A stretch of 63,602 nucleotides of DNA, the filler included, from Guillardia theta CCMP2712 (taxonomy: Eukaryota > Protista > Cryptophyta): assembly GCF_000315625.1 (NCBI RefSeq). It is 5 parts of 5 records of this genome, joined end to end, with 100 filler letters (N's around TTAATTAATTAA, not from the genome) between each part and the next. Parts side by side here need not be neighbours in the genome. Positions count along the whole stretch, not along the records: positions 36,723 to 60,102 come from NW_005434398.1; positions 60,203 to 63,602 come from NW_005434108.1; 3 more parts are not named here. One strand, 5' to 3'. The translations under genes were made by a program, and so were the position numbers. Positions 1 to 63,602 of this stretch are shown piece after piece. The notes under the pieces are model-generated. The model searched no databases. It was not told where the DNA came from and saw only the letters and a program-made list of their open reading frames with translations. The first letter of the stretch is position 1, and every line of letters begins with the position of its first letter.

Positions 1-299
1 AGGAGTTACTTCTCTGTCTTGAGCGAGGAAGACTCTCTTCCCCTGCCAGCCTCTCCTCAGCTCCTGTGATTCCTGAGCTCAAGGCCGGCTTCTTCTCTCT
101 CCTCCCTCACCTCTACCGTAGGACAGGCGGGACTGTCTAAGAGGACCATCCGCAGCCCTCTGGTCATCCTCCTCCTCCCTCCGGATAACTCCCTCTTCTC
201 TCCCTCCCTCTCCTCCCCTTCCTCCGTATCCTCCGCCCTGTCTTCCTCCATATTCATCTTGGTTGTCCTCCTGCTCCCAACCTCCTGCTCCTCCACTGC

Positions 300-404
300 T
301 GGACTCCTCCTGGCTGCCCTCCACGTCGCCTGCTTCCCAGTCAAGATGACGGCAGGTACGGTATGAAGAGAGTTGCAGGAGAAAAGGAGAGGAGGAGAGG
401 GAGA

Positions 405-440
<36 letters not shown>

Positions 441-1265
441 CGAAGTAGGAGGAACAGACGGAGCGGGAGCAGGAGCCAAAGTAGGAGGAACAAAAGGAGC
501 AGGAGCAGGAGCAGGAGGGGAAGGATGAAAAGGGGGAGGAGCAGGAGCAGGAGCAGGAGGAGCAGGAGGCAAGCTGGGCTCACTTTGTATCTCGGCTTCG
601 AGGTCGTTCAAGCTCTTCATGTCGCTCGTACACTCACCAAACCTTCCTCTTCCTCTCCTCGTCAGCGCAGACTCGTCCAGCTCCTTCGCTCACCTCACGA
701 TGTCTCGACCCGTGCAGCCTCCCCCGTCCTTGCTCCTGAACCTCCACGAGATCGACCCGTCACCTGCCCTCCAGTCACTCGCAGCTCCTCCATCGTCCAA
801 CCAGCCCTCCCTGTCTCCCCTCTCCATTCTTCTGTCTGCTGACACTCTCTGCTGACACTCTCTCCTTGCCCCTCGCTCCTCGCTCCCTCCTGCTATCCTG
901 CTTTCCCTTCTTGAGTTTCCCTTCCTTCAGTTGGTCATCTTCCTCTTCTTCCTGTTCCTCAGAACATCGAGACGCCCTCATCAGCGCCCCCCCTCCTCTA
1001 CTTACAAATGAAGTATCCCTTCTCTTCTCCTTTTGCAGGACAGAACACCAAAACCGTCGTCTTGTACACTGAAGACAGTCCAATCAAAAACGCGAAAGAA
1101 CAAAGAAGATGAAGCAGGAGGAAAAGAAAAAGGAAGAGTTCTCTAGAGGAGGGAGTGGAGTAGGAAGGATTATTAGTGAGCAAAACGCATGGAGGAGGTC
1201 TGAATTTGAGAGTGATGATTCAGAGATGAAGGGAGCGGAGCGGAGGAGAAGAAGGACAAGATAGA

Positions 1266-1300
<35 letters not shown>

Positions 1301-1549
1301 CCAGAACCGTCACCCCCTCCCTTCCTCCTCCCTGAGTCACTTTTGAATCATGACGGCGCTGTGCGTGACGAAACCGATCGACTGCTGCGGCTGTTGGAGG
1401 AGAAGAATCAAAATCGACAGGAAGTAAGCCGAAGGGAAACATGGTTGAAAGAGGTGGCAGCGAAAGAAGACAAGGGCGAAGAAGACATGGTGGCGTAGTA
1501 GCAGCAGCAGCAGCAGCAGCAGCAGGAGCAGCAGGAGGACCACGAGCAC

Positions 1550-1594
<45 letters not shown>

Positions 1595-1672
1595 CAGGAC
1601 CAGGAAGACCAGGAGGAGTAGCAGGAGGGCCAGGACGAGGACGAGGTTGAGGACGAGGATGAGGACGAGGTA

Positions 1673-1705
<33 letters not shown>

Positions 1706-2140
1706 GAGGAGGAGGAGGAGGAGGAGGAGGAAGAGGAGGAGGAGCAGGAAGAGGACCAGGAGGAGGAGGAGGACCAGGAAGAGGAGGAGTAGCAGCAGCA
1801 GCAGCAGCAGCAGCGGGCAATTCACCTTGCACTTGTCTCCCTCAGCAGACACTGTCTTGGATCGGATCCTCCAGATGCCTTCGGGGGCGGGCCCGTCGGG
1901 GATGCTGCAAGAAAGCGAGCAAGACCTCAGCTGCGACTGAGGCAGAAGGCGGCGACAAGAGACGTGGAGAGAAGCAGAAGCAGAAGTAGTAGAAGGAGGA
2001 GGAGGAGAACGAGAAGCAGAAGGAGAAGGAGAAGCAGAAGCAGAAGGAGAAGCAGAAGGAGAAGCAGAAGCAGAAGCAGGAGGATGACGAGAAGGAGAAG
2101 GAGGAGTGGGAGGAGAAGGACAAGAACAAGGACAAGGCTT
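300..2140. repeat. Low-complexity purine-rich simple-repeat region ((GCAGGA)n, (GCA)n, (GTA)n, (GGA)n, (GCAGAA)n)
   Basis: Runs of AGGAGC, GCA, GTA, GGA and GAAGCA units are directly visible. The overlapping Pro/Ala-, Leu- and Arg/Ser-rich ORFs are by-products; a real Pro-rich minus-strand gene cannot be excluded. Confidence 0.8.
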
Positions 2141-2299
2141 AAGAAGCAGGAGGGCAAGCAAGAAGCACACAATTTTTCCTTTCTTGCAGCTCACAGCAGC
2201 AGGTAACACGAATATTTCATCACAATACAGAGACGGGAAGACAGGATACAGATACTTTCACAGGAACAAGACATCGTTGACATATCATCATAATGTCAT

Positions 2300-4016
2300 T
2301 TTGTGATGATGTGTGTGCCAACAGGGAGCCATGAACAAATATCTCAAGTCTTGCAACATCACAGTGGCTGCACTCACGCGTCCATGTTCGCATCCCAAGT
2401 CTCGTCGCAAGTCGACTTGCCTGGCGATGGTCTTAGTCAGAGACATTGAGACACAATAAGGCAAGGAATGTGATCAGGTCATGGCAGTGAGAACAACAAG
2501 CCGAACATCTGCAGGTGGTTCTACAAGCTCCAAGATCTTACCAGGAGTTCCAACGAACTGATCTGCTCCGTTGCAGTACATTTCACCATCGTTGCTGGTC
2601 CAGTTCCACACTTGCGTCCCTGCGTCAAAGGTTCAGCCAAGATCGAGATATGCAGCAGGGAGGGAGGGTAGTGGAGGAGGAAGAGGATGTCGAAGAGGAG
2701 GAAGAGGTGGTGGCGAAAGGGGGGAGGAGAAGAAAGAGAAGAAAGAGAAGAAAGAGACGGAGAGGAAGGAGCAGCAAGAGCAGCAGGAGCAGCGGGCAGG
2801 CCTCCACCTTCAAACTTGTTCCCAGAGATCCTGTAGGTAGCCTCCACAACATTCATGACACCGTCGAATGATTTGAAACTGCGGGCAGCGTCAGAGGGCA
2901 GAATTTCACCCTAGGTCATGAAATTCCTGTACTGCGGCACGACAGCGAGCATTCCAGTCCCGTCGCTGTTCACCTTGACAGCAAGTTGTCAGCTGCCACA
3001 ACGCCTTGGACAAATACGAAGGAAGGAAGGACGGAAGGATGGATGGATGGATGTGATGAACGAACGAACAAACAAACAAACAAACAAACAAACGATTGAA
3101 CGAAAGAGTAAAAGTCATCATCGATCATGTCGAATAACAAACAAGACATCACAGTCATGGAATATCCTCGTCAAGATCCACAGAGCTCCCTCCTCCTCAC
3201 CTGGACAGCCGCCTGCTGCTCTATCGGCTTGTTCTCAGAGTCGTCCAAGTTTGCGCATTTCCAGTTCAGCTGGAATATGCATCCAGTCGAGCGAGGACGA
3301 CAGTCCGTACCCTTGATGCTGCAGATTCAGCAAAGCCGCATTCAGCAACGGATCGCTCACCCTCACTGCATTGATCACCAGACCCATCTCTATCTGGAAT
3401 AACATGCTGTTAGTTGCCTGGCGATCAAATGGCCCATGACCAACTTCGTCATCAGCTTGTATGTCCAGCCAATCTCTCCCGCAGCCTGCGTACCCATGGG
3501 CGCCATTCAGATGAGACATCGAGATTCCCGGGCACAAGGATTGAGGAAAGGAGAGAGTGAGAGGGGCAGATTGTAGCAGATTGTCTTCATGGCACCTCGT
3601 CCATTTGCTCGAGATACGATCTTATTCAGCTTCCAGTCACCCTACAAAGAGCTTTCTTAGCTAGCAACTACCTTCCTCTTCGAAAGTCGCAGCATAAGTG
3701 CAACGCAGATCGGGTGCTAGTACAACACGCAGGTATCGTCCATCGTATCACATCCCATCATCCATCATGTTTCCTCAACAATTTTGTTCATGTAGCGTCG
3801 CGCGCCAGACGCATCGTTAGTGCCCCTTCACCCCGACACAAACGAAAAGACAGCACGCTTCCATCATGGCAGCGGCAAACAAGGAGCCATGGAAGGGCAG
3901 GCCACATCCCCGTGTTCGCGTCGTACCTGTCCTCCTACAAGCGCGTCGCCATCCTGATCCCTCGAAGCCATAGCGGCCGTCGCCATCACCACCAGCAGGA
4001 ACCCCAGCCGCGCCAT
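2300..4016 (-). CDS. Probable multi-exon secreted protein of unknown function (3' boundary approximate)
   Basis: ATG at 4016 starts a signal-peptide-like stretch (MARLGFLLVVMATAAMAS). Several non-repetitive minus-strand coding-like segments follow (3235-3537, 2521-2856), separated by short intron-like sequences. Confidence 0.35.
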
Positions 4017-4661
4017 CGTGGATCTCTCTCTGGGGGTAGGGGGTGATAAAAGTAGCAAGGACGGGTGGTGGCTAATGTTTTTGATAGCTGGTGGAAGCAG
4101 GGTAGTCACAAGAAAAGTCTAGAAGTACCGGGTAGTTTACCAATAGAAATTGAGAGATTTTGGAGGTAGGGTGTAAACGGGCTAACCTCAGGAAAATATA
4201 AAGGCAGCGACTTGATTATAGTGATATGTGTTGAGATTCAAGGGCAGCAATCAGAAAAAACCGACATGTTCGAACCCTTGCAACGGGTGAGGGAGAGGAG
4301 CGGTAAGAGATAGGAAGGAGCAAGAAGGGCCTGACAGATAGCAGAAGAATCAGCATAGCATAATCAGGAGTAGATCAGTTGAAGTCAAACACAAATCATT
4401 GTGGTTTGAACGTATTGTTCGTAAGTAAAATAAATATGTTTGCGTTTTTGTATCAACCGGGCTCTTCTTGGTCTACGTAAAGCTAGATCATGAAGCTGTA
4501 TCAAGCGGAATGGACAAGCTACAATAGAAAAAAAAACGCTTGTTTCAAACAGACAAGATTTATTGCACTTGGTAAGATTGAATAAAAACAATAAATTACT
4601 CTACAAGGAATCCAAGGGAAAGATCCTTAACAAGTGGATCCTCCTGGTAACAAATCTATAG

Positions 4662-4970
4662 CTATAAGCTACTCCTCATGTCAGAGGAGACTTTTGTCAC
4701 TCCACTCAAGGCAGCAAGTACGGCAAAAGACGCTGAGACAGCTGCGAATGTCGAGATCTCGTCATCATTGTGCCTCGATACCGACTTATGCTTCATTGGC
4801 TGCGCGAGTTTCTTTGCGCGAGTCTCGCCAAGCAGGTTGCTTCTTGATCCGAGATCATTGCTGGCAACCTTGGGTCTTGCAGCCATGGTTCTGTTTGCCC
4901 ATGATGATGCCTGGCGGGCACCCTTCAAACCAAGGCTTGCGCTTTTTGATGCAAAAATTGCTGAAGACAT
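4662..4970 (-). CDS. Small hypothetical protein, possibly organelle-targeted
   Basis: 102-aa ATG-initiated ORF with a Ser/Ala/Arg/Lys-rich, acid-poor N-terminus and a hydrophobic patch near the C-terminus. Confidence 0.35.
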   Translation of the reverse strand: MSSAIFASKSASLGLKGARQASSWANRTMAARPKVASNDLGSRSNLLGETRAKKLAQPMKHKSVSRHNDDEISTFAAVSASFAVLAALSGVTKVSSDMRSSL

Positions 4971-7900
4971 GATGATGGGAAGACAAGAGAGGTTTTGGTT
5001 CGAGCTCGAATGAGTAATGTACGATCAGCAGAAGACCAGAGTCACAGAAGACAAGCGAGTGTTGGGTTTTAACAGCGCTTGTAGCTTGCTTTGACGATCA
5101 GCAGTAGTGATCCTCACGCGGGGGACTATGAGGGGCAACCAGACGCAAGGAGCTTGTATTTAAAGGGGAAAGGGCAGGGGGCTCCGTGGGGGTGGGGGTG
5201 TGCGAGCCAGTGGGGGGGCGGGGTGGGGGCGAGAGACTACTTTTGGATTGCTGCACTGGGTGGGGTAGGTGGCCTTCAGAATGTGGGTTGGGGTACTACA
5301 TTTTCTCGTGGGTTCGAACATCCACTGTGGTAGGTTATGGAACATTGAAGGTGGGTAGTACCAATAGGGAAGAAGGGGTAGTCAACTCAACCAAACTGGT
5401 TCGAACGGTTTGTGGAGGAGAAGAGGCTCTGAAGAACTAAGGTGTGGAGTAGAGGCAAATCAATTAGACCATTAATATGAAATCTCTATGGTACAGTAAA
5501 TGTGTGAATAGCCACCTTGACTCTCAGTGCACCCTTCCCCGCACGCGAAACGGTGAAGCACCCCCTACCCACTGGGACGAGATGGGTGAAGTTAAAAAAA
5601 CAGACTTGGGGAGGTGGGGTGGGGTAGGGTGACATAGGAGAAAATGGGGGTAAGCTGGAAGGAGGGTGGGTGCTGTTTCGGACAGAGAGGGTGGGGGGAT
5701 GGGGTGAGCGCCCTGCTCGTGCATGTCAGGGGTTGCCTTAATTTCATTCTATCCTTAGCTGGCACACTCTAATTCGGTAAAGAATAAAATTGGAAGGTCA
5801 TATGCGAAGATTGAGGATTTATCTTGAAACTATCTAATGAAACAACAGCATGTCGTCCTGATGAGAAGAAACGGCTGAGAGAAACGGGAATATTCGGCAA
5901 GGGACACGCCAACAATTTATGGGTCATGGTTATGTATTTTTAGAGTGGATTTCAAGGGATACCCTAAGATGTGTAGTAAATATCCTCCACCCCTTTTGGA
6001 TCGTACGTAGCTTGGGTAAAGTGAACGGTGGTGTAGTTGACCCTACCTATGTCAGTCCCAGTCAATTTCCACGGTCCAAGGGGGTGCCTGTAGAGCGGTA
6101 CGACCCCACCCAGTTCGTAAGGGATGTTTAGACCAGGAGAGGTCGGAGGGATTATTGAAGTTAGGGGGTAGGGTAAGGGTACTTTGATAGGGTGCACAGA
6201 AGTAAAATGACCTGGGGGTGCTGTGGGACAAGAAGGACTTGGGGAAGGGAAGGACCCCGAATGCATTGGGATTTCAAGGTTAGATAAGGTGGTCTACATG
6301 AAACATTTATTGAGTGGAGATCTAATTAAAAATGAATAACATATTTACATTTGCACTTGAGGTCTTCCCATCCAACCAAACAATCGGCGTTGCTGAGCTG
6401 TGCAAATATTATCTTGGTTCGTGGGGAGGGGGTTATCCAGAAAAAAGTCGAAAGTGGGGTGGGGTGGCTAAGATGACCGGTGGTATATGTGCATTCCCCG
6501 ACCTTTCTCCCCAGAAAGCGGGTGCGGTTTGAGTCCACCCACCCAACTCAGCATGAAATTGATCTTTTTCGGGGTGGGGGTACACAACGTACCCCTTCTG
6601 CACGAAGGGATTTAAACCTTGTGAGTACCCCTCCCCTCCAGCCAAAGAGCAGGGAATTTGGGTGTGGGGTACATTTGTGAGGCCGGTTAACACGGAGACT
6701 CTCTGTTACACCGGCCACGAGGGATGCGTCCAGATAACAGCTGCGGGGACCCGTGGTATAAGGAAATGCGGAAGGGAAAAGAGGGGTACTTTTAGGACTA
6801 CTGGGTAATGGAGGCCGTGGTTGGGGTTCTTTTTTTTCGATTTTTTTGGACCAGAGGGATAAAGATATCCTGAGGCAAGCTCGATCAATGAGGACTGTTT
6901 GACTTGGTCAAATTTGACCGGGTCTAACTAACTAACTAACTAAAACTAATAATAACCCGCTGGTCAAACAAAGATCCTGTCCACAGGCATGATGAAGGGA
7001 GTTGGAGTGGACAGAACAGGAGCCCTGGGAACGAGGAAGGGAGGAGAAAGAGATGGTTATACGATGCAAAGATAGCATTCCAGCCTGTTTGATCGCTTTC
7101 TGTATGACATCTGCGTACAGTACGAAGCCGACAATTATGGCAGGAAGGACCAAACAGAAAGAATGTCGTATGTATAGCTAGAGAAAGGAGTTTTCTGAAT
7201 GCGGTTTAAAACTATAGCATTTCTACAACAATGAGTGCACGGGTAAAAGAAGGTTGTGCCTTCCATGGATATGGCTAGGGAGCGAATGAACGTATCAAGA
7301 CATTGTCTGTATCATACTGAGGAGATATCTTGTCTTTGTGCTCAGGTATGCATCTTAGTTCCCTACATGGGGGTAATTTGGAAGAGGCATCGGGAAACAC
7401 CAAAGGGGTAAGACAACAAGAAAAGGGCCTGGTAACATGAGCTGAGAATGGAGGAAGATGGAAATGAACATGCAGACATGAATGTTTTGAATTTCGTACA
7501 ACGAAGGTAATGCAACAGCATGTCCCGAGAGAATTTCTAGATGATCTCGAATGCTGCTCGTTTCTAGTGGGAAACGAAGGTAGAAGAGATCGATCATGAT
7601 AGTGTTTTGAGATGAAACAGAAAAGGGGGGGAAACATACAATAAGGAATTGTTTGAAGCATAAAGTTTTGACCGTGACGATGCAAAGCAAACTACCTTGA
7701 TAGCAATCTTCGGGAAGAAGTATGCAAAAGCAAAAGGAGAAAATCCTGCTTCTGCATCCCTTTTCTCACGTGATGTTGTGTTCAACTCGTCTACTGATGA
7801 ATTGCGGTGTGTTTGCTCTGTTTTTCGGGAGGGGCCCAAATCTTCATGATTCTCAATAAAAATTAATATACCAATGGATTGTCATCTCCATACGATGTTT

Positions 7901-8218
7901 CTATCTTCATATAAATTCAATTGAGAAAATTGTATGAGTTTGCAAAGGACCTCTGGTGAATTTGAGAAAGCTGATGAACAAAGCCAGTGTGAAAAGGGAT
8001 ACTTTGATGGGCCTTGCTTGTCTAAATTATTTATGGCATCAAGTGTATTGAGAACTATGCTATCTTTGAGGTAGATTCAAGAAACAAAGAAGAAATTGAC
8101 AACTGTTGGGGTGTGGGGGGCATTTTTCACTTGAATGAGTATCATTTTGAGACGAAAAGAGCAAAAGGGAATTGATTTCTCAGAGCTTTATTTACATGCG
8201 TCCTATGAATTGCAACAA

Positions 8219-8548
8219 TTACTTGATGCCAACTCTCATGACCTTGAAGGTCTGACCAAAGTACGGGCGTAGCATCTTTTTCTTATCAAAGACGTTTCTT
8301 GACGACGAGAATCGTGGCCACCTTCGCTGAGGCATCTCTCTCCGAATCTCTATGTCGAAGTCTTCAAGATCGTCGTCCTCAAAGAGCCAGACAGCTGCAT
8401 CTCTGACGTATCGAGCAATGAACATGAAGACTGCGAGGGCGAACACGACCTGGAGCCGAAACTTTGCGGGAACATTGCGATCGTCTTGCTCCTCAGGCTC
8501 CGGCGATGCTGACACTTGAATTTGCCAATCGTGAGAGGATGAGCTCAT
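8219..8548 (-). CDS. Small membrane protein, FGQTFKV family, divergent member
   Basis: MSSSSHDW start, hydrophobic segment, WLFEDDD, and C-terminal FDKKKMLRPYFGQTFKVMRVG, matching paralogues at 11.7-18.2 kb. Confidence 0.7.
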   Translation of the reverse strand: MSSSSHDWQIQVSASPEPEEQDDRNVPAKFRLQVVFALAVFMFIARYVRDAAVWLFEDDDLEDFDIEIRREMPQRRWPRFSSSRNVFDKKKMLRPYFGQTFKVMRVGIK

Positions 8549-8584
8549 TTGAAAGAAGGATGTGCGAGCTGAAACAATGGTTTG

Positions 8585-8697
8585 AGGAGAACGAAGAGAA
8601 CGAGGAGGACGAGGAGAACAAGGAGAACGAGGAGAACGAGGAGAACGAGGAGAACGAGGAGAACAAGGAGAACAAGGAGAACGAGGAGAACGAGGAG
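8585..8697. repeat. 9-bp minisatellite (GAGAACGAG)n
   Basis: Tandem GAGGAGAAC/AAGGAGAAC units are directly visible. Confidence 0.85.
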
Positions 8698-9590
8698 CGT
8701 GAGAGGGCGGGGTTGGGTTGTACTGTGGACTCCAGTTGAAGGCGAAGGCATTTAACTTACCCATCCCTAGCGAAAACTTGTATTTTCGTGACAATTTGGT
8801 TTTCGTATCGCCTGCTGACATGTCATCCATGCGTTGATCGTGTGGTAACACAGTATCCTCGTGACTACTGACATTGAGATAAGAGCAGTTATACCAAACT
8901 GAATTGGGCTGCCTGCCGAAAAGATGTAGTTTAAAGACGGGGGGTTTCTATCCTCGTGACTGTGACCAGCTGAAGAAGTTTACTCATCAGAGATAAAACG
9001 TTATTAAGACCTACTGGGTAGTATCAGAGGATTCGCAGTGACATCAGCAAGTCTGTTGAGATCAGCGTTGAGATCGAAGGCTGGCCGTTCAACTGATGTA
9101 ACCGGCGGCTCGTCATCAACTCAGAGGTCCGGGCCCGACCGTCGGCCCGGGCGATGGCCACTTGAGGACAGTGACTGTCACGGGCCCGGGTGGAACCGTG
9201 ACTGCTGACTCTGTTGCTCCCATTGAAACAAATTCCTTTCAAATTAAGTGTCTGACAGATGCCGGACACGAGCATAAGGTCTTGTCCGGCAGGGAGGGCA
9301 AAGTTGAGTAAATATTTTGTCCTGCATCTTCAATGAATGCCAAATAATACCTTTGGAAAGCAGGGCATGATTTTACTAGGGTACTTGAAGTATTTAGTAG
9401 GGGTAGCATAAAAATTATGCTACTTATAACAATTCTTATATAACAGATGCCGGACAAACCAATTAGTGCATTAGTTTTACTCAACTTTGGAACCTCTAAT
9501 TGCTCCTACCCCCTTGCCCTGCTGTCCGATCTTATAGAAATGTGTGGCCCCACCACCCCACCCCCTTCCACAAACAGCTTCGCGCCATTC

Positions 9591-11100
9591 ATGGCTTCTT
9601 CACACACATGCTTGTTTGGCAATCAATGCAAGGTACATGATGAAAGCATTCGATTGTATCAATGCTGAAGATGCAAGCCTGATGTGCCATCATCTTTGCG
9701 TGAATGAATATGTTGATTCGGAAGGATACACCAGCTGTGAGTGTGAGCAACGTGGGAAAACAGCCATTCCATCAATTCCTCAAGATGCACTTGCTTGCAA
9801 GAAGTCATGTAGAAGGATCTAATCATGGCACAGAGTGGATGATGATGATGATGATGTGATTTTGATGATGCTGAGGAGGTGGTGGTGGTGGAGCACGAGC
9901 TGGAGCACATGCAACAGGACGAGGACGAGGAGAGGACGAGGACCGTACGGAGAAGAAGGGTGCCTTTGGGGAATGTGAAGAAGAAGAGCAAGATGTAAGT
10001 GGACAGATAGAATCAGTAAGTGGAATCTGTAAGAGATTGGATGGGAAAGAGATTGGATCTGTAAGAGATTGGTCAACCCGAAGACCTCCTCTTGGAATTC
10101 TGTAAGCCAACTGATTACTTGTGTGAGAAGAGAGCATGTTGCTTGTCAGCTTCGGAGTTGAGCACGAAATCGCAGTCCAACCCCTGAGAAGATCAAGAGT
10201 TGCTGGCAAGACGGGGGTTGGTTTCTTTGTACATGAGGAAATGCTCGCACCAGCAAATGTCTTCGTTGCTGATAATGAAGCAAAAAGCTACTTGAAGTTT
10301 CAGTCAAACATGTCTCTAAGGTCTGGCGTCAGGCATGTTTACAGAAGGAACAACCACTCAAAGACTTTCGGTGGAAGATTGATACAACCATATATTGGAG
10401 TCCTACAAAGGTCTTCATAGATGAGGCGGCAGATGGTGTCACGAAACTCAGCTCGGGAAAGGATGCAAATCCGTTGACGGAAGAGAATTACATATGCATC
10501 TGCATAGGCATAAGAAGATAGGATCGTGGGCAGCCTGACATATGTCACATTGAGTTGGGATGTCATCTGTAGATCCGTGAATACGGTTCAGATCCTGCTG
10601 CATGCAACACATCTGATGGCAAGATGATCATATGTTCGTTGGTGTTCCGAGCCTGGAGGATTTGAAACGCAACATTGCAGAAAACAACGATTCAGTCGCA
10701 GGCATGCTGAAGGAGATCCCGGAGATAGGGCAACATGCGACAGAACACCAGGAACAGGAAGAGGAACCTGACCTCGGAGACGTAAAAGCTGGCGCACTGC
10801 TGAATCGGAGCACTGTACAGTGTGTCAATGGCGATCGAGCTGGCGTTCGTCACACTGTGACTCAGACTGATCAAGCTGATCTGAAAACGATTCGAATTTC
10901 TGGTGAAGCGAAATGTTTCAACAGTGCATGGAATCTGTATCACTCTGGCAAACATGCCAAAGGGATACCTCCTTCGGAGAAACTGCAACGAGCAAATTTT
11001 AACAGAGCATGAAGCAAATGGTTTGCAGGCATAGCTTATCTCATGAAGTGCTTTGACCAATTCATCCGGCGAAGTGTAATGGAACTGAATTCCTTCTTTT
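9591..11100 (+). pseudogene. Decayed Crypton-like element remnant
   Basis: MASSHTCLFGNQC...QC*RC...CHHLC parallels the N-terminal zinc finger of the Crypton at 42476 (STCLFGPDC...CRSC...FHILC). An acidic tract follows. AWNLYHSG...IPPSEKL (10632-11012) resembles the Crypton C-terminal WWNIG...IRPFKYL region. Stops and frameshifts are present. Confidence 0.4.
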
Positions 11101-11762
11101 TTATAGTCGGTGAGAATCTTTGATGTTTTTAAGGCCGAGATGAAACATTCAAGAAATATCCAAAGGATTTCATCTCGTGGCTCAATCAGAGAGAAGGGGC
11201 AGAGAGCTCAAGTGATAGGAGTGGGCAGTTTGCACAGGCAACGTACTTCAAGAAAATGCGAAAGAAAGAAGCAACGCGACTAGATGAGATCAGGTGGTCG
11301 TTCGAAATGCGAATGATAACGAGACTGATGGCTTAGATTTTGCCTGTAATTGGATGGTTTAAGGTTTGCAAAACATATAATTCATTGTCAAGTGACAGTG
11401 AGTGATATCATAAGTTGTAATAAACACAAGTTGCTCTGGTAAATCTTGTGAAACCTCGTTAGACGTTGCTCAGTTCTGGGTCAAGCAGCGAGATGGAGCT
11501 CAGAAATTTGGCTAAGTGTTTTTGAGTCTTGGACCTCTGAGGCGGGTGTGTAAGTGTTTGAGGGTAGGGAGGGTGGGTGGGTGAGGTCCTAAACTGGTCT
11601 TTGGGTGGGGTAGGGGTCATATTCGGAAGAAGTTTATGTGAATGAGCACTAAACCTCTCAAAAAACTACAAAAGTGTATATATTTGTCCGGACTATATCT
11701 TACACCTCTAAATTGTTCCCCCATTCTGAGGTAGAGAGTCTGCCGCCGTATGCCCCCCCACC

Positions 11763-12185
11763 ATGCTGCGCACACCCCTCAACTCCTCCTGCCTCCCTCC
11801 CGCTCATGCCTCCCCCTCCCTCCTCCTCGACTCGCACACCCTCGCCTCCCTCCTCTCAGACTCCGAGCTGGACCTCGCCCTCCTCAAAGTACTCCTCGGC
11901 TCGTCATGGTCCGACCTCCTCGTCACGCTCCTTCTCGTCGCCATCGTATGCAGGCGCCTCGCTGAGACGGTCGGGGAGCTGCTGCTGGACGACGAGGACA
12001 AGGACGATGATAGTGACAACGCCAGCTCCAGCGACATCGACGCCATCGGCTGCCGCAGCGCCCTCGCCCGCCTCACCGACCTCAAGTCAGGATCCCCTCG
12101 ATACGTCGGAGGCTTCGACAAGCTTAAGATGCTGGAGCCTCACTTCGGGCAGACGTTCAAGGTGCCCCGGGTAGGCGTCAGGTAG
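11763..12185 (+). CDS. Small membrane protein, FGQTFKV family (subtype B)
   Basis: 140-aa ORF with hydrophobic LLVTLLLVAIV, acidic LLLDDEDKDDD, and C-terminal GGFDKLKMLEPHFGQTFKVPRVGVR. Confidence 0.7.
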   Translation: MLRTPLNSSCLPPAHASPSLLLDSHTLASLLSDSELDLALLKVLLGSSWSDLLVTLLLVAIVCRRLAETVGELLLDDEDKDDDSDNASSSDIDAIGCRSALARLTDLKSGSPRYVGGFDKLKMLEPHFGQTFKVPRVGVR

Positions 12186-12868
12186 CCGCGACGAGGACGC
12201 AAGCACGCCCGAGGCTCTGTAGACTACTAAGACTTGTAAATAGCGTGGAGAAGACCGAGGACCTAAATACAAACATGGCATTCTGTGAAGATGATTTTTG
12301 TCCAGGGAGCGAGAGGGAGGGGGTACTGCGGTGAAGTAACTCTGTGAGCTGAGGCAGGAACGAGGAGAGGGAGGAGGAGGAGGAGGAGGACGAGGACTCA
12401 GGAGGAGAGGGGGGAGGAGGACGAGGACTCCCGGGAGGAAGAGGACTCGAAGAGGAGGAGGAGGAGAGATAGAGAGCAAGATTATGTGATCGGACACTGA
12501 CTGATGCCTGGATTGATGCCCGGCACTGGCGGTCGGCCGGGCGGTGTGTCCGGGCCACAGCCCCGGCGGCTTTCTTCTTTGCCTCAAAGTTAAGTTAAAA
12601 ATCAGTGCGAGGACAAGCTTTCAGTCCGGCGTCAAGTCCCGGAGTCCGGTCAGACCGTGGCACCGACGAAGTCCAAGCCGCCGCTCCGACTGAACTTAAC
12701 TTTGACTAAAGATGAAGGCTCGGTACAAAATCGAACTCGCCGTAGCGTGACGGCTGACTGACTGGTAAAGACTGGCCGGATCGCCGGACCCCGCGCCGGG
12801 CCGCCGGGGCCAGTGACCCCCCGCGCCTTCTGACTGGACCGACTCGAAAATTTGACTAAAATCTCCCC

Positions 12869-13097
12869 GAGGACAAGGACGATGACTTCATAGTGACAAC
12901 GCCAGCTCCAGCGACATCGACGCCAGCGACGTCGACGCCATCGGCTGCCGCAGCGCCCACGCCCGCCTCACCGACCTCAAGTCAGGATGGGGCCTCTCGA
13001 TACGTCGGAGGCTTCGACAAGCCTTGAAGCTTAAGATACTGCTGGAGCCGTACTTCGGGCCCAGACGTTCAAGGTGCCCCGGGTAGGCGTCAGGTAG
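12869..13097 (+). pseudogene. 5'-truncated, frameshifted copy of the subtype B gene
   Basis: Near-identical to 11993-12185 but with several small indels; similarity continues through the 3' flank to ~13320. Confidence 0.8.
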
Positions 13098-14069
13098 CCG
13101 CGACGAGGACGCAAGCACGCCCGAGGCTCTGTAGACTGACAAAGACTTGTACATAGAAGACCGAGGACCTAAATACAAACATGACACTTTGTGAAGACTC
13201 GATGATTGTTGTCCAGGGAGCGAGAGGGAGGGGGTACTGCGGTGGCAAGCGACGAGCTGAGGCAGGTGAGGCAGAGGAGGAGGAAGAGAAGAAGGAGGAG
13301 GAGGAGGTGGAGGAAAGAGAGACCTCGTCTGAGAAAGAGACAGACAGACAAACAGCCTCCGACAAACAGACGAACGGACGGACGGACAGACAAAACTTAG
13401 ACGGACTGTCATGGACAGACACTGGCAGGCACTGCCGCTGCGGCGGAGCCTGAGCAGGACCGTCCGAGCCTTCCCGGCACAGCCGCGCCGCCCGGCCGCG
13501 GCCGCCGCGCGGTTCATTGGCAAGCTGAGTAATGGGCTGTGGGGTCAGCAAAAACCCAGCGGCCCGGCCCGGCTCGGGCAGGCCGGGCTAGGCCCCCGGG
13601 CCCCCCGACCATCCGATGATCGGACGGAGACTCCGACACCGGGAACGGTGGCAAGCTGCCAGGGACGAGGCAGGCCTCACTGAGTCAGCCGCCAGCCGTC
13701 GTCGGAGGCCCGCGGCCCTTGAAGCAGTGCCAGTACGGTCACGGCCCGGAATCACCGCCGGGCTCGGAGCTCGGAACTTTTCAAGTTTGTTGAAACGTGA
13801 CGTCCGACTGTGTGGACTGAGTCGGGCGGCGGAGTCGGCGGAGTCACTCACTCAAACGGTTAAGCCTTGAAGTTAGCTGTCACATGGCACGGCCGGGGTA
13901 GTATAGTACTGTAGTTGTACGGTAACTGAGCCTCGGAGTGAGACTGAGTCGTCCGGGTGGCAAGCGGCAGGCAGGCACGGCGCGGCGGCTAGGGGGGTCA
14001 ATTCATGCCAGACAGGCGGCCCGGAGAGAAACTCCGTAGGGGGTCAACTTTACTCCGTACAAATCTCTG

Positions 14070-14922
14070 AACTCCGTAGAGGGTCAAATCTCGTGACTAA
14101 GGCAAAGGTTGGCATGCTCTTTTCCAATCGTTGCGTTTGCTCGGCAGATGCTGACTCCTGGTGCCGTGACTCGTAGATATTCGTACGTGACTGTGGGTCA
14201 CGGGATCAGTCTTTTCTCAAGCGATGCTTTCTCCCCCTGATCTCCACCTCAAGTTCTTCAAGCTCACGCGCAGCCTCCCTCATCCGCTCGCCAGCGCCAC
14301 ACCTGTCCACGCCCTACTCCTCCCATCCTCTCCCGCCTCCCTCTGCCTTCTCTCCCGTCTTCATCCAAGCTATCTCTTCCCCTCCTGCCGATGTCCTCTT
14401 CCTCCTCCTCTCACGACTTGCCGCCTCCTTCCTCGAGCCTCAGCCATTGCGTGGCTTCCGCCGCTACTCAGCTCTATGTCGCGCTGGTCGCGACCATCTT
14501 CGTATCCCTCGCGCGGCACATCCCCGCCGCCATCCTCTGGCTGCTGGAGGATGACAGCGAGCTCGCTCATGCCCTCAGCCTGCGGGAGCAGCCGGAGACT
14601 CAGGCCCCGGCAGTCGTCTCGACAGGAGGGGCTACGGGAGGCTTCGACAGGAGGAAGATGCTGGAGCCGCACTTCGGGCAGACCTTCAAGGTGAAGCGCG
14701 TGGGAGTACTGTAGGAGGCCAGCAAGGGATGGGAGGCTGTATAGTGTATCAGGATTGGATGTAAATGCGAATGTATGTACAATGTGAAGTAATAAACCAT
14801 TAAGATGGAGTACTTTTTGCGCTTGATTATGAGCGAGGCCTCGGAATGGATGAGATGGAGAGAAGACAGGCGTGAAGAGAAGAGGCATTGACACTGTTGC
14901 CAAGACGCAACTCACAAGGATG
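14070..14922 (+). repeat. Segmental duplication, copy 1 (upstream region + subtype A gene + 3' flank)
   Basis: Near-identical to ~16674-17562. Confidence 0.85.
14391..14714 (+). CDS. Small membrane protein, FGQTFKV family (subtype A)
   Basis: 107 aa; MSSSSSSHDL, hydrophobic LYVALVATIFVSLA, WLLEDD, and GGFDRRKMLEPHFGQTFKVKRVGVL. Confidence 0.75.
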   Translation: MSSSSSSHDLPPPSSSLSHCVASAATQLYVALVATIFVSLARHIPAAILWLLEDDSELAHALSLREQPETQAPAVVSTGGATGGFDRRKMLEPHFGQTFKVKRVGVL

Positions 14923-15053
14923 CCGGGTCCTAGCAAGGCAACCTTCCTCCCTCTCTTCATCATGGTGTCGTGCTCCTGCAACGTAGACGTTGCCATGGTT
15001 TTGATACAGAAGTGCACCAGAAACATCATCATCCCACTTCAGTTGCCAGGCCC

Positions 15054-15561
15054 TTAAGATGCTGGAGCCTCACTTCGGGCAGACGTTCAAGGTACCCCGG
15101 GTAGGCGTCAGATAGCCGTCGGACGAGGACGCAAGCACGCCCGAGGCTCTGTCTTGTCCAGGGAGTGAGAGGGAGATGGTACTGCGTTGAAGCAACGAGC
15201 TGAGGCAGGAACGATAAGAGGGAGGAGGAGGAGGAGGAGGAGGATGATGAGGAGGAGGAGAGAGGAGAGAGGAAGAGAGAGACAGCTCGTCACGCTCCTT
15301 CTCGTCGCCATCGTATGCAGGCGCCTCGCTGAGACGGTCGGGGAGCTGCTGCTGGACGACGAGGACAATGATAGTGACAACGCCAGCTCCAGCGACATCG
15401 ACGCCAGCGACATCGACGCCATCGGCTGCCGCAGCGCCCTCGCCCGCCTCACCGACCTCAAGTCAGGATCCCCTCGATACGTCGGAGGCTTCGACAAGCT
15501 TAAGATGCTGGAGCCTCACTTCGGGCAGACGTTCAAGGTGCCCCGGGTAGGCGTCAGGTAG
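15054..15561 (+). pseudogene. Rearranged subtype B copies: a 3' fragment (15054-15112) and a 5'-truncated copy (15286-15561)
   Basis: Matches 12124-12185 and 11919-12185 respectively; there is no ATG-initiated N-terminus. Confidence 0.75.
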
Positions 15562-16673
15562 CCGCGACGAGGACGCAAGCACGCCCGAGGCTCTGTAGAC
15601 TACTAAGACTTGTAAATAGCGTGGAGAAGACCGAGGACCTAAATACAAACTGCCATGGCACTCTGTGAAAATGAGACTTGTCCAGGGGGCGAGAGGGAGG
15701 GGGTACTGCGGTGATGCGACAAGCTGAGGCAGGAACGAGGAGAGGGAGGAGGAGGAGGAGGGGGGGGGGGGGAGCACAAATTGTAAACTTCTACTGACTG
15801 CTCTGTGACATGTTTCATGACTCCGTGCTGCTCCTTACGATCGACGTCCAAGAAAACAACGCCATGAAAAGGTTTCAACGTCACATCAACATTCCACATG
15901 GGCACATGGTACTTTGGAGGGTTTGGAAACGGAGGAGAAGCTTGCATGTCAGTTTGATAGGTAAAACAAAGTTGGACTTGGACGTTGTTAGGAATGTTTC
16001 CGGGCTTTTCTTGCAGCTGAACCCGTTTGTCCCTCTGTTCGTAATGTCTCCTACTGTCATCTGCAATTGGAGCTGCCTTCCTTCGAACTCTTGCCATTCC
16101 TTTTCTGGTTGGACAGGGAGGGCACCGCCAACATTTTAGGATGAAGAATTTTAGACTTATCAATTCTAGAGCTGTAATCGATAGCAATTTTCAAGATTCC
16201 CCCAAACAGATGACGGCGGCCGGACTGTGGCGCGGAACTCCGAGACGGTCACAGAGCCAAAAACAACTCCGTTTCAGTAGTGACGGTGATGGGCAGTTGA
16301 GTTAAAAATCAACTTGCAATACGAGGACAACCTGTAGTGAGGTCCGAACTTCACTCAGTCAAGTATCGTGACAGGCGCCCGTATCGTGACAGGTGACTGG
16401 CAGCAACGAACAGGGAGTGTTCGGAGTTCAACAGTGCTCCAATTCAAACTCACAGTGTATGATCATTAAAGCCGCCTTCCGAAGTTCATTCACGGCGCAA
16501 ATTTGGTGAGCCCGGTGAGTCGGCGGCCCCCGGCGGTTCGGAGACACGATGTGGAAGCAGAGTCAGCCGCGACTCCGAGTGGCACAGCCTCGGAGTCAGT
16601 CAAGCGGCCCGGCAGGCAGTGCGGCAACGGCGGGGGGTGAAATCGTGGGACAGGCGGCCCGGCAAGGAATTCA

Positions 16674-17562
16674 ACTCCGTAGAGGGTCAAATCTCGTGAC
16701 TTATGAAGTAGGCTTAAATTGTTGACATGCTCTTTTCCAATCGTTGCGTTTCATCAGACAAATGCTGACTCCTGGTGCCGTGACTTGTAGATAGTCGTAC
16801 GTGACTGTGGGTCACGGGATCAGTCTTTTCTCAAGCGATGCTTTCCCCCCCTGATCTCCACCTCAACTTCTTCAAGCTCACGCGCAGCCTCCCTCATCCG
16901 CTCGCCAGCGCCACACCTGTCCACGCCCTACTCCTCCCATCCTCTCCCGCCTCCCTCTGCCTTCTCTCCCGTCTTCGCCCAAGCTATCTCTTCCCCTCCC
17001 TCCCTCTTTCCCTCCCTCCCTCCTTCTCTTCTGCCGATGTCCTCTTCCTCCTCATCTCACGACTTGCTGCCTCCTTCCTCGAGCCTCAGCCATTGCGTGG
17101 CTTCCGCCGCTACTCAGCTCTATGTCGCGCTGGTCGCGACCATCTTCGTATCCCTCGCGCGGCACATCCCCGCCGCCATCCTCTGGCTGCTGGAGGATGA
17201 CAGCGAGCTCGCTCATGCCCTCAGCCTGCGGGAGCAGCCGGAGACTCAGGCCCCGGCAGTCGTCTCGACAGGAGGGGCTACGGGAGGCTTCGACAGGAGG
17301 AAGATGCTGGAGCCGCACTTCGGGCAGACCTTCAAGGTGAAGCGCGTGGGAGTACTGTAGGAGGCCAGCGAGGGTGGGAGGCTGTATAGTGTATAAGGAT
17401 GTAAATGCGAATGTATGTACAATGTGAAGTAATAAACAAGTGAGATGGACTACTTGCGCTTGATTATGAGCAAGGCCTCGGAATGGATGAGATGGAGAGA
17501 AGACAGGCGTGGAGAGAAGAGGCATTGGCACTGTTGCCAAGACGCAACTCACAAGGATGCCG
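16674..17562 (+). repeat. Segmental duplication, copy 2
   Basis: Near-identical to 14070-14922. Confidence 0.85.
17037..17360 (+). CDS. Small membrane protein, FGQTFKV family (subtype A duplicate)
   Basis: 107 aa; differs from 14391-14714 by one visible amino acid (P/L at position 11). Confidence 0.75.
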   Translation: MSSSSSSHDLLPPSSSLSHCVASAATQLYVALVATIFVSLARHIPAAILWLLEDDSELAHALSLREQPETQAPAVVSTGGATGGFDRRKMLEPHFGQTFKVKRVGVL

Positions 17563-17856
17563 CTTATTAATTGTGACCATGTTCAGAACTGTGAGGCTAT
17601 TCGACAGTTACGAGCTTCGATGAACTGTAACGGACCGGTGCGCACTAGGAGTAAAGCGGTGGATATCGCTAGATCGCTATCTCCGGAGCAGTTTTAATAG
17701 AGCCGCGATCTCGTGGCCTTCCACAGATAACAATCATTTTAATGTACACGACAGTCAAAAGCTGACATAAGGCTAAACTCATTTGACTGTTTCCTTCCTT
17801 TCCCCAACAGTCCTTTATCTCCCGTCCCTCTCTCCCCAGTCTTCCACACCCTCGCA

Positions 17857-18237
17857 ATGTCCTCCCCCTTTCCCTCCTCCCACGACTGGTATAACCTCGA
17901 CCTCCCCCTCTACGCCTTCCTCTCTAACCTCTCTGTCGACCCTTCCCTCCACTCTGCAATCACCTCCATCGCCCGCGATCACCTCCTCCTCCTCGCTGCC
18001 GCCTTCCTCCCTCTCGCCCATGTCATCGCCCTTGCCGTGCGCTGGCTCCTTGAGGACGAGGACGATCATGACCTCTGGGGACGTAATATCGTGGCTCCTG
18101 CTGTCGTATCAGAGCGGCAGGAGGCAGCAGCGTTAGGCGGGGCAGGGACGGGAGGCTTCGATAGGAGAAAGATGCTGGAGCCGTGCTTTGGACAAACGTT
18201 CAAGGTCAAGCGCATGGGGATTTATTATTCGGATTAA
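17857..18237 (+). CDS. Small membrane protein, FGQTFKV family (subtype C)
   Basis: 126 aa; MSSPFPSSHDW, hydrophobic segment, WLLEDEDD, and GGFDRRKMLEPCFGQTFKVKRMG. Confidence 0.75.
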   Translation: MSSPFPSSHDWYNLDLPLYAFLSNLSVDPSLHSAITSIARDHLLLLAAAFLPLAHVIALAVRWLLEDEDDHDLWGRNIVAPAVVSERQEAAALGGAGTGGFDRRKMLEPCFGQTFKVKRMGIYYSD

Positions 18238-20551
18238 TTTAGTTGGAAGAACAGCGATTTCAGTCCAGTAGGAATGCACTTGGAATGATTTGAGCTCTGC
18301 CGAGATGATTTCAAGACTCCGAAGGAAGGAATCTGGTTCAGCATGAGTGGACGGCAAGTGTAGCTGTAGTCTGTTCTCACAACGGTACAAAGGCTGCAAG
18401 GGCTGTACATGCTCCTGACCCGTTGAGATACACTCAGTCCTTGTCGGTAGACAGAGAGCGCGGCAAAGCACCTGGAGATTTCTCCAGCAATGTTACGATT
18501 CACCTGCTCCCCCAGGCTTGCTTTCAGTGTGCGACCGTGACTGTCACACGAGTCTCATGGCAGGATCGTACGTCCGTTCATTTGCAACGAGTCTCAAATA
18601 AACTTTTCTTGACTACTGTGCGCCTGATCTTTACAGCCTGAAACTTCATTGGCATCAGGCTCGTGGCATCATTTTCTATGATCATGGCATCGGATCCAAA
18701 GTTCAACGGTTAGCCTACTACGGCCCGGGTACGGTACTGAAGTAAGTACTGAGGCTACCGTACGGTCACGCGGCTGGGCCCGGATTCAGCCTTCGGAAGC
18801 CCGCCAGTGACCCCGCCCGGCTGTGGGCACGGGCCAGTGACCGTGCCACGGACTGCCGCTGTGCGGCACTGGTCACCCGGTGCCACCCGGCCCGGCGGCC
18901 GGGCGGGCCCACGGTCACCCGAGTCAGTCACGGTGGGCCCTGGGCCGGTGGCTGCCGCCGGCGTTACGCCGGGCGGCCCGTGACTCGGTGAGTCCGGCGG
19001 CCGCTTCTGCCGGGCCCACTGACTCCGCCGCGGCACGGCCCGTGCGGCACCGGGCACCCGGGCCTGCACCGACCGGCCGCCGGTGGGGCCCGGCCGCGGG
19101 TGACTCGAGTTTGAGTGGCAATGACGCGGGCTCGGGCCAGGAACCTGGCTGTGGGAACGACATGGCAGGCGGGAAGGCATGGGAGAGGGTCGTACAAGGA
19201 AAGAGGTAGGAAAGATGGTGTGAGTAGAGGAGAAGAGCGGTAAGAACGGATCAACCCGGACCTCTGCTAGTGGGGAGGCTGAGCATGGAGGAGGAGGCAG
19301 GTGAGGGGAGGAGAAAGACGAACATCGGTATGAACTGAGAGAAATGCGGCAGGGGAGGGAGAGGTTGACCTCCTCGTGACTCAGCTGTTCTCAAGTCAGC
19401 TGATGGAGGGGAATGAGGATTGCAAGGGCGCGGAGGGCGCGGAGGATGCTGGGAGGGTGGGGGTGGAGACTGGCGGGCAGACGGCAGGTGGCGATGGCAC
19501 TGGTGGAGCTGACAGCTCAACGAGGTCGAGGACGAGGGTCCTTGCACGCCTCATGAGGATCAGCCGGAGCGATGTGGTAGATGACGCTGTCCACATGCTG
19601 GTTCTTGCTGTACTGACATGCCGACCCAGATAGAGAAAGGTGGGGACGCGATCAAGTACAAGAGACCAGGTTAGCACGCGACATGCTTGCTTCTTCGCTC
19701 GCTCTCGTGATGTTCTTTGCTGCCTGTTCGTTGCAGGGATGAAGCGGTGTGAACTGGAGAAGTACTTCCTTGATAGGATGAAGGTGACTGACGCGACCTT
19801 GGAGGAGGAGTTCGTTCAAACTGCCTATTTGCCTCTTTGCCGTCGCAAAGATGATTTCGATTGTACCTGTTTGCGCGATGCCAACTGACCATCTACGGAT
19901 CCTCTGCCGCATGTCTGTGTAATCTTTAGTGTCAAGGTTGCCGATCGTGAGGCCTGCAGCACGCAGGAGCTAGTTGAGATCCACAGGTAGGAGGAAAGCA
20001 AGGGTTGTTGTATAACTGATGAGACTGAGCAGGCAGGAGATACTTCTCTCCTTGTCATCTTCAGTGCGTTGCAGGACATGCTTGTGGGGACTTGCTGTGA
20101 CGTTTCTTGCCCGGCAGATCGATGACGTCAACGAGTGGTTCGAAGCCCTCACGAACGAGTACTTGCATGATGATGATGATGATGATGAGGAGGAGGAGGA
20201 GGCGGAGGAGGCGGAGGAGGATTTTGATGACGACGACGGCGTTCATTTGTTGATATTGGTGATGACAGGTATCTGTGCCCAAGGCACGATGAGGACGCCT
20301 CATGGCAGCTTGAACACATACGTTGCTTCTCAAGTGATGATCGCTCTGTTCTCTAGATCTTTCTCCCGTCTGTGCTGAAATCTTGCTTCTTTTACAGTCG
20401 AGCTGTCCTCCCTTGCTGTAAACCTCCGATATGTTTGTACAGCGGAGACTTGCCCGCAGGTTGGTTTGGGCACTTTCTAATCGTGAACTTCAGCCTCCTC
20501 TTCAAGATCATTGTCCTCGTTCTCATCTTCCGTTCTTCCCTTTTACTCCCT

Positions 20552-20581
20552 CATCATCTCCATCATCATCATCATCATCAT

Positions 20582-20619
<38 letters not shown>

Positions 20620-20642
20620 ATCATCATCATCATCATCATCAT

Positions 20643-20682
<40 letters not shown>
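20552..20682. repeat. (CAT)n microsatellite
   Basis: Long interrupted CAT run. Confidence 0.95.
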
Positions 20683-20683
<1 letters not shown>

Positions 20684-22145
20684 GACTCGTGGACTTGCCA
20701 GATGAAAGCAACCGAGGAGTGGATGTATCTTTGCGCTGCCCGCAAACAGCCGCAGGCGAGTAACTCTTGTTATCTTGGGCTTGCAGACTCTAATTTTTAT
20801 TGTTCTTTCTTGACATGCTTCACGGTTTGCTCCTTTATACCCCCTCCTTCACAAGTTTAATGTTTTGGTTGTTGTGCTGACTTCACTCTCAGGAATGTTC
20901 AGCTATTGACTACATCATCCACACCCTTGATGGGACCTGCGCCCTTCTCAACTCCAACAAGTGAAATCTTAACACTCTCACTTTCCCTCTCCCTCCCTCC
21001 CTCGCTCACTCCCTGTTGTTCCCCTCCAAAGCTTGGCCCTCCTCCTCCTCCTTGTCCTCCTCCTCCTCCTCCACCACCACCACCTCCTCCTCCTCCTCCT
21101 CCACCTCCTCCTCCTCCACCTCCTCCTCCTCCTCCTCCCTGCTTTTGCTCTGCTGATGCCTGCCAGGTGGTTTCCGTGGAATGCAAGGATACCCTCGTCC
21201 TCTTTGAAATACTTTCAGGTCAAAGAAATTCAAAAAAGAGATACAGAGACAGAGAGGGAGATAGAGAGAGAAAGGGAGGAAGAGGAGGAGGAGGAGGAGC
21301 AGCAGCAGCAGCAGCAGGCGTGAACGGGCTGATGATTGCTTTCAGTCCATCACCAGGAGACTTTATCGTGTGTTGTCTCACTGTTTCTTTCATCACAGTG
21401 AGTTCAGAGGTGAGAAGATAGGAAGATGCGATGACGATGATGTTTGCAGAAGAAATATTCGAGGACTTCGAGAAGAATAATCACCTTTGCCTTCGGTTTG
21501 TTGCCTTTGGTGAGTTTTCCTCCTGCCTTCTACGATTTGTTTCAGATCGACATCATTGTCATCCCATCAACAAATTCTACCACAGTACTGACAACAACAT
21601 CATCATCAACAACAACAACAGAAACAGAATCATACAACAAAGTCAACGTCAACATTCAATATCATCAACACAAACCATGAAAAATTCAAGCTTTCACCTC
21701 ACTGTGCCTTCAACTTCATCGTTCTACTTCTTCTCCTTGGTCTCCTTCTCTTTCTCACTTTGCCCGCAGCTAAGGCCCATGACCTGATCCCCCCCAAGCT
21801 TCTCATCATCCCGCAGAGCGGGTTCCTGTCGTGTGTGCACACGCAGACGCAGCAGTCATAAGAGGAGCAGGAGAGAGGAAGACGAGGACGAGGAGAAAAA
21901 GTAAGAGGAAGAAGACGAGGGAGGAGAGGGAGGGAGGAGGGAGGAGAAGAGAGGAGGAGAAGTTGAGATAATGATGATATGCATGTAAATGCTCTTGAAA
22001 GTTTCCTCTCATCGTTCGGCTGCGGCTAAAGTGAAGATGGTAGACNNNNNNNNNNNNNNNNNNNNNNNNNNNNNNNNNNNNNNNNNNNNTTAATTAATTA
22101 ANNNNNNNNNNNNNNNNNNNNNNNNNNNNNNNNNNNNNNNNNNNN

Positions 22146-22830
22146 TATTCCTTCCTCAGGACATGTTGCAGAAGTAAACCGATTGCGATTGTGTTCGCTC
22201 GGATGATGCTGCACTTCCCATTGATTTTCATCCCTCCTCCTGACGTCATCTCTTTTTGTTGGAGAACATATCCTACTCGCATGGATCTGTTTTTTCTGCC
22301 CTGCATGATGTCTCCTTCAATAGCTGCTGTGAAATGCCTTCCGCCTTGATGATCGCTGCACGGCTGGATCTGATCCCTTCGTCTGTTACACAGCTCCTCA
22401 TACGTTGGGAGGATGTTGTCCTGAAGCTGGACTCGTAAGTATGTTGGGAGTGTGTGCCTAACTAGTATCCATAACTCCTCTGCAGTCTTCATCAAACACC
22501 TATTCCCTGTTTGCCAGAAGTTTGCTGCATAAGCTATTTGAGCGCCTTTCGGGACCCGGCTGATAATTTCAAAACCTTCTGGTATCTCATCAATGTTATT
22601 CTTCCATCCTATCAGAATGACATGTATTGTATCCAGGATTTGTTCACGAAATCTCTTTTGTTTGTCCATCCAAACCACCACTCTGTGCAGTTCCCTTGCT
22701 CTCTTCTTGTCCAGAGCCTGGGGATGTGTGTGTAGGGTAGGCCAGTTACGAAATGTACTGATGTCGCATGCTGTAATCTCTGCTAGATGTTGTAAAAACT
22801 CGTATGCCAATGGTTGTGTTGTTTCTTGGC
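22146..22830 (-). mobile_element. Possible non-LTR retrotransposon fragment with a degenerate RNase H-like start
   Basis: Intronless ORF running into an N-gap. AAIEGD...MRVGYV...GKCSIIRANTIAIGLLL resembles the RNase H pattern (DGS..G.G....S..RAE..A) with the catalytic residues altered. Confidence 0.35.
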
Positions 22831-22895
22831 CTAAACCCTAAGAAAAGTTGAATAAACCCTAAACCCTAAACCCTAAACCCTAAACCCTAAACCTA
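22830..22895 (+). repeat. Interstitial telomeric repeat (CCCTAAA)n
   Basis: About five tandem CCCTAAA units at 22856-22895 plus a partial tract at 22830-22842. Confidence 0.9.
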
Positions 22896-23392
22896 GGAGA
22901 GTCATGGAGATGAGGAAATGCCTAGGAGAGTCATGGAGATGAAGGAGGTCCCCTCGGTGCCTTCGGTGCCGATGTATGTCTCGACATTCTGCTTCTTGGC
23001 CTCCTCCATCTGTTGCTCTCGACTCTGAGCTCCATTCGCTCAGAGAGTCTTCAAACAGGTCGCGTCTCGCCTGCCGACATGTCGAGCGGATGGCTTCAGC
23101 GATAGCGTCGGGGGTGCATCCCCCCTCAGCTCTGCAAGCATGAGCTGTCCTACTACCACTGGATAACGCTTCATGAAGCTCTTCACTCTCTCAACGAGGT
23201 CGGCGGCCGCTCCTCGACGTGGCCTCCAGAGCGCTCGCCCTGCGTGTATTGGCATGATCTCCGATACAGCAGGTTGCGAACGCTCTCATCATACTGTAGT
23301 ACCATACTTCGAAAGCTGTTTCAACTGTACCAACCCTTGCTCGCAGCTTCCTCCGGTCCCCTTGTGCTCCCCCTACGCGCCGCGGATGTGCA

Positions 23393-23470
23393 TGCCTCGG
23401 GAAGGGGCCCGGTGCCTCGGGAAGGGGCCCGGTGCCTCGGGAAGGGGCCCGGTCCTAAACCCTAAACCCT
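23393..23470 (+). repeat. Three 20-bp tandem units (GGTGCCTCGGGAAGGGGCCC) followed by CCTAAACCCTAAACCCT
   Basis: Directly visible. Confidence 0.9.
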
Positions 23471-24240
23471 TTCTTGCCCATCGCGTTTTGAGATTCTTTA
23501 CTCCCTATCGTGCCGCCGCTGTGCGGCGTCGTCTGCGGTCTTCACATGCTTTCAGGAATATCTCTTGGTCTTGTTCTGCGCGGATCTCCTTGAATTTGGT
23601 CTCAGGCCTTGCGAAACAAGTGTCTGAATGGGGTTCCCTGAGGCATAAAACAACAACAACGTTTTTGTTTTCAGCGGTATTCAAACCCCCGGATGCTTGC
23701 CAGCCGATAATGGCCATTGCATTGCTACAAACAAGTAGAAATGGAATGATCTTGGTAAGAGATCAGCAAGTTGATCATATGACGAGACCTGGTCCGGAAC
23801 TTGAACTGCTGAGCAGTAAACGAATTGGATTGTTTTGTTCACTCTCATGCGCAGAACGTGAAGAAAGCACGAAAAATGACAAATCTCTGGACGTGGGCAG
23901 AGAGTGTATGAAGCTCAGCTTCTGTTTGATGAATTCATCATCAGGTGCCAGTGACTTGGCGAAATTCTTGATGTATTGAGTCTTGCCGAATGGTTGACTT
24001 CTTGGAAGGGATGCAAGCTTATCCTAAGAAATTGGGGAAATCGCTGTTTCCCCACGTTGCCAACATTGCGTTGTATGCTTCCGATTCTAAATACTCATTC
24101 GCGCCGCATGCCAGGCTCAATCCGTTTCAGGCTAGTATTTTGACTAAAGTTTGGAAAGGACGTCACGACTGGTGAGGCGGACCTGTCGATGCACCTCATC
24201 GATCAAGGGACGTGAAATGGCAAGGAGGTGAAGGCAAGCG

Positions 24241-27200
24241 GTGGAGATGCTTGAAGGAGCGGAGAAGATGCTGCCAGGTCAAGGATGGCATGCTGATCTG
24301 CAAACCGTGTTCCAATCTTTGTGGCCTTGGGGCGGTTTGAACGGCCAGCACCCAAACGAGCAGCTGGAAGAGGAGGAGGAGGAGGACCTAGGCGTTTGGG
24401 AGGACGATTTACTCCCTTGTGTATCGCCCGAGGTGTTGGTGCTTGAGAAGAGAGATCGTCCTCTCCTTCTGCTTTATGCCGACGAGAACGAGCAAGACAA
24501 CAAGGTTCTTCGCGAAATTGCCAGATGCTATCATGACAGGATAGATGTCTTCACCCTGCCGTCGGACAGAAAAGAGGTTTTACAGCACGTGGAGCCGTTT
24601 CTTGTCGGACAACCCTCAGCCCAGGCTCGAGCGATGTTCATCACCCAGCATGGAGGCCTCTGGCATGCGTTCTCCTATGATGGAAGCTTGATCTTCGAAC
24701 CCCTCGCTCTGTTCGTTGCAGCAAACTTACACTCCCAAACGTGCCCTGCTGCCTACCTGCGACCAGGAGGGTTTGTGCGACATCTCGTCGAAGGATCACA
24801 AGGAGAAATTCTGGGGGAGGGTCCGAGCCAGGAGGGTCCTTGCCTCCTGCTCGTCACTACCAGGTAAACATGCGAGCAGTGATCGCTCCATCCTCACTGT
24901 CTCTCAGTCTCGAGCCTCCTGACTGGTTCTCAAATGTCTCTCGCATCTTCCATCCTCGTTGCAAGTTCGGCTTGGTATGCGAAGCTGTGTTGAGAAGATG
25001 CATGCACGTATCTGACAAGGCGATTGATCCTCGATCTCCTTCCAACCCCTCCAATCAGTCGTACATCCTCCTCTTCCTCCTCCCTTCCCTCGAGTGGCAA
25101 AAAAAGGTTGGAATTCCAGGCGCAATTTCTTCAGCTCTCTCTTCAGATCCCAAGGCTGTACAGTTCCGAGGCTCTTCGGATGTTCAAGCTGTCTGTGGGT
25201 TTCTATCTACCATGATGATGGAATGCAGAAAGCGAAGAAAAGAGAAAATGGTGTCATTCTGCAACCACTCAGATTTAACGCTGACACTCGAAACTGCAGA
25301 AAGCCAGATCTTGTGCAGATGATGACTCTTGGGTTGGTATGGTGTACAAGTATGGCTCAGACTACCTCCGGAAACAGCTCCGCGAAGCTTGTGTGTCGAA
25401 ACCGGAGGTATTGAATGGCGATAACAAAGATGCCATGCTCATCAGTGACAGTGGCAACACTCGCTTGTACATCGACTTGAGTCACAGCGGTGTAGAGCGA
25501 CCGGTCAGAGCCTTTTTGCTATCCAGTTTCCTCACCTCTATCCAGTTTCCTCACCTCTATCCAGTTTCCTCACCTCTATTCTGTTTCCTCACCCCTCATG
25601 TTGGCAGCAATGGAGCACGTACTGAGAGAGCATCTCGCGTGTGGATCACGTCCGAGTGAAGGTCTTGCTCTCCAGGACATCTGGAGGAAGGTGCTCCCCC
25701 GCTCGCGTTCTCTTTTTTCCTTCTCATCGCATCTCAGGGGCTTCCTGAGGAGATCCGAGGGCGGCTATGGGCCCAAGGTGAAGTACCACGTCACTCTATC
25801 AAGAAGCTAAACATGTTGAGCAAGCCGTGGGAAATGCAGCCATGTTGAACCAAGAACACTACCATGAGCATATTGTTGTTGCCCGTGACCTCGTGGGCAA
25901 GGGAGCGTTCATGGATCGAGCGTCCCGAGGCAAAGAGGAAGGAGAACTTGAGGATCACTTGCGGCAGATCACTCTTGACTTGGAGCGAACCTTCCCTGGA
26001 ATGTATTTCTTCTCCAAGAACGGTCCCTTCCACCAAGACCTACGCGAGGTGTCTTGCGATTGGTGTGGTCTAAACGCACTGACGTTGACCGTCAAGGTTT
26101 TGTTTGCTTTCTCTGCTACTCGACCAGATCTCGGTTACGTGCAGGTACTTCTGCTCGACTCGTCTGCTCGGTCCTACACCTAGTCTCAATCGTGCTTTCT
26201 GTCTCCCTCTTCCTTCTTCTAATTTGCCAGCCTTATACATCGTGATCGTGACGGGGTTCAGGGAATGTCACATGTGGCTGCTCTTCTCCTCCTATACATG
26301 CCTGCATGCTCGGTGAAGCTTGTTGTTTCCTCTCAGGAGAGGGTGACTCCCTTTGTGCTTGTTAAGGCCTACATCGCTCTAGTTAATGAGCTCGATAAGT
26401 TTCACTTCAAAGACTTCTTCCTGATTGTGAATTGCTTCGATGAATTGACGTAACTGACTCAATGGCAGGACGTGAAGAGAATCGGTTGCCTGATTAGGTG
26501 TCTACTCTTTCTGAGAGTTCTTCTCAGATCGTTACTGTGCCGCCTTTCATGTTGTTCTCCTGGAGCACTCTTCCAAGCTGGCGTGCAAGTTGCGGCAGAT
26601 AGGAGTGGATGCAAGGTACAGGGATGAGGCTGCAGATTGAGATGGTTGAGCAGAGCACCAGGCTATATCTTCTCAAGTGGTGGATGACCGCCTTCGCCTC
26701 GGTCCTGCCCCTTCAAAAAGCATCCAGGAATGCTTGAGACAGCAACGACTCTCTAGAGTGAACTCCTCGTAGGCTATGGGATATCTTTCTCATCCAAGGT
26801 TTCTCATTCCTCGTTCAGTTTACCGTCGCATTCCTTTGCAGGCAAGGCTTTGCAAGTTGTGCTGTTTCTTTTTGAACTTCCGCTTGTGCAGTTTCTCGAA
26901 GCAGTTAATGCGATCAGATCTGGAGCAGGTCAAGAAAACAGTCTTGACAGACAGCACTTGAAGAGATGTGACAGGCACTTTCCTTGTTGACGCATGTCGA
27001 AGAAGTCGATGTCGACATCGAAGCTGTGATACAGGAGGCGATGAAGGCAAATGATACAACCAACTCATGTTGAGGCTGCTGAACCATCCGTCTCCATCTT
27101 CCTCTGTTCTCAAACAGGTTGAAGTGAATTATGAAGAATTTATGGAGCTCGTGGAGAGGGAACGAGTGGTGGCAAGCGAGAAGGGAGAGGTAAGTCAAAG

Positions 27201-27525
27201 ACAGCCCGGGCAGATTTCATTCAAACTTCCCAGCTGGTGGAGGTAGGGAGAGACTTGCCTGCCAAACGAGGTACCCGAGTATCGCTCAAACCGGAACTGC
27301 GCAGCCAGGGAGATGGAACGGTAAGCTTGGCTTCTGCGTACGAGATCATCACCAGCGAGTAGATCACCGAGGTGAACGAGGAAGGCACTTGCGTGGTGAC
27401 GTGGGACAACGGCAACGTTCACTCCTGTCGTGTCGGTCTCTTTCAAGAGTTTTGGCTTCTAGGTGATGCTCCATGTTCACGACTGCTATGATGCTGACGG
27501 AGATGTCACAGCCTTGCCTGATTAG
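24241..27525 (+). CDS. Multi-exon TBC-domain (Rab-GAP) protein with thioredoxin-like N-terminal region and C-terminal Mib/Herc2-like module
   Basis: TBC signatures QITLDLERTFP (IxxDxxR), DLGYVQ|GMSHVAALLL (YxQ) and LWDIFLIQG. C-terminal ITEVNEEGTCVVTWDNGNVHSCRVG. Many short GT-AG introns. Start uncertain. Confidence 0.8.
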
Positions 27526-29250
27526 CCTTCAAGAACCTCAAACGCCACCCGACTCATCTCCTCGACTCCTTGTCAATGTCGACGTTTCTACCAGCTATCC
27601 TTTCGTGCATACAACATGTAGCAGAGACACAAGAAGTTGATAGCTGTCGGTACACCTGGAAGAACATAGTCTCATGATCACGTTAGATTACTCGATCACA
27701 GGTTTTGTATGCTTGGATCATTGATGCTATGTGTCTTTTGTTTTGAATTGCCGAGAGTGATGGCAAGAGCTACCATCACAGAAACAGCTCTCCACACTTC
27801 AGCCTGTCATAATGGGAGGGCATGAAACCAGGCTGAGCTGCTTGCAGTTGAGACAGGCTGGACCACATGCGTTCTCGCCTAGGATAGATCATAGTCGTTC
27901 GCCATGCCCCATCCTCCTTTGCCGATGCGGTCACGGTGAAGCGTGACTCTGCCCCGGACAGGCGCTACATCGTGCCCGGGCCCGGTGCTAGAGTGACCAG
28001 TCGGTACCTTGCGCCTGTTAAGGTTTAGTTAGGGGGTTTAGGGGTTCAGAAAGGTCGTAGTTGATGAGTGAAAGTTTTTTTTGTCTACATCTCTCCAGCA
28101 CCTCTGCAAGAGTATGTATCTCCCGGCTCCAGATCGCAATGCATCAAAGAAGATCGAGATCTCCGGGGAATGGAGGCCGGCGGCCACCCTCACAGCATTT
28201 GGATCATTGTGATAAAACAACGTTTGAAATAAATGACTCTGTAAATAGAAGATGGTGCTGAAAACCATGCGTTTTAAACAGCGAAGGGGCAGTGCAACAG
28301 ACATGAAGCTTTGGAGTCTAAAAATAGCTCTAAAATGTTTTATGAATGGAGTGGTGTCTCTCTGGAGGCCACTGTAGCAAGCTCTGCCACTCAACAAGCA
28401 CAGCGGATCGACAATTTTATTTCTTACTATGTTTTAAAATAGTTCAACCCCAACGATTCGTTCTTATATAATACATTTTGATACCCCTCAGATGCGGTTC
28501 CCTGCCTCTATGTCACCCCCACCCCGCCTTCGAATAGGAGTTTCCTGCCTTCTTGTAGAATGAATTCATTTTTAAAAGCCCTACAAAACAATCCAGTACG
28601 CCATAAAACTCATTTAGTACTACGTAAGCTCTACCACAAGGTTTGTTATAGGTACCAAGATAGGGAATTTAATAACTTATTTTGTTTCTATATGTATTAT
28701 TTTGGTAGCAGTGGTATTCAGCAGTTTTAAAACGAGGACTAAAAGTGAGGTTGAAAACTTGCGTTTTAAATCTCAAATCCACTGCCCGTCTCCTCACTCT
28801 ATTGCTGCTCTCATCCGGGTTTCTTGCTGCAAGCTGTTGGATCTTCTTCGCTTGTCTCCTTGATCTTCTTCGCTTCTTTCTGCCACCTTCTCTCAGTATC
28901 CTCTTTCAAAGATCTCTTGGCCCAGAACTCGTCGCCTTCGCACACTCGTTCAGGATTGCGCCGTGCTTGTTCGATTTGTGCCTCGGCTTGTTTTACATCT
29001 TTGATTCCTCTTAGTGGGATACAAGCTGTGCTTCCTTCTAATACGCTGCTCGACTTGACTTGTTACATATTTTGACCGCACGATCTGAAAGTGTCAATCA
29101 CCTACCTGACGAAGGCCAACACCTTTCATCTCACGCAACAACGTTGCGATGCAGCGTTTAGTAAACTCATGCTTTATTGTCTGGGTGCCTTTAATGTTTT
29201 CCTTCCAATTTCTGATTTGCAATGCAAGCGCAACTCATAAATTATCTCGA

Positions 29251-29553
29251 ATGGACATCGATGTTAGCAGTGCTGAAATATTGGGTGAAGTGCAGCAATT
29301 GAGATTGGTTCAAAATCAAATAAGGGAACTCGAAACGGTCAATGTACAATTAAGGAGAAGATTGCATGCTGCATCCTCTGAACAGAAATGCTTGAGTGAG
29401 AAGCTGGTGTCACTTGGATTTCTAGCTTCCGAAGACGACTCCGATGGTCAAGCACATTTGCGATTGCGTGGAGGAACCAACGGGAAACGGAACATGGCCT
29501 GCCCTCCCGAGCTATCTGTTTCGCAACTCTGTAGAGGCGTTGCACTCAGATGA
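29251..29553 (+). CDS. Hypothetical short coiled-coil protein with an internal LRLRGG motif
   Basis: ATG at 29251 within ORF 29149-29553; heptad-like segment QQLRLVQNQIRELETVNVQLRRRL. Confidence 0.35.
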   Translation: MDIDVSSAEILGEVQQLRLVQNQIRELETVNVQLRRRLHAASSEQKCLSEKLVSLGFLASEDDSDGQAHLRLRGGTNGKRNMACPPELSVSQLCRGVALR

Positions 29554-30499
29554 TTGCTGCACAAGGTGTTCTTACTGTACTCTAGGTATATTAGCATATC
29601 TGAATCTTTTTAGTCTGAATGAAAGTGATATCAAGTTGTGTTGGAATTTTCCAACCCGTAGCCTTGCATCGACTTCCCTTCAGTGTCCAGTCACGTCACT
29701 GTGATGATGCCGAAAGGGCGACTTGACTTGGCCATCTCAAGTCGACCGTACTCGGCTGGCTCAGTAGTGCCATCGTCCAAAGGCCGGCGGATCAGATGGC
29801 AGGCTTGGAATTCACATGTAGTTGGAGTAAAGATTCTTGCTAGCATACAGTCTTGTAGCCTATCGGGGCTCTGTCATGTGCTCTTCAACCAGCCTCGCTT
29901 TCAACTCACTGCCGTTTGCCAGGGCTTGTCAGTTGGCCAGCCGGGCACAGCTGTGGGTCACGCCGGAGCCCGGCGGCGATCGGCCGATCGCCGAGTGACT
30001 CGGACTCCGACGGACGGTCGGGCCGCCCCGCCATGGCCCGGACCGGCGCCGTGCTGGCTTGACAGTAGTGAGGGGGGCTTGCTCATCGTTGGTGGTGTCG
30101 GCTCTTGAAGGGCGATGGTGGGAGGGGCAGGTGGGTGGACGAGAAGGAGGGACAGAGACAAGGCAGGAGGAGGGGAAGATGCAGATACGACAACAGTACA
30201 TCAAAAGCCTACAATCGGCCAAGATAACAGCTCGGCACAGGGCAACTGAGAAGGAGACGCCTGGAATAAGCCGCGGCTCCTACCCCAGAACTTAAACAGG
30301 GACTGTTGCTGATCGATCGAGGATGATGGCTCCGCAGCCATGGCCGAGACATCCTCTGAGGGACACAAACCTTTTCAACCAGCGTGAGGTAACTGACATG
30401 AGAATGAAAAGATGAGGCTGCTCTCCTAGAATATTCGTAATTTGGTGTGAGACAACAAGAGGCGTGCTAGAGGAGGGCTGGGGCATAGAGGATGCTCGT

Positions 30500-33205
30500 A
30501 CCTGATATTGCCTGTATTTCTTCTCAGCCTATCCGAATGGAATTGAAGCCGCTCAATCCTGGCATCACAGAGCCGTACGGTCAAGCAGCGGTACGAGAGG
30601 AGTGTAGTGGCAGACGGCTCGAGGAGGCTGACTTGGTGTGTAGGACCCTCAGGCGTCTTCGCCGAGCAAGAGCGTGACGGGCGCCTTGAGCGAATCTCGA
30701 GCGATGAGCCTTCACGACAAGTTCTCGGGATCGGCCGCAGCCAATGAGCTGAGCAGCGAGAGGACCTGCATGGAGCCGTGGGCAAAGAAAGAAAGGTCGC
30801 TGCTCTACCTCCGACTTGCGGAGCAGCTGATGCCTCGTTCAGACTGCAGAGCCTGCAGGGCATCAACCACGGAGAGTATTCCCTCGATCCAGCTGCTCCC
30901 CACCTGGTCGAGCGCGACGACGGACAGCATCTTCCCCTGCACCCTCACGATCCGCATGCGGGTGACAGAGCTCGCTTGGCCCCCGCGGCTGTTCCTGCAA
31001 CGAACCACGACATGTCGTCGTCGAGGTCTGGCCCACCTCGCCGCTGTTTCCCACTGAAATCCTGTGCCAAGCAGGAAGGGAGTGCTGCGATGGCTGAGAT
31101 GCTTGGGAGGAGGAAACGACTCGGGTCACAAGGAGACAGAAGCCAGGCTTCAGCAGGAAGAAACGTTGGCCTTGCGGCTCAAGGTGCAAGACCTGGAGCA
31201 GAGGCTCCAACAGGCGGAGGACAAGTTTACAGCTGCTCAGAACGAGGAGAAGTCGCTCGAGCGGATGTCAAGGTGAAGAGCTCGCGTGCTTGCTTTCAGG
31301 GGCTGAGCTGCTTCAGTCTGCGAAAAGAGATTCTCGAGCAAGTGGAACTCAAACTTCGATCCGAGATGTTGCAGAGAGAGCAACTTGAGAAGCTGGAGGA
31401 CGAGCATCGAGCGTTGACGGAACAAGTGGTGAAGCTTCAAGACCAGGTGATGGAGATGCTCGCGAGCTTTTACCTCATCCTCACTTTTGCTCTCTCAGCT
31501 CCAGTTGACGGAGGAAATCCAGTCCGATCTCACGCAGGAGAAGAGCAAGGTGCAGGCGCTGCAGTCGCAACTTGCATCAGCCAAGCAGGAGATCCGAGAG
31601 CTGGTGCTCGGAGCCTTGTTGGTAGTCGCAAGCTCACTTGCTCTCCAGAAGAAATCGCAAAAGGACAGGAAGGACATGGAGGAGGAGGCGCAGGGAAGCA
31701 AGTACGAGTCGCTGCCCTCCCTCTCCAAGGGCCGCTGGCTCCCCGGTGATCGTCGGCGCCTCGCCTCTCGCACCAGAGGAGACGACCTTTTCCTCGTCTC
31801 TTCCCCGCGATACACAATCGTCAACAAGCGCTCCCGAAGCTGCAGCAGTGAGATATGTTGATTGCTTTTGTGCTTCGACATCTCCTGCTCTCCTTGTTCC
31901 CTCCTCCTAAACATGCTTCCTCCTCCTCCCCTTCCTCATGGCTTCCCAGGCACTCCCCGCGTCATGCAGATCGAGGTCTGTGAACACTGCGGGTATCGAG
32001 GATGCAAGTTAGTTGCTCTGTCCTCTTCCTCCTTGTCCTTGTCCCCATCCATCCCCACCGCCCCCTTCCCTTGCTCCCCCACCCTCTTTTCCTTCTGTTC
32101 CCCCTGCTCCTCCTCCTTGTCCTCTGCTGTCGTTGAATCGCGGGCAGCAACCGAGTTGAGCAGCGAGGAGAACATCATGCCGTCCATTGTCCTCTGCATC
32201 CTGTCGAGCCCCCTGATGCTGCCACCACGGACAACGCTCAGCCACAGGAGCAGAACAAGCAGCCCAGCGAGCAAGATAGCGAGCAAGACGCTGCGACTGT
32301 GGAGGAGGCGATCCCGGACTTCCAGATCGGTGAAGGAAGGGAAAGAATACTGCAAGCCTCTGATACGCTTTTCGTCCCTCCCTCTCCCTCTCCCTCCTCT
32401 CCCTCTCCCTCTTCCTCTCCCTCCTCGCCCTCTCCCTCTCCCTCTCCCTCTTCCTCTCCCTCCTCGCCCTCTCCCTCTCCCTCTCCCTCTCCCTCTCCCT
32501 CTCCCTCTCCCTCTCCCTCCTCTCCCTCTCCCTCTCCCTCTCCCTCTCCCTCTCCCTCTCCCTCTCCCTCTCCCTCCTCTCCCTCTCCCTCCTCTGCTTG
32601 CAGATGACGAAGAGATTTCCTTCAACGACGTGCTTGTCTGCGAGATCCCAGAGCTCCAGGCGATTTATCGACATTTTCGACAGCGCTGACTGTCATGCAG
32701 GTGGAGGAGCTGGAGGTAGACGTCTCCCTCGGACCGTCTCCTCCTCCTCCCCTGTCGCTTGTTGAGGTACCGCAGACCCATCCGCTCCTTCCCCTTACGC
32801 CTCTGAAGCAAACGGAGGCCTCGCCCTGGTCTCACAAGTCGCAGACAAGCTTGGTTGGAGCGAACGAGGGCGAGAAGGAGGAGGGGAGGAGACGAGGAGG
32901 GGAGGAGAAGCAGGAGAGCCCCGCGAGGGGGAGGATCATCGACCTCTTCACTCCCGAAGAGCTCGAGGCGAACCTGGAGGCTGCCAACAGAAACTTTGAC
33001 CTGCACAACTACGCCAACCTGCCATCGTCGGGGTGGAACAGCCTGGGCTGGAACATGGCGGCTCCTCTTTCTCCTCCTGCTCCTCCGCTGCAGGACGAGA
33101 ACATAAACCCGATGAGCTCAGCTGCCAACGAAGGCAGTGTGCTCCTATCTGGTCATCTGTTCCCGCAGCCTTCTCGCAGCAACGAATGGATCAATGAGAG
33201 CATGG
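30500..33205 (+). CDS. Multi-exon coiled-coil protein (ends uncertain, runs into a gap)
   Basis: Consecutive E/Q/K/L-rich exons (LRLKVQDLEQRLQQAEDKF; LEQVELKLRSEMLQREQLEKLE; LQLTEEIQSDLTQEKSKVQALQ) separated by short GT-AG introns. Confidence 0.65.
32376..32595. repeat. (CTCTCC)n polypyrimidine microsatellite, probably intronic
   Basis: Directly visible; ends at a TTGCAG acceptor-like site. Confidence 0.9.
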
Positions 33206-33361
33206 TACAGCTCCTCCTCCTCCTCCTCCTCCTCCTCCTCCTCCTCCTCCTCCTCCTCCTCNNNNNNNNNNNNNNNNNNNNNNNNNNNNNNNNNNNNNNN
33301 NNNNNTTAATTAATTAANNNNNNNNNNNNNNNNNNNNNNNNNNNNNNNNNNNNNNNNNNNN

Positions 33362-33811
33362 AGGACTGCAAGGGCATCTAGGTAGATGGATGGAGCGACG
33401 GAGGTGAAGGGCTGGAGCAGAGGAGCAGCGAGTCTCGACCTCCTTGACGTCGACGACGAGAGAGACGTGAGAGCAGCTGCTGGCCCCGTTCACTGCTTCC
33501 TCTAGTGTCTTCAAATCCTCAGGTACGCGCACGATCTGCGCTCATTCACCTCCTCTCTCGCCTTCCTCCATCGGAACCTTGCGCAAGACCGCCTGCAGAG
33601 CCTCGCTTCCTCCTCGTCTTCCCGTCCCTTCCTTCTGCCGCAGAAGCTGATGCAGTATGCGCTTCAGCCTCCTCCTCCTCCCCCTCCCTCCCACCTGACG
33701 AGGATCTCGTCGGAAGCAGTTCACAGGTGAAGCTGCTCCAAGCCTGCACGATGCTTTAGAGTCCTTCATCTCCATCTTCTCGATAGTCCTCGTCCTCCTC
33801 GTCCTCTTCCT

Positions 33812-33856
<45 letters not shown>

Positions 33857-35459
33857 CCACTAGTCTCTACCTGTAGTGGGTGCCCATGGCAAAGGCAAGC
33901 TCCACTAGATGACCTGCCAGACAACCGGCCAAGTTGATCCTCCTCATCGTCTCCACCGCCTGCACGAACCTCAACGAGTGTGGAGGAGGGGGAGGGGGAG
34001 GAGGAAGGAGGAGGAAGTGGAAGAGGAGGCGTAGGGACCTGCAGCTGGAGGAGGTGGATTGCTCGCTCTGCATCCGCCGCCGAGAACCCGGAGCGAGATG
34101 AAACGAGGAGGAAGCGAAGAGAAGGATCGACGTCCTCGAGCTCAACCATGTCTGCTTGTCTCGCTGCCTTGAAGGGGATGAGAAGGGACGAGCAGAGGAG
34201 GCAATCAGAGTTCAAGACTGACAGGCAACAAGTTCTGCGTGTCGATGACCAGCCAAGGCAGCTTGCTCCTCGTTTGACGGAGAAACTCCACGACCTAGAG
34301 AGTTGATGAGGAAGGGAGAGGCGGAGGAGATGAGGGGACAAGGGAATGAATCGAGAGGTGGAGGAGAGTAAGAGGGTAGGAGGGGAGAGGAGAAGGTGGA
34401 GGAGAGTAAGAGGGTAGGAGGGGAGAGGAGAAGGTGGAGGAGAGTAAGAGCGAGGAAGGAGGAGGGTAAGAGGGGATATACGAGAAGCGAGGTTGAACAG
34501 GTGGAATGGAAGGCCGGAGGTAGAGGAGCTGAGAAGGAGGAAGGGGGTTGGGGGGATCGACCTCTCTTATCTTCTGATCGCTTCCTCCAGCCTCCAAGTC
34601 TACTCGAGGTGTTGCCATCTCAAACTGAGAGCATGAAAAGCTTGTCAAGACCCATAGGTGCTTGTCAACCCGCACAAGAGGGAGAGGCAGCGCCAGTACA
34701 GCCCAGGTGACAACTTGCACCGGCACACGCACCAGGCGAAGGACGAGAGCGCAAGGAGGAAGAAGAGAGAGATGAAAGGGAGAGGAGGAAGAGGAAAGAG
34801 AGAGAGCCAGGCTGAGAGATTGAGGAGGGTGAGAGGGGGACGAGGGGTAGCTTGCTGCTACGTCATACCGTTGGAGCCTCCAGCTCTCGCAGTCTGTTGT
34901 TGATCATTCGCAGAAGCATCTTGTCTTCTCTCCACTCCCCCGCTAGCACCGGCTCCCCTTCTAACCTCCGGCACAGACCCCCGAGCAGCCGCAGACGTTC
35001 GTCCTCCACCCCTGCTCCTGCTCTCGACAGCACGCCCTCTCCCTCAACGAAGATGATGCACCTGCCCCTGACTCTTCCTGACGTTGCTATCGCCACATCC
35101 CTCCTCCTCTCCGACCCTCCCTCAGCTAACCGCCGCTCGAACGCCTGCGAGTCTTCCAGCCACTCCTCGCGTGCTCTCTCGCTCTCTGTCTTGCTACGTG
35201 CATGTCGGACCTCATCTACCTCCTTCTCTCCGCCTTCTGACACTCCTTGATCCTGTTGCAAACTCCTCTGCTGGAGCTCCAACTCTCCTTCGTCCCTGAT
35301 CCCGCTGACTTCCCCATCCTCTAGAACATTCTCCTCCTTTCTCTCCTCCTTTCTCTCCTCCTTCCTCTCCTCCATTCTCTCCTCCTTGTCCTTGCTCTCC
35401 TTCTCCACTCCCCCGCTCTTCCCCTTCTCGTCCTGGTCCTTTCCTCCACGGGCTACCAT
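33362..35459 (-). CDS. Multi-exon protein with a HAD-like (HAD_SAK_2-type) domain, probably catalytically degenerate
   Basis: IIFVEGEGVL...LLGGLCRRLEGEPVLAGEWR, WLVIDTQ and FLLVSSRSGFSAADAERAIHLL mirror the family motifs FLDIDGVL / IVLSSSWR / WVAIDD / GLT..DA..AI. 3' end uncertain. Confidence 0.5.
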
Positions 35460-35534
35460 TGCCCCGATACAAAAAAATCCGCTCTAAAAAAAAGCTTTAC
35501 AGACTGAGGCCCCTCATCCCCCCGCACGTGCGGC

Positions 35535-36173
35535 ATGGCGCTAGCGGGGGTGGCGGTGAGCGTGACGGGAGCGTTTGAGCGGGAGAGGATGGGGCAGGCG
35601 ATCAGGCGAGCAGGGGGCAGGCTCGACACCCTCGTGCACAAGAACCTCCACGTCCTCGTCGCCGATGACGCGGCCGTGCAGCGAAACACGCAGAGGGTCA
35701 GAAAAGCTTGCAAGCTCGGGGTGCCCATCGTCCGCGAGACCTTCATCCTCGAGAGCCTCCGGACGGGCAAGCGAGCCAAAGTCGAAGATCACCTGCTGCA
35801 GGTCTCCAAGGACGGAGATCACCTGCTGCAGGTCTCCAAGGACGGAGATCACCTGCTGCAGGTCTCCAAGGACGGAGATCACCTGCTGCAGGTCTCCAAG
35901 GACGGAGATCACCTGCTGCAGGTCTCCAAGGACGGAGAAAGCCCTGCGCACCGGAAGGCGACTGCCGATAAGCGTCAGGCGCCCAAGGAGGAGGTTGAAG
36001 GCAAGGTCCGAGCAAGAGAGGGCGATGAGAATGATAGACAGCCAGTTGAAGCGACGAGCAACCAAGCAGTTCAAAGCAAGAGACGAAGACAATTGAATCC
36101 TTTCAGCACGATCTTTCCCACAAGTTATCGGATGCTTGTTCGTGAGAGGGTGAGGTTAGCAAAGCCAGGGTAG
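35535..36173 (+). CDS. BRCT-domain protein with five 10-aa internal repeats
   Basis: LAGVAVSVTG...IRRAGG...HVLVA...ACKLGVPIVRETFILESL is a typical BRCT pattern; intronless 212-aa ORF. Confidence 0.8.
   Translation: MALAGVAVSVTGAFERERMGQAIRRAGGRLDTLVHKNLHVLVADDAAVQRNTQRVRKACKLGVPIVRETFILESLRTGKRAKVEDHLLQVSKDGDHLLQVSKDGDHLLQVSKDGDHLLQVSKDGDHLLQVSKDGESPAHRKATADKRQAPKEEVEGKVRAREGDENDRQPVEATSNQAVQSKRRRQLNPFSTIFPTSYRMLVRERVRLAKPG
35787..35938 (+). repeat. Coding 30-bp tandem repeat x5 (GATCACCTGCTGCAGGTCTCCAAGGACGGA; DHLLQVSKDG)
   Basis: Five identical head-to-tail units. Confidence 0.95.
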
Positions 36174-36741
36174 TCTCTCCTTTTCCGAAAGTTTTCACTT
36201 TACCAATTCCAAACCGGAAACGATTTCCATCAAGTCACAGTAGTACTTTTTTCGAGCAGACTTCCCTTGCAGTTTTGCAGCTGTGAGAAGATGGGTAGCT
36301 GGGGTCATGCTCGCCTTGTGCTTGACAGAACTGAGTTGCTCAGCACAATCGATGCGTAGATGATCTTTATGAAATCAGCACATGAACACCAAATCAATCA
36401 AGTCTCTGCTATGATCCTCATCTTGAGCTGGAGCGACGCCTCATCTAACCAGTTGTGTGCAGCGGCCGGTCTTTCAAATTTGAGGCTACACCCAATAGGA
36501 CTGACAATCTCAAGTTACAAAGGCGATGACAGCAGCAGTAAGCAGGAGGAGCAGGAGGAGCAGGAGGAGCAGGAGGAGCAGGAGGAGCAGGAGGAGCAGG
36601 AGCGAGGAGCGAGGAGGAGCGANNNNNNNNNNNNNNNNNNNNNNNNNNNNNNNNNNNNNNNNNNNNTTAATTAATTAANNNNNNNNNNNNNNNNNNNNNN
36701 NNNNNNNNNNNNNNNNNNNNNNTAGCCAATTTGCTGCTCAC

Positions 36742-37395
36742 ATGCGAAGTTGGGGTTGTCCACATGACAACCTTGTCGCTATTTTTGACGGTCATTTACA
36801 GCCCACGTGCCGACCCGGGGGTGATGCTAACTGGAAGTTGACCCTACATGACAGGCAGACGTTTGCCGGAAAGGAGAGGCTGCACGGGTTGAAGTATCAG
36901 GCTTGTGTATTCCCGAATGGGATATGCTGCGTGTGGGGGCCTTGGAGGGGTTGTGAACACGATGCAACAATGTTTCGGCGGTCTGACGTTCTTGAAACCT
37001 TGCGCGAGGTGTCAGAGGAGCAGGGGGTGGACTTCTGCTGTTTTGGGGATTCGGCGTATCCCCTTAGCCGCTTCATGCAGCACATCTTGAAGGCTCCAGC
37101 GGAAGGGGAGCTCACGCGCCTGGAGAGGAGGTATAACGCCCTTATGGGCCGCTTTCGCATTGTCATTGAGAATTGCTTTGGAGAGGCAACTCAATACTTC
37201 GGCATGCTGCAACACCGACACAATCTGCGTTTGGGGAGCCAGCAGGTTGGGAAGCTCTTTCCTCTTGCGATGTTCATTTTCAACATCCACACTCTGTTTT
37301 ATGGGAACCAGACAACAGCATACTTCGAAGGGGAGCACATGGTACTGGATGTGTCTGTGGAGGATTACCTGTCGTTGGCAGATGAGTTTCAATAA
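36742..37395 (+). CDS. PIF/Harbinger transposase (DDE_Tnp_4), N-terminus lost in the gap
   Basis: Motifs IFDG, G...HGLKYQ...PNG, GP..G..HDA, GDSAYP, YN..M...RIVIENCFG; AATAAA overlaps the stop codon. Confidence 0.92.
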   Translation: MRSWGCPHDNLVAIFDGHLQPTCRPGGDANWKLTLHDRQTFAGKERLHGLKYQACVFPNGICCVWGPWRGCEHDATMFRRSDVLETLREVSEEQGVDFCCFGDSAYPLSRFMQHILKAPAEGELTRLERRYNALMGRFRIVIENCFGEATQYFGMLQHRHNLRLGSQQVGKLFPLAMFIFNIHTLFYGNQTTAYFEGEHMVLDVSVEDYLSLADEFQ

Positions 37396-37410
37396 AGAAA
37401 ACCTCTACCG

Positions 37411-38481
37411 TTAGTCGTTCCCTTTCAGCATCTTCACCAGATAATCTGGGATGTTCACACCCCTGTCATGCAAAGCCAGAAACGCGTTCATCGCATCGGC
37501 CGCCCGCTGCGAGCGAGTAGCTTCCGCCTTAATTCGTTCTGCCTGGGCCTTGATGATATCTGCCTCGGCCTTGAGGACCTGTGCCTTCCCAAACTGCTCC
37601 ATAACGGCTCTGTCGTTTGCCTGAGAGGACTCCAGTAGATCGCACAGGCGGTCTTGCTGACTGAGAACGCCCGCAACATGGTCGGAGGACGGGCTGCCGC
37701 TTTTGCGGTTGGGCCCTTTCCCGTTGGGATACAGAGCTGGATCCTGCTTGGCGCGCTTCTGTAGACCGCATGAGGTGCCACGCCCATAGCTGCCTCCCTG
37801 TTCATTCTTCTTGCGCGTTTTCTGAACAGAATTATCCTCCTCGGAACTCGGATCTGCAGGCTCGGGGGAGGGAGTTAAGCACTGCTCAGTCTGTGCTGCG
37901 ATGTTATAACCACAACGTTTAGCGGTGGTCTCCATAGCACCCTGTAGCCTCTCCCTGGCGTCATTCTCCTCATCCTGAGCATCCCTCTTCTCCCTCTCCT
38001 TCCGGTCTTTCATAGCCTTCATCCGGCCGGCCAGATCGAGCATGAGCTGGTGCATCTCTGAAAGTTCCCCGCCACCATTCTGCCACAGCTTCACCCATTT
38101 TTCCTCACCTCCGTTAGCGATTTCCTCAGCTTGTTTCTCAATCTTGCGCCATTTGTCCTTCAAGGTGTTCAACTTCAGCTGCCCTGCAAACACAGGATGC
38201 CCGTTGAGCGCCTCCTGAGCCTCCTTCAGCGTCTTCTCCTTCTTCCCCCATTCAAATATGGCACCATCGTTGTATTGCATGACACATTTGATGATCTCTA
38301 CCATGCGCTGTTCCCCATCCCCCTTGAATTGCATGGCCGCATGGGACAGTTCAGATGGCTCTCCCACGCCTACTGCATTAGGTTCTTCATCGCCTGCTCC
38401 AACACGTAGTGGAGCGCCGTGGGGATCTTCAGCCTGCATAGGTTGCTGCATGGTTGATGCGCGCGCGATTGGTGAATACAA
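37411..38481 (-). CDS. Harbinger accessory Myb/SANT-like DNA-binding protein
   Basis: Convergent with the transposase (15-bp gap). Helical N-terminal region (IFEWGKKEK...LKLNTLKDKWRKI) plus coiled coils is the standard second ORF of Harbinger elements. Likely ATG at 38451. Confidence 0.7.
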   Translation of the reverse strand: MYSPIARASTMQQPMQAEDPHGAPLRVGAGDEEPNAVGVGEPSELSHAAMQFKGDGEQRMVEIIKCVMQYNDGAIFEWGKKEKTLKEAQEALNGHPVFAGQLKLNTLKDKWRKIEKQAEEIANGGEEKWVKLWQNGGGELSEMHQLMLDLAGRMKAMKDRKEREKRDAQDEENDARERLQGAMETTAKRCGYNIAAQTEQCLTPSPEPADPSSEEDNSVQKTRKKNEQGGSYGRGTSCGLQKRAKQDPALYPNGKGPNRKSGSPSSDHVAGVLSQQDRLCDLLESSQANDRAVMEQFGKAQVLKAEADIIKAQAERIKAEATRSQRAADAMNAFLALHDRGVNIPDYLVKMLKGND

Positions 38482-39258
38482 GGACTGGATCTCGCAGGGC
38501 GCTTCAAGATTCTTTCACTAAGTCAAAAAAAAAGGAGAGAATTCTATATATATTAATATTAAAGAGAGTAACTGGTACAAATAAGTGTACCGCATATATA
38601 TGTAATTTACTCAATTATCAGTACTGATCGCCGGTACAAATTAGTACCAGAGTTTTGAACCTTAGGCATTTCAAACGATCACGCCAACAATGCGTGCAAG
38701 GTACTGAAACTATGCATGTTTCGCGATAAATGTGTCCATCAACTGCAATTTTTTCAAAGCCATTCATGTTCACCTTCAAGTTCATCATCTACACACACAT
38801 TCCAGGCTTCCAGGCTTTGGCTTTGCATGAACCTAAACTATCCTCTGGACTTCCCTCTTTCTTCACTCCTGTCTTTCTTCTGTCTAGTGCATATGATCAT
38901 GATGTTCCAATCCCTCCTCCTACCATTTGCTTCTGTTAATCTACACCCATCACCCCCCCCCCGCCCCTTCCNNNNNNNNNNNNNNNNNNNNNNNNNNNNN
39001 NNNNNNNNNNNNNNNNNNNNNNNNNNNNNNNNNNNNNNNNNNNNNNNNNNNNNNNNNNNNNNNNNNNNNNNTGGTAGGTTTCATCTCTCTTACTCTTCCC
39101 TCCCTCCCTCCTTCCTTGGCATTCATGATGGTTTCTTGCGAGCCTTCCCTCCCACTCCTCACAGACTATGCTTGCGACTTCTTTCCATCCACCTATCCCA
39201 ACCTCTCTTGTCCGCGTCTCTTTTGGCATCTTTATTTTATACCAAGCTTCAGTTCCGC

Positions 39259-42200
39259 TCAGTTCCCTGGCAAGTTTCTCTTTAACATCGCCGCATAGCT
39301 CCCGGCTGTGCTGTCAGTCACAGCAGGTTCATCAGCCTGTGTCTCCTCACCGCGACCACCTGTCACATCATCATCATCTGCTGATGGGTCTGCAACAATC
39401 TGTTCAGCTGTTGGTGCAGCGCCTTCACTCCGATTGCTTCTCCATATAATTCCCAGATTCTTGTAGTAAAGAATGTACGAATATGAACAAAACCGTTTCC
39501 GCGTGCCAAGGTCCACCCATGCGTCTTTCCCATAAACTGTCTCAACCACTTCACGAAATCCTGTTCTGTAACATTGCATCAAGTTCTGTGGCATAATCTC
39601 TTCTCCTTGTGCAAGCACCCCCCGTTCCCGGCAAATCCTCTCCACTTCATTCATGACCACCCTCGCTTTGTTGATGTTCCTCCTTGTGTTGTAGTCTGTT
39701 ATGTCGTCCCGGTACCGTGCAAGTCCAAGGTACTTGAATGGCCGGATCCTCCGCACTTGACCTGTGTCATCAATTATGTCCTGTCCAATATTCCACCACA
39801 TGAACATGCTCCTCGTCGGCACCCGCAAAGGGAAGGTAAAGTTGCTTGGAACCATGTGCTTAGCACGTCCATCCATTTCCCCTTCCCACTCGAAATCGTC
39901 TCCCCCTACCTCCAATTCACTGCTCGCACGTAGCACTCCCTGCCCACTGCGAGCGGATTGGTTCGAGTTCACTTCTTCCTCAGATCCTTGTCCATCTGCT
40001 GGAGAATCCAGTTCTTCCTCCATCATCTCCCTCGAATCATTGCGGCCGGCCACTCGGTCATCTTGTATCGCGGGGATGTTTAATCTGCCCAGAATCTGCA
40101 TCACCTCTGCCCGTATCAACTCTTTGATACTCTCCGTTTGCTTCTGATTCTGCGCCTCAACCACGTTCTTGACCATACCTTCGAATTCCGCCATCTTCTT
40201 GACGATACCTTGGAATCCCGCCATCAATTGGCCGAATACACCACCACTGCCCATGCCTGCATCTGTCTCAATTCCCTGCATCATTGGTCTGTTAGTTGCA
40301 CTGCACTGTCCACTGGAAGTTGTAGCATTGCTGCTGTTTGACAAGAATAATTCCTGTGCCTGCCCTGCCACCGTCTCGCCTCCTTCTGTGCTTCGAACGA
40401 CTGTGAATGGAAGTGCTGAACCGGTGAAATGCGCCCTAATCTCCTGCCTGATTTCTCCCAGTTCTCTCAAGATGTCAGTCTTGGACGGGGTTCCACTGGC
40501 GGTCATCCCACATTCTGTACATCTGTGCACGGGTACGACAACCTCTTTTCGAAGCAACATGAGTCTTCTCATCGTGTCCGCACCAAATATACCAAACATA
40601 GGCATGCCCCATATGAAATGATCATTGTCAGGATACCATCCTTGTAAGGTAGGGAGATGATACAGAATGCTCGCAAGGAAGAATTCGGTACATTTCTTAA
40701 AACCGTTCGGGAATTGCTCGTATCCATCGACAAAACGCTCCCACCCTATCTCTTTCACCTGTCTCAACCCTTCCTGTGTGAAATGCGGAGGCAAAACCCC
40801 AAAATTGGCCGTGGTGCTATCGTTCCCTGCCAGTATTCTTCCCGCGAACTGATCTCCTCCCGTCCCACCAAGAATGTATCGATCCTGTGTATCTCCTAAA
40901 CATAATAGTATCATGAAGTGAAGTCCAAATCCCTACATGCCATACCTATCTTCCAGTTGGCTCTTATGTACACTGTGGGTGCTCCTGAACGTGTTAAAAT
41001 CAGCAGTCATTCCAGATTGATAAAACATCAAACCTGGGCCATCCAGCATCCCTAGAAGGTGGGAAATACCACCCTTTCTTAACGAGTGCGTGCCAGGAAT
41101 TCCAAAGTTGTCAGGTTGTTCCTCGCGTAGAACCCTTTGCAAAAGCTGTTGAAATCGATGTCGTTGGTCCCTCCCAATAAACAATTTGCTGCCTTGCTCT
41201 GACAAGCAAATCCCCCTGCATGCAAAGGTGTAAAGCCCAAGAATGAGGATCGGGCAAATTTCAGGGCTGTGCGGAGCCGCAAAAACATGTTTCACACGAG
41301 TGCTCTTCAAATCCGTGCCTATGCCTGCTTGGTCCGTTTTAGTTCGAAGCAACACTACTTTCATGGCGTCTTCTTCCCACGACAGGTGTTCCAAATGAAG
41401 GATGTCCAGTGATTCACTCCGACATACCAGGTTCCACATGAGGTTGGTGCATAGCCAACCGAAAAGCCATGAGTCCCCGGGTTCTGTGCTTCCCCTGCGA
41501 GGTTTGATATGTCTCACAAAGTTGCACAACATTCGATACTGCTGCATGTTGATAGCAGTTCGACCTTCTTCCATGGACATTATCCCTTTGCTCTTCTTTT
41601 GTGCGACCACCTTCTTGTATGAATGCATACTGTCCTCCAATTCAAGGTCCAATGAAACATCTTTTGGTATCCCCGTCGCTGTGAAGGGTACTTTCCTTCG
41701 CTTGTACAGATATTTCAAAGGATGGTGGACACCGCAACGGTTGCTTTCTCTGATGCTTTTGTAGAAGCAGATCCTTCGCCATTCTCCGGGACCTCCGGGA
41801 CCTCCGGGACCTCCGGGACCTCCGGGACCTCCGCAACCTCATCTTCCTCTTGTCCATCATCCTCTCCGATGTCTTGGTTGATGTGCATAGACGATGAAGC
41901 TTCTTCCAATGCTATTGATGCGTTACTATCATTGTTGCCAGTTTGACCTCGTGGTCTCTTCCTTGCTCGGGCCAACTGGTCGTTTCCAGACAAATATCCG
42001 AAAAAAGCGAGAAGCGGTTCATATGGAAGTGGTACCTTCAAATTATCCAAAGACTCAGTCAAAGCGCAATGATAAGCTGGAAAGGATTTGAAGAAAAGTA
42101 TCATTGCAAATATGCGATATGCGTAGGTTTTCTGCGTGCTGATGCTGACCCTGTGCGATTCTAAGTTCCTGAATGCTTGCACGTTGCTGTCACTGTTCGT

Positions 42201-42476
42201 TGCCATCGGTGCGTCGGGATCATTGAAAACGGACAGTATGTCAAACTCATCTCCTTCCCGCGTCCGTTTACGTGGCCTGCCACCCACCCCAAGTCTCTTG
42301 CCGCCTCTCTGACATGTTCCGCAATAGTCCCCTTGATCGCTATTAGCACGTTGAAAGGCACATAGAATATGGAATTTTTTTTGGCAACTTCGACATACCT
42401 TCAACTGTGCATCATCTCTTTCCCGCAACTGACAATCAGGTCCAAATAAGCATGTGCTGCCATTTTCAGTCGCCAT
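39259..42476 (-). mobile_element. Crypton tyrosine-recombinase transposon gene with N-terminal PHD-like zinc finger, two introns and one frameshift
   Basis: Tyrosine-recombinase residues CRS, TKTDQ, HSLRKG, RANW, QDRY. Removing introns 40985-41033 and 40896-40945 gives GPGAPTVYIRANWKIGDTQDRYI. Also GDQFAGRILAG...LPPHF and HMVPSNFTFP...WW..G..IRPF. Frameshift near 41718. Confidence 0.88.
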
Positions 42477-43726
42477 GTCACCCTATGTTGATGCTGCGTG
42501 TTTTCAGTTCCGATGATATATCGCGATGTTTTGCCCCAATCCTGCAATGTGACCAGGCCCAATCCTGAAGACTGGTGTAAGATGGAAGGGATTGCTTGGC
42601 AAACAGCGAGAAATGAGTGCATACCGGATGATGAAGGATGAAATAAGCTGGAAGGCGACGATGGAATGCTTGTGGTGCTCTTGGTTGTACCACTTGGTTG
42701 TACCACTGTGGTAGTTTGCATTGTAGCACCGGTACTTTCAAAATGTAAACGTTACCTTCACCCCTTCTGCAGTGGGTTTTAGATGGGGTATCAATTGACC
42801 CACCCCATGGGATTACAGGCATGTATCACCCCCCACCCCCCTTCCTTCCTACTTGTGCGATCCTCTATCACTGTGTTTTTCTTTCCCTTGTGTACCGGTC
42901 GTACTGAAAATTAGTACGTCATATCGCAGTTTTCAAGGGCGTCAGTATGTAAAAGGACAATTGAAGGACCGGTCCCTATTAATCATTTTATCCCCCGATG
43001 CCAGCGCTCTAAAACATAAATAGACAACAAATTGGGATTTTAGGGCACTTTTTTCAAATTTTACCAAAAAAGAGAATCCTAAGCTTTTTTTGGAGGCGCC
43101 CTACATCTTGGGATACAAGAAATTCAAATTAAATTCGCGTTGTAAGCTCGCGGTACATCAAATTGGCCTCTGGTACAAATTATTCATCGTACATTAAATT
43201 GCCTCTGGTACAACAATTTCATGGTACATTAATTCGAAAAGCTCTCGTTTCAATAGTCGGTGGAAATTGTGGGTGTATTCCACCAACTTTTGAATTTGCA
43301 ATTCTGGGTCCGAGGTCCCATATTTGATTTACTCAATTTTTTGATGTACCAGCATTCCACCTGTAATTGGCGTACCGAACACGCCTACTACCCCATAATA
43401 AACTAGACTTGAAAAATTTCAGACCCCCCCGGGGAGGGTTATTTTGGTACCATATCCCCCCTAGATGGAGCAAGGTTGGAACGTATTTATACGTTTTGGG
43501 CATATTCCGGGCCTCTCCGGCGATCGCGGGTATCACCGGGACAAACAGCTAGCAAATATGTAAATTTCAATGGAGAACTCGAGTTGTGCAGAGTCGGCTG
43601 GAAACGGCTCGTACATCCCCGTTGCGTTACACTACTACTGACCATGTTAGTCTTAGGAATGCCTCGTGTACATTCTCGGAAGCTCTCAAGGCATCCACCA
43701 TTATGACATTTGGAGCGAGCTAAACA

Positions 43727-44878
43727 TTGCTTTTGTTTATTCCCTGTGGAAGTGTTTGCTTCTTTTACGCTATGAGGAATGTGAATGTGTTTCTTTGTTT
43801 TGTTCTGTTGTGTTACTGGTCGATTGGTACGAAATTTTTATACTTTGCACCGTATTCGCTGACTACAAACTTGGTACAACTTTCTAAATTTGAAAATGCC
43901 AGCATCGTGAAACAATTACCATTGTTCCAGGATGTCGGTCTTTCATGCAATGTCGACTTGAATGATCGGAGCCTTTCTCAGCCCTTCATTTTTGTTATGT
44001 TCGGAACCCGAGCATTCTTACCCTTGATATTAAATTGGCTGTGCAATACATTGTTGTTTTCCGGTATACACAATAGGACTGTAATCATCGTAGATGACTA
44101 TTTTAGCTCGAATGCATTGTCGTCTTACAACGTTGGGTTGTGTATGACTTCCAAGCTTCATTTAAATCACACTGGTTTTCACTACAACACTTTCGGTTAC
44201 TGGCAGTTGGTCCAGCAAAGAGTTCGCATAATTGAATACCTCACAGCACTGAAAATTCCGATCCTCCTTTTTGAGCCAGATGCTTTGTGGGTTCGAAATC
44301 CTTTAGAAGATGATGAGCTCATGAATGCTGAAGAAGATCTTGTGGGTTTTAATGATGATGGCAATTTTGGTTTTGGGTGGCTGAGGTTGACTACTTCCGA
44401 ATCTGTTCATGCATTGATGCAAGCAGTACGTATTCAATTTGACAAACAATTACAAAATGTTGTGAACTTAGATTACAATCATCCTCTTTCTATGGCAGGA
44501 GAGCAACATGTCATGGTTAACCTTCTGAAAAATCGAAAGAAAGAGGCTGGATTTTCCAACATAACCACAAGAATGTTGACGGAATGCAAATATCTGAGTG
44601 GCAAGTGGTATGACGGAGGCAGGGGGGGCAATGGAGAGTCAGTGAGGAAGAAGTGTAATGGTTTTCCTGTGGTGATCAACAATAATTGGATCGTGGGCAA
44701 TGAGGCTAAAATAGCACGTGCAAAACGTTGGGGCCATTGGTTCCTCCCAGATGATCTGAACGGTACGTGTGGTTCAACAAGGTTTTTGGAGGGTGCCATG
44801 TATCGAATGCGCCACTCGATTAAGACTGCAAAACCTTTCAATGGGCCACCTCGGCAGGATGAGTGTCCGCTCTGCTGA
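43727..44878 (+). CDS. Nucleotide-diphospho-sugar transferase (GT77 / Nucleotid_trans-like), type II membrane
   Basis: N-terminal TM; LNWLCN, Y..L...RV, LLFEPDALW..NP, EQ, SGKWY and NNWIVGNEAKIARAKRWGHWFL. Confidence 0.85.
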   Translation: MLLFIPCGSVCFFYAMRNVNVFLCFVLLCYWSIGTKFLYFAPYSLTTNLVQLSKFENASIVKQLPLFQDVGLSCNVDLNDRSLSQPFIFVMFGTRAFLPLILNWLCNTLLFSGIHNRTVIIVDDYFSSNALSSYNVGLCMTSKLHLNHTGFHYNTFGYWQLVQQRVRIIEYLTALKIPILLFEPDALWVRNPLEDDELMNAEEDLVGFNDDGNFGFGWLRLTTSESVHALMQAVRIQFDKQLQNVVNLDYNHPLSMAGEQHVMVNLLKNRKKEAGFSNITTRMLTECKYLSGKWYDGGRGGNGESVRKKCNGFPVVINNNWIVGNEAKIARAKRWGHWFLPDDLNGTCGSTRFLEGAMYRMRHSIKTAKPFNGPPRQDECPLC

Positions 44879-45403
44879 GTAACAATTCAGAAACTGGATT
44901 CTGCAAAACAATTAAACATCTACGAAGCTGCACGTCTATTTTTGAGTGATCCAGCATCACTTGCCTCGTTTGAGCTCTCGCATCTTACAAATCAGCTTCT
45001 GCGTCTCTTCTAACGAAGAATCAGGGAAATCACCCGCTGGCCCACGTGCAACCATACTTTCAAGATACGTGAGGAGACATGCACAAAAAACTATGTCAAG
45101 AGTCATCAAGATATTTGTTCTGGTCGTCACGTTCTTGAATTTTTCTTTCAGACTGATGACACAAGGAGACATCAGATCAGTCCAAATGAAGACTAAGAAA
45201 GCTCTCCATGTCCTGAGATGGAAACTTGGAGGAGATTTTAAAGTTTGTGATTAGCGGAGCTGCCGTCTTCATGAATCAGACGGATGGATGCCCCATATAG
45301 AACCTGAAGCACATTGCGCAATTGCTTTTTATTGTTTTGCTTGCTATCAGGGTCACCTACATTGAGAAGCAAATCTCAGCAAACGAGCGAGTAATAGGAA
45401 AAT

Positions 45404-46504
45404 TTAGCGAATTGGTCGAATATATTTAGGATTGAAAAACCAATTGCTTCTAACAAAATTGCCGTAGTAAGTATATTTTTGCGATTGAAGGAATGCAATG
45501 ACTTCCCTTTCCTTCTGTCGATCCAGCCCTTCTGCCTGCGGCCAGACTGAATGAGTCGCGAAAAATATAACGAAACAAGCAAACCTCTACGAGTATGACC
45601 GAAAATGTGTGAGATTCGAAATCAATGGTTTTCAAAACCTGCATTCAATCGTAAGGATCACCTATCTATGTACGAAAATATTTACCTCCAACTCACCGCC
45701 TTCAACATCTAAAGATAGCATATCAACATGGACAATAGCAAACATGTTGAGCACATATTCTAGTGGTACACACAGAATCTTAGTGAGCTGATAAGTGCGA
45801 TGCCATCTGTAACAAATTTTCATAACTGACAATGAAAAATGAAGTTCGACTCACCCTCGGAGAAACTGAGGGGACATAAATTGCAAAATCCCTTTGACTG
45901 CAGGATGTCCGCTTGTGACATAATCAACTACCGAAAGATTTGAACAAACAGCAGCATGAACTAAGATTTGACTCGGTCGATGGCTCACGAGCTTTGCAAA
46001 ATTAGAAGGATCGGCTTCGATGAGCAAGCCATGCCATCCAAAACTCTTTTCAAAAGCATGAGTATTGGAAAATGTCAAACCATCCAAAGCTCCGAGTTCT
46101 ACAAACGTTCCATTCCCTGCAAGACGTTTATGTTTGATTGAAGCGGAAAAAAAATTGCGATAAGCAAATTCATCCTCCCCACTCTGACTTCGCATGTGTA
46201 GTAGACTTCCATTTCCTGTTCGACTCCTTGGACGAGACAACATTTGCAATAATGGAGCATGTAATGTTCCACCTTGAAATTCTCCGAACAAACTTATATC
46301 AACCTTGTTGATGTTTGACCATTGTGATGACTTTGCGGGAGTCCCGACCAAATCACAACTACATTTCCTCAAACGAGTCGATGAACAAAGAGTCTCGAAA
46401 ACGAATCCGAACATGATGCTCGCGAGAAAAGCTGTTACAAGAGTAATGAGCAAACATCTTTTGAGATCGGGAGTCCGCACTTGATGTGGACATGCTAATT
46501 CCAT
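45404..46504 (-). CDS. FkbM-family (Methyltransf_21) SAM-dependent methyltransferase, 4 exons
   Basis: SQSGED, FVELGALDG..FSNT..FE...GWHGLLIEA. Spliced continuation gives VDMLSLDVEGGELE|VLKTIDF..VILVE|AEG...NWFFNPKYIRPIR*. N-terminal TM anchor. Confidence 0.88.
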
Positions 46505-46563
46505 AACCGGTGAAATCCTCGCACAACTGCCGGCGTGAACATAAAAAACCCAAGAAATTGTTT

Positions 46564-46762
46564 ACCGGTCACGGCCGCCCGGAGACATCAGCCGCCCGGA
46601 GACATCAGGCCCCCGGCCAATCTCCGGACACTTAGCCTCCTGGCGGGCCTCCAGGGGGTCTGAGGCGGGGCTGAAGGCTGCAGTCGGTCTACTGACGGGC
46701 CCGGCCGGCAGGATCCGTCGAGAAACAGGGGGGTCAAGGGAGGTTTTCTTCCCCCTGGGAGA
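46564..46762 (-). repeat. Inverted copy of part of the 332-bp terminal repeat unit
   Basis: Reverse complement matches TCTCCCAGGGGGAAGAAAACC...GGCCGTGACCGGT of the array at 58.5-59.9 kb, with a small internal duplication. Confidence 0.95.
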
Positions 46763-46914
46763 TTCCTCTTCCGTCCTCGTTTCTTCGGAGCCACCGGTTG
46801 ATGCATAACCCCAGGCATCGATTCCATGGAGTCATGGGATTGCTGCGAGAGGCGGAGGAATTCTGCCATAGAGACGCGGCTGTCCCGCGAATCATCCCTA
46901 TGAATCTCCTCCAT
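46588..46914 (-). pseudogene. ORF truncated by, and reading into, the left repeat
   Basis: Unique N-terminus ending in NLS-like PKKRGRKR, then repeat-encoded LPGGRKPP... Confidence 0.45.
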
Positions 46915-47009
46915 GGCACCGATGGCTTGGGATATTCAAGGGTCGCAAGACCAAGCGCGTCGTAGTATTCAAAAAAGATCCCTGAAACCCTGCATGTGGG
47001 CGGGAATTG

Positions 47010-47205
47010 CAACCCGAGTAGCTGTAAAGTTTTTAGGATGGGTCAGGCCAACCCTGCCCGACGGGCCAGACGCTGCAGAATAGCTGTAAAATTTTTCGAT
47101 CGTGTAGTAATGAGCATCGGGCCAACCCTCAGGCCAAGCCAACCCTCCCCGGGAAGCTGTAAAATTTTTCATTGAGTAGTAAAAAGCGACGGGCCAACCC
47201 CCAGC
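47010..47205. repeat. Three imperfect ~65-70 bp iterated units with AGCTGTAAA(A/G)TTTTT and GGCCAACCC cores
   Basis: Cores at ~47020, 47082 and 47155; GCCAACCC occurs four times. Confidence 0.8.
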
Positions 47206-47290
47206 CACAAAAAACACACGCCAACGAATAAGGTTATGCGCCCCGAGCCCGGCGATCCTATTTGACCAGGCCTCCCGTGCGACTCACAAG

Positions 47291-47590
47291 ATGTACTTTA
47301 CACATTCCAACGGAGAGAGGGTCACCATCGGGAGTGACAGCCGGTTGACGGACCTGGAGGTGTTCATGAGGGCCAAGCCGTACCTCAACCGTAAGCTAAA
47401 CATCCACTACGGCAGCGGTCAGAGGGTAAGGGTGTACGACGAGCCCGAGCTCTCCGTGGTCAGCCGCATGGTTGCGGCCTACTACAATTTCGAGCTAGAG
47501 CAAGATTCCGATCTCTTCGAAGACCCTATCTTCAAGTCTAGCCTGTGGAACACATGCCTCTTTGCCCAAAGCGAGGACGGTCGGGGATAA
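47291..47590 (+). CDS. Hypothetical virus-like protein (may continue by frameshift to 47730)
   Basis: ATG ORF of 99 aa with TATTTGA at 47259-47265 upstream; an overlapping frame 47545-47730 continues past the stop. Confidence 0.6.
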   Translation: MYFTHSNGERVTIGSDSRLTDLEVFMRAKPYLNRKLNIHYGSGQRVRVYDEPELSVVSRMVAAYYNFELEQDSDLFEDPIFKSSLWNTCLFAQSEDGRG

Positions 47591-48022
47591 TCCCCGTCGA
47601 TGAGGCCAGGCAGGATGTCCATCATGCAACGGACAATGCGAGCAGTGAAGGTGAGGATGAGATCGGCCAATGCGAGGAAAAATACCGTAAGTGGCGACAC
47701 CTATTTATGAAATGCGGCATTGCGTTCTGATGAAGAGGGAGCAGCAGTAATCCTTGAAGTTCTCATATGTGCTAAGGCATGAGGTAGACTCACAAATCTC
47801 CTCCTCCACCGCCACATCCTTCGTCGCACACACGATGCCGCGCAGCTCTGATACAAAATCCGACGCACTCATCTGAGGCCGGCCCGGCATTGCTTGCCCC
47901 TACGCTTGCCGTTGAGCCCCGCGACCGTTTTTTTTTAAAAAAAAAAGAATTCAAATCCCCCTCCGGACCCTTTTTTAAAAACAGGGCCGCCACTGGCCAT
48001 TCCCACGCACCACCTACCACGC

Positions 48023-48289
48023 ATGGCCACCACGCCGCAGCTCGCCCCCTGGCTCATCAAGTCGCTCAACGAGGACACCATATTCGTCAAGCTTGCAAGA
48101 AAGGCAGAATGCAGCGAGGATGAGGACGACTTCGACGGGATCCTGTCCCCGCTGCCGACCAAGGTTGATCTGCAGGTGCCAAATACCCCAGTGAAGAAAA
48201 GGAAGACCTTCACGCCGATCCACTCGCCGGTAGAATCCGACGCCGAATCCTCCTCCCTATCCGACTCGGACTTCTCCTTGAATGAATAA
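48023..48289 (+). CDS. Small acidic/Ser-rich protein with NLS-like TPVKKRK
   Basis: 88-aa ATG ORF, upstream TTTTAAAA, AATAAA overlapping the stop. Confidence 0.6.
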   Translation: MATTPQLAPWLIKSLNEDTIFVKLARKAECSEDEDDFDGILSPLPTKVDLQVPNTPVKKRKTFTPIHSPVESDAESSSLSDSDFSLNE

Positions 48290-48309
48290 AAAAAAAGGGA
48301 TGCATATGC

Positions 48310-48460
48310 ATGCAGGGTACCTTTGACGGGAATTTCAGCACCTGTGTGATGTGCGGCCCTGGGTTTGTCTATTCTTTGAACACTTCGACTTGCCAGGATG
48401 TCAACGAGTGCTTGGACGCTTCTCTCTGCCCGGCCAACTCCACCTGCATCAACACCTATG
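48310..48460 (+). pseudogene. Calcium-binding EGF-like domain fragment
   Basis: CGPGF......CQDVNECLDASLCPANSTCINT, broken after NTY and joined out of frame to the next ORF. Confidence 0.7.
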
Positions 48461-51400
48461 TGCGTGATAGAACCGGGTCAGACCTACGGCGCCTGCTCCT
48501 GCTTCCTTACCAAGGTCACCCCGCAGTCCTGCACGGCGTCGCAGGTGGGGCATTCGGTGAACTATAAGCTCTCCGGGCTATGCATGGCGCAGGTGACCAG
48601 CAGCATGGGCGGGTTCAGCGCCGCGTCGAGCTCCACCAACACGATCAGCTACAAAAACCTGCTGGCCACACCCTGCTACAACGCCGACCCGGCCAATATG
48701 TACTGCTACAGCGTCTACAGCTCGGCGTTGAGCTACTCCCCCATGCTGGTCTCCTTGGGGGTGAGCGGGATATCAGGGTCGGGTGGTCAGGGGCCCTACG
48801 GTAGGCGACTGCTCGGCATTGACGACGGGCCAGAGTTCTTCAGCCATGACGATGCATGCATGGACGCATGGGATGAGTTCCTTGCTACCAACAAGAGCAC
48901 AAGGGTGATGGCGGGCTGTGTCACCCGCTTTGCCGCCACTTACGACGTTGTTTCCCAGCACGGCATGTTAGACTACATCCCACCGAATATGTTTGTCAGC
49001 TGGTCGGACTTCATTGCAACCGTGGGAGAGAGACCAGAGTCCCTTCTTATCCTGCTCTACTCGCCAAGGATGGCGGTCGACCTTATCTTCAGGACTCCCA
49101 CCTTCAACCGCCTTTACCGGTACTACTTCATCTGGGTGTCAGCTCTGTCCGATGCCTATTTCGACATTGCCGTGCATAAGAGGCTCGACGCCAACGGCAG
49201 CCTGCACTACGAGGTCGACGCGGATGGTGGCGTCTTCATCAACGGCCACAATATCAGTGAGATGACGCTGATACTGCTCAACCTGCTCCACGGCGCGCAC
49301 CGCCACTTCAATGCCACGGAGACAAACCACACCCTGAGCCTCGCGGTGAGGAACAGGGAGTCGGTCAGGAAGCTCCTCTCGATGACGAGCCTCTCGCCCC
49401 TCGCCACCGAGCTCCTGTACAACGGCAGCGGGGTGGAGGAGAGGGTCACCCTACGCCACCTCATGCAGTTCACCTCCTGGAAGACACAGATGAAGGAGGT
49501 CCAGAGGTTCACGGGCTCCACGGCCCTGAACAACGGCGTCCAGCAATCCGTGGGGACGGCCACCGATGCTGCCTGGGTGAACAGCCCCTTTGCATGGCCC
49601 ATCAACTACGACTTCGGCGGGACGGTGCTCCAATGCCAGCTTCCATTACGTCATGATCTTGAATTACTCAATAATGCATCTGGTACAAAGGCTGGCCCAG
49701 TGGGCCAGATCCAATTAGTCCTGAGGGGGGCATAGCTTGCCGTCCGGGGTCCAGAAGCACACATATCTGCTTTAGACTACCCTCCTTTCCCCTATCAAAT
49801 GTCGGGTGGTGTAGCACTACCCCGTTTGTGGTTGTGAGGTCCTTCAAGGGGGGTAGACGAGGCAAATTGAGGCTGTTCTTGGAGCCTGTTAGTACCGGAT
49901 CTCGAGCTCCTCGTACAGTTCTAATACGCTTTTAAGGCGATTTCAGGGTGATGGTGAACTGTGTTCCACCCCCCCGCACCCAACAAACGGCTAGTTTGAA
50001 TTTACATGCATGAGTACCCCCATTTTAACCCCAGGTTCTCTTGGGAATGCGAGGGTAGGTGATTGGAAACAAGACACCTCCACCCCCTGCTTTCCAAGTT
50101 TGAAATATAGAAAAAGGGGGTAGGGGTCACCCCTTTCCTTCACTTTCCCCAAATCCCCCCTCCCTCGACCAAGCAAGAGATGGCGAACCGATCCCTTGCT
50201 CGCGCGCGACAACCAATTTGAATGGTGAGAGACTTCGAATCTATGTGTACTGTCATGTGGATGAATAGAAAACTTCTCTTTGAACCTATCCATAATGGTT
50301 GAGAACCACTCTTGGATTCCAAGAGGAAAGAGAAGATTTGAATCTGAGTTCGTTGAGTTGCTTGTGAATACAAAGAAGCTTTGAAGCATGGTGAGAATAG
50401 TTTTAACTGTATGTTAATGATGATGTTTGCTTTCTTGATCTTGTGATGGTGTAAATATGCATCAAATACTGTTTTGAGCGGCAAGGATTCAAATTTGCAT
50501 GGTTACATTATCCCAACAAGCATGTCACTTGCCTTCTTGTGTTTGCACTGAGACGCCTCGATGATGATGTATCTTAGTTATATAAGCGATTTTCACACTT
50601 TGAGAAGGAAAACATGAGGAAAGTGGATCAGGGTGCGATGAGAGATGCAACCTTCGAATACTTGATGGAAATGCGATCCTCCTTGTTGCGTTGCCACCCT
50701 AGCATCCTGGTACCAGAATGCTACGTGAGATGAAAGTGAAGCAGATTTGAAGATACTTGCTGTTGCTTTTCTATGTTTGTGATGGATTTGAATCAGGTGA
50801 ACGCCAAAGAAAGTGGCGTCACCAATGATGCTTGCACATTGTATGCAGATGTATGTGACTCTCTCTCTGTTGGTGACATTCATTTCATGCAATGAGGAAC
50901 TTGCACGTCACATACTCTAGCATGGTACTATGCATGTGATAGCGTGCAACTGTTTCATTCACAGGGTAGCTTCAATAAAGTCAAATCATCACATCCTTGC
51001 TGGTTAGATTCGTCTTACATGCCAATGCTCGTCGCCATGTAATTCTTTACATTCTTGTGCTTGTGGCTTTGTTAAGCAGCCACACTCCACCATGCCGGGC
51101 ACTGAGCCTGGCATCGTGCACATGATGGTCATACATATAGCTTTACAAGCAACTAATCGAATAGGCAAACAAAGATGAAGAAAGCATGAGACATCAGCTG
51201 CCTCCAGACAAGGTTAGCTCTCTGCCAGCGAACGCATCAGCCACTTGAAAGCTGAATCATGATTGAGATCGCCAGAATTGTCTGTCGCACTGCAGTTGAT
51301 TTTTGAAAACAACTCTCATGAGCTGTACTAGCCATTCCTTCTCTCAGAGTCTTCTCTCATGCGATTCCATTGCCGAGGAGTTTTCTCTCGTGCTTTCAAG

Positions 51401-53431
51401 TATTGATAGTTGAAGGCTGGACTTGAATGCCGGGCGTTGTGCATCAGTGCACTTCTCTGAGCAGTGGAAGCAGAGCCATTGCAACAAGCCCATCACAGCT
51501 AAGATGATAAATCTGTCGGTGAAAGAAGTTCAAAGCCAAAGAGGACGGAAGGTGTAACTTGCGGTTTGGAATAAATCTACAGCCAGACACGAGTCTAACT
51601 TGTACATAGTCATAATTGTGACAATTGTACGACATGTATGAATGAAATATATTCTATTGATGTTACTTTGTCTAGAACAAGAACATGCATCTGAAAGGTT
51701 GTAGTGTAATCCCAACATTTTACACATGCGAAGCATCATTATCTAATGTCAAAATATAATGAGGTAGCGATGCAAATCATGATGAAAACTTCAAGACGTT
51801 TGAATTCGGACTGGCATCTTGCATGGCGCCACAGATGATTCAAATCATGAAGTGCAGATCTTGAAAATCTCGAGGTGCTTGCACTAAAGCGGCTTGACAA
51901 CTATCGTTCAGCTTCATTCTAACTCAGAAGAAGACGCTGCCTGTTCCAAACATCTCCAAGATTGCATCAATCTCAAGTTTTTCATTCATGCCAAACCAGC
52001 ATTCTCAGCCTTCAATCCCATGAGAAGCGATAATCGAGGTGTGACGTACCTCTACGCAATCATACTCCTTCACCACCTGCTTCAGACCTCCATTTCTTCA
52101 TGTCAGACTTGATACTTGTTTGCTTTGAACGAAGAACACAAATGCCTGTTGCTTCAGCTCTTGCATGCGCCGACGCCATGCATCATGGAGGGCGCTTCGG
52201 TACTGCGTGCCGGCGTGTAGATGGCGACATGTCGGGCGTGTAGGGGAAGCCGGGGAGTACTCGAAGTCAATTTGAAACTGGATTTGAAATTTTACATACT
52301 TGTAAACAGTACCAGAAAGCAACTTTAAAACCTGTAGTAGACCACCCCACCCCACAATTTGATGTGTTTGCGAACAACCCCGTTCAGGAAGAAATGGACC
52401 AAATTTCAAGATCATGACGTAATGTGTCGAGGTCGGTTGTGCTGGTCAAGGATGCGTTCACCAACACCTCGCTCTACTACACCAACGGGCATGCCCTTGC
52501 CGCCACCCCCAGGGCTATCGTGTCGGGCAGTTGGCCCTTCAGCAACCTCCCCTACCGCGGCCCCGTCCCCCCGCTCAAGCAGCCGGCGAATCAGAACTTC
52601 TTCAACATGATCGTGTATCAGGCGACCGTGTGGATCGACAATACGCCCTTCAATCGCCAGTTCTTGTATGACCTGTTCGGGGCATTGCCTGGCGAGATCC
52701 TCGACCTATCCAAATGCGACAGGCAGGCCGTGATGCTCTGCACTCGCCACCACTACACCCTGCTGGTATCCGGCTTCGTGATCGCGGTGGTATGGATGGG
52801 GCTGTCACTGGTTCTGACGTCCTTCCGCATCCCCCACATCACAGCCCTGCTGTGGACCACATACCCGGCCATCGTGGTGTATTATGCCTTTGGCGTCTCC
52901 CCGCTTTGCTTCCCGATGATTCCGACCTGTCTACTGGAGGACCTTGTCAATGTCCTCAATTTCTTCTTCCCCGCCACCATCCAGTTCCCCGACAGCCTGC
53001 AGGCAAGCCCGGGGTGCCTTTCCAACGCTCATAATTCCACGGAGAGGGCGGCCTGCATCCTATCCTGCTCCCAGCAGCCCTTTGATTATGTATCGTGGGA
53101 GGCGGAAATCTCCTGGTGGACCTGCCTCGTATCCACGGGTCTCTGCAGGTCGGTCGATAGCTTCGTCACCAGCCGCCCCGTCCTCAACAAGCTCACCTCC
53201 CTGCACAAGAACCTCGCAGTCAAGGCCGCGATTGTGGAAGGCAACAACATGGATATGATCGTGGCGCAGTCGGCATGCGCCACCCTGAACATCTGGAGGA
53301 TCATACCCCTCATCATGATCCTCTTCCTCGTGTTCTACGCCTTCAGCGTCATCGCTACCTTCCCCTTCTTCCTCTTCAATGAGGTCATCAGGCTGGCGAT
53401 CCAGAGCGTGATCATGACGCACACGGACTAG
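48459..53431 (+). pseudogene. Large Cys-rich multi-pass membrane/surface protein interrupted by an insertion (segments ~48459-49643 and 52425-53431)
   Basis: Removing 49644-52424 joins ...CAG CTT C|TG TCG AGG... in frame (QCQLLSRSVVLVK). Cys-rich ectodomain, GRRLL motif, N-glycosylation sequons and C-terminal TM helices. Confidence 0.8.
49644..52424. mobile_element. Non-autonomous TIR element, perfect 20-bp TIRs, no TSD
   Basis: CATTACGTCATGATCTTGAA (49644-49663) and TTCAAGATCATGACGTAATG (52405-52424); AT-richer, ORF-poor interior. Confidence 0.88.
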
Positions 53432-53488
53432 TTATTGAATGGTGGTCTTTACTTAGAACCTTACAGAATCAGAGCCTACGTCCAATGC

Positions 53489-53845
53489 CTAATAAAAGAT
53501 AGACAGGAGCAAGGAGTACAACTCCTCGTCGGTGGTCGGGACAACGAACTCGAATGGCTCGAGGCCATGCAGACTCCTCAGCCTCTTGATGCTGTGGTGC
53601 AGGCTGAGATAAGCTCGGATGAGCGCAATGAAGTTAGCACGGTTGGCAGGAAGGACGTGGATCCTCTTCGCAACCTCATTCAGCTGCTTGCGAGTGGGTT
53701 TGCAGTTGTGCTTCAAGTCCAGATGCAAGACGATGATGCATCGCAATTCCTCCTTCGTGCTACGAGCAAGTCTCTCGTAAATAGAGATTTGTTCACCTCT
53801 GGCCTGATTCCTGGTAGTAGAGTCTGTTTGACTGCGTGTGATCAT
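53489..53845 (-). CDS. Small basic protein, tandem paralogue 1 (MITRS... family)
   Basis: Aligns with 53946-54299 (MITRS.T..T.RN..R, KPTR.QL..VA..I, EELYSL.LS); TATTTAA ~39 nt upstream. Confidence 0.75.
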   Translation of the reverse strand: MITRSQTDSTTRNQARGEQISIYERLARSTKEELRCIIVLHLDLKHNCKPTRKQLNEVAKRIHVLPANRANFIALIRAYLSLHHSIKRLRSLHGLEPFEFVVPTTDEELYSLLLSIFY

Positions 53846-53883
53846 TTGAAGAAATGAACCGTGCCGGTAGAGAGTCGGGTGAC

Positions 53884-53890
53884 TTAAATA
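53884..53890 (-). promoter_or_regulatory. TATTTAA box
   Basis: Conserved with its downstream leader in both paralogues; the same motif lies upstream of other island genes. Confidence 0.55.
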
Positions 53891-53945
53891 TTGAATGGTG
53901 GCTTTTATTTGTAAGCTTACAGAATCAAAGACCAATATCTCATGC

Positions 53946-54299
53946 CTAATCAAGCACAGACAGGATCAAGGAGTACAACTCCTCCGCGGAGTCAGCGAAA
54001 ACCAACTCATATGGCTGATTTCGATCTAGACCCATCAGCGACCGGATCTTGTAGTCATTGTAATGGACAAGGAAGATGCGGTTCAGGAAAAGACCACGTT
54101 CGCAAGGACATCCGTAGATCTTCCTCGCGACCTGCATAAGCTGCTCACGGGTGGGTTTGCCTCTCTTCATGTTGGAATGGAAGCGGACAACCTTTCGGAT
54201 GACTTCCTTCTCATGCCGAATATGTTGCTTGTATTGTGATACCATCGTATCTCTGATCTTATTCCTTCTGGTTGCGTTTGTTTTACTGCGTGTGATCAT
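53946..54299 (-). CDS. Small basic protein, tandem paralogue 2
   Basis: As for paralogue 1; same spacing of TATTTAA (54338-54344) to the ATG. Confidence 0.75.
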   Translation of the reverse strand: MITRSKTNATRRNKIRDTMVSQYKQHIRHEKEVIRKVVRFHSNMKRGKPTREQLMQVARKIYGCPCERGLFLNRIFLVHYNDYKIRSLMGLDRNQPYELVFADSAEELYSLILSVLD

Positions 54300-54337
54300 T
54301 GTAGGAAATGAACCGTGCCAGTAGAGCATCGACTGAC

Positions 54338-54344
54338 TTAAATA
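54338..54344 (-). promoter_or_regulatory. TATTTAA box
   Basis: Same position relative to the ATG as at 53884. Confidence 0.55.
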
Positions 54345-54433
54345 TCGCATCGAAATCTCGGCATGTGTAACAAAAAAAATCGATCCATCCCCTGCGCTCA
54401 AGGTGACACTGACTCATCGGTGCTTTGAGATGC

Positions 54434-55411
54434 ATGCAAGTGAGTTGCGATGAGTGCTTCGTCTGCAAGCGCTGCCGGGACGGAAGGGTGTCGAGATGCA
54501 AGGCGTGCAGGCCCTGCTTAGACTGCAGTGATCAGAGGGTGAGATGTTGGAGGGGGGTCAGCGCTCCGTTCCTCCTCCCGCGGGGGTTGAAGGGGCATCG
54601 GTGCGACTGGCAGACCATCGATATCGACCTTGCGGGTTGCAGAGAGTGCGGTGCCATCCATCGCTGCGATGCATCCTCCTGCCCCGTGTCCGAGGAGAAT
54701 GACAGCCATGTATGTCTCATCACGGGCAACTGCGTGAGGATGAAGAGGTTCACGAGGGACGAGTTCATGGACAGCGTGGTGATCATGGACCTGCCCGAGG
54801 CGATGGATAGGGAGGTCAAGCTGCTTGTCGAGATGCGGGAGGTGAAGGATAAGGTGGAATGGATCCTTATGTCCTCCACGGCCCTTCAGAGCTTCGACCA
54901 GGAGCGTGGGCGTATGGAGCAGAAGCACCGCCATCTGATGTGGAAGGCGTTGAGGGAGGTGAAGGTGCAGGGGAAGATCCCGAACCTCTGCGAGGTGATG
55001 ACGAAGATACTGTATGCCACCAACAAGATCAGGGTCTGCAGCAACACCTTCCAGGAGGACCTCCGCTCCCTCATCTCGGAGCGCTGCACCCACAGCATCA
55101 CCCGCTTCCTGAACATGATGGGTCAGAGGTTCAAGAGCGTGCTTTCAAGTCTGAAGAGCACCGTGCTCATCATCGGGACGCTATACCTGATGCGCATGGG
55201 CATATCGATGAACAACATCATCCTGCTTCCCCGCATTCCCCAGCTTCAGCTGCTCCTCCCCATCGAGACACACCTCAAGAGCTACTTCCACGTCAAGTGC
55301 AAGAGCATCACGGAGGTCGAGAACATGATCAAGATGTGCCTCCGGGGGCTGAGCTCGGGAGAGCTGGAGAGAATGGGCTTCACCGTGGTGGAGAACGGGG
55401 TCGTGGTGTGA
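54434..55411 (+). CDS. UL92-like (herpesvirus late transcription factor family) Cys/His-rich protein
   Basis: CRECGAIHRCDASSCPVSEENDSHVCLITG = C-x2-C-x3-H-x-C-x4-C-x10-C-x2-TG. Extra N-terminal CxxC repeats, intronless, AATAAA just after the stop. Confidence 0.7.
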   Translation: MQVSCDECFVCKRCRDGRVSRCKACRPCLDCSDQRVRCWRGVSAPFLLPRGLKGHRCDWQTIDIDLAGCRECGAIHRCDASSCPVSEENDSHVCLITGNCVRMKRFTRDEFMDSVVIMDLPEAMDREVKLLVEMREVKDKVEWILMSSTALQSFDQERGRMEQKHRHLMWKALREVKVQGKIPNLCEVMTKILYATNKIRVCSNTFQEDLRSLISERCTHSITRFLNMMGQRFKSVLSSLKSTVLIIGTLYLMRMGISMNNIILLPRIPQLQLLLPIETHLKSYFHVKCKSITEVENMIKMCLRGLSSGELERMGFTVVENGVVV

Positions 55412-55849
55412 GAGCCAATAAAATGTTTCAATCGGTACTGGGTGCTGGTGGTCGGGAGATTCTCCCCAAGCCATGCAGTACCAATTTGCGGTGAGGAAAA
55501 TGGTGAAAGGCGCTGTCTTCTGCCCGTTCTGCCATTGGCCCCCACATCTCAGGCCCTGGAGGCGCTGCCCCTGCCCTTGGGCGAGGCTCATACCGGCCTT
55601 CCAGGGCGCAAGGCGCGGGTGCGAGCCGAAGAGGAAGGAAGGATAGAGATTAGGTTTTATTTTACTTCTTCTCGCGAAGACTTAATAAATGATCGTTGCA
55701 TTTGAGGATGGCGTAGATGGCCTCTGAGAAGAGGCAGGCTTCGGATCGCACGTGCAATACCTTTTCTTCGCTGCTCTCCTTGCCGTCCAAATCTTCGTAC
55801 TGCGCGACATCGTAACACGCTGTGACCTCTAAGTGTTAAATACACGGGT

Positions 55850-56221
55850 CTAAAAGAATCCCCAATGCCTCCGCTTCTTGACGCGCACGATGTCCACCTC
55901 GGTCAAGGTCACCGGGGCGGTGGAGCTGAGGACCTTGACGTGAAGGGCGATCCTCTTCCCCTCGAGGGGCACGACGCCAACGTTCTGAACCCTGACGGGG
56001 TTTGCGTCGCGTATGAGCTGCAGGTCCGAGAGGCTCAGGATGCTGTCGGAGGTCTTGGCGATGATGACGAAGCCATCCTTGGAGGTGCGGACCTCGTAGT
56101 CGTGGAAGCATAGGTCCCTGGAAAGACCCTGCATCACCGCTACCACGTTCTCGATCACCACCCTGTCATCGGCCTTGATGCCAGAAAGCATGCCCTCCAT
56201 CGGGAGCACCGCACTTGCCAT
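55850..56221 (-). CDS. Hypothetical virus-like protein with a basic C-terminus (VKKRR)
   Basis: Intronless ORF, ATG at 56221, TATTTGAA at 56248-56255. Confidence 0.7.
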   Translation of the reverse strand: MASAVLPMEGMLSGIKADDRVVIENVVAVMQGLSRDLCFHDYEVRTSKDGFVIIAKTSDSILSLSDLQLIRDANPVRVQNVGVVPLEGKRIALHVKVLSSTAPVTLTEVDIVRVKKRRHWGFF

Positions 56222-56332
56222 TGATGACGATGGCCACACCTGAAGGGTTCAAATAGCTGCATTCGCGTGGGAGTGGTTTGCATGTGTGTTCTTGTTTTTT
56301 AATATCTATAACAGAAAGGTCTATCCTACCTA

Positions 56333-57655
56333 CTACTTGAAGATCCATCCGCAGCTTGCATAGAAGAATGCCATCAGGGCGATGAGCATAGCTGGGGACA
56401 TGATGATTACATCCAGACTTGGGTCATAGATGCCAGGCTTCAAGAAGCAACCCATGGTGTTGGAGACGGTGCGCACGTTGGCGGTGCGGTAATAAACCAC
56501 GCCGATGCTGAAGAGGGGGAGAACGCTTTGTATGACCATGTCGTCATCGCTGAGCAAGGCCAAGACGATGCAGTTCACCGCAACGATGATGTATGTCACG
56601 ATGCGGCGAGAGTAGAGTACGTACTCGGAAAGATAGGGTGCTACCTCCCATAGGCGCACCTTGTTGATGTTCCCGTGGTTCCCGATGCAATTGTTTGCAG
56701 GCTTGTCCTCGGTGTATTGCATCTCGCCCCTCATATCGTTTGTAATATTTGGGATGTACGGTATCTTGTTGTATGTCTGTGATACGGATACCATGAAGAC
56801 ATTGAAGCACAAGCAGGAGTACACCATGGAATAGATGAACATTGAGATATACTTGGTGACTATCTCATCGATCATACCCTGGCGCAGATTGTCGTAGTAA
56901 TACATGTTCTGCTTCAGTTGCTCGAACGTGTCAATGTCATTGCTGGAAGATTTTTTAGACACCACCATCTTCTTGTACATCTGATCCAGTTTCGACTGAT
57001 AGTAACTGGAGTATTGCTGCGATTCGTCGATGAGCAAGTCGATCTCGGCAGCCTCACGAGCTGTTTTGTGCAGGAATGTATACCCCACCATCAGCGTCAA
57101 TGTGCAGTACATCAACAAGGTGAAGTGAACCCAGCAGTGATTGTAGAAAAAGAAGGTGTTGTATCCCGTCTCAGAACCCACCTTTATCAGGCATGTTATA
57201 TGATTGTAGGCCATGCCCAACAAGTACCATCCGACCAGGTCAAACGTTATGAACATGACGATATCAACGTTCCCGCTGTTGTTCAGGTCCGTCGTCATCA
57301 GAAGCAGCGAGTAGTACAGAATCTGTAATATGGCTATGTATGGAACAATGTCCGGTATAGCCAAGTCGTAATAACTCCGCATAATGTACTCGAATTTGTA
57401 TTTGATTGCTAGGGTCATTAAAGCAATCAAGAGCTTCCAAAGGAGCATCAGGAACATGACCTTTGTCGGGTGAATGTAGAGGCTTAGCATGAAAGCGTTG
57501 CCGAGTAGGAAGTATCCGCCGACCGTGGAGGCATGTGAGACAAGTTGATCAACCTTGTCTTTTACCAGGTAGTACAATAGACCAGTCTTGATATCGGTTA
57601 TTTGTGTCCTCAACCATACAGGAACCATCCTGAGGTCCTTAGGGCAAATCAACAT
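56333..57655 (-). CDS. Multi-pass membrane protein of unknown function
   Basis: 440-aa intronless ORF with many hydrophobic segments; TATTTAA at 57660-57666 favours the ATG at 57628. Confidence 0.8.
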   Translation of the reverse strand: MLICPKDLRMVPVWLRTQITDIKTGLLYYLVKDKVDQLVSHASTVGGYFLLGNAFMLSLYIHPTKVMFLMLLWKLLIALMTLAIKYKFEYIMRSYYDLAIPDIVPYIAILQILYYSLLLMTTDLNNSGNVDIVMFITFDLVGWYLLGMAYNHITCLIKVGSETGYNTFFFYNHCWVHFTLLMYCTLTLMVGYTFLHKTAREAAEIDLLIDESQQYSSYYQSKLDQMYKKMVVSKKSSSNDIDTFEQLKQNMYYYDNLRQGMIDEIVTKYISMFIYSMVYSCLCFNVFMVSVSQTYNKIPYIPNITNDMRGEMQYTEDKPANNCIGNHGNINKVRLWEVAPYLSEYVLYSRRIVTYIIVAVNCIVLALLSDDDMVIQSVLPLFSIGVVYYRTANVRTVSNTMGCFLKPGIYDPSLDVIIMSPAMLIALMAFFYASCGWIFK

Positions 57656-57659
57656 TCAC

Positions 57660-57666
57660 TTAAATA
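57660..57666. promoter_or_regulatory. TTAAATA/TATTTAA box in a minimal divergent intergenic region
   Basis: Lies ~32 nt from the minus-strand ATG (57628) and ~37 nt from the plus-strand ATG (57703). Confidence 0.5.
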
Positions 57667-57702
57667 CTTTACAGCAGAAGTTGCGCCCACGTCATTGCAG
57701 GG

Positions 57703-58500
57703 ATGGAAAAAAGGCGCGCTCAAAACCCCGGCGCGGGGGACCAAATCCGTCCAAACCCCGAGACAGCGGTGCGCATGAGCCTGTGGAGCGACCCGCTCTG
57801 TGCGAGGGCGTTGATGCATCTCTGCATATGCGATAGGACATTTCTCCCAGGGGGAAGAAAACCTCCCTTGACCCCCCTGTTTCTCGACGGATCCTGCCGG
57901 CCGGGCCCGTCAGTAGACCGACTGCAGCCTTCAGCCCCGCCTCAGACCCCCTGGAGGCCCGCCAGGAGGCTAAGTGTCCGGAGATTGGCCGGGGGCCTGA
58001 TCTCTCCGATCCTCACCACCTTTATGGGGGAGCACTTCAGCATGTCGGTGAACATGCGAAAGTCCTACAACAGCCGGGACTACGAGGGGCTGCACCTTCG
58101 CCTCGACCCTGTAGAGAGCGCGAAGCTCTTCGATTACGCCATCGACCTGGTTGAACGCCGCGTGCCGTACAATTTCGCCGACCTGCTGTACCAACCGATG
58201 AAGGCCGTCCTCCCGGATAGCGGATTCTTTGAGGACGTCCCTAACGAAAGCTCCCTGCAGGTCAAGAAGGTCTTCTGCTCCCAGGCTTTCGTCCTAGCCC
58301 TGCGCAACAGCCTGCACAACGACGACCTCGCCGGGGCACTCATCGACGAGAGCCCAATCCAGCGGAAGAAGCTGCTCTGGAGGCTGATCAGCGAAAACAG
58401 CCGGCTCTGCACTCCCAGCGACCTCTACCATATCATCAGGCCTTACTGCAGGAGAGTGGACATGGACCGGCTCCGGCACGGCCATTTGTCTTACACATAA
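57703..58500 (+). CDS. Permuted papain-like NlpC/P60-type protein, disrupted in frame by a repeat copy
   Basis: PYN...KKVFCSQ...NSRLCTPSDLY motifs; 57835-58007 is repeat-derived. Confidence 0.55.
   Translation: MEKRRAQNPGAGDQIRPNPETAVRMSLWSDPLCARALMHLCICDRTFLPGGRKPPLTPLFLDGSCRPGPSVDRLQPSAPPQTPWRPARRLSVRRLAGGLISPILTTFMGEHFSMSVNMRKSYNSRDYEGLHLRLDPVESAKLFDYAIDLVERRVPYNFADLLYQPMKAVLPDSGFFEDVPNESSLQVKKVFCSQAFVLALRNSLHNDDLAGALIDESPIQRKKLLWRLISENSRLCTPSDLYHIIRPYCRRVDMDRLRHGHLSYT
57835..58007 (+). repeat. Internal direct copy of half of the 332-bp unit
   Basis: Identical to AGGACATTTC...GATCTCTCC of the array units. Confidence 0.95.
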
Positions 58501-58539
58501 TCTATGAAATACCTACGGAGTGGCTCCTAGACTCCTTCA

Positions 58540-59940
58540 TGGCCGGGGGCCTGATCTCTCCGGGCGGCCGTGACCGGTCAGCGGACCGTGTCAGCAGGCC
58601 CGTGACATGTCAGCCGGCTGACAGGGGCCGTGACCCGGCTGACAGGCTCACCTGACCGGTCACGTGACACATCACGTGACCGAGACAAGACTTTTTTATA
58701 TCGCAGATCCAAAAACCCATAGGACATTTCTCCCAGGGGGAAGAAAACCTCCCTTGACCCCCCTGTTTCTCGACGGATCCTGCCGGCCGGGCCCGTCAGT
58801 AGACCGACTGCAGCCTTCAGCCCCGCCTCAGACCCCCTGGAGGCCCGCCAGGAGGCTAAGTGTCCGGAGATTGGCCGGGGGCCTGATCTCTCCGGGCGGC
58901 CGTGACCGGTCAGCGGACCGTGTCAGCAGGCCCGTGACATGTCAGCCGGCTGACAGGGGCCGTGACCCGGCTGACAGGCTCACCTGACCGGTCACGTGAC
59001 ACATCACGTGACCGAGACAAGACTTTTTTATATCGCAGATCCCAAAATCCCATAGGACATTTCTCCCAGGGGGAAGAAAACCTCCCTTGACCCCAGGGGG
59101 AAGAAAACCTCCCTTGACCCCCCTGTTTCTCGACGGATCCTGCCGGCCGGGCCCGTCAGTAGACCGACTGCAGCCTTCAGCCCCGCCTCAGACCCCCTGG
59201 AGGCCCGCCAGGAGGCTAAGTGTCCGGAGATTGGCCGGGGGCCTGATCTCTCCGGGCGGCCGTGACCGGTCAGCGGACCGTGTCAGCAGGCCCGTGACAT
59301 GTCAGCCGGCTGACAGGGGCCGTGACCCGGCTGACAGGCTCACCTGACCGGTCACGTGACACATCACGTGACCGAGACAAGACTTTTTTATATCGCAGAT
59401 CCAAAAACCCATAGGACATTTCTCCCAGGGGGAAGAAAACCTCCCTTGACCCCCCTGTTTCTCGACGGATCCTGCCGGCCGGGCCCGTCAGTAGACCGAC
59501 TGCAGCCTTCAGCCCCGCCTCAGACCCCCTGGAGGCCCGCCAGGAGGCTAAGTGTCCGGAGATTGGCCGGGGGCCTGATCTCTCCGGGCGGCCGTGACCG
59601 GTCAGCGGACCGTGTCAGCAGGCCCGTGACATGTCAGCCGGCTGACAGGGGCCGTGACCCGGCTGACAGGCTCACCTGACCGGTCACGTGACACATCACG
59701 TGACCGAGACAAGACTTTTTTATATCGCAGATCCAAAAACCCATAGGACATTTCTCCCAGGGGGAAGAAAACCTCCCTTGACCCCCCTGTTTCTCGACGG
59801 ATCCTGCCGGCCGGGCCCGTCAGTAGACCGACTGCAGCCTTCAGCCCCGCCTCAGACCCCCTGGAGGCCCGCCAGGAGGCTAAGTGTCCGGGAGATTGGC
59901 TGGGGGCCTGATCTCTCTGGGGGGGCCGTGACCCGGTCAC
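58540..59940 (+). repeat. Tandem array of a 332-bp GC-rich, palindrome-rich unit (~4.2 copies, probably continuing into the gap)
   Basis: AGGACATTTC starts at 58721, 59054, 59413 and 59745; one unit carries a 27-bp internal duplication. Confidence 0.97.
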
Positions 59941-61625
59941 TCACCCGCGTAACATGCCCGTATCATGTCATCCAGCTGAAAGGGGACAGTGACACAGGAA
60001 AACAGCTCCCGTGACGGGTACGTGGCACCTCACCTTCCCAGCTCCGGACTTGAGGTATCGTCATCCCAAAGCCCAGGGAGGGTTGCGCGCAGGGGGGAAG
60101 AANNNNNNNNNNNNNNNNNNNNNNNNNNNNNNNNNNNNNNNNNNNNTTAATTAATTAANNNNNNNNNNNNNNNNNNNNNNNNNNNNNNNNNNNNNNNNNN
60201 NNTCTCCGATCACTTTCGTCAGCCCTTTGATACCCATGGCGCCCCGACACTGAGTACCCCTACCCACTACCCCCATCAAATTGATTGATGACCGGTGGTG
60301 GCTTCACCCTACCCCTACAAGAGGATGATTAAATTAAGGACCCGTAATGGAAATCTTATACCCGGTACTGAGAGCTTATTCAACGAGATTTATCAGGGGT
60401 ACTTATTCAACTGAATCAATTCATCACCCCTCCATTATGATTCATCGATATCAAGAACCCCCTTCCAACCATGGGTGTACCCTCTCTACCTAGTACCCAC
60501 CCAGCAGCTTCTGACTTTCCCCTTTGGGACAAGGAAAATTTCTTCAGTTTTTGACCGAAAAAGAGAAAATTCGGGAAATGGCCCGAAAGCTTTCTCTGGT
60601 CTACCATCTTCCTGGTTCACGGTCGTGAAGAGTCATCCGAAATAGGTCGCTGGGGTAGGGGTAGCAAATATGGGGGTAGGGGTGATAATATCACCGGTAA
60701 TTTTGGGTTTATTTTGGGCAAATATTGGTGGTAGGGGTACTTTTGTACCCAGAGGTGATTTCATCTGTACTTGATGGGTAAAGGTGCAGGCACCAGGGGG
60801 TGATACCATGGGGGGTGGGGTGTAAGAATTGCGGTGGTGGGTAGTATGAAATATTGTGGGGTGGGGTGGGTGTTCTTCCGCACAGAGACAATCAACAGAA
60901 CCGGTGGGAGGCGAGGAAGTTCATTTGAAAGGTGGGGGTACAATAGGAGCTAAAAGAAGGGGTCCATCATGGTCTGACTTGAACATGTATGTAGGGGTAC
61001 ATCAAATATTTTGTACATCAATCTAGGGGTGGTAGGGTCACTTTGCAACATTGTCGGGGTGGTCTTGAGATCAGGACAGCATGTCCATCTATTGTAGGGT
61101 ATGTATAGATAGGGTAGGGTAGGGAGAAAGGGGGGTAGGGTATTGTAAACGAAAGGTGGGGTACAGTTGCAGGGTAGGGTCCACAAGTTTAGCCATGCTG
61201 GCAGATCATCGACATAGGAGGAATCTGAGAGAAGGAGAGGAGAGGAGAGGAGAGGGGAGGGGAGGGAGGGAGGGAGAGAAAGATAGGCATGCAGAAGAGA
61301 AGAGAGAGAAGGAGAAGCACATGGTTGAAACAGGTACCACAGGCTAGAAAGACTTGGCAAGGAGGTGAAGAACGAGAATCACTGCGAAAAGCTGGCAGTG
61401 GTGATGAAGAAGGAAACATCGTAGAGGAGAATATTAAAAGGGAGGAACGTGGAGATAATTTGGAATAGCCAGAAGCCGTCAAGGAAAGCAACCAGTAGAA
61501 ATGCTTCTTCAAGCACAGCGTCGAAGTGAGGAGGAGTGGAGGGGGTTGACTTTTCTAATCAAACAACTTAGCAAGCCTCTCCTCTTTGACTTGTTCTCGC
61601 GCTTACAGTCTTGTCATCAGTTGTA

Positions 61626-63456
61626 ATGCCGACGGCAGCTGCCGGTACGATGTTGCCCTCAGAGAAGCAGGAGCGTGGGCCGTACTTGAAGGCTGCATGC
61701 CGGGCTGGTCTTGCCATGGTTGCCGCTGCCTTGGTTGTCTTGGTGGTGTACAGAGGACGCCAGGTTCCTCCTCGTCTCCTCCATGACCTTCAGCTCATGG
61801 CTACTGCAGGTGCCTGTGGAGGATCTGGCGAGTGGGCCGGGCGTGAGCAAACTGCCCCCTCAGCTAGCGCAGGAGCAGGCGGCGATGCCGACGGGCAAGT
61901 ACTACCTGATGAAGATGATCAGAAGGCAAGTGGAGTGGAAGAGAAGGCAGAAGCAGCACAAGGAGGACGCTGCAGCCTCGCAAGTTCACATGTTGAGGAG
62001 CTACAAGCAGATCATGGCAGACAAGCTTGCGAGGATGAAGGCCATCTCGCATGCGAAGCTGCTGGCAAAGAAGCACGGGGATCAGGTGGCTCCTGATCAG
62101 CTCTTGCTGAAAGCGAAGCAGCTGCAGGCGAAGTCGAGGATGATGAGCAAGAAGCAAGTCGGACCCACACAGCTGCTGCAGCTGACGCCCGAGCTCTACG
62201 AGGAGGCGGCGAGGAGCTACCAGCAAGTCGGAGAGACCGTGTACCGCATGCCTCCTCCTAACTATCAGTACACGCCACTGCAGCCCGTCGCTGCTGCTCC
62301 TCAGTATCAGGTTGCCTCCAGCACTCCCATGTACCCCATGCAGGTGCGCATCACTCTTTCTTGAGCGAGCCATACATGACCAACAGCAGCAGCAGCAGAT
62401 GCAGCAGCAGCCACAGCAGATGCAGCAGCAGCAGCCGATGCAGCAGCAGCAGCAGCAGCAGCCGATGCAGCAGCAGCAGCCGTACCAGGTTCAGCTCTTC
62501 ATCATCATCTCCATCGAGCGTCTGACATCCATCAGCAGCAGTTTCAGCCGCAGCAGATGCAGCAGCAGCCGCAGGCTCCCCCCAACGAAGAGCCCCACGG
62601 TCCTTCCCCTCCCCTCCCCTCCCCTCCCCTCCCCTCCCCTCTCCTCTCCTCTCCTCTCCTCTCCTCTCCTCTCCTCTCCTCTCCCTCCAGCCTGACCGTC
62701 CCCACAGCCCAACGCGCAAGACATCGACCCGATGGCTCCGTCCTTCGTTGTCCCTCCCACCCCCGGCGGCTCCTTCTCCTCCCCTTGCCGCGCTGAGTTC
62801 ACCGTCCAGGCCCTCGGCCTCCATCAGGTTGGTGACCCTTGTCGAGGCTGCCGGACTTGACGATCCTCTCCCCAGCACGACTCCATCACCATCACCCTCC
62901 TCAATGGCCCGCAAGGCTCGTCGATCAGGTGGGAGGGGGAGGAGAAGCTGAACGAGGAGAAGGAGGAGCAGGAGCAGGAGCAAGGGGGGGGAAGATGGGG
63001 GACCAGGTCGTTTCCTGCTTGACACGCTTGCAGCACGCCCATCACAAGCAACCCGGGCTCCACGATCTTCACCTGGGAGCCCTCGCCGCAGGCTCTGCAG
63101 TTGGGAAGCAGCACACAGCAGGTGAGGAGAAAGGGAGTCTTTCAATGCTCCTACCTCCTGCTTCCTACCTCCTGCCCCGTCCCTCCTACCGCCTACTCCC
63201 CTTCCCTCCTACTCCTACTCTCACTCCTACTCTCACTCCTACTCCTACTACTCCCTTCTTCCTACCTCATCGCTCCATCCCTCCCTCCCTCCTCTTCTGA
63301 TGTAGGACGTCTCAGGCGTGCTTTCAAGCTAAGGACCGCACCGGGCTCACGAGGAACAAGTGCATCTCAGTGACAGTGACTGGGGGCCAGGGATGCTTCC
63401 AGGTGAGCTGCTCTGCCCTTTACCTGCCTCGACCGAGCGAGCTGAAGACTACTCTG

Positions 63457-63488
<32 letters not shown>

Positions 63489-63512
63489 TGCAACAACAAC
63501 AGGAGCCTGTGC

Positions 63513-63550
<38 letters not shown>

Positions 63551-63602
63551 GAGCCTGTGCAGCAGCAGCAGCAGCAGCAGCAGCAGATGCAACAACAACA
63601 GG
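61626..63602 (+). CDS. Multi-exon type II membrane-anchored Gln-rich protein (continues beyond the window)
   Basis: TM segment LAMVAAALVVLVVY; intron 61764-61809 joins in frame to ORF 61711-62364; poly-Q exons follow. Confidence 0.7.

Follow-up and report, generated by a model that had tools for sequence, protein, structure and literature searches.

The island at positions 46564 to 60102 of the Guillardia theta stretch analyzed here (63,602 nt in all; hereafter, the window) is real and viral. It is probably the broken leftover, ~11 kb long, of a large DNA virus of algae, with a mirusvirus as the likely source, and it borders an array of a 332-bp repeat. This repeat accounts for 5 to 6% of reads and is probably the main satellite of the host. 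A reading made from the sequence only had proposed that an algal virus of the nucleus-replicating type had integrated here and suffered internal deletion; our analysis supports that proposal, with a mirusvirus as the most likely source. On this most likely reading, a model alga that can be cultured harbors a mirusvirus remnant devoid of marker genes, adjoined by a repeat worth ~6% of the DNA.

The island measures 11 to 12 kb, and its core between two inverted half-monomers of the repeat measures ~11 kb (Table 1). We counted nine intronless genes or gene pieces, fewer than the "about a dozen" ORFs first reported, and the interval 49644-52424 proved to be a 2.8-kb transposon without a long ORF. 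Excluding transposon and repeat, 76% of the island is coding. GC3 ranged from 0.59 to 0.85 over the eight island ORFs read in frame (the row for the last ORF being out of frame), versus 0.33 to 0.44 for two flank ORFs. The abrupt switch from intron-rich host genes described earlier was not borne out: the 10 kb left of the island include two long ORFs without interruption, besides a DDE_Tnp_4 transposase and a probable recombinase element. The transposon splitting the membrane gene has ~6 to 8 genomic copies and no target-site duplication, and the first 893 residues of the corresponding 1626-aa Hanusia phi protein found no match in the window. During ORF selection, plus-strand ORFs at 53567 and 54063 were discarded in favor of the minus-strand pair, and an ORF at 57703 was set aside as chance read-through across the repeat, its real part beginning at 58009.

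Table 1. Features of the island and its repeat borders, in window coordinates.
Feature	Position	Strand	Remarks
Inverted half-monomer, left border	46564..46762	-	covers monomer positions 190 to 39; 17 bp duplicated
ORF, 99 aa	47291..47590	+	no family match; TATTTGA box lies 32 nt upstream
Acidic ORF, 88 aa	48023..48289	+	region with 2-4 related copies in reads
Short EGF-like fragment, other frame	48310..48450	+	Pfam matches below cut-off; marks deletion point in large membrane gene
Large viral membrane protein, middle part	48449..49643	+	62% identical to residues 894-1303 of 1626-aa Hanusia phi protein
Non-autonomous transposon, 2,781 bp	49644..52424		20-bp perfect terminal inverted repeats; splits membrane gene
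Same membrane protein, C-terminal part	52425..53431	+	64% identical to residues 1299-1626 of Hanusia phi protein
Tandem pair of small paralogous ORFs	53489..54299	-	53489-53845 (118 aa) and 53946-54299 (117 aa); 44% identical; TATTTAA 45 nt upstream of each
UL92-family putative late transcription factor, 325 aa	54434..55411	+	same locus as gene model GUITHDRAFT_122062
ORF, 123 aa	55850..56221	-	56% identical to same-position ORF of capsid-bearing locus L001
Hydrophobic ORF, 440 aa	56333..57655	-	no family
Half-monomer, inverted relative to left copy	57833..58008	+	monomer positions 180 to 23
5'-truncated ORF, permuted papain/NlpC-P60-like motif	58009..58500	+	resemblance by motif; no database match
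Head-to-tail array of 332-bp satellite, 64% GC	58540..60102	+	~4.5 units, degrading into gap

The UL92-type factor had been recognized from the sequence, and its family match passes the Pfam cut-off (E = 5e-8). A fold search with its predicted structure (pLDDT 58) returned nothing at E <= 0.001 (best E = 0.02; a VLTF3 row was without significance). The shared TATTT(A/G)A boxes noted before stood up for five of the seven complete ORFs, in which they lie within 60 nt upstream (shuffle mean, 0.04; none of 20,000 shuffles reached five), and AATAAA occurs near four of the nine stops, a count matched by 2 of 5,000 shuffles. In beta- and gammaherpesviruses, late transcription depends on six factors recruited to a TATT box, and UL92 is one of this set. 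The island's UL92-like protein and its boxes may be leftovers of a viral late-transcription system resembling the herpesvirus one in both elements; unlike that system, the island has yielded a single factor, binding to the box is putative, and the source virus is not a herpesvirus.

The 332-bp repeat has the behavior of a major satellite rather than that of a terminus belonging to the island's virus. Its share of reads was similar, 5.2 to 6.2%, across three DNA libraries of 2026 (X9 to X11, whose ChIP antibodies are not stated; 1,316,942/25,484,495, 1,640,472/26,411,481 and 968,781/16,791,718 reads), and its depth was very high also in a 2021 run. More specifically, depth in X9 was 189,000 for the repeat versus 10.5 to 13 for the flank and viral ORFs, and the bin of the left half-monomer had a ChIP depth of ~30,000 per strand versus ~5 in the flank. 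The repeat thus shows the marks of a satellite, i.e., a non-coding tandem monomer arranged head to tail in very high copy (~15,000 to 18,000), whereas the copy number of a herpes-type "a" sequence would be tied to the viral genome ends, and the viral genes here are near single copy (~1.3 copies by read depth). On these figures, the earlier suggestion of herpes-type reiterated viral termini mobilizing the element fails, and the repeat largely fits the generic host satellite that the sequence-only reading had named as the contrary outcome. At ~6% of the culture DNA, it probably belongs to the alga as satellite DNA and is not the end of a virus. We infer that it is chromosomal, and it is possibly centromeric; a G. 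theta satellite of this kind may already have been described as such. A literature search, mostly of open papers, returned nothing relevant on the G. theta centromere or the 332-bp satellite. Each monomer contains a 96-bp imperfect palindrome and is strongly self-complementary (z = -4.8). Of the reads placed on the monomer, 90% were at least 99% identical to it, and independent run X1 contained 15,557 variant contigs of the repeat. Where the repeat faces the island, overhanging read ends carry the next monomer's sequence. Rfam gave no match for the repeat, a 25-bp repeat probe had 0 matches in viral contigs, and the metagenome contig L001 (see below) had no meaningful match to the monomer. An Azotobacter contig matching the probe was dismissed as chance because the alignment spans only 28 bp.

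As first described, an inverted partial copy borders the island on the left (46564-46762) and the 332-bp array borders it on the right (58540-~60033, running into the gap at 60103); to this we add a further direct partial copy at 57833-58008. The two half-monomers flanking the core lie in opposite orientations, and their cuts nearly coincide on the monomer: the island-facing ends fall at positions 180 and 190 (10 bp apart) and the outer ends at 23 and 39 (16 bp apart). By hand arithmetic, the chance of such agreement is ~6% and 10%. Such agreement of cuts would not be expected had the virus simply inserted into an array.

Given how nearly the cuts agree, there is a small chance that the virus integrated by targeting the satellite, or that the satellite itself is of viral origin. 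Repeat and virus would then be mechanistically linked, either because cryptophyte mirusviruses carry or target the satellite or because the satellite grew from a viral terminus or origin, and the half-monomers would be true element ends. This reading, which we consider unlikely, draws on the agreement of the ends and on the self-complementarity of the monomer. Some herpesviruses integrate via telomeric repeats. Precedents for repeat-targeted large DNA viruses are also on record: endogenous nimaviruses are found inserted in microsatellites, rDNA or telomere repeats of their hosts (PMC10871703), and the mirusvirus AurliV-2 (~300 kb, expressed) is integrated between rDNA units of Aurantiochytrium limacinum (PMC12606086). 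The island resembles the former in that sequence from a large DNA virus sits within a tandem repeat of the host, but nimaviruses bring their own integrases and whole genomes, whereas no integrase was found in the island and targeting is putative. It resembles AurliV-2 in being mirusvirus-type DNA next to host repeats (rDNA for AurliV-2) in a protist, but at 11 to 12 kb it is far shorter, truncated and interrupted by a transposon, and one run showed no RNA from it. Against a mechanistic link stand the near-single copy number of the viral genes versus ~15,000 to 18,000 repeats, a further viral fragment (58009-58539) outside the inverted pair, and the arms themselves, which are not identical twins because at position 46603 the left copy departs from ~99% of reads while the internal copy has the common letter. 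In addition, one single-copy contig joins an unrelated transposon to the repeat, so these arrays collect insertions generally. It is quite unlikely that the dominant satellite of this cryptophyte (~6% of DNA, possibly centromeric) is a mirusvirus integration handle or was born from a mirusvirus genome end, with the phase-matched inverted half-monomers as integration footprint. If true, such a link would be a first handle on mirusvirus integration, or would mean that a major satellite has arisen from a virus.

The assignment of the island to a mirusvirus comes from the metagenome contig L001, in which the UL92-like gene (61% identical) and the 123-aa ORF (56%) recur with conserved order and orientation. 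Between these two genes L001 encodes a heliorhodopsin (E = 3e-12), which is absent from the island; heliorhodopsin occurs in 64% of mirusviruses versus 5% of nucleocytoviruses (PMC10132985). The model of a 1230-aa L001 protein matched herpesvirus capsids in 24 of the 24 Foldseek matches listed (best E = 8e-9) and aligned with HK97-fold shells (Z = 13.7; rmsd, 3.9; 228 aligned), so that a herpes-like HK97-fold major capsid protein with a tower insertion is present in L001 but not in the island; a PDB sequence search with the capsid profile returned nothing significant. The capsid had 663 homologues, its nearest named relatives coming from G. theta and Hanusia phi, and G. theta GUITHDRAFT_118897, elsewhere in the genome, encodes a capsid 62% identical to that of L001. 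The synteny beside heliorhodopsin and an HK97-fold capsid therefore points to a mirusvirus as source. Since the island has no virion hallmark, the label comes by linkage through only two L001-shared genes; no kinship was detectable between the 440-aa ORF and its positional counterpart in L001. For the 123-aa ORF, the ESM Atlas yielded weak structural rows and no usable match by feature. IMG/VR scans with UL92, capsid and NlpC-like queries gave no confirmed locus. On the most likely reading, cryptophyte mirusviruses now account for a number of orphan genes of G. theta and for a promoter box of TATT-like type. The virus group, which had been thought undescribed, is already known: in the available part of their survey, Zhao et al. 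(PMC10827195) report mirusvirus capsid clade E03 from cryptophyte assemblies including G. theta. The island shares with clade E03 the host and dense virus-like ORFs, and the G. theta capsid is 62% identical to that of L001; the survey was marker-based, whereas the island carries none of the five markers, and the available portion makes no mention of the locus or repeat (PMC10827195).

As had been noted at the outset, the island yielded no capsid, polymerase, terminase or integrase gene, so that nothing recognizable for replicating, packaging or integrating a genome was detected in it. Terminase, portal, triplex, PolB and RNA polymerase had no Pfam or PHROGs match among the island ORFs with general profiles, and tblastn of the window with G. 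theta capsid P0285 found no match, consistent with deletion. Late factors of the UL92 kind also occur in nucleocytoviruses, the fold search produced the non-significant VLTF3 row, and Polinton-like viruses (PLVs) have been reported in G. theta; the island might on these grounds come from another virus group (nucleocytovirus or PLV), or consist of host genes, or, as assembly gaps adjoin it, be a misassembly. We regard this set of explanations as very unlikely. The nearest syntenic locus, L001, has an HK97 capsid and not a jelly roll; pPolB, packaging ATPase, integrase and jelly-roll capsid were not detected among the island ORFs with Pfam and PHROGs, searches that divergent PLV proteins can escape; and single-copy X1 contigs cover 43495-46577, 46735-47770 and 52532-57859. 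The repeat-island junctions were likewise seen in X1, whose contigs reach 14 to 28 bases into the repeat at three junctions, short of the 31 letters required to call a bridge. No contig or read spanned the whole left repeat or the right gap.

RNA depth was 0 in nine of nine bins over 53342-57830, and RNA over the repeat was almost none (one run, 6% of it read); the island is likely silent. In the most probable history, break repair or recombination attached a mirusvirus genome, replicating in the nucleus, to heterochromatin rich in repeats; neighboring satellite DNA would then have taken part in rearrangements that cut the island up, leaving half-monomers at the breaks, and the region would be silenced today. 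That the repeat is instead an amplified defective viral replicon (concatemers of origin and packaging signal), extrachromosomal, in high copy and kept by a persistent helper mirusvirus, is extremely improbable: the monomer is palindromic and origin-like, its reads are nearly uniform, related viral copies differ mostly at synonymous sites and, in the available part of PMC12606086, persistent mirusvirus episomes exist in Aurantiochytrium, but the share of the repeat is similar in the three 2026 libraries with very high depth in 2021, its variant contigs are many (15,557), a single-copy contig links it to a host transposon, and viral RNA was absent from the core genes and nearly so from the repeat.

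The ORF at 58009..58500 lies between the internal half-monomer and the array, and its 5' part is missing. By motif it resembles permuted NlpC/P60 proteins, in which the catalytic His precedes the Cys, but the identity originally given to it was not confirmed: Pfam, PDB sequences and PHROGs gave no significant match (best a PHROGs row, E = 0.06), so the label is a putative one. This ORF has about three related copies, and 31 of the 37 differences listed among them are synonymous.

Copies of the 332-bp repeat bracket the island as had been proposed, an inverted partial copy lying on the left and a tandem array on the right. Between the repeat copies, we counted nine genes or gene pieces, all intronless and with high GC3; thus, the about a dozen compact intronless ORFs of the sequence-only reading stood as to introns, not as to number. 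The shared signals it had described exceeded those in shuffled sequences: TATTT(A/G)A lies 5′ of 5/7 complete island ORFs (reached in 0/20,000 shuffles), and AATAAA lies close to 4/9 stops (as many in 2/5,000 shuffles). In contrast, the left flank is not the intron-rich host DNA claimed previously, but comprises a DDE_Tnp_4 transposase, a probable recombinase element, a glycosyltransferase, and an FkbM-like ORF.

Repeat copies and left-flank features of the island
Feature	Position	Orientation or strand	Setting
Inverted partial repeat copy, island left border	46564-46762	inverted	
Direct partial repeat copy	57833-58008	direct	
332-bp tandem array	from 58540 into gap at 60103		
Harbinger-like pair: DDE_Tnp_4 transposase (E=2e-18) facing 367-aa ORF	36679-38514		
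Three successive ORFs, tyrosine-recombinase-like motif, interrupted by stops or frameshifts	39259-42482	-	
Low-GC uninterrupted ORFs, glycosyltransferase (Nucleotid_trans) and FkbM-like	43724-46561		between transposon-like DNA and island

The recombinase-like ORFs, whose motif makes them a probable Crypton-like tyrosine-recombinase element, had no Pfam match. The glycosyltransferase and FkbM-like ORFs, to which some RNA reads mapped, are possibly foreign cargo. At the viral segment's non-coding left end (47020-47210), a AGCTGTAAA-T-run motif occurs three times with GGGCCAACCC repeats nearby, possibly regulatory or origin-like.

The island is a real and probably undescribed viral remnant, likely of an endogenous mirusvirus, in a host from which endogenous mirusviruses are already known. 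Its 325-aa ORF at 54434 matched Pfam UL92 (E=4.9e-8) and equals gene model GUITHDRAFT_122062 save for one predicted intron in the model, the two being one locus. UL92-like paralogues (~68% identity) occur on two other G. theta scaffolds, relatives are present in Hanusia phi, and a profile search of 1.84 billion representatives yielded 487 relatives at E<=0.001. One metagenome locus (L001) was confirmed from 312 candidate stretches; in this contig, the UL92-like gene (61%) and 123-aa ORF (56%) keep the island's order and orientation, with a heliorhodopsin between them and a 1230-aa ORF close by. The latter, modelled over its first 1200 residues (66-sequence alignment, pLDDT 65), retrieved herpesvirus capsid structures in 24/24 Foldseek matches listed (best E=8.4e-9, TM ~0.25) and aligned with HK97-fold shells over residues ~85-1040 (~230 aligned, top Z 13.7, rmsd 3.9); as modelled, it matches an HK97 floor domain with a large insertion. 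This predicted fold and the heliorhodopsin fit mirusviruses, to which PMC10132985 ascribes both. The G. theta capsid GUITHDRAFT_118897, encoded outside the island, is 62% identical to the L001 capsid, and G. theta capsids are placed in mirusvirus clade E03 by Zhao et al. (PMC10827195). Weaker links come from record labels, by which UL92-like P0006 and capsid P0021 would share one contig (length 20,658 for both), and Hanusia UL92-like and membrane proteins one record (666943). Against the assignment, L001 and the island have only two genes in common; the 440-aa island ORF had no detectable homologue in L001.

By analogy, the UL92-like factor and TATT-like boxes recall the beta/gammaherpesvirus late-transcription system, and in the island they may act together; in L001, the exact box occurs at 2/11 ORFs and a TATA-like variant at 5/11. 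L001 (119-14803), a partial mirusvirus contig of cryptophyte type, has the capsid, heliorhodopsin, and UL92-like genes and also carries a 48-bp duplicated piece of a 126-aa gene (11556-11603).

The sequence-only reading had recognized no capsid, polymerase, terminase, or integrase gene in the island, and we obtained the same result: the capsid search had no match anywhere in the window, and Pfam and PHROGs found none of the other three among island ORFs. Compared with its 1626-residue Hanusia relative, the largest island gene has lost the N-terminal 893 residues; a 2,781-bp transposon interrupts it, and satellite DNA cuts off the 5′ end of the last ORF (58009-58500). About three related copies of this ORF occur in reads, with 31/37 listed differences synonymous; thus, the copies were probably still functional viral genes while they diverged, pointing to several related insertions. 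In one RNA run (X8; 6% of it read, 157 reads placed), none of the 9 bins over 53342-57830 had any depth; the flank showed low, non-zero depth.

The transposon (49644-52424) is bounded by perfect 20-bp terminal inverted repeats and lacks a target-site duplication; among four junctions tried, a single open frame (750 codons) resulted only when the element was excised exactly. It has ~6-8 copies, and another likely sits within a satellite array, since one contig of run X1 joins the element's end to satellite sequence. Past the gap, 60203-61200 is non-coding, with many GGGGTAGGGG-like motifs, like subterminal transposon parts (one 17-bp exact match).

The repeat, formerly read as a herpes-type viral terminus, is best read as a host satellite. 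Of all reads in three ChIP libraries, 5.2%, 6.2%, and 5.8% matched a stretch of about one monomer, and ~90% of these were at least 99% identical to it. We took library X9 as unenriched DNA because its viral/flank ratio (1.35) matches 80/61 in contig run X1; its depth (~189,000 over the repeat versus 10.5 in the flank and 13 over a viral ORF) gives ~15,000-18,000 copies (i.e., 5-6 Mb). X1 contig depths over the repeat were very high, but are sums rather than copy numbers. At 46762 and 57833, loose read ends continue into the following monomer, so the arrays are head-to-tail; at three junctions, single-copy X1 contigs reach 14-28 bases inside the repeat, below a formal bridge, and none covers a whole copy. 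The repeat had no Rfam match, and an exact probe none in IMG/VR; its single match among prokaryote genomes was judged chance. The satellite (58540-60102) is a candidate G. theta centromeric repeat; with its share nearly equal across the three ChIP libraries, centromeric enrichment is not apparent. Compared with the expressed flank, viral ORFs, transposon, and repeat were all 3-4x higher in ChIP library X11 than in X9, which could reflect a common repressive chromatin state. A literature search of limited coverage returned no paper on this satellite, although one may exist.

As to origin, we think it rather probable that a mirusvirus genome entered repeat-rich heterochromatin, that rearrangements with the adjoining satellite then broke the insert, and that transposon insertion and silencing of the remnant followed entry. 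The half-monomers flanking the 11-kb core are inverted and span one and the same monomer half (190 to 39 and 180 to 23), whereas plain insertion into the array should leave direct flanks. They end right at, or slightly within, the border of a 96-bp palindrome (monomer positions 30-125, fold z=-4.8). This arrangement can be explained by a fold-back event or by favoured breakpoints. Targeted integration into the satellite, or a satellite of viral origin, is unlikely; nimaviruses provide a reported precedent for targeting, and AurliV-2, which lies between rDNA units, is reminiscent of it.

Elsewhere in the window, an interstitial telomere-type (TAAACCC)n repeat (5.9 copies) lies at 22853-22893, and 8219-18237 holds a host gene family of six or more members, some exact duplicates, with a common terminal 'KMLEPHFGQTFKV' motif.

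What the first reader, a model, noticed from the sequence alone, without database searches (positions are those of the whole stretch)
47259..57666. Shared TATTT(A/G)A box 25-40 nt upstream of island genes, resembling a viral TATT late promoter
Seen: TATTTGA at 47259 (+, ATG 47291), TATTTAA at 53884-53890 and 54338-54344 (-, both ~39 nt from the ATG), TATTTGAA at 56248-56255 (-), TATTTAA at 57660-57666 (between divergent ATGs) and another at ~55836-55842 (-). Known: the UL92-containing complex recognises TATT rather than TATA boxes. Inference: the factor and its cis-element co-occur here, suggesting a conserved late-gene regulon.
Basis: partly seen in the sequence, partly recalled or inferred. 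Interest (0 to 1): 0.72.

Follow-up and report, generated by a model that had tools for sequence, protein, structure and literature searches.

The report
Mirusvirus TATA-type promoter boxes in alga
A short TATTT(A/G)A box sits 32-45 bases before several genes of a virus fragment embedded in an algal genome; it is likely that virus family's ordinary TATA-type promoter rather than a herpes-style signal reserved for late genes, although the family encodes one clear and one tentative relative of the herpes late-gene factors.

Summary
The six boxes are at the stated coordinates and are not chance: 7 TATTTRA in the 8.8-kb island against 0.86 expected, and 7 against 5.45 in the host part. They amount to four independent, well-placed boxes plus one before a truncated gene; two are a tandem duplicate. 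The island is a fragment of an endogenous cryptophyte mirusvirus, syntenic with metagenomic contig L001. There all 3 TATTTAA lie 35-39 nt before an ATG, but the capsid-like gene has TATATA, and two orthologous promoters read TATATA or TATAAA. In a 227-kb relative with its own TBP, TATAAA, TATATA and TATTTA share one position (median -27/-28). DNA polymerase has TATTTAA, the capsid gene TATATAA, and the herpes variant TATTAA is not enriched. So the box is likely a general TATA-class promoter read by TBP, not a late regulon. UL92 is not the DNA-binding subunit, and no UL87 was found. Left open: the island is skewed to TATTT, the UL92-family match is solid, and a neighbour in L001 weakly folds like ORF66/UL49. 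A TBP-centred forerunner of the herpes late complex is therefore not excluded.

The parts
47259..47265 (+). TATTTGA box, 32 nt before ATG 47291
47291..47590 (+). 99-codon ORF, no Pfam match; two DNA runs differ by one base at 47578, so the gene probably runs on to 47730
48310..53431 (+). Large predicted membrane-protein gene in pieces (48310-49735 and ~52425-53431), split by a transposon; its start was not located
   Evidence: one gene is inferred
49644..52424 (.). Multi-copy insertion with 20-nt perfect terminal inverted repeats; excluded from the island counts
53489..53845 (-). 118-codon ORF, paralogue of 53946-54299
53884..53890 (-). TATTTAA box, 45 nt before ATG 53845
53946..54299 (-). 117-codon ORF, tandem paralogue
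54338..54344 (-). TATTTAA box, 45 nt before ATG 54299; duplicate of the 53890 box
54434..55411 (+). UL92-family gene (325 aa), PF03048 E 4.9e-8 over cut-off; no TATT box before it
55473..55646 (+). Small Cys-rich ORF, homologue of the 77-aa gene that follows UL92 in L001; no box
   Evidence: 0 of 5000 shuffles
55662..55835 (-). ATG-less frame weakly like the 3' half of the syntenic 107-aa L001 gene; likely a 5'-truncated remnant
   Evidence: (91 of 5000 shuffles as good), synteny
55836..55842 (-). TATTTAA box 8 nt after the stop of the 123-aa gene; likely the orphaned promoter of the remnant
55850..56221 (-). 123-codon ORF, 57% identical to the 126-aa L001 gene
56249..56255 (-). TATTTGA box at -34; the L001 orthologue has TATATAT at -35
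56333..57628 (-). 431-codon predicted membrane protein (from Met10 of the 440-codon ORF); same position as the 414-aa L001 gene but no detectable similarity
57399..57405 (+). TATTTGA antisense inside a coding sequence; not placed before a gene
57660..57666 (-). TATTTAA box, 38 nt before ATG 57628 and 43 nt from the divergent ATG 57703; L001 has TATTTAA at -35 before the positional counterpart
57703..58500 (+). Divergent ORF with a satellite-repeat copy inside it (57833-58008)

Best explanation
The boxes lie 32-45 nt before gene starts in a viral fragment of an algal genome and are likely the general TATA-class core promoter of a cryptophyte mirusvirus, predicted to be bound by a TATA-binding protein, with TATTT(A/G)A being this lineage's preferred spelling and likely not a late-gene signal. 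Shown: position, enrichment, absence of enrichment in host DNA, synteny with a capsid-bearing contig, and three co-positioned variants (TATAAA, TATATA, TATTTA) that swap between orthologues in relatives. Inferred: TBP (likely virus-encoded, since a relative and most mirusviruses carry a canonical one) binds the box and starts transcription about 25-33 nt downstream, leaving 5' leaders of a few to ~20 nt. The UL92-like protein would at most be an accessory partner of TBP.
For: Island 7 against 0.86 and host 7 against 5.45. L001 carries a capsid-like gene (hit to G001 capsid E 6e-29), heliorhodopsin and the same gene order around UL92. Of 15 L001 starts, 10 have a box within 70 nt: TATTTA 3, TATATA 3 (including the capsid-like gene), TATAAA 4. 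Orthologous promoters differ: window TATTTGA (-34) against L001 TATATAT (-35); L001 309-aa gene TATTTAA against TATATAA in its G001 homologue. G001 has a two-repeat TBP, DNA polymerase B, RNA polymerase subunit 1 and terminase. Of its 223 ORFs of 100 aa or more, the first box at -50..-12 is TATATA 52, TATAAA 46, TATTTA 38, TATTTG 10, TATTAA 8, none 69; medians -28, -27, -28 for the three main ones. TATTAA occurs 12 times against 16.9 expected. DNA polymerase has TATTTAA at -28; capsid TATATA at -35; terminase TATAAA. At ~52% protein identity the TATTT variant is shared in 3 pairs and differs in 8, of 33 boxed orthologue pairs (permutation p 0.14). TATTTAAA is a functional polymerase II core element in yeast (PMC4457894, passages). 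TBP is a mirusvirus core gene, 59% of genomes (PMC10132985, passages).
Against: All 5 independent island boxes are TATTT and the island has no TATAWAW (0 against 1.0 expected). At the relatives' 30% share (99 of 333 boxed starts) 5 of 5 has p about 0.002; against a 3-of-9 count for L001, Fisher p 0.03 (the later count is 3 of 10). Two of six boxes are TATTTGA, a poor fit to the TATA consensus. G001-G005 are a different lineage (G001 has its own RNA polymerase) with no UL92-like hit in the five fragments searched, so the DNA polymerase test may not transfer. Between closer relatives (73% identity) the TATTT variant is conserved: 12 shared, 7 differing of 61 pairs, 0 of 5000 permutations. HCMV late factors also use TATAT and TATATAA (PMC8360532, passages), so TATATA before capsid genes does not exclude late-factor use. 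No TBP gene lies in the window or L001.
Confidence: 0.62

Rival explanations
1. The boxes are late promoters read by a herpes-like late-factor complex that includes the UL92-like protein, a UL49/ORF66-like protein and a TBP-fold subunit; TATTT and TATAT mark late genes, TATAAA early ones.
For: UL92 family: 29 of 36 aligned relatives match PF03048 and none a poxvirus VLTF3 model. The 581-aa gene just before UL92 in L001 gave gammaherpesvirus ORF66 at ranks 1, 2, 3 and 6 of 60,000 candidates (best E 6e-3, probability 0.80); it has a homologue named from Guillardia theta. In L001 the capsid-like gene has TATATAA, while TATAAA precedes heliorhodopsin, the 249-aa gene and, at -67, UL92. TATTTAA is a top-ranking HCMV late element (PMC8360532, passages). 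Island skew to TATTT.
Against: ORF66 match is weak: none at E<=0.001, TM 0.13-0.18, model pLDDT 65, no UL49 Pfam hit in 13 members. No UL87, UL79 or UL95 match in island, L001 or G001 proteins scanned, and none named in the searched supplements of PMC12768974. TATTAA, half of the herpes TATTWAA consensus, is not enriched in G001; DNA polymerase carries TATTTAA. No boxed island gene is a recognised virion gene. Heliorhodopsin promoters switch between TATTTAA and TATATAA or TATAAA among relatives.
Confidence: 0.25
2. The boxes are real promoters but are read only by the host's TBP and polymerase II; the UL92-like gene is an unrelated neighbour and the TATTT skew is drift or duplication.
For: No TBP gene in the window or L001. 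Some mirusvirus orders lack their own RNA polymerase (PMC12768974, section 10). Yeast uses TATTTAAA with its own machinery (PMC4457894, passages).
Against: Both held stretches are fragments. TBP is a mirusvirus core gene, and two genomes listed with a UL92-family gene also list a TBP (PMC12768974 supplement file 10). Host DNA in the window is not enriched for TATTTRA.
Confidence: 0.1
3. Chance AT-rich intergenic words, or 3'-end signals of neighbouring genes.
For: Few independent sites, motif chosen after the fact, one site intragenic, one before a truncated gene; AATAAA-like runs follow many stops.
Against: Shuffling each upstream 60-mer keeps its composition and never gave more than 1 of 8; look-elsewhere null 4 of 1500; held-out L001 2 of 14 starts with null 1 of 3000, and its third site also lies 36 nt before an ATG.
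Confidence: 0.03

Closest known systems
Beta/gammaherpesvirus late promoters (TATTWAA) and the six-member late complex UL49, UL79, UL87, UL91, UL92, UL95
   Same: TATTTAA is one of the strongest HCMV late elements; spacing fits a box ~30 nt before the start; a UL92-family gene is in the island, and a tentative ORF66/UL49-like gene adjoins it in L001.
   Different: No UL87-type TATT-binding protein found; relatives encode a canonical two-repeat TBP; TATTAA is not enriched; TATTTAA precedes a DNA polymerase gene; variants swap between orthologues.
Eukaryotic TATA and TATA-like core promoter (TATAWAWR; TATTTAAA in yeast ADE5,7, ADE6, CYC1 screen)
   Same: Spectrum TATAAA, TATATA, TATTTA at one fixed position before genes of all classes.
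   Different: Very short leaders (box 25-45 nt from the ATG), boxes before about two thirds of ORFs in G001, and a TATTT skew including TATTTGA in this island.
Mirusviricota, cryptophyte clade E03 endogenous elements (PMC10827195 lists Guillardia theta)
   Same: The UL92-like protein matches Guillardia theta gene model GUITHDRAFT_122062; syntenic L001 has a mirusvirus-type capsid gene and heliorhodopsin.
   Different: The window holds no capsid gene, so clade E03 itself was not tested; promoter boxes were not found described in my searches.

Membership tests
Beta/gammaherpes-type TATT late promoter system | TATTW box about 29-40 nt upstream of the transcription start | tested here: inconclusive
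   Sequence fits and lies 32-45 nt before ATGs; starts not mapped.
Beta/gammaherpes-type TATT late promoter system | UL92/ORF31 subunit | tested here: met
   PF03048 E 4.9e-8, 33.4 bits over cut-off 21; 29 of 36 relatives match. Match covers residues 68-147 of 325 only.
Beta/gammaherpes-type TATT late promoter system | UL49/ORF66 subunit | tested here: inconclusive
   Not in the window. L001 581-aa gene: ORF66 at ranks 1, 2, 3, 6, best E 6e-3; no Pfam hit.
Beta/gammaherpes-type TATT late promoter system | UL87/ORF24/BcRF1 TATT-binding subunit with polymerase II-binding domain | tested here: inconclusive
   No match in the proteins scanned, but all records are fragments; G001 has a plain 229-aa TBP instead.
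Beta/gammaherpes-type TATT late promoter system | UL79, UL91, UL95 subunits | tested here: inconclusive
   No Pfam match; the 282-aa neighbour gave no fold match; other neighbours not folded.
Beta/gammaherpes-type TATT late promoter system | TATT marks virion/late genes, TATA marks early genes | tested here: not met
   G001: DNA polymerase TATTTAA, capsid TATATA, terminase TATAAA; L001 capsid-like gene TATATA. Caveats: G001 is another lineage, only two virion genes identified, and HCMV late factors also use TATAT.
Beta/gammaherpes-type TATT late promoter system | Transcription depends on viral DNA replication and on the viral factors | not testable with these tools
   Needs an infection system.
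TATA-class (TBP-read) core promoter | TATA or TATA-like word at a fixed position before gene starts of all classes | tested here: met
TATA-class (TBP-read) core promoter | A TBP is available and binds the box | not testable with these tools
   TBP gene in G001; none in the window or L001 fragments; binding untested.
Mirusviricota endogenous element | HK97-type mirusvirus capsid gene | tested here: inconclusive
   Absent from the window; the syntenic L001 gene matches the capsid-like gene of G001, which also has terminase, heliorhodopsin and TBP. Capsid identity rests on this context, not on a fold search.
Mirusviricota endogenous element | Viral genes flanked by spliced host genes | tested here: met
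   Host transcript contigs with three 47-49-nt introns at 45534-45855 beside the island; DNA contigs cover the island.

The most novel reading that the evidence does not exclude
Mirusviruses run a forerunner of the beta/gammaherpesvirus late complex: a plain viral TBP plus UL49-like and UL92-like partners standing where TFIIA and TFIIB stand. In the UL92-bearing cryptophyte lineage its target has shifted from TATA toward TATTT, as in herpesviruses. That would place the origin of herpes late transcription in protist viruses.
Probability: 0.25. Interest if true: 0.8.

Novelty: new variant of a known kind. Interest (0 to 1): 0.45.

Why it matters
It gives a first sequence description, as far as my searches reach, of the core promoter of a recently found virus phylum related to herpesviruses: a TATA-class box just before most genes, useful for calling starts in mirusvirus genomes. 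As a TATA variant it is ordinary. The sharper question it makes testable is whether the herpes six-protein late complex grew from a TBP-centred complex already present in mirusviruses.

Tried and rejected
No whole genome is held for the window, so other Guillardia insertions and genome-wide host promoters were not examined. Expression: no RNA holder listed. Contigs of five runs guessed to be RNA cover the spliced host genes at 43.5-46.5 kb and none lies on the island's genes; one raw-read run gave 157 reads, nearly all partial. This is only a weak hint of silence and gave no start sites. Locus scans that found nothing: viral contigs with UL92, capsid (32), 581-aa family (51); genome contigs (52); the metagenome scan gave one locus (27). 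Four of five handles were not held, and L001 not. Solved-structure sequence searches: nothing significant. Atlas: no usable hit for the 581-aa protein (44); F-actin capping hits under 0.9 for the 309-aa protein, taken as no lead (73). VIA-align on the 581-aa model: best Z 4.6, short helices only (127). 282-aa model: no viral fold match (139). The window's UL92-like protein was not folded. The L001 row used mis-called antisense ORFs and was dropped; one search replaces it. The first comparison of the 55.7-kb remnant used the wrong frame and was redone. A branch-point reading of site 55842 was considered and set aside: no suitable donor was seen. Earlier findings: none returned. Print searches: mirusvirus+UL92 0 papers (12); mirusvir+TATT 0 (24); mirusvir+promoter+late transcription 2, listing only (17); VLTF2+UL49+herpesvir+homolog 0 (70); none of 20 listed of 210 mentions mirusviruses.
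Full report
Setting. The window is eukaryotic scaffold DNA with gap linkers. The 325-aa ORF at 54434-55411 matches PF03048 UL92 (E 4.9e-8). Its best database hit is the Guillardia theta gene model GUITHDRAFT_122062, identical over the aligned part; other hits come from Hanusia phi and metagenomes. Guillardia theta is listed as carrying mirusvirus capsid genes of clade E03 (PMC10827195, passages). Spliced host genes end near 46.5 kb. The island runs from about 46,950 to 58,500, interrupted by a 2.8-kb insertion with 20-nt inverted ends.

The observation. In the island without the insertion there are 7 TATTTRA against 0.86 expected (0 of 200 dinucleotide shuffles); in the host part 7 against 5.45 (13 of 60). 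Of 8 independent island starts, 4 have the box at -25 to -50. Shuffling each upstream 60-mer never gave more than 1 in 5000 trials, and the best motif of the same form reached 4 in 4 of 1500. For this test I dropped 54299 as a paralogue and the 42-codon ORF, and used Met10 (57628) as the start of the 440-codon ORF; that choice was guided by the box and by L001, so it favours the count by one. The sites at 53890 and 54344 are one duplicated unit. The site at 55842 precedes a likely truncated gene: the frame that weakly matches the syntenic L001 gene has no ATG, and the ATG 32 nt downstream is in another frame. A seventh site at 57399 is intragenic. The UL92-like gene has no box.

A held-out relative. 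One metagenomic locus, L001, was found. It has the order UL92, small Cys-rich gene, 107-aa gene, 126-aa gene, membrane-protein gene, as in the window, with heliorhodopsin inserted, and a 1230-aa capsid-like gene. It holds 3 TATTTRA against 0.56 expected, all TATTTAA and 35, 36 and 39 nt before an ATG. So the element is real and conserved. But of 15 starts, 10 have a box within 70 nt, and they are mixed: TATTTA 3, TATATA 3, TATAAA 4; 5 have none. The orthologue of the window's TATTTGA gene has TATATAT at the same distance. Two of the TATAAA (-56, -67) lie next to upstream stop codons and may be 3'-end signals.

More distant relatives. The 282-aa L001 gene found nine viral loci, some near-identical. 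G001 (227 kb, estimated 29% complete) has a capsid hit, a two-repeat TBP, DNA polymerase B, RNA polymerase subunit 1, terminase and heliorhodopsin (194 of its 237 ORFs were scanned). Among 223 ORFs of 100 aa or more, the first box at -50 to -12 is TATATA 52, TATAAA 46, TATTTA 38, TATTTG 10, TATTAA 8, none 69, with medians -28, -27 and -28 for the three main words. Against 200 base shuffles TATAAA (66 against 18.2), TATATA (59 against 15.0) and TATTTA (39 against 15.6) are enriched, TATTTG slightly (12 against 5.5), TATTAA not (12 against 16.9). Of 15 replication, transcription and nucleotide genes picked by hand, DNA polymerase has TATTTA, 8 have TATATA or TATAAA and 6 none in range; of 2 virion genes, capsid has TATATA and terminase TATAAA at a downstream Met. 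Among boxed orthologue pairs the TATTT variant is kept between close relatives (12 shared, 7 differing of 61 at 73% identity; 0 of 5000 permutations) and not clearly between distant ones (3 and 8 of 33, p 0.14; 0 and 5 of 24; 4 and 7 of 29, p 0.06). No UL92-like hit was found in these five records; all are fragments.

What is known. In beta- and gammaherpesviruses TATT is bound by the TBP-like UL87/ORF24/BcRF1; UL92 is one of five other subunits, and some early genes also carry TATT (PMC4893493, passages). In AlphaFold 3 models UL49 sits where TFIIA does and UL92 where TFIIB does (PMC12197705, passages). HCMV late factors use TATTW and also TATAT, with TATTTAA among the strongest (PMC8360532, passages). 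TATTTAAA is a working core element in yeast (PMC4457894, passages). TBP is a mirusvirus core gene (PMC10132985, passages; PMC12768974, section 10). Supplement file 10 of PMC12768974 lists UL92-family genes in two genomes, one in an orthogroup of 313 genomes, and both genomes also list a TBP; UL87, UL49, UL79 and UL95 were not found in the 10 files searched. File 6 could not be read, stored files may be cut, and bioRxiv supplements are closed, so unseen tables may bear on this.

Mechanism. Shown: a start-positioned, virus-specific box in three main spellings that share one position. On this reading TATTTRA is a spelling, not a timing signal (0.62).

All 5 independent island boxes are TATTT (p about 0.002 against the 30% share in G001, G002, G004, G005; Fisher p 0.03 against L001), two are TATTTGA, and the lineage that supplied the DNA polymerase counter-example showed no UL92-like gene. 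The 581-aa gene directly before UL92 in L001, with homologues named from Guillardia theta and Hanusia phi and weak ones in 8 other viral records, gave gammaherpesvirus ORF66 as ranks 1, 2, 3 and 6 in a fold search (best E 6e-3, TM 0.13-0.18; model pLDDT 65). I had suspected UL49 from its cysteine pattern, a recalled resemblance, before the search. This is a lead, not an assignment. The 282-aa neighbour matched nothing. If the lead holds, mirusviruses have TBP plus two of the six herpes factors, and the TATTT skew may mark the shift toward herpes-like specificity (0.25).

Verdict. The late-regulon reading is not shown and fails the one class test available. New variant of a known kind; interest 0.45.

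Noticed in passing
L001:8171-9916: 581-aa Cys-rich protein next to UL92; fold search ranks gammaherpesvirus ORF66 (UL49 family) first, weakly. It follows the 282-aa gene in L001 and in the viral loci inspected.
   Followed up: partly
L001:7326-8174: 282-aa Cys-rich protein with 302 database relatives, a confident core model and no Pfam or viral fold match.
   Followed up: partly
window 58540-59920, 57833-58008, 46591-46762: 332-bp GC-rich satellite; one partial copy sits inside the 57703 ORF and an inverted copy at the island's left edge; summed DNA contig depth there is about 12,000 against about 5 in the island.
   Followed up: no
window 47013-47204: Three ~62-73-bp spaced repeats with A/T tracts at the island's left edge; possibly a viral origin or terminal structure.
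   Followed up: no
window 47741-48295: Covered by a diverged, deeper DNA contig, so the 88-codon ORF may belong to a multi-copy repeat and not to the virus.
   Followed up: no
window 53433-53474: Third, truncated copy of the 456-bp duplicated unit, broken off at the position of the box.
   Followed up: partly
window 49685 and 55831-55846: A contig that matches the insertion's left end runs on into letters sharing about 15 nt with the 55842 box context; unexplained.
   Followed up: no
L001:6067-9916: Genes without their own box overlap the upstream gene or its stop codon, which suggests shared transcripts or coupled translation.
   Followed up: no
L001:11550-11655: Short duplications of neighbouring gene ends flank the heliorhodopsin gene, as if it had been inserted.
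   Followed up: no
window 36742-42476: DDE transposase ORF with a convergent partner ORF, and a group of unassigned ORFs at 39259-42476 that look like a recombinase-type mobile element (recalled resemblance, no Pfam hit).
   Followed up: no
window 43526-46534: Two convergent host genes (sugar transferase, FkbM-like methyltransferase) assembled in one RNA contig with three 47-49-nt introns in five runs.
   Followed up: no
G001 (L018:13260-16542): DNA polymerase B is in two consecutive ORFs of 782 and 284 aa.
   Followed up: no

Follow-up and report, generated by a model that had tools for sequence, protein, structure and literature searches.

Guillardia theta CCMP2712 carries on scaffold NW_005434398.1 an intact and conserved viral gene of the herpesvirus UL92 type, which lies within a degenerating, apparently silent fragment of a likely mirusvirus and whose product would probably serve as a TFIIB-like factor in the active virus. 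The window, i.e. the whole stretch of DNA analyzed (63,602 nucleotides, filler included), joins five parts of this genome, of which positions 36,723–60,102 derive from the scaffold named. The UL92/ORF31-like gene of the mirusvirus type (54434–55411, plus strand) is an ATG-initiated open reading frame of 325 codons without interruption, coding for a protein of 325 aa. Translation bore out the pattern C-x2-C-x3-H-x-C-x4-C-x10-C-x2-TG which a sequence-only reading had placed at 54638–54727; it is in frame with the ORF and comprises C69, C72, H76, C78, C83, C94 and T97-G98 of a predicted zinc-binding domain. The pattern matches only once in a six-frame scan of the whole window, and shuffling the residues of the protein 100,000 times never yielded it. 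CxxC pairs in front of the motif, noted in the same reading, are present as well, residues 5–31 (54446–54526, plus strand) containing six overlapping CxxC modelled with low confidence; as a family trait they did not hold: of 139 aligned relatives, no more than 5 carry at least two CxxC ahead of position 36, and the cluster is lineage-specific. The Pfam model Herpes_UL92 (PF03048), against which the gene was to be checked, matched the ORF with an E value of 4.9e-8 and 33.4 bits, above the curated cut-off of 21 bits, over residues 68–147 (positions 21–99 of 191 of the model).

Comparison of profiles likewise connects the protein with herpesvirus UL92. Herpesvirus profiles were built from 48 natural loci fetched by the x5 pattern and 34 fetched by a UL49 motif, with 15 ORFs confirmed by Pfam; as the UL92 set was chosen by the x5 pattern, its spacing does not constitute an independent count. 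The x5 spacing given for HCMV UL92 in the earlier reading was found, as x5/x10, in all six UL92-type sequences contained in the available supplement of PMC12197705. The profile of the window protein's family matched that of 47 natural herpesvirus UL92 proteins with a probability of 95.9% (P 6.5e-9) over 52 columns. When halves were compared, the N-terminal ones matched (P 4e-10), whereas the C-terminal ones did not (P 0.063). Among 46 x 16 profile pairs, only three UL92-like queries stood out, the best other pair reaching P 0.004. On these sequence comparisons, homology to UL92/ORF31/BDLF4, as proposed in the earlier reading, is shown for the zinc domain alone, because the N-terminal halves match and the C-terminal halves do not. 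The window protein resembles UL92/ORF31/BDLF4/U63 of beta- and gammaherpesviruses, the LTFe component of the late pre-initiation complex, in its Cys/His ligands and its two tethered domains, but has x4 in place of x5, is about 100 aa longer, resides in an algal host, has a C-terminal half without detectable sequence match, and has none of the tested partners nearby. Herpesvirus UL92 has been predicted, rather than solved, to consist of two tethered domains with two zinc sites and to occupy the place of TFIIB beside a TBP-like domain, according to the portion of PMC12197705 available.

The protein belongs to a large family. A HMMER search over 1.84 billion representatives retrieved 403 relatives (clusters) at E 0.001 and 233 at 1e-10, the best 150 of the 403 being examined; 20 more distant relatives are nearly all metagenomic proteins. 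The motif is present in 126 of 158 collected family proteins, and an alignment of 140 of the 158 shows C69, C72, H76, C78, C83 and C94 conserved to at least 99%. Conservation of the same degree marks another block, close to the C terminus (G256, E296, N297). In the 139 relatives, the spacing was x4 with x10 or x11 in 73 and x5 with x10 or x11 in 15, while 21 did not match. Pfam UL92 was hit at E 0.01 or better by 64 of the 139, five other families being hit once each, and Pfam TFIIB by none. With a median length of 306 vs. 224 residues, family members exceed herpesvirus UL92 by about 80 aa. Among named proteins, those of Guillardia theta and Hanusia phi come closest, and one annotated G. theta protein model corresponds to the protein of the window with a differing exon call. 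A tree of 43 chosen sequences, from which P0002 and the most distant matches were left out, grouped the window protein with these cryptophyte proteins, five others and the relative encoded by locus L001, with a support of 0.99. The L001 protein is 61% identical to that of the window, and differences between the two genes amount to 104, 82 and 141 of 323 at the three codon positions. Relatives are encoded in 27 of 90 candidate metagenome contig stretches, and these 27 loci are gene-dense. Other collections gave nothing of use: the ESM Atlas contained no usable match for the 325-aa ORF or for a 1,230-aa protein of L001, a PDB sequence search returned only designed helical repeats for the ORF and nothing for the L001 protein, PHROGs gave nothing below E 0.005, and IMG/VR yielded no relative via alignment, single proteins or x4 patterns.

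A first structural model based on only nine sequences was too weak (pLDDT 65). The model from 139 sequences reached a pLDDT of 88 and shows a zinc domain (residues 33–104, approximately), a flexible linker, and a helical domain (approximately 134–313; 54821–55372, plus strand) predicted to adopt a single cyclin-type fold of the TFIIB/Brf1/cyclin kind with insertions. Foldseek comparison of this model, another check suggested at the outset, gave a divided answer, since nothing in BFVD or PDB reached E 0.001, while UL92 did appear among the weak BFVD rows (rank 13, E 0.33), together with a gammaherpesvirus protein at rank 3 and several viral TFIIBs. Ranks 1–5 in PDB were chains M or R from pre-initiation complexes of RNA polymerase II (E 0.11–0.64), which we take to be TFIIB. 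VIA-align against 48,161 chains placed cyclin-fold proteins first; the top row, the Pol II pre-initiation chain 7o4i_M, had an rmsd of 3.2 over 97 aligned residues and a Z score of 6.5, a value in the range that the tool labels a possibly common arrangement. Cyclin C (Z 6.5), a Pol III chain (6.4) and the TFIIB cores 5wh1, 1ais and 3h4c (5.4–5.9) followed, so that cyclins tie with TFIIB; a repeat comparison gave a Z score of 6.7. About 95 residues were aligned, and no row reached 8. These scores are consistent with one cyclin repeat in the helical domain, though the signal is modest and bears hardly on the zinc domain. A second cyclin repeat was not found in the model. The predicted order of zinc domain, linker and cyclin-type fold is that of TFIIB, Brf1, archaeal TFB and nucleocytovirus TFIIB; in contrast to these proteins, which have two repeats, that of the window would have a single one with long insertions, as well as other zinc ligands, and its 139 family members lack a Pfam TFIIB match.

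The gene is part of an endogenous viral fragment of about 12 kb (46763–58500, approximate extent), whose left end corresponds to the loose end, at 46766, of a relative from a lake metagenome. The UL92-like gene is followed by a convergent small conserved viral gene (55850–56221, minus strand; 123 aa, 56% identical to the L001 gene), the family of which is kept in 14 of the 27 loci (profile P 1.6e-23), and by a hydrophobic ORF of 440 aa of no known family (56333–57655, minus strand). On its other side lie two tandem duplicates of a small gene on the minus strand, copy A at 53489–53845 and, divergent from the UL92-like gene, copy B at 53946–54350. A long viral gene on the plus strand is split into a 5' piece (48398–49643) and a 3' piece coding for the hydrophobic C-terminal part (52425–53431) by a multi-copy element of 2,781 bp with perfect 20-bp terminal inverted repeats (49644–52424); the element is present at 4–8 times single-copy depth, has an empty site in run X6, and shows neither a long ORF nor an obvious target-site duplication. 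Copies of a GC-rich 332-bp satellite flank the fragment on both sides. A partial copy marks the host–virus junction (46564–46762, minus strand), another lies inside the ORF at 57703–58500 (57833–58008, plus strand), and a tandem array occupies 58540–59939 (plus strand). This satellite, whose depth is about 4,000 times that of single-copy DNA in X1 and X10 and 1,600 times in X2, is a major repeat of the genome, perhaps, as a guess, centromeric or heterochromatic. Inverted repeats of 172 bp around the island were considered as viral terminal repeats and rejected, being pieces of this roughly 4,000-fold host satellite. The GC content at third codon positions is 0.33–0.44 in the host genes at 43.7–46.5 kb and 0.61–0.85 in the genes of the island. 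The host genes at 43772–46534 code for a glycosyltransferase (Nucleotid_trans) and an FkbM-like methyltransferase; they have low GC3, are spliced, and are expressed in X12 and X13.

Sequencing reads were placed on positions 43500–58500 of the window, run X1 possibly being the source of the window itself. Single-copy DNA of the island occurred at 1.2–1.4 times the depth of the host flank in runs X1, X10 and X11. In RNA run X9, the host genes were covered and 52518–57527 had zero coverage (133 reads, 6% of the run, a low depth at which weak expression is possible); in the RNA-type contigs X12 and X13, host genes were covered and spliced, and the UL92-like gene was not covered. With no RNA over the UL92-like gene in three runs, the fragment is apparently silent. 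Run X6, a hypersaline-lake metagenome, contains collinear contigs about 90% identical to 46766–56372 that lack the 2,781-bp element; the lake relative has a depth of about 17, the host genes 0, and the satellite about 11. The lake relative is therefore probably free or replicating, or else an integrant of a diverged host. The junction between host genes and virus is crossed by the satellite, and no independent contig spans both. One-base differences or rearrangement points at 47578, 47746–48460 and 55393, between the window and reads or lake relative, show signs of either decay of the island or assembly error. The UL92 homology and the placement of reads support the viral origin claimed for the island in the sequence-only reading: it is best explained as a degenerating viral fragment in a cryptophyte chromosome, within which the UL92-like gene is intact.

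The source virus was most likely a mirusvirus and not a herpesvirus, and we regard the mirusvirus identity of the integrated virus as highly probable. It rests on gene content and literature, because HK97 capsid, terminase, portal and triplex genes were sought in the window and the 27 loci without success, and the 1,230-aa candidate of L001 gave no hit. Of the genes typical of the mirusvirus core, a UL92-like gene is present in the window, a heliorhodopsin in L001, which also keeps the small neighbour gene of the window, and weak RING matches in L006 and L017. The published supplementary table, as far as available, lists a UL92/ORF31-like core cluster with a frequency of 66.7% among mirusvirus genomes and 0% among nucleocytoviruses. 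The accessible sections of PMC12768974 assign the UL92 family to orthogroups occurring in 313 and 13 genomes, count heliorhodopsins and ordinary TBPs among the core genes, and describe some mirusvirus lineages as having no RNA polymerase. Two papers on mirusviruses thus already contain the UL92 link in their supplementary tables; our literature search found no paper on mirusviruses with UL92, the homology standing in those tables. The published clusters and the window gene are alike in the strength of the Pfam UL92 match, in length (732–813 nt for the clusters) and in their protist-virus setting, and the Foldseek match 4u5a listed for the clusters appears for the window model too, at rank 17; the window copy differs in being integrated and silent and in its additional N-terminal CxxC, the two being likened by description rather than by sequence. 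Mirusvirus capsid genes of clade E03 have been described from G. theta in the available part of PMC10827195; these mirusviruses of Cryptophyta assemblies share with the window the host species and the endogenous state, but are defined by a capsid marker, whereas the fragment has no identifiable capsid gene.

Two further genes of L001 code for proteins of 1,230 aa (L001:122–3811) and 309 aa (L001:4293–5219); their counterparts on another scaffold of G. theta are identical to 93% (along 430 aa) and 98%, respectively, and at least three related integrants thus seem to be present in this alga. The two proteins presumably resemble the major capsid and jelly-roll proteins of mirusviruses. As candidates for the herpesvirus capsid protein, the 1,230-aa protein and neighbours of 1,560–2,040 aa in other loci were dismissed, since they matched neither the profile nor each other. 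The gene for the 1,560–2,040-aa protein of L006–L020 is distributed over many short pieces in L021–L027, and the UL92-like gene of L026 over two, which is what spliceosomal introns would produce in mirusviruses rich in introns.

The proposed search for partner factors was carried out on neighbouring ORFs. Profiles of UL87, UL49, UL95 and UL91/ORF30 matched no neighbour above chance in the 12-kb island or in flanking sequence reaching up to 10 kb, and whole-Pfam scans of the neighbour ORFs showed no UL79/ORF18 match. In L001, genes for a Cys-rich protein of 581 aa (L001:8171–9913) and a protein of 282 aa (L001:7326–8171) are located directly upstream of, and in line with, the UL92-like gene. 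The 581-aa gene, which is outside the window, has 13 homologues and no family; the accession of its G. theta homologue is next to that of a second UL92-like gene on one scaffold. Its identification as UL49 was rejected, the match being confined to one Cys motif of 27 columns with P 0.026 (0.007 with trimmed halves), while chance pairs reach 0.004.

Herpesvirus late promoters use TATT boxes, according to the part of PMC4893493 available. In six intergenic stretches of the island (1,044 bases), TATT(A/T)AA occurs five times, against 0.24 expected, with 0 of 2,000 shuffles reaching five, and canonical TATA(A/T)A does not occur. Boxes of the sequence TATTTAA, all on the minus strand, are located between divergent genes, 45 nt ahead of the paralogous start of copy B (54338–54344), before copy A as a duplicate of the former (53884–53890), and in the divergent region before the 440-aa gene (57660–57666). 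Among the five boxes, two are duplicates, two are in divergent regions and one is downstream of a gene; none precedes the UL92-like gene, and none of 10 ORFs of L001 has TATT(A/T)A upstream. As late promoters of the island, the boxes are suggestive.

For the active virus, we favor a role of the protein as a TFIIB-like factor, which the model and the order of its domains make fairly likely. On a TA-rich promoter, a mirusvirus-encoded TBP would have the C-terminal cyclin-type domain bound at its side, and the zinc domain, being tethered, would extend to RNA polymerase or to a partner that binds the polymerase, a position equivalent to that predicted for herpesvirus UL92/ORF31 in the late pre-initiation complex. 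Specificity for late genes is a weaker proposition, which we hold to be somewhat doubtful. The earlier suggestion that the island derives from a virus with a related late-transcription system is retained in part: such a system, which we infer for the source virus, would suit the TATT boxes as well as the TFIIB-like model, but only the zinc domain matches by sequence and none of the tested partners was found among the neighbours. An extended version of this idea, in which a full herpesvirus-style late pre-initiation complex with diverged UL87, UL49, UL95, UL79 and UL91 partners would operate on TATT boxes and the 581-aa protein would be the counterpart of UL49/ORF66, appears unlikely. It would account for the 581-aa gene being, in L001, the direct upstream neighbour of the UL92-like gene and for the adjoining accessions in G. 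theta, for UL49 being the best herpesvirus profile match of the 581-aa protein, and for the excess of TATT over TATA boxes; however, that match does not exceed what chance pairs of the matrix attain, the gene is outside the window, and the boxes include two duplicates and one downstream of a gene and are lacking in L001. Moreover, the mirusvirus supplements searched, as far as available, carry no UL49, UL87, UL95, UL79 or UL91 label, and mirusvirus TBPs belong to the ordinary TBP family and are not UL87-like in the accessible text of PMC12768974.

Slightly less probable still is that only the zinc domain is shared and was recruited to an unrelated helical domain, the protein having a role other than transcription initiation, e.g., as a cyclin-like adaptor. 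Sequence similarity does end at the zinc domain, cyclins score equal to TFIIB, and the family proteins have about 80 aa more than herpesvirus UL92; against this reading, zinc domain, linker and cyclin fold follow the order of TFIIB, the whole-chain Foldseek search favors pre-initiation chains and several viral TFIIBs, and herpesvirus UL92 was independently predicted at the site of TFIIB (PMC12197705, in the portion available). We consider it very improbable that the island is anything but an integrated mirusvirus, be it a fragment of a nucleocytovirus, an episome or contaminant that the assembly joined on, or a domesticated algal gene. The want of an identified hallmark gene and the junction crossing a satellite would fit such an origin, as would two close homologues from the Hanusia phi set in EukProt, which are probably transcript-derived. 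Against such origins, the UL92/ORF31-like cluster is absent from nucleocytoviruses in the published table, as far as available; the island was found at 1.2–1.4 times the depth of host DNA in three runs, host repeats interrupt its viral genes, the UL92-like gene shows no RNA, and its relatives are on gene-dense contigs.

To our knowledge, the six-protein late-transcription complex has been thought peculiar to beta- and gammaherpesviruses. A widespread family of protist viruses that combines the UL92 zinc domain with a predicted TFIIB look offers an origin for one of its subunits, and a mechanism for gene switch-on in those mirusviruses that have no RNA polymerase. Since the homology is already in supplementary tables, the gene itself will be unsurprising to mirusvirus specialists; the locus contributes a host that is in culture, a cryptophyte-linked clade, the TATT boxes, and a relative from the environment that is nearly identical. 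Tentatively, and with doubt prevailing, UL92/ORF31 might be a reduced TFIIB inherited by herpesviruses from a mirusvirus-like ancestor, with mirusviruses keeping an ancestral minimal late-promoter system in which viral TBP and the TFIIB-like factor act at TATT boxes and the 581-aa neighbour may be the counterpart of UL49. If this were true, a cultured alga with several integrants and an about 90% identical, apparently free lake relative would make the origin of the late complex testable.

Candidate mobile elements also occur elsewhere in the window. Three minus-strand ORFs at 39259–42476, without Pfam match, have motifs recalling a tyrosine-recombinase (Crypton-like) element. At 36742–38451, a DDE_Tnp_4 transposase gene (E 2e-18) faces an ORF of 346 aa, presumably the two-gene layout of a PIF/Harbinger-type element.

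What the first reader, a model, noticed from the sequence alone, without database searches (positions are those of the whole stretch)
58540..59940. 332-bp terminal tandem repeat built from nested TGAC/GTCA palindromes
Seen: each unit has a half packed with palindromes (TGACCGGTCA, TGACATGTCA, 16-bp TGTCAGCCGGCTGACA at 58608-58623, GGTCACGTGA-caca-TCACGTGACC at 58658-58681), then TTTTTTATAT, then a half starting CCCAGGGGGAAGAAAACCTCCC. Units are almost identical. Inference: an array of dimeric-protein binding sites acting as a replication origin, episome-maintenance element or cleavage/packaging signal. The G-run/A-run/C-run loosely recalls herpes pac1 motifs (speculative).
Basis: partly seen in the sequence, partly recalled or inferred. 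Interest (0 to 1): 0.7.

Follow-up and report, generated by a model that had tools for sequence, protein, structure and literature searches.

The report
Hidden major satellite beside mirusvirus remnant
A 332-base, palindrome-rich DNA unit shows only four clean copies in this alga's assembly but is thousands of times deeper in sequencing data than the genes beside it, so it is likely a major satellite DNA (roughly 10,000 copies) whose pieces have broken up a neighbouring herpes-like virus remnant, rather than that virus's working end.

Summary
The repeat is real: four 332-bp units (one with a 28-bp gain), then a decaying fifth that runs into an assembly gap. Twelve TGAC half-sites and five palindromes of 10 bp or more far exceed shuffles. 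The window is cryptophyte DNA (its genes match records named Guillardia theta). The array borders a 13-kb scrambled mirusvirus-like island. The key result is depth: in the 2 laid runs that cover the island, the unit is about 5,000-20,000 times deeper than single-copy island genes. In 5 other runs it alone assembles, identical or nearly so, as a head-to-tail loop. That is far above the 21-41 copies of a herpesvirus terminal repeat, and strict pac1, pac2 and G-quadruplex patterns are absent. Best reading: a homogeneous major satellite (about 2-5 Mb, a centromere or heterochromatin candidate) that the assembly collapsed. Two loose fragments of it sit where viral genes are cut off. A viral origin (an hr-like or terminal element amplified in the host) or an extrachromosomal concatemer is not excluded. 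I found no description of it in print.

The parts
58540..58871 (+). repeat unit 1 (332 bp, 63.6% GC)
58872..59231 (+). repeat unit 2 (360 bp; 27-bp internal duplication at 59065-59121 plus 1 bp)
59232..59563 (+). repeat unit 3 (identical to unit 1)
59564..59896 (+). repeat unit 4 (one extra base)
59897..60102 (+). fifth unit decaying towards the gap, likely a low-quality read end
   Evidence: identity 0.89 in the first 35 columns, 0.54-0.77 after
60103..60202 (.). assembly gap (N runs with spacer); the array likely continues into it
58563..58691 (.). palindromic half of the unit: 12 TGAC half-sites in a shared ~11-bp context, both orientations, including 2 CACGTG cores
58692..58732 (.). AT-rich linker (34% GC) with T6 run; reads as a TATA-like ATATAAAAAA on the minus strand
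   Evidence: function untested
58733..58871 (+). GC-rich non-palindromic half starting CCCAGGGGG
57833..58008 (+). loose 176-bp fragment of the unit (unit positions 180-332 and 1-23), standing in place of the first ~72 codons of a viral gene
46564..46762 (-). loose inverted fragment of the unit (positions 190-332 and 1-39, with a short internal duplication) at the left edge of the island
58003..58500 (+). 5'-truncated copy of a 237-aa permuted papain-like gene (residues 73-237 remain; the His motif is lost)
   Evidence: 96% to P0007; Peptidase_C92 only as an Atlas lead, on 12% of one cluster
46765..46914 (-). first 50 codons of a 1754-aa protein of unknown family, cut off by the repeat fragment
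   Evidence: 82% to P0137 residues 1-50, rest absent from the window
54434..55411 (+). UL92/VLTF3-like late transcription factor gene (island marker)
   Evidence: Pfam PF03048 E 4.9e-8; 61% to the L001 gene
55850..56239 (-). small conserved gene, syntenic with the mirusvirus-like contig L001
   Evidence: 56% over 127 aa

Best explanation
The 332-bp unit is likely a major chromosomal satellite DNA of this cryptophyte alga, present in roughly 10,000 near-identical head-to-tail copies (inferred from read depth), and the window catches the edge of one array before an assembly gap. Shown: tandem structure, homogeneity, extreme depth, adjacency to a broken mirusvirus-like island, and repeat fragments at two gene breaks. 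Inferred: the arrays are kept uniform by unequal exchange or rolling-circle re-insertion; the 12 TGAC motifs per unit dock a host DNA-binding protein and nucleate heterochromatin or centromeric chromatin; 332 bp may be two nucleosome lengths; the viral DNA landed in or beside this repeat domain and was scrambled by illegitimate recombination with the abundant repeat, leaving fragments at the breakpoints.
For: Depth. Run X1: a 5328-nt contig over island genes (52532-57859, no differences) has depth 80, while summed depth over the unit is 1.87 million. That is 23,000-fold raw, about 11,700-fold if overlapping contigs count twice as they do in X14. Run X11: 25,969 at 57908 against 2.8-4.7 for island contigs, 5,500-7,100-fold, or 6,800-18,000-fold when scaled through 5 variant sites shared with X1. 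The two runs come from different studies, 2011 and 2021. In 5 of 8 laid runs (X14, X15, X3, X4, X5) only the unit assembled; in 4 of these it is one closed 360-362-nt contig with 0-1 differences, the signature of a uniform tandem array or circle. No Rfam family at gathering score, no spliced-leader match, no tRNA, no plasmid or phage match. No exact hit of 3 patterns in viral contigs, 1 in metagenome contigs or 1 in prokaryote genomes. Both loose fragments cut viral genes whose remainder is missing, which fits junction filler better than a working viral element.
Against: Depth comes from contigs, and the tool warns that summed depth is no copy number; run types are guesses (X1 'DNA?', X11 '?'); GC or amplification bias is uncontrolled. 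Contigs cannot tell chromosomal arrays from free circles or concatemers. No junction is bridged by 31 or more bases on both sides in the pieces listed (the X1 contig enters the fragment by 27). All 3 occurrences in the window touch the viral island and none lies in the other ~50 kb, and the left one is inverted to the array like a terminal inverted repeat. No centromere or chromatin data. Nucleosome-like phasing of the 5 breakpoints is not significant (P 0.09), and the TGAC sites are not helically phased (P 0.23-0.48). No whole genome was held, so the genome-wide distribution is untested.
Confidence: 0.55

Rival explanations
1. The unit began as a mirusvirus cis-element (an hr-like enhancer/origin or a terminal repeat), entered with the virus, and was then amplified into a chromosomal satellite of about 10,000 copies.
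For: 3 of 3 occurrences in the window adjoin island DNA and bound it in inverted orientation. The anatomy (clustered palindromic TGAC sites, E-box cores, a TATA-like run) recalls baculovirus hrs (PMC4758234 passages; Landais 2006 seen as a title only). Earlier unchecked notes report hr-like arrays in other mirusviruses (leads only). A ~92%-identical copy with the same internal junction occurs in a lake-water metagenome, one 191-nt contig at depth 2.
Against: No similar sequence or TGAC cluster in 14.8 of 21.4 kb of the related viral contig L001. No hit in viral or metagenome contigs. The loose fragments lack the palindromic half and break genes instead of sitting between intact ones. Local spreading from a nearby array explains the clustering equally well. 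The lake contig is single and shallow, and its source is unknown.
Confidence: 0.22
2. The unit is mostly extrachromosomal: a 332-bp minicircle or rolling-circle concatemer (a defective amplicon carrying an origin) kept at thousands of copies per cell, pieces of which integrate now and then.
For: Closed 360-362-nt contigs in 4 of 8 laid runs, very high uniformity, and near-identical presence in runs under 10 organism codes. Mirusvirus episomes are known in protist cultures (10.1101/2023.06.15.545109 and PMC10827195, passages).
Against: Closed contigs arise equally from chromosomal tandem arrays. Island genes and their variants reach only about 1-5 times single-copy depth in X1, so no high-copy close helper is visible. 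The ratio is of the same order in 2011 and 2021 runs. Identical copies at depth 130-217 without any island DNA (X4, X5) fit trace carry-over: at a 10^4 ratio, single-copy DNA would be at 0.01-0.02x and not assemble (inference).
Confidence: 0.13
3. One reading: a few-copy terminal array that serves this viral island as origin, episome-maintenance element or cleavage/packaging signal.
For: Position at the island edge; palindrome clusters; one loose C-run/TTGA/C-run at 58751 (pattern fitted after looking, so its shuffle rate is not a test).
Against: Depth 10^4-fold above the viral genes versus 21-41 terminal repeats per KSHV genome (PMC13595911); strict pac1, pac2 and G-quadruplex patterns absent; the island has truncated genes and no match to the L001 capsid protein.
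Confidence: 0.05
4. Technical artefact: library amplification or assembly inflated and misplaced the unit.
For: The fifth unit is degraded and ends at a gap; junctions are not bridged by 31 or more bases.
Against: The same unit at the same order of excess depth in two studies ten years apart, and held at half or more of its words by 16 runs.
Confidence: 0.05

Closest known systems
Eukaryotic satellite DNA, including centromeric and subtelomeric satellites (general properties recalled)
   Same: Head-to-tail uniform monomers of a few hundred bases, thousands of copies, collapsed in short-read assemblies, loose fragments near arrays.
   Different: GC-rich (64%) with a dense, ordered cluster of palindromic TGAC sites and a TATA-like run; joined to mirusvirus-like DNA; chromosomal position untested.
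LORE-TEARS of Aurantiochytrium limacinum (10.1101/2023.06.15.545109, passages)
   Same: Host tandem units of similar size (366-529 bp) that flank an integrated mirusvirus element.
   Different: LORE-TEARS have 1.8-22.6 copies per array and are tied to subtelomeric rDNA; no rRNA match in 57600-60100, and total depth here implies far more copies.
Baculovirus homologous regions (hrs) (PMC4758234 passages; bZIP-site clustering seen only as a cited title)
   Same: Tandem units built on palindromes with TGAC-type half-sites.
   Different: hrs are 0.3-1.2-kb arrays between intact viral genes; here the unit is 10^4-fold above viral genes, has no perfect TGACGTCA or TGACTCA, and its loose pieces break genes.
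Herpesvirus terminal repeats and 'a' sequence (KSHV 803-bp TR; HSV-1 pac1/pac2) (PMC13595911, PMC10763189 passages)
   Same: GC-rich reiterated unit at the edge of Duplodnaviria-type DNA, found at recombination joints.
   Different: pac1, pac2 and G-quadruplex patterns not met; copy number hundreds of times too high; no intact genome attached.
Geminivirus-related DNA (GRD) tandem arrays in Nicotiana (recalled; the paper was not held)
   Same: Precedent for a virus-derived origin region amplified as tandem repeats in a host genome.
   Different: GRD carries recognisable Rep sequence and far fewer copies; viral ancestry of this unit is not shown.

Membership tests
Satellite DNA | Head-to-tail tandem monomers | tested here: met
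   closed unit-length contigs
Satellite DNA | Thousands of copies per genome | tested here: met
   depth ratio about 5,000-20,000 in 2 of 2 runs that cover the island; inferred from contig depth, not counted
Satellite DNA | High homogeneity among copies | tested here: met
   units 1, 3, 4 at 99.7-100%; 0-1 differences in closed contigs of 4 runs; minor variants at high depth
Satellite DNA | Long arrays on chromosomes | not testable with these tools
Centromeric satellite | Bound by CENH3, one domain per chromosome | not testable with these tools
   needs ChIP and FISH
Herpesvirus terminal repeat / a sequence | pac1: A/T run flanked by C-rich runs on both sides | tested here: not met
   strict pattern 0 hits; one loose, after-the-fact match at 58751 (definition PMC10763189)
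Herpesvirus terminal repeat / a sequence | pac2 with CGCGGCG next to a T-rich run; G-quadruplex potential | tested here: not met
   0 hits for both (definition PMC13595911)
Herpesvirus terminal repeat / a sequence | Tens of copies per viral genome | tested here: not met
   about 10^4 per island gene against 21-41 in KSHV (PMC13595911)
Baculovirus hr-like element | Tandem palindrome-bearing units | tested here: met
Baculovirus hr-like element | Dispersed between intact genes of a viral genome | tested here: not met
   loose fragments lack the palindromic half and cut genes; nothing similar in 14.8 kb of L001
Baculovirus hr-like element | Origin or enhancer activity | not testable with these tools
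   needs a plasmid replication or reporter assay
Mirusvirus endogenous element (the island) | Viral late transcription factor (UL92/VLTF3-like) and gene order shared with a mirusvirus | tested here: met
   PF03048; 2 genes shared in the same order with L001, which also holds a heliorhodopsin
Mirusvirus endogenous element (the island) | HK97-fold major capsid protein | tested here: inconclusive
   not in window 36000-63602; the 1230-aa L001 protein has 677 homologues and its model's best hits are herpesvirus capsid chains, but weak (E 0.012 and above, TM about 0.2). Mirusvirus MCP is reported for Guillardia (PMC10827195 table and supplement rows)
Spliced-leader or other ncRNA gene array | Contains the 17-nt cryptomonad leader or an Rfam family | tested here: not met
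   0 matches at up to 3 mismatches (sequence from PMC5619915); no Rfam hit at gathering score

The most novel reading that the evidence does not exclude
A mirusvirus origin/enhancer or terminal element was amplified to about 10,000 copies and now makes up several percent of a cryptophyte's nuclear DNA, either as a virus-born satellite (possibly the centromere) or as a free selfish amplicon, and it drives the scrambling of incoming viral genomes or soaks up their DNA-binding proteins.
Probability: 0.25. Interest if true: 0.82.

Novelty: new member of a known kind. Interest (0 to 1): 0.5.

Why it matters
About 2-5% of a model cryptophyte's nuclear DNA (against 87.1 Mb, PMC12220804) may be one unreported repeat that the assembly collapsed. 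It is an immediate candidate for the centromere or main heterochromatin, testable with one FISH probe and one ChIP. Its joints with mirusvirus DNA offer a view of how integrated giant-virus genomes are broken up. If the unit proves viral in origin, it would be a DNA-virus cis-element turned into a major satellite and would point to a mirusvirus origin or terminal sequence. Practically, it is a sensitive tracer of carry-over of this alga's DNA into other libraries.

Tried and rejected
Exact-pattern scans: viral contigs 0 of 3 patterns, metagenome contigs 0 of 1, prokaryote genomes 0 of 1. Protein-led scans of viral contigs found no relatives in 4 of 4 tries. Plasmid and phage blastn: none, so not a vector. 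Rfam: 11 matches, all far below gathering score. Spliced leader, tRNA and bacterial promoter/terminator scans: none. Breakpoint phasing P 0.09 and helical phasing P 0.23-0.48: not significant. No RNA holder listed; this says nothing on expression. The 440-aa membrane ORF is not detectably related to its positional counterpart in L001. PDB sequence searches, PHROGs and the Atlas for the L001 protein gave nothing usable. Earlier-finding look-ups by sequence, place and two word sets were blank. Literature searches for a description of this repeat listed none; the library lacks most subscription papers, and bioRxiv supplements were not seen. The rest of L001's contig could not be searched, and the viral fold library was not searched.

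Full report
Observation. The array is there as described. Tandem Repeats Finder gives period 332 over 58540-59939. Units 1 and 3 are identical, unit 4 has one extra base, and unit 2 has a 27-bp duplication plus one base. Each unit has a palindromic half (58563-58691), a 41-bp AT-rich linker with a T6 run, and a GC-rich half. The palindromic half holds 12 TGAC half-sites in a shared context of about 11 bp, in both orientations. Counts exceed dinucleotide shuffles: 14 versus 2.9 TGAC/GTCA (0 of 2000 shuffles) and 5 versus 0.3 palindromes of 10 bp or more (1 of 2000). No 130-bp stretch elsewhere in the window passes 7 sites. A fifth unit decays into an N gap at 60103, which looks like a read end (inference), so the array's length is unknown. 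Two loose fragments, mostly of the non-palindromic half, lie at 57833-58008 (+) and 46564-46762 (-).

Context. The window is eukaryotic: simple repeats, a Harbinger-type transposase, a BRCT gene. The ORF at 54434-55411 hits Pfam Herpes_UL92. Its best database match, identical over the aligned part apart from a modelled gap, is a record named Guillardia theta; further relatives are from Hanusia phi and metagenomes. One related metagenome locus, L001, shares this gene (61%) and the next small gene (56%) in the same order. L001 also encodes a heliorhodopsin and a 1230-aa protein with 677 homologues, whose model's best fold matches are herpesvirus capsid chains, though weak (E 0.012 and above). 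Heliorhodopsin and HK97 capsids mark mirusviruses (PMC10132985, passages), and mirusvirus markers are reported for Guillardia (PMC10827195, passages and supplement rows). A TATTTAA motif occurs 4 times in the island, once elsewhere in the window, and 3 times in L001. So about 46600-58500 is a mirusvirus-like island. It is broken. The fragment at 57833-58008 stands where the first 72 residues of a 237-aa papain-like gene should be. The fragment at 46762 cuts a 1754-aa gene after codon 50. Multicopy segments interrupt it at about 49650-52420.

The decisive result is depth. Sixteen public runs under 10 organism codes hold half or more of the unit's words. I laid 8 of the 24 listed runs on 46770-58718, a stretch with each half of the unit once. 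Two runs cover the island. In X1 a 5328-nt contig with no differences has depth 80, and the unit's summed depth is 1.87 million. Overlapping short contigs inflate the sum, about twofold where it can be measured (X14: 5126 versus 2406), giving about 11,700-fold, or 5,800-fold if fourfold. In X11 depth at 57908 is 25,969 against 2.8-4.7 for island contigs: 5,500-7,100-fold directly, 6,800-18,000-fold when scaled through five shared variant sites. The tool warns that summed contig depth is no copy number and the run types are guesses, so this is an order of magnitude: about 10^4 copies, 1.7-4.6 Mb for 5,000-14,000 copies, 2-5% of 87.1 Mb (size from PMC12220804). Five runs (X14, X15, X3, X4, X5) hold only the unit; four of them as one closed 360-362-nt contig with 0-1 differences. 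The simplest reading for those under other organism codes is trace carry-over (inference). X17, a lake-water metagenome, has one 191-nt contig at depth 2 with 15 differences and the same internal junction; it hints at relatives elsewhere but is thin.

How it most likely works. A uniform, non-coding unit at about 10^4 copies, stable in order of magnitude between 2011 and 2021 runs, is what a chromosomal satellite looks like (established knowledge, recalled). I found no RNA family, leader, tRNA, vector or phage match. I infer arrays homogenised by unequal exchange or circle re-insertion, with the TGAC cluster binding a host factor that builds heterochromatin or centromeric chromatin. The cluster could also be a by-product of short duplications and inversions when the monomer arose. 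The viral DNA would have landed beside such an array and been rearranged against it, which explains repeat pieces at gene breaks whose other halves are gone. None of the mechanistic steps is shown, and two tests that might have helped were not significant.

KSHV has 21-41 terminal repeats (PMC13595911); here there are thousands per viral gene. pac1 needs C-rich flanks on both sides of an A/T run (PMC10763189); the quoted motif has a G-run and a C-run. Strict pac1, CGCGGCG and G-quadruplex patterns are absent; one loose C/TTGA/C match was fitted after looking. 'Terminal' is not shown, since the array meets a gap.

What remains open. All three occurrences in the window touch the island, the left one inverted to the array, and the unit's anatomy recalls viral hr enhancers/origins. 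Unchecked earlier notes describe hr-like arrays in other mirusviruses. A viral origin followed by amplification (0.22) or an extrachromosomal concatemer (0.13) cannot be excluded by contigs. Against them: nothing similar in 14.8 kb of L001, no hits in viral or metagenome collections, loose pieces that lack the palindromes, and no high-copy close helper among island variants.

Comparison and novelty. It works like a satellite and passes the three satellite features I could test; chromosomal location and centromere role are untested. It fails membership as a herpes-type terminal repeat and as an hr in this island. The nearest arrangement in print is host tandem repeats flanking an integrated mirusvirus in Aurantiochytrium (10.1101/2023.06.15.545109, passages). 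Six searches listed no description of this repeat; the library is incomplete. Papers seen: passages of PMC10827195 (plus supplement rows), PMC12220804, 10.1101/2023.06.15.545109, PMC10763189, PMC13595911, PMC12768974, PMC4758234, PMC10132985, PMC4063692; parts 1-2 of 3 of PMC5619915. GRD of Nicotiana and general satellite properties are recalled.

Verdict. Real feature; observation confirmed, interpretation partly supported. New member of a known kind (satellite DNA), confidence 0.55; interest 0.5. Most novel reading, a virus-born satellite or amplicon: probability 0.25, interest 0.82 if true.

Noticed in passing
window 46960-47290: Three GCTGTAAA and several GGGCCAACCC repeats upstream of a small ORF at 47291; GCTGTAAA also lies beside TATTTAA at 57668 (-). 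Possibly a viral promoter or iteron cluster.
   Followed up: no
window 53884, 54338, 55836, 57660 (-); L001 105, 5252, 14775 (-): TATTTAA motif concentrated in the island and in L001, resembling the TATT late promoter used by UL92-type complexes (resemblance recalled).
   Followed up: partly
window 46765-46914 (-), P0137: The cut gene's full-length relative (1754 aa, one Logan record) has no Pfam or PHROG family; by eye it has a P-loop-like and an acidic Walker-B-like stretch.
   Followed up: partly
window 39259-42476 (-): Three ORFs, one with tyrosine-recombinase-like motifs by eye (Crypton-like element); no Pfam or PHROG hit.
   Followed up: no
window 36742-38451: DDE_Tnp_4 transposase (E 2e-18) facing a 346-aa ORF: Harbinger-like transposon.
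   Followed up: no
window 49650-52420: Low-GC multicopy segments (depth about 290-1960 against 80 in X1) lie between two membrane-protein-like ORFs (48398-49735, 52424-53431); whether these are parts of one gene is untested.
   Followed up: no
window 53489-53845 and 53946-54350 (-): Tandem pair of small paralogous ORFs (67% DNA identity), each behind a TATTTAA motif.
   Followed up: no
window 22853-22893 and about 23900: Interstitial (TAAACCC)n telomere-like repeat, about 6 copies.
   Followed up: no
window 12100-18230: Six dispersed copies of a 78-bp segment ending short ORFs with a shared C-terminal motif (family D20); a similar motif lies at about 8250 (-).
   Followed up: no
L001 11556-11603 and 13006-13053: Identical 48-bp segment at the start of two minus-strand genes, with TATAAAT running into the ATG.
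   Followed up: no
   Followed up: no
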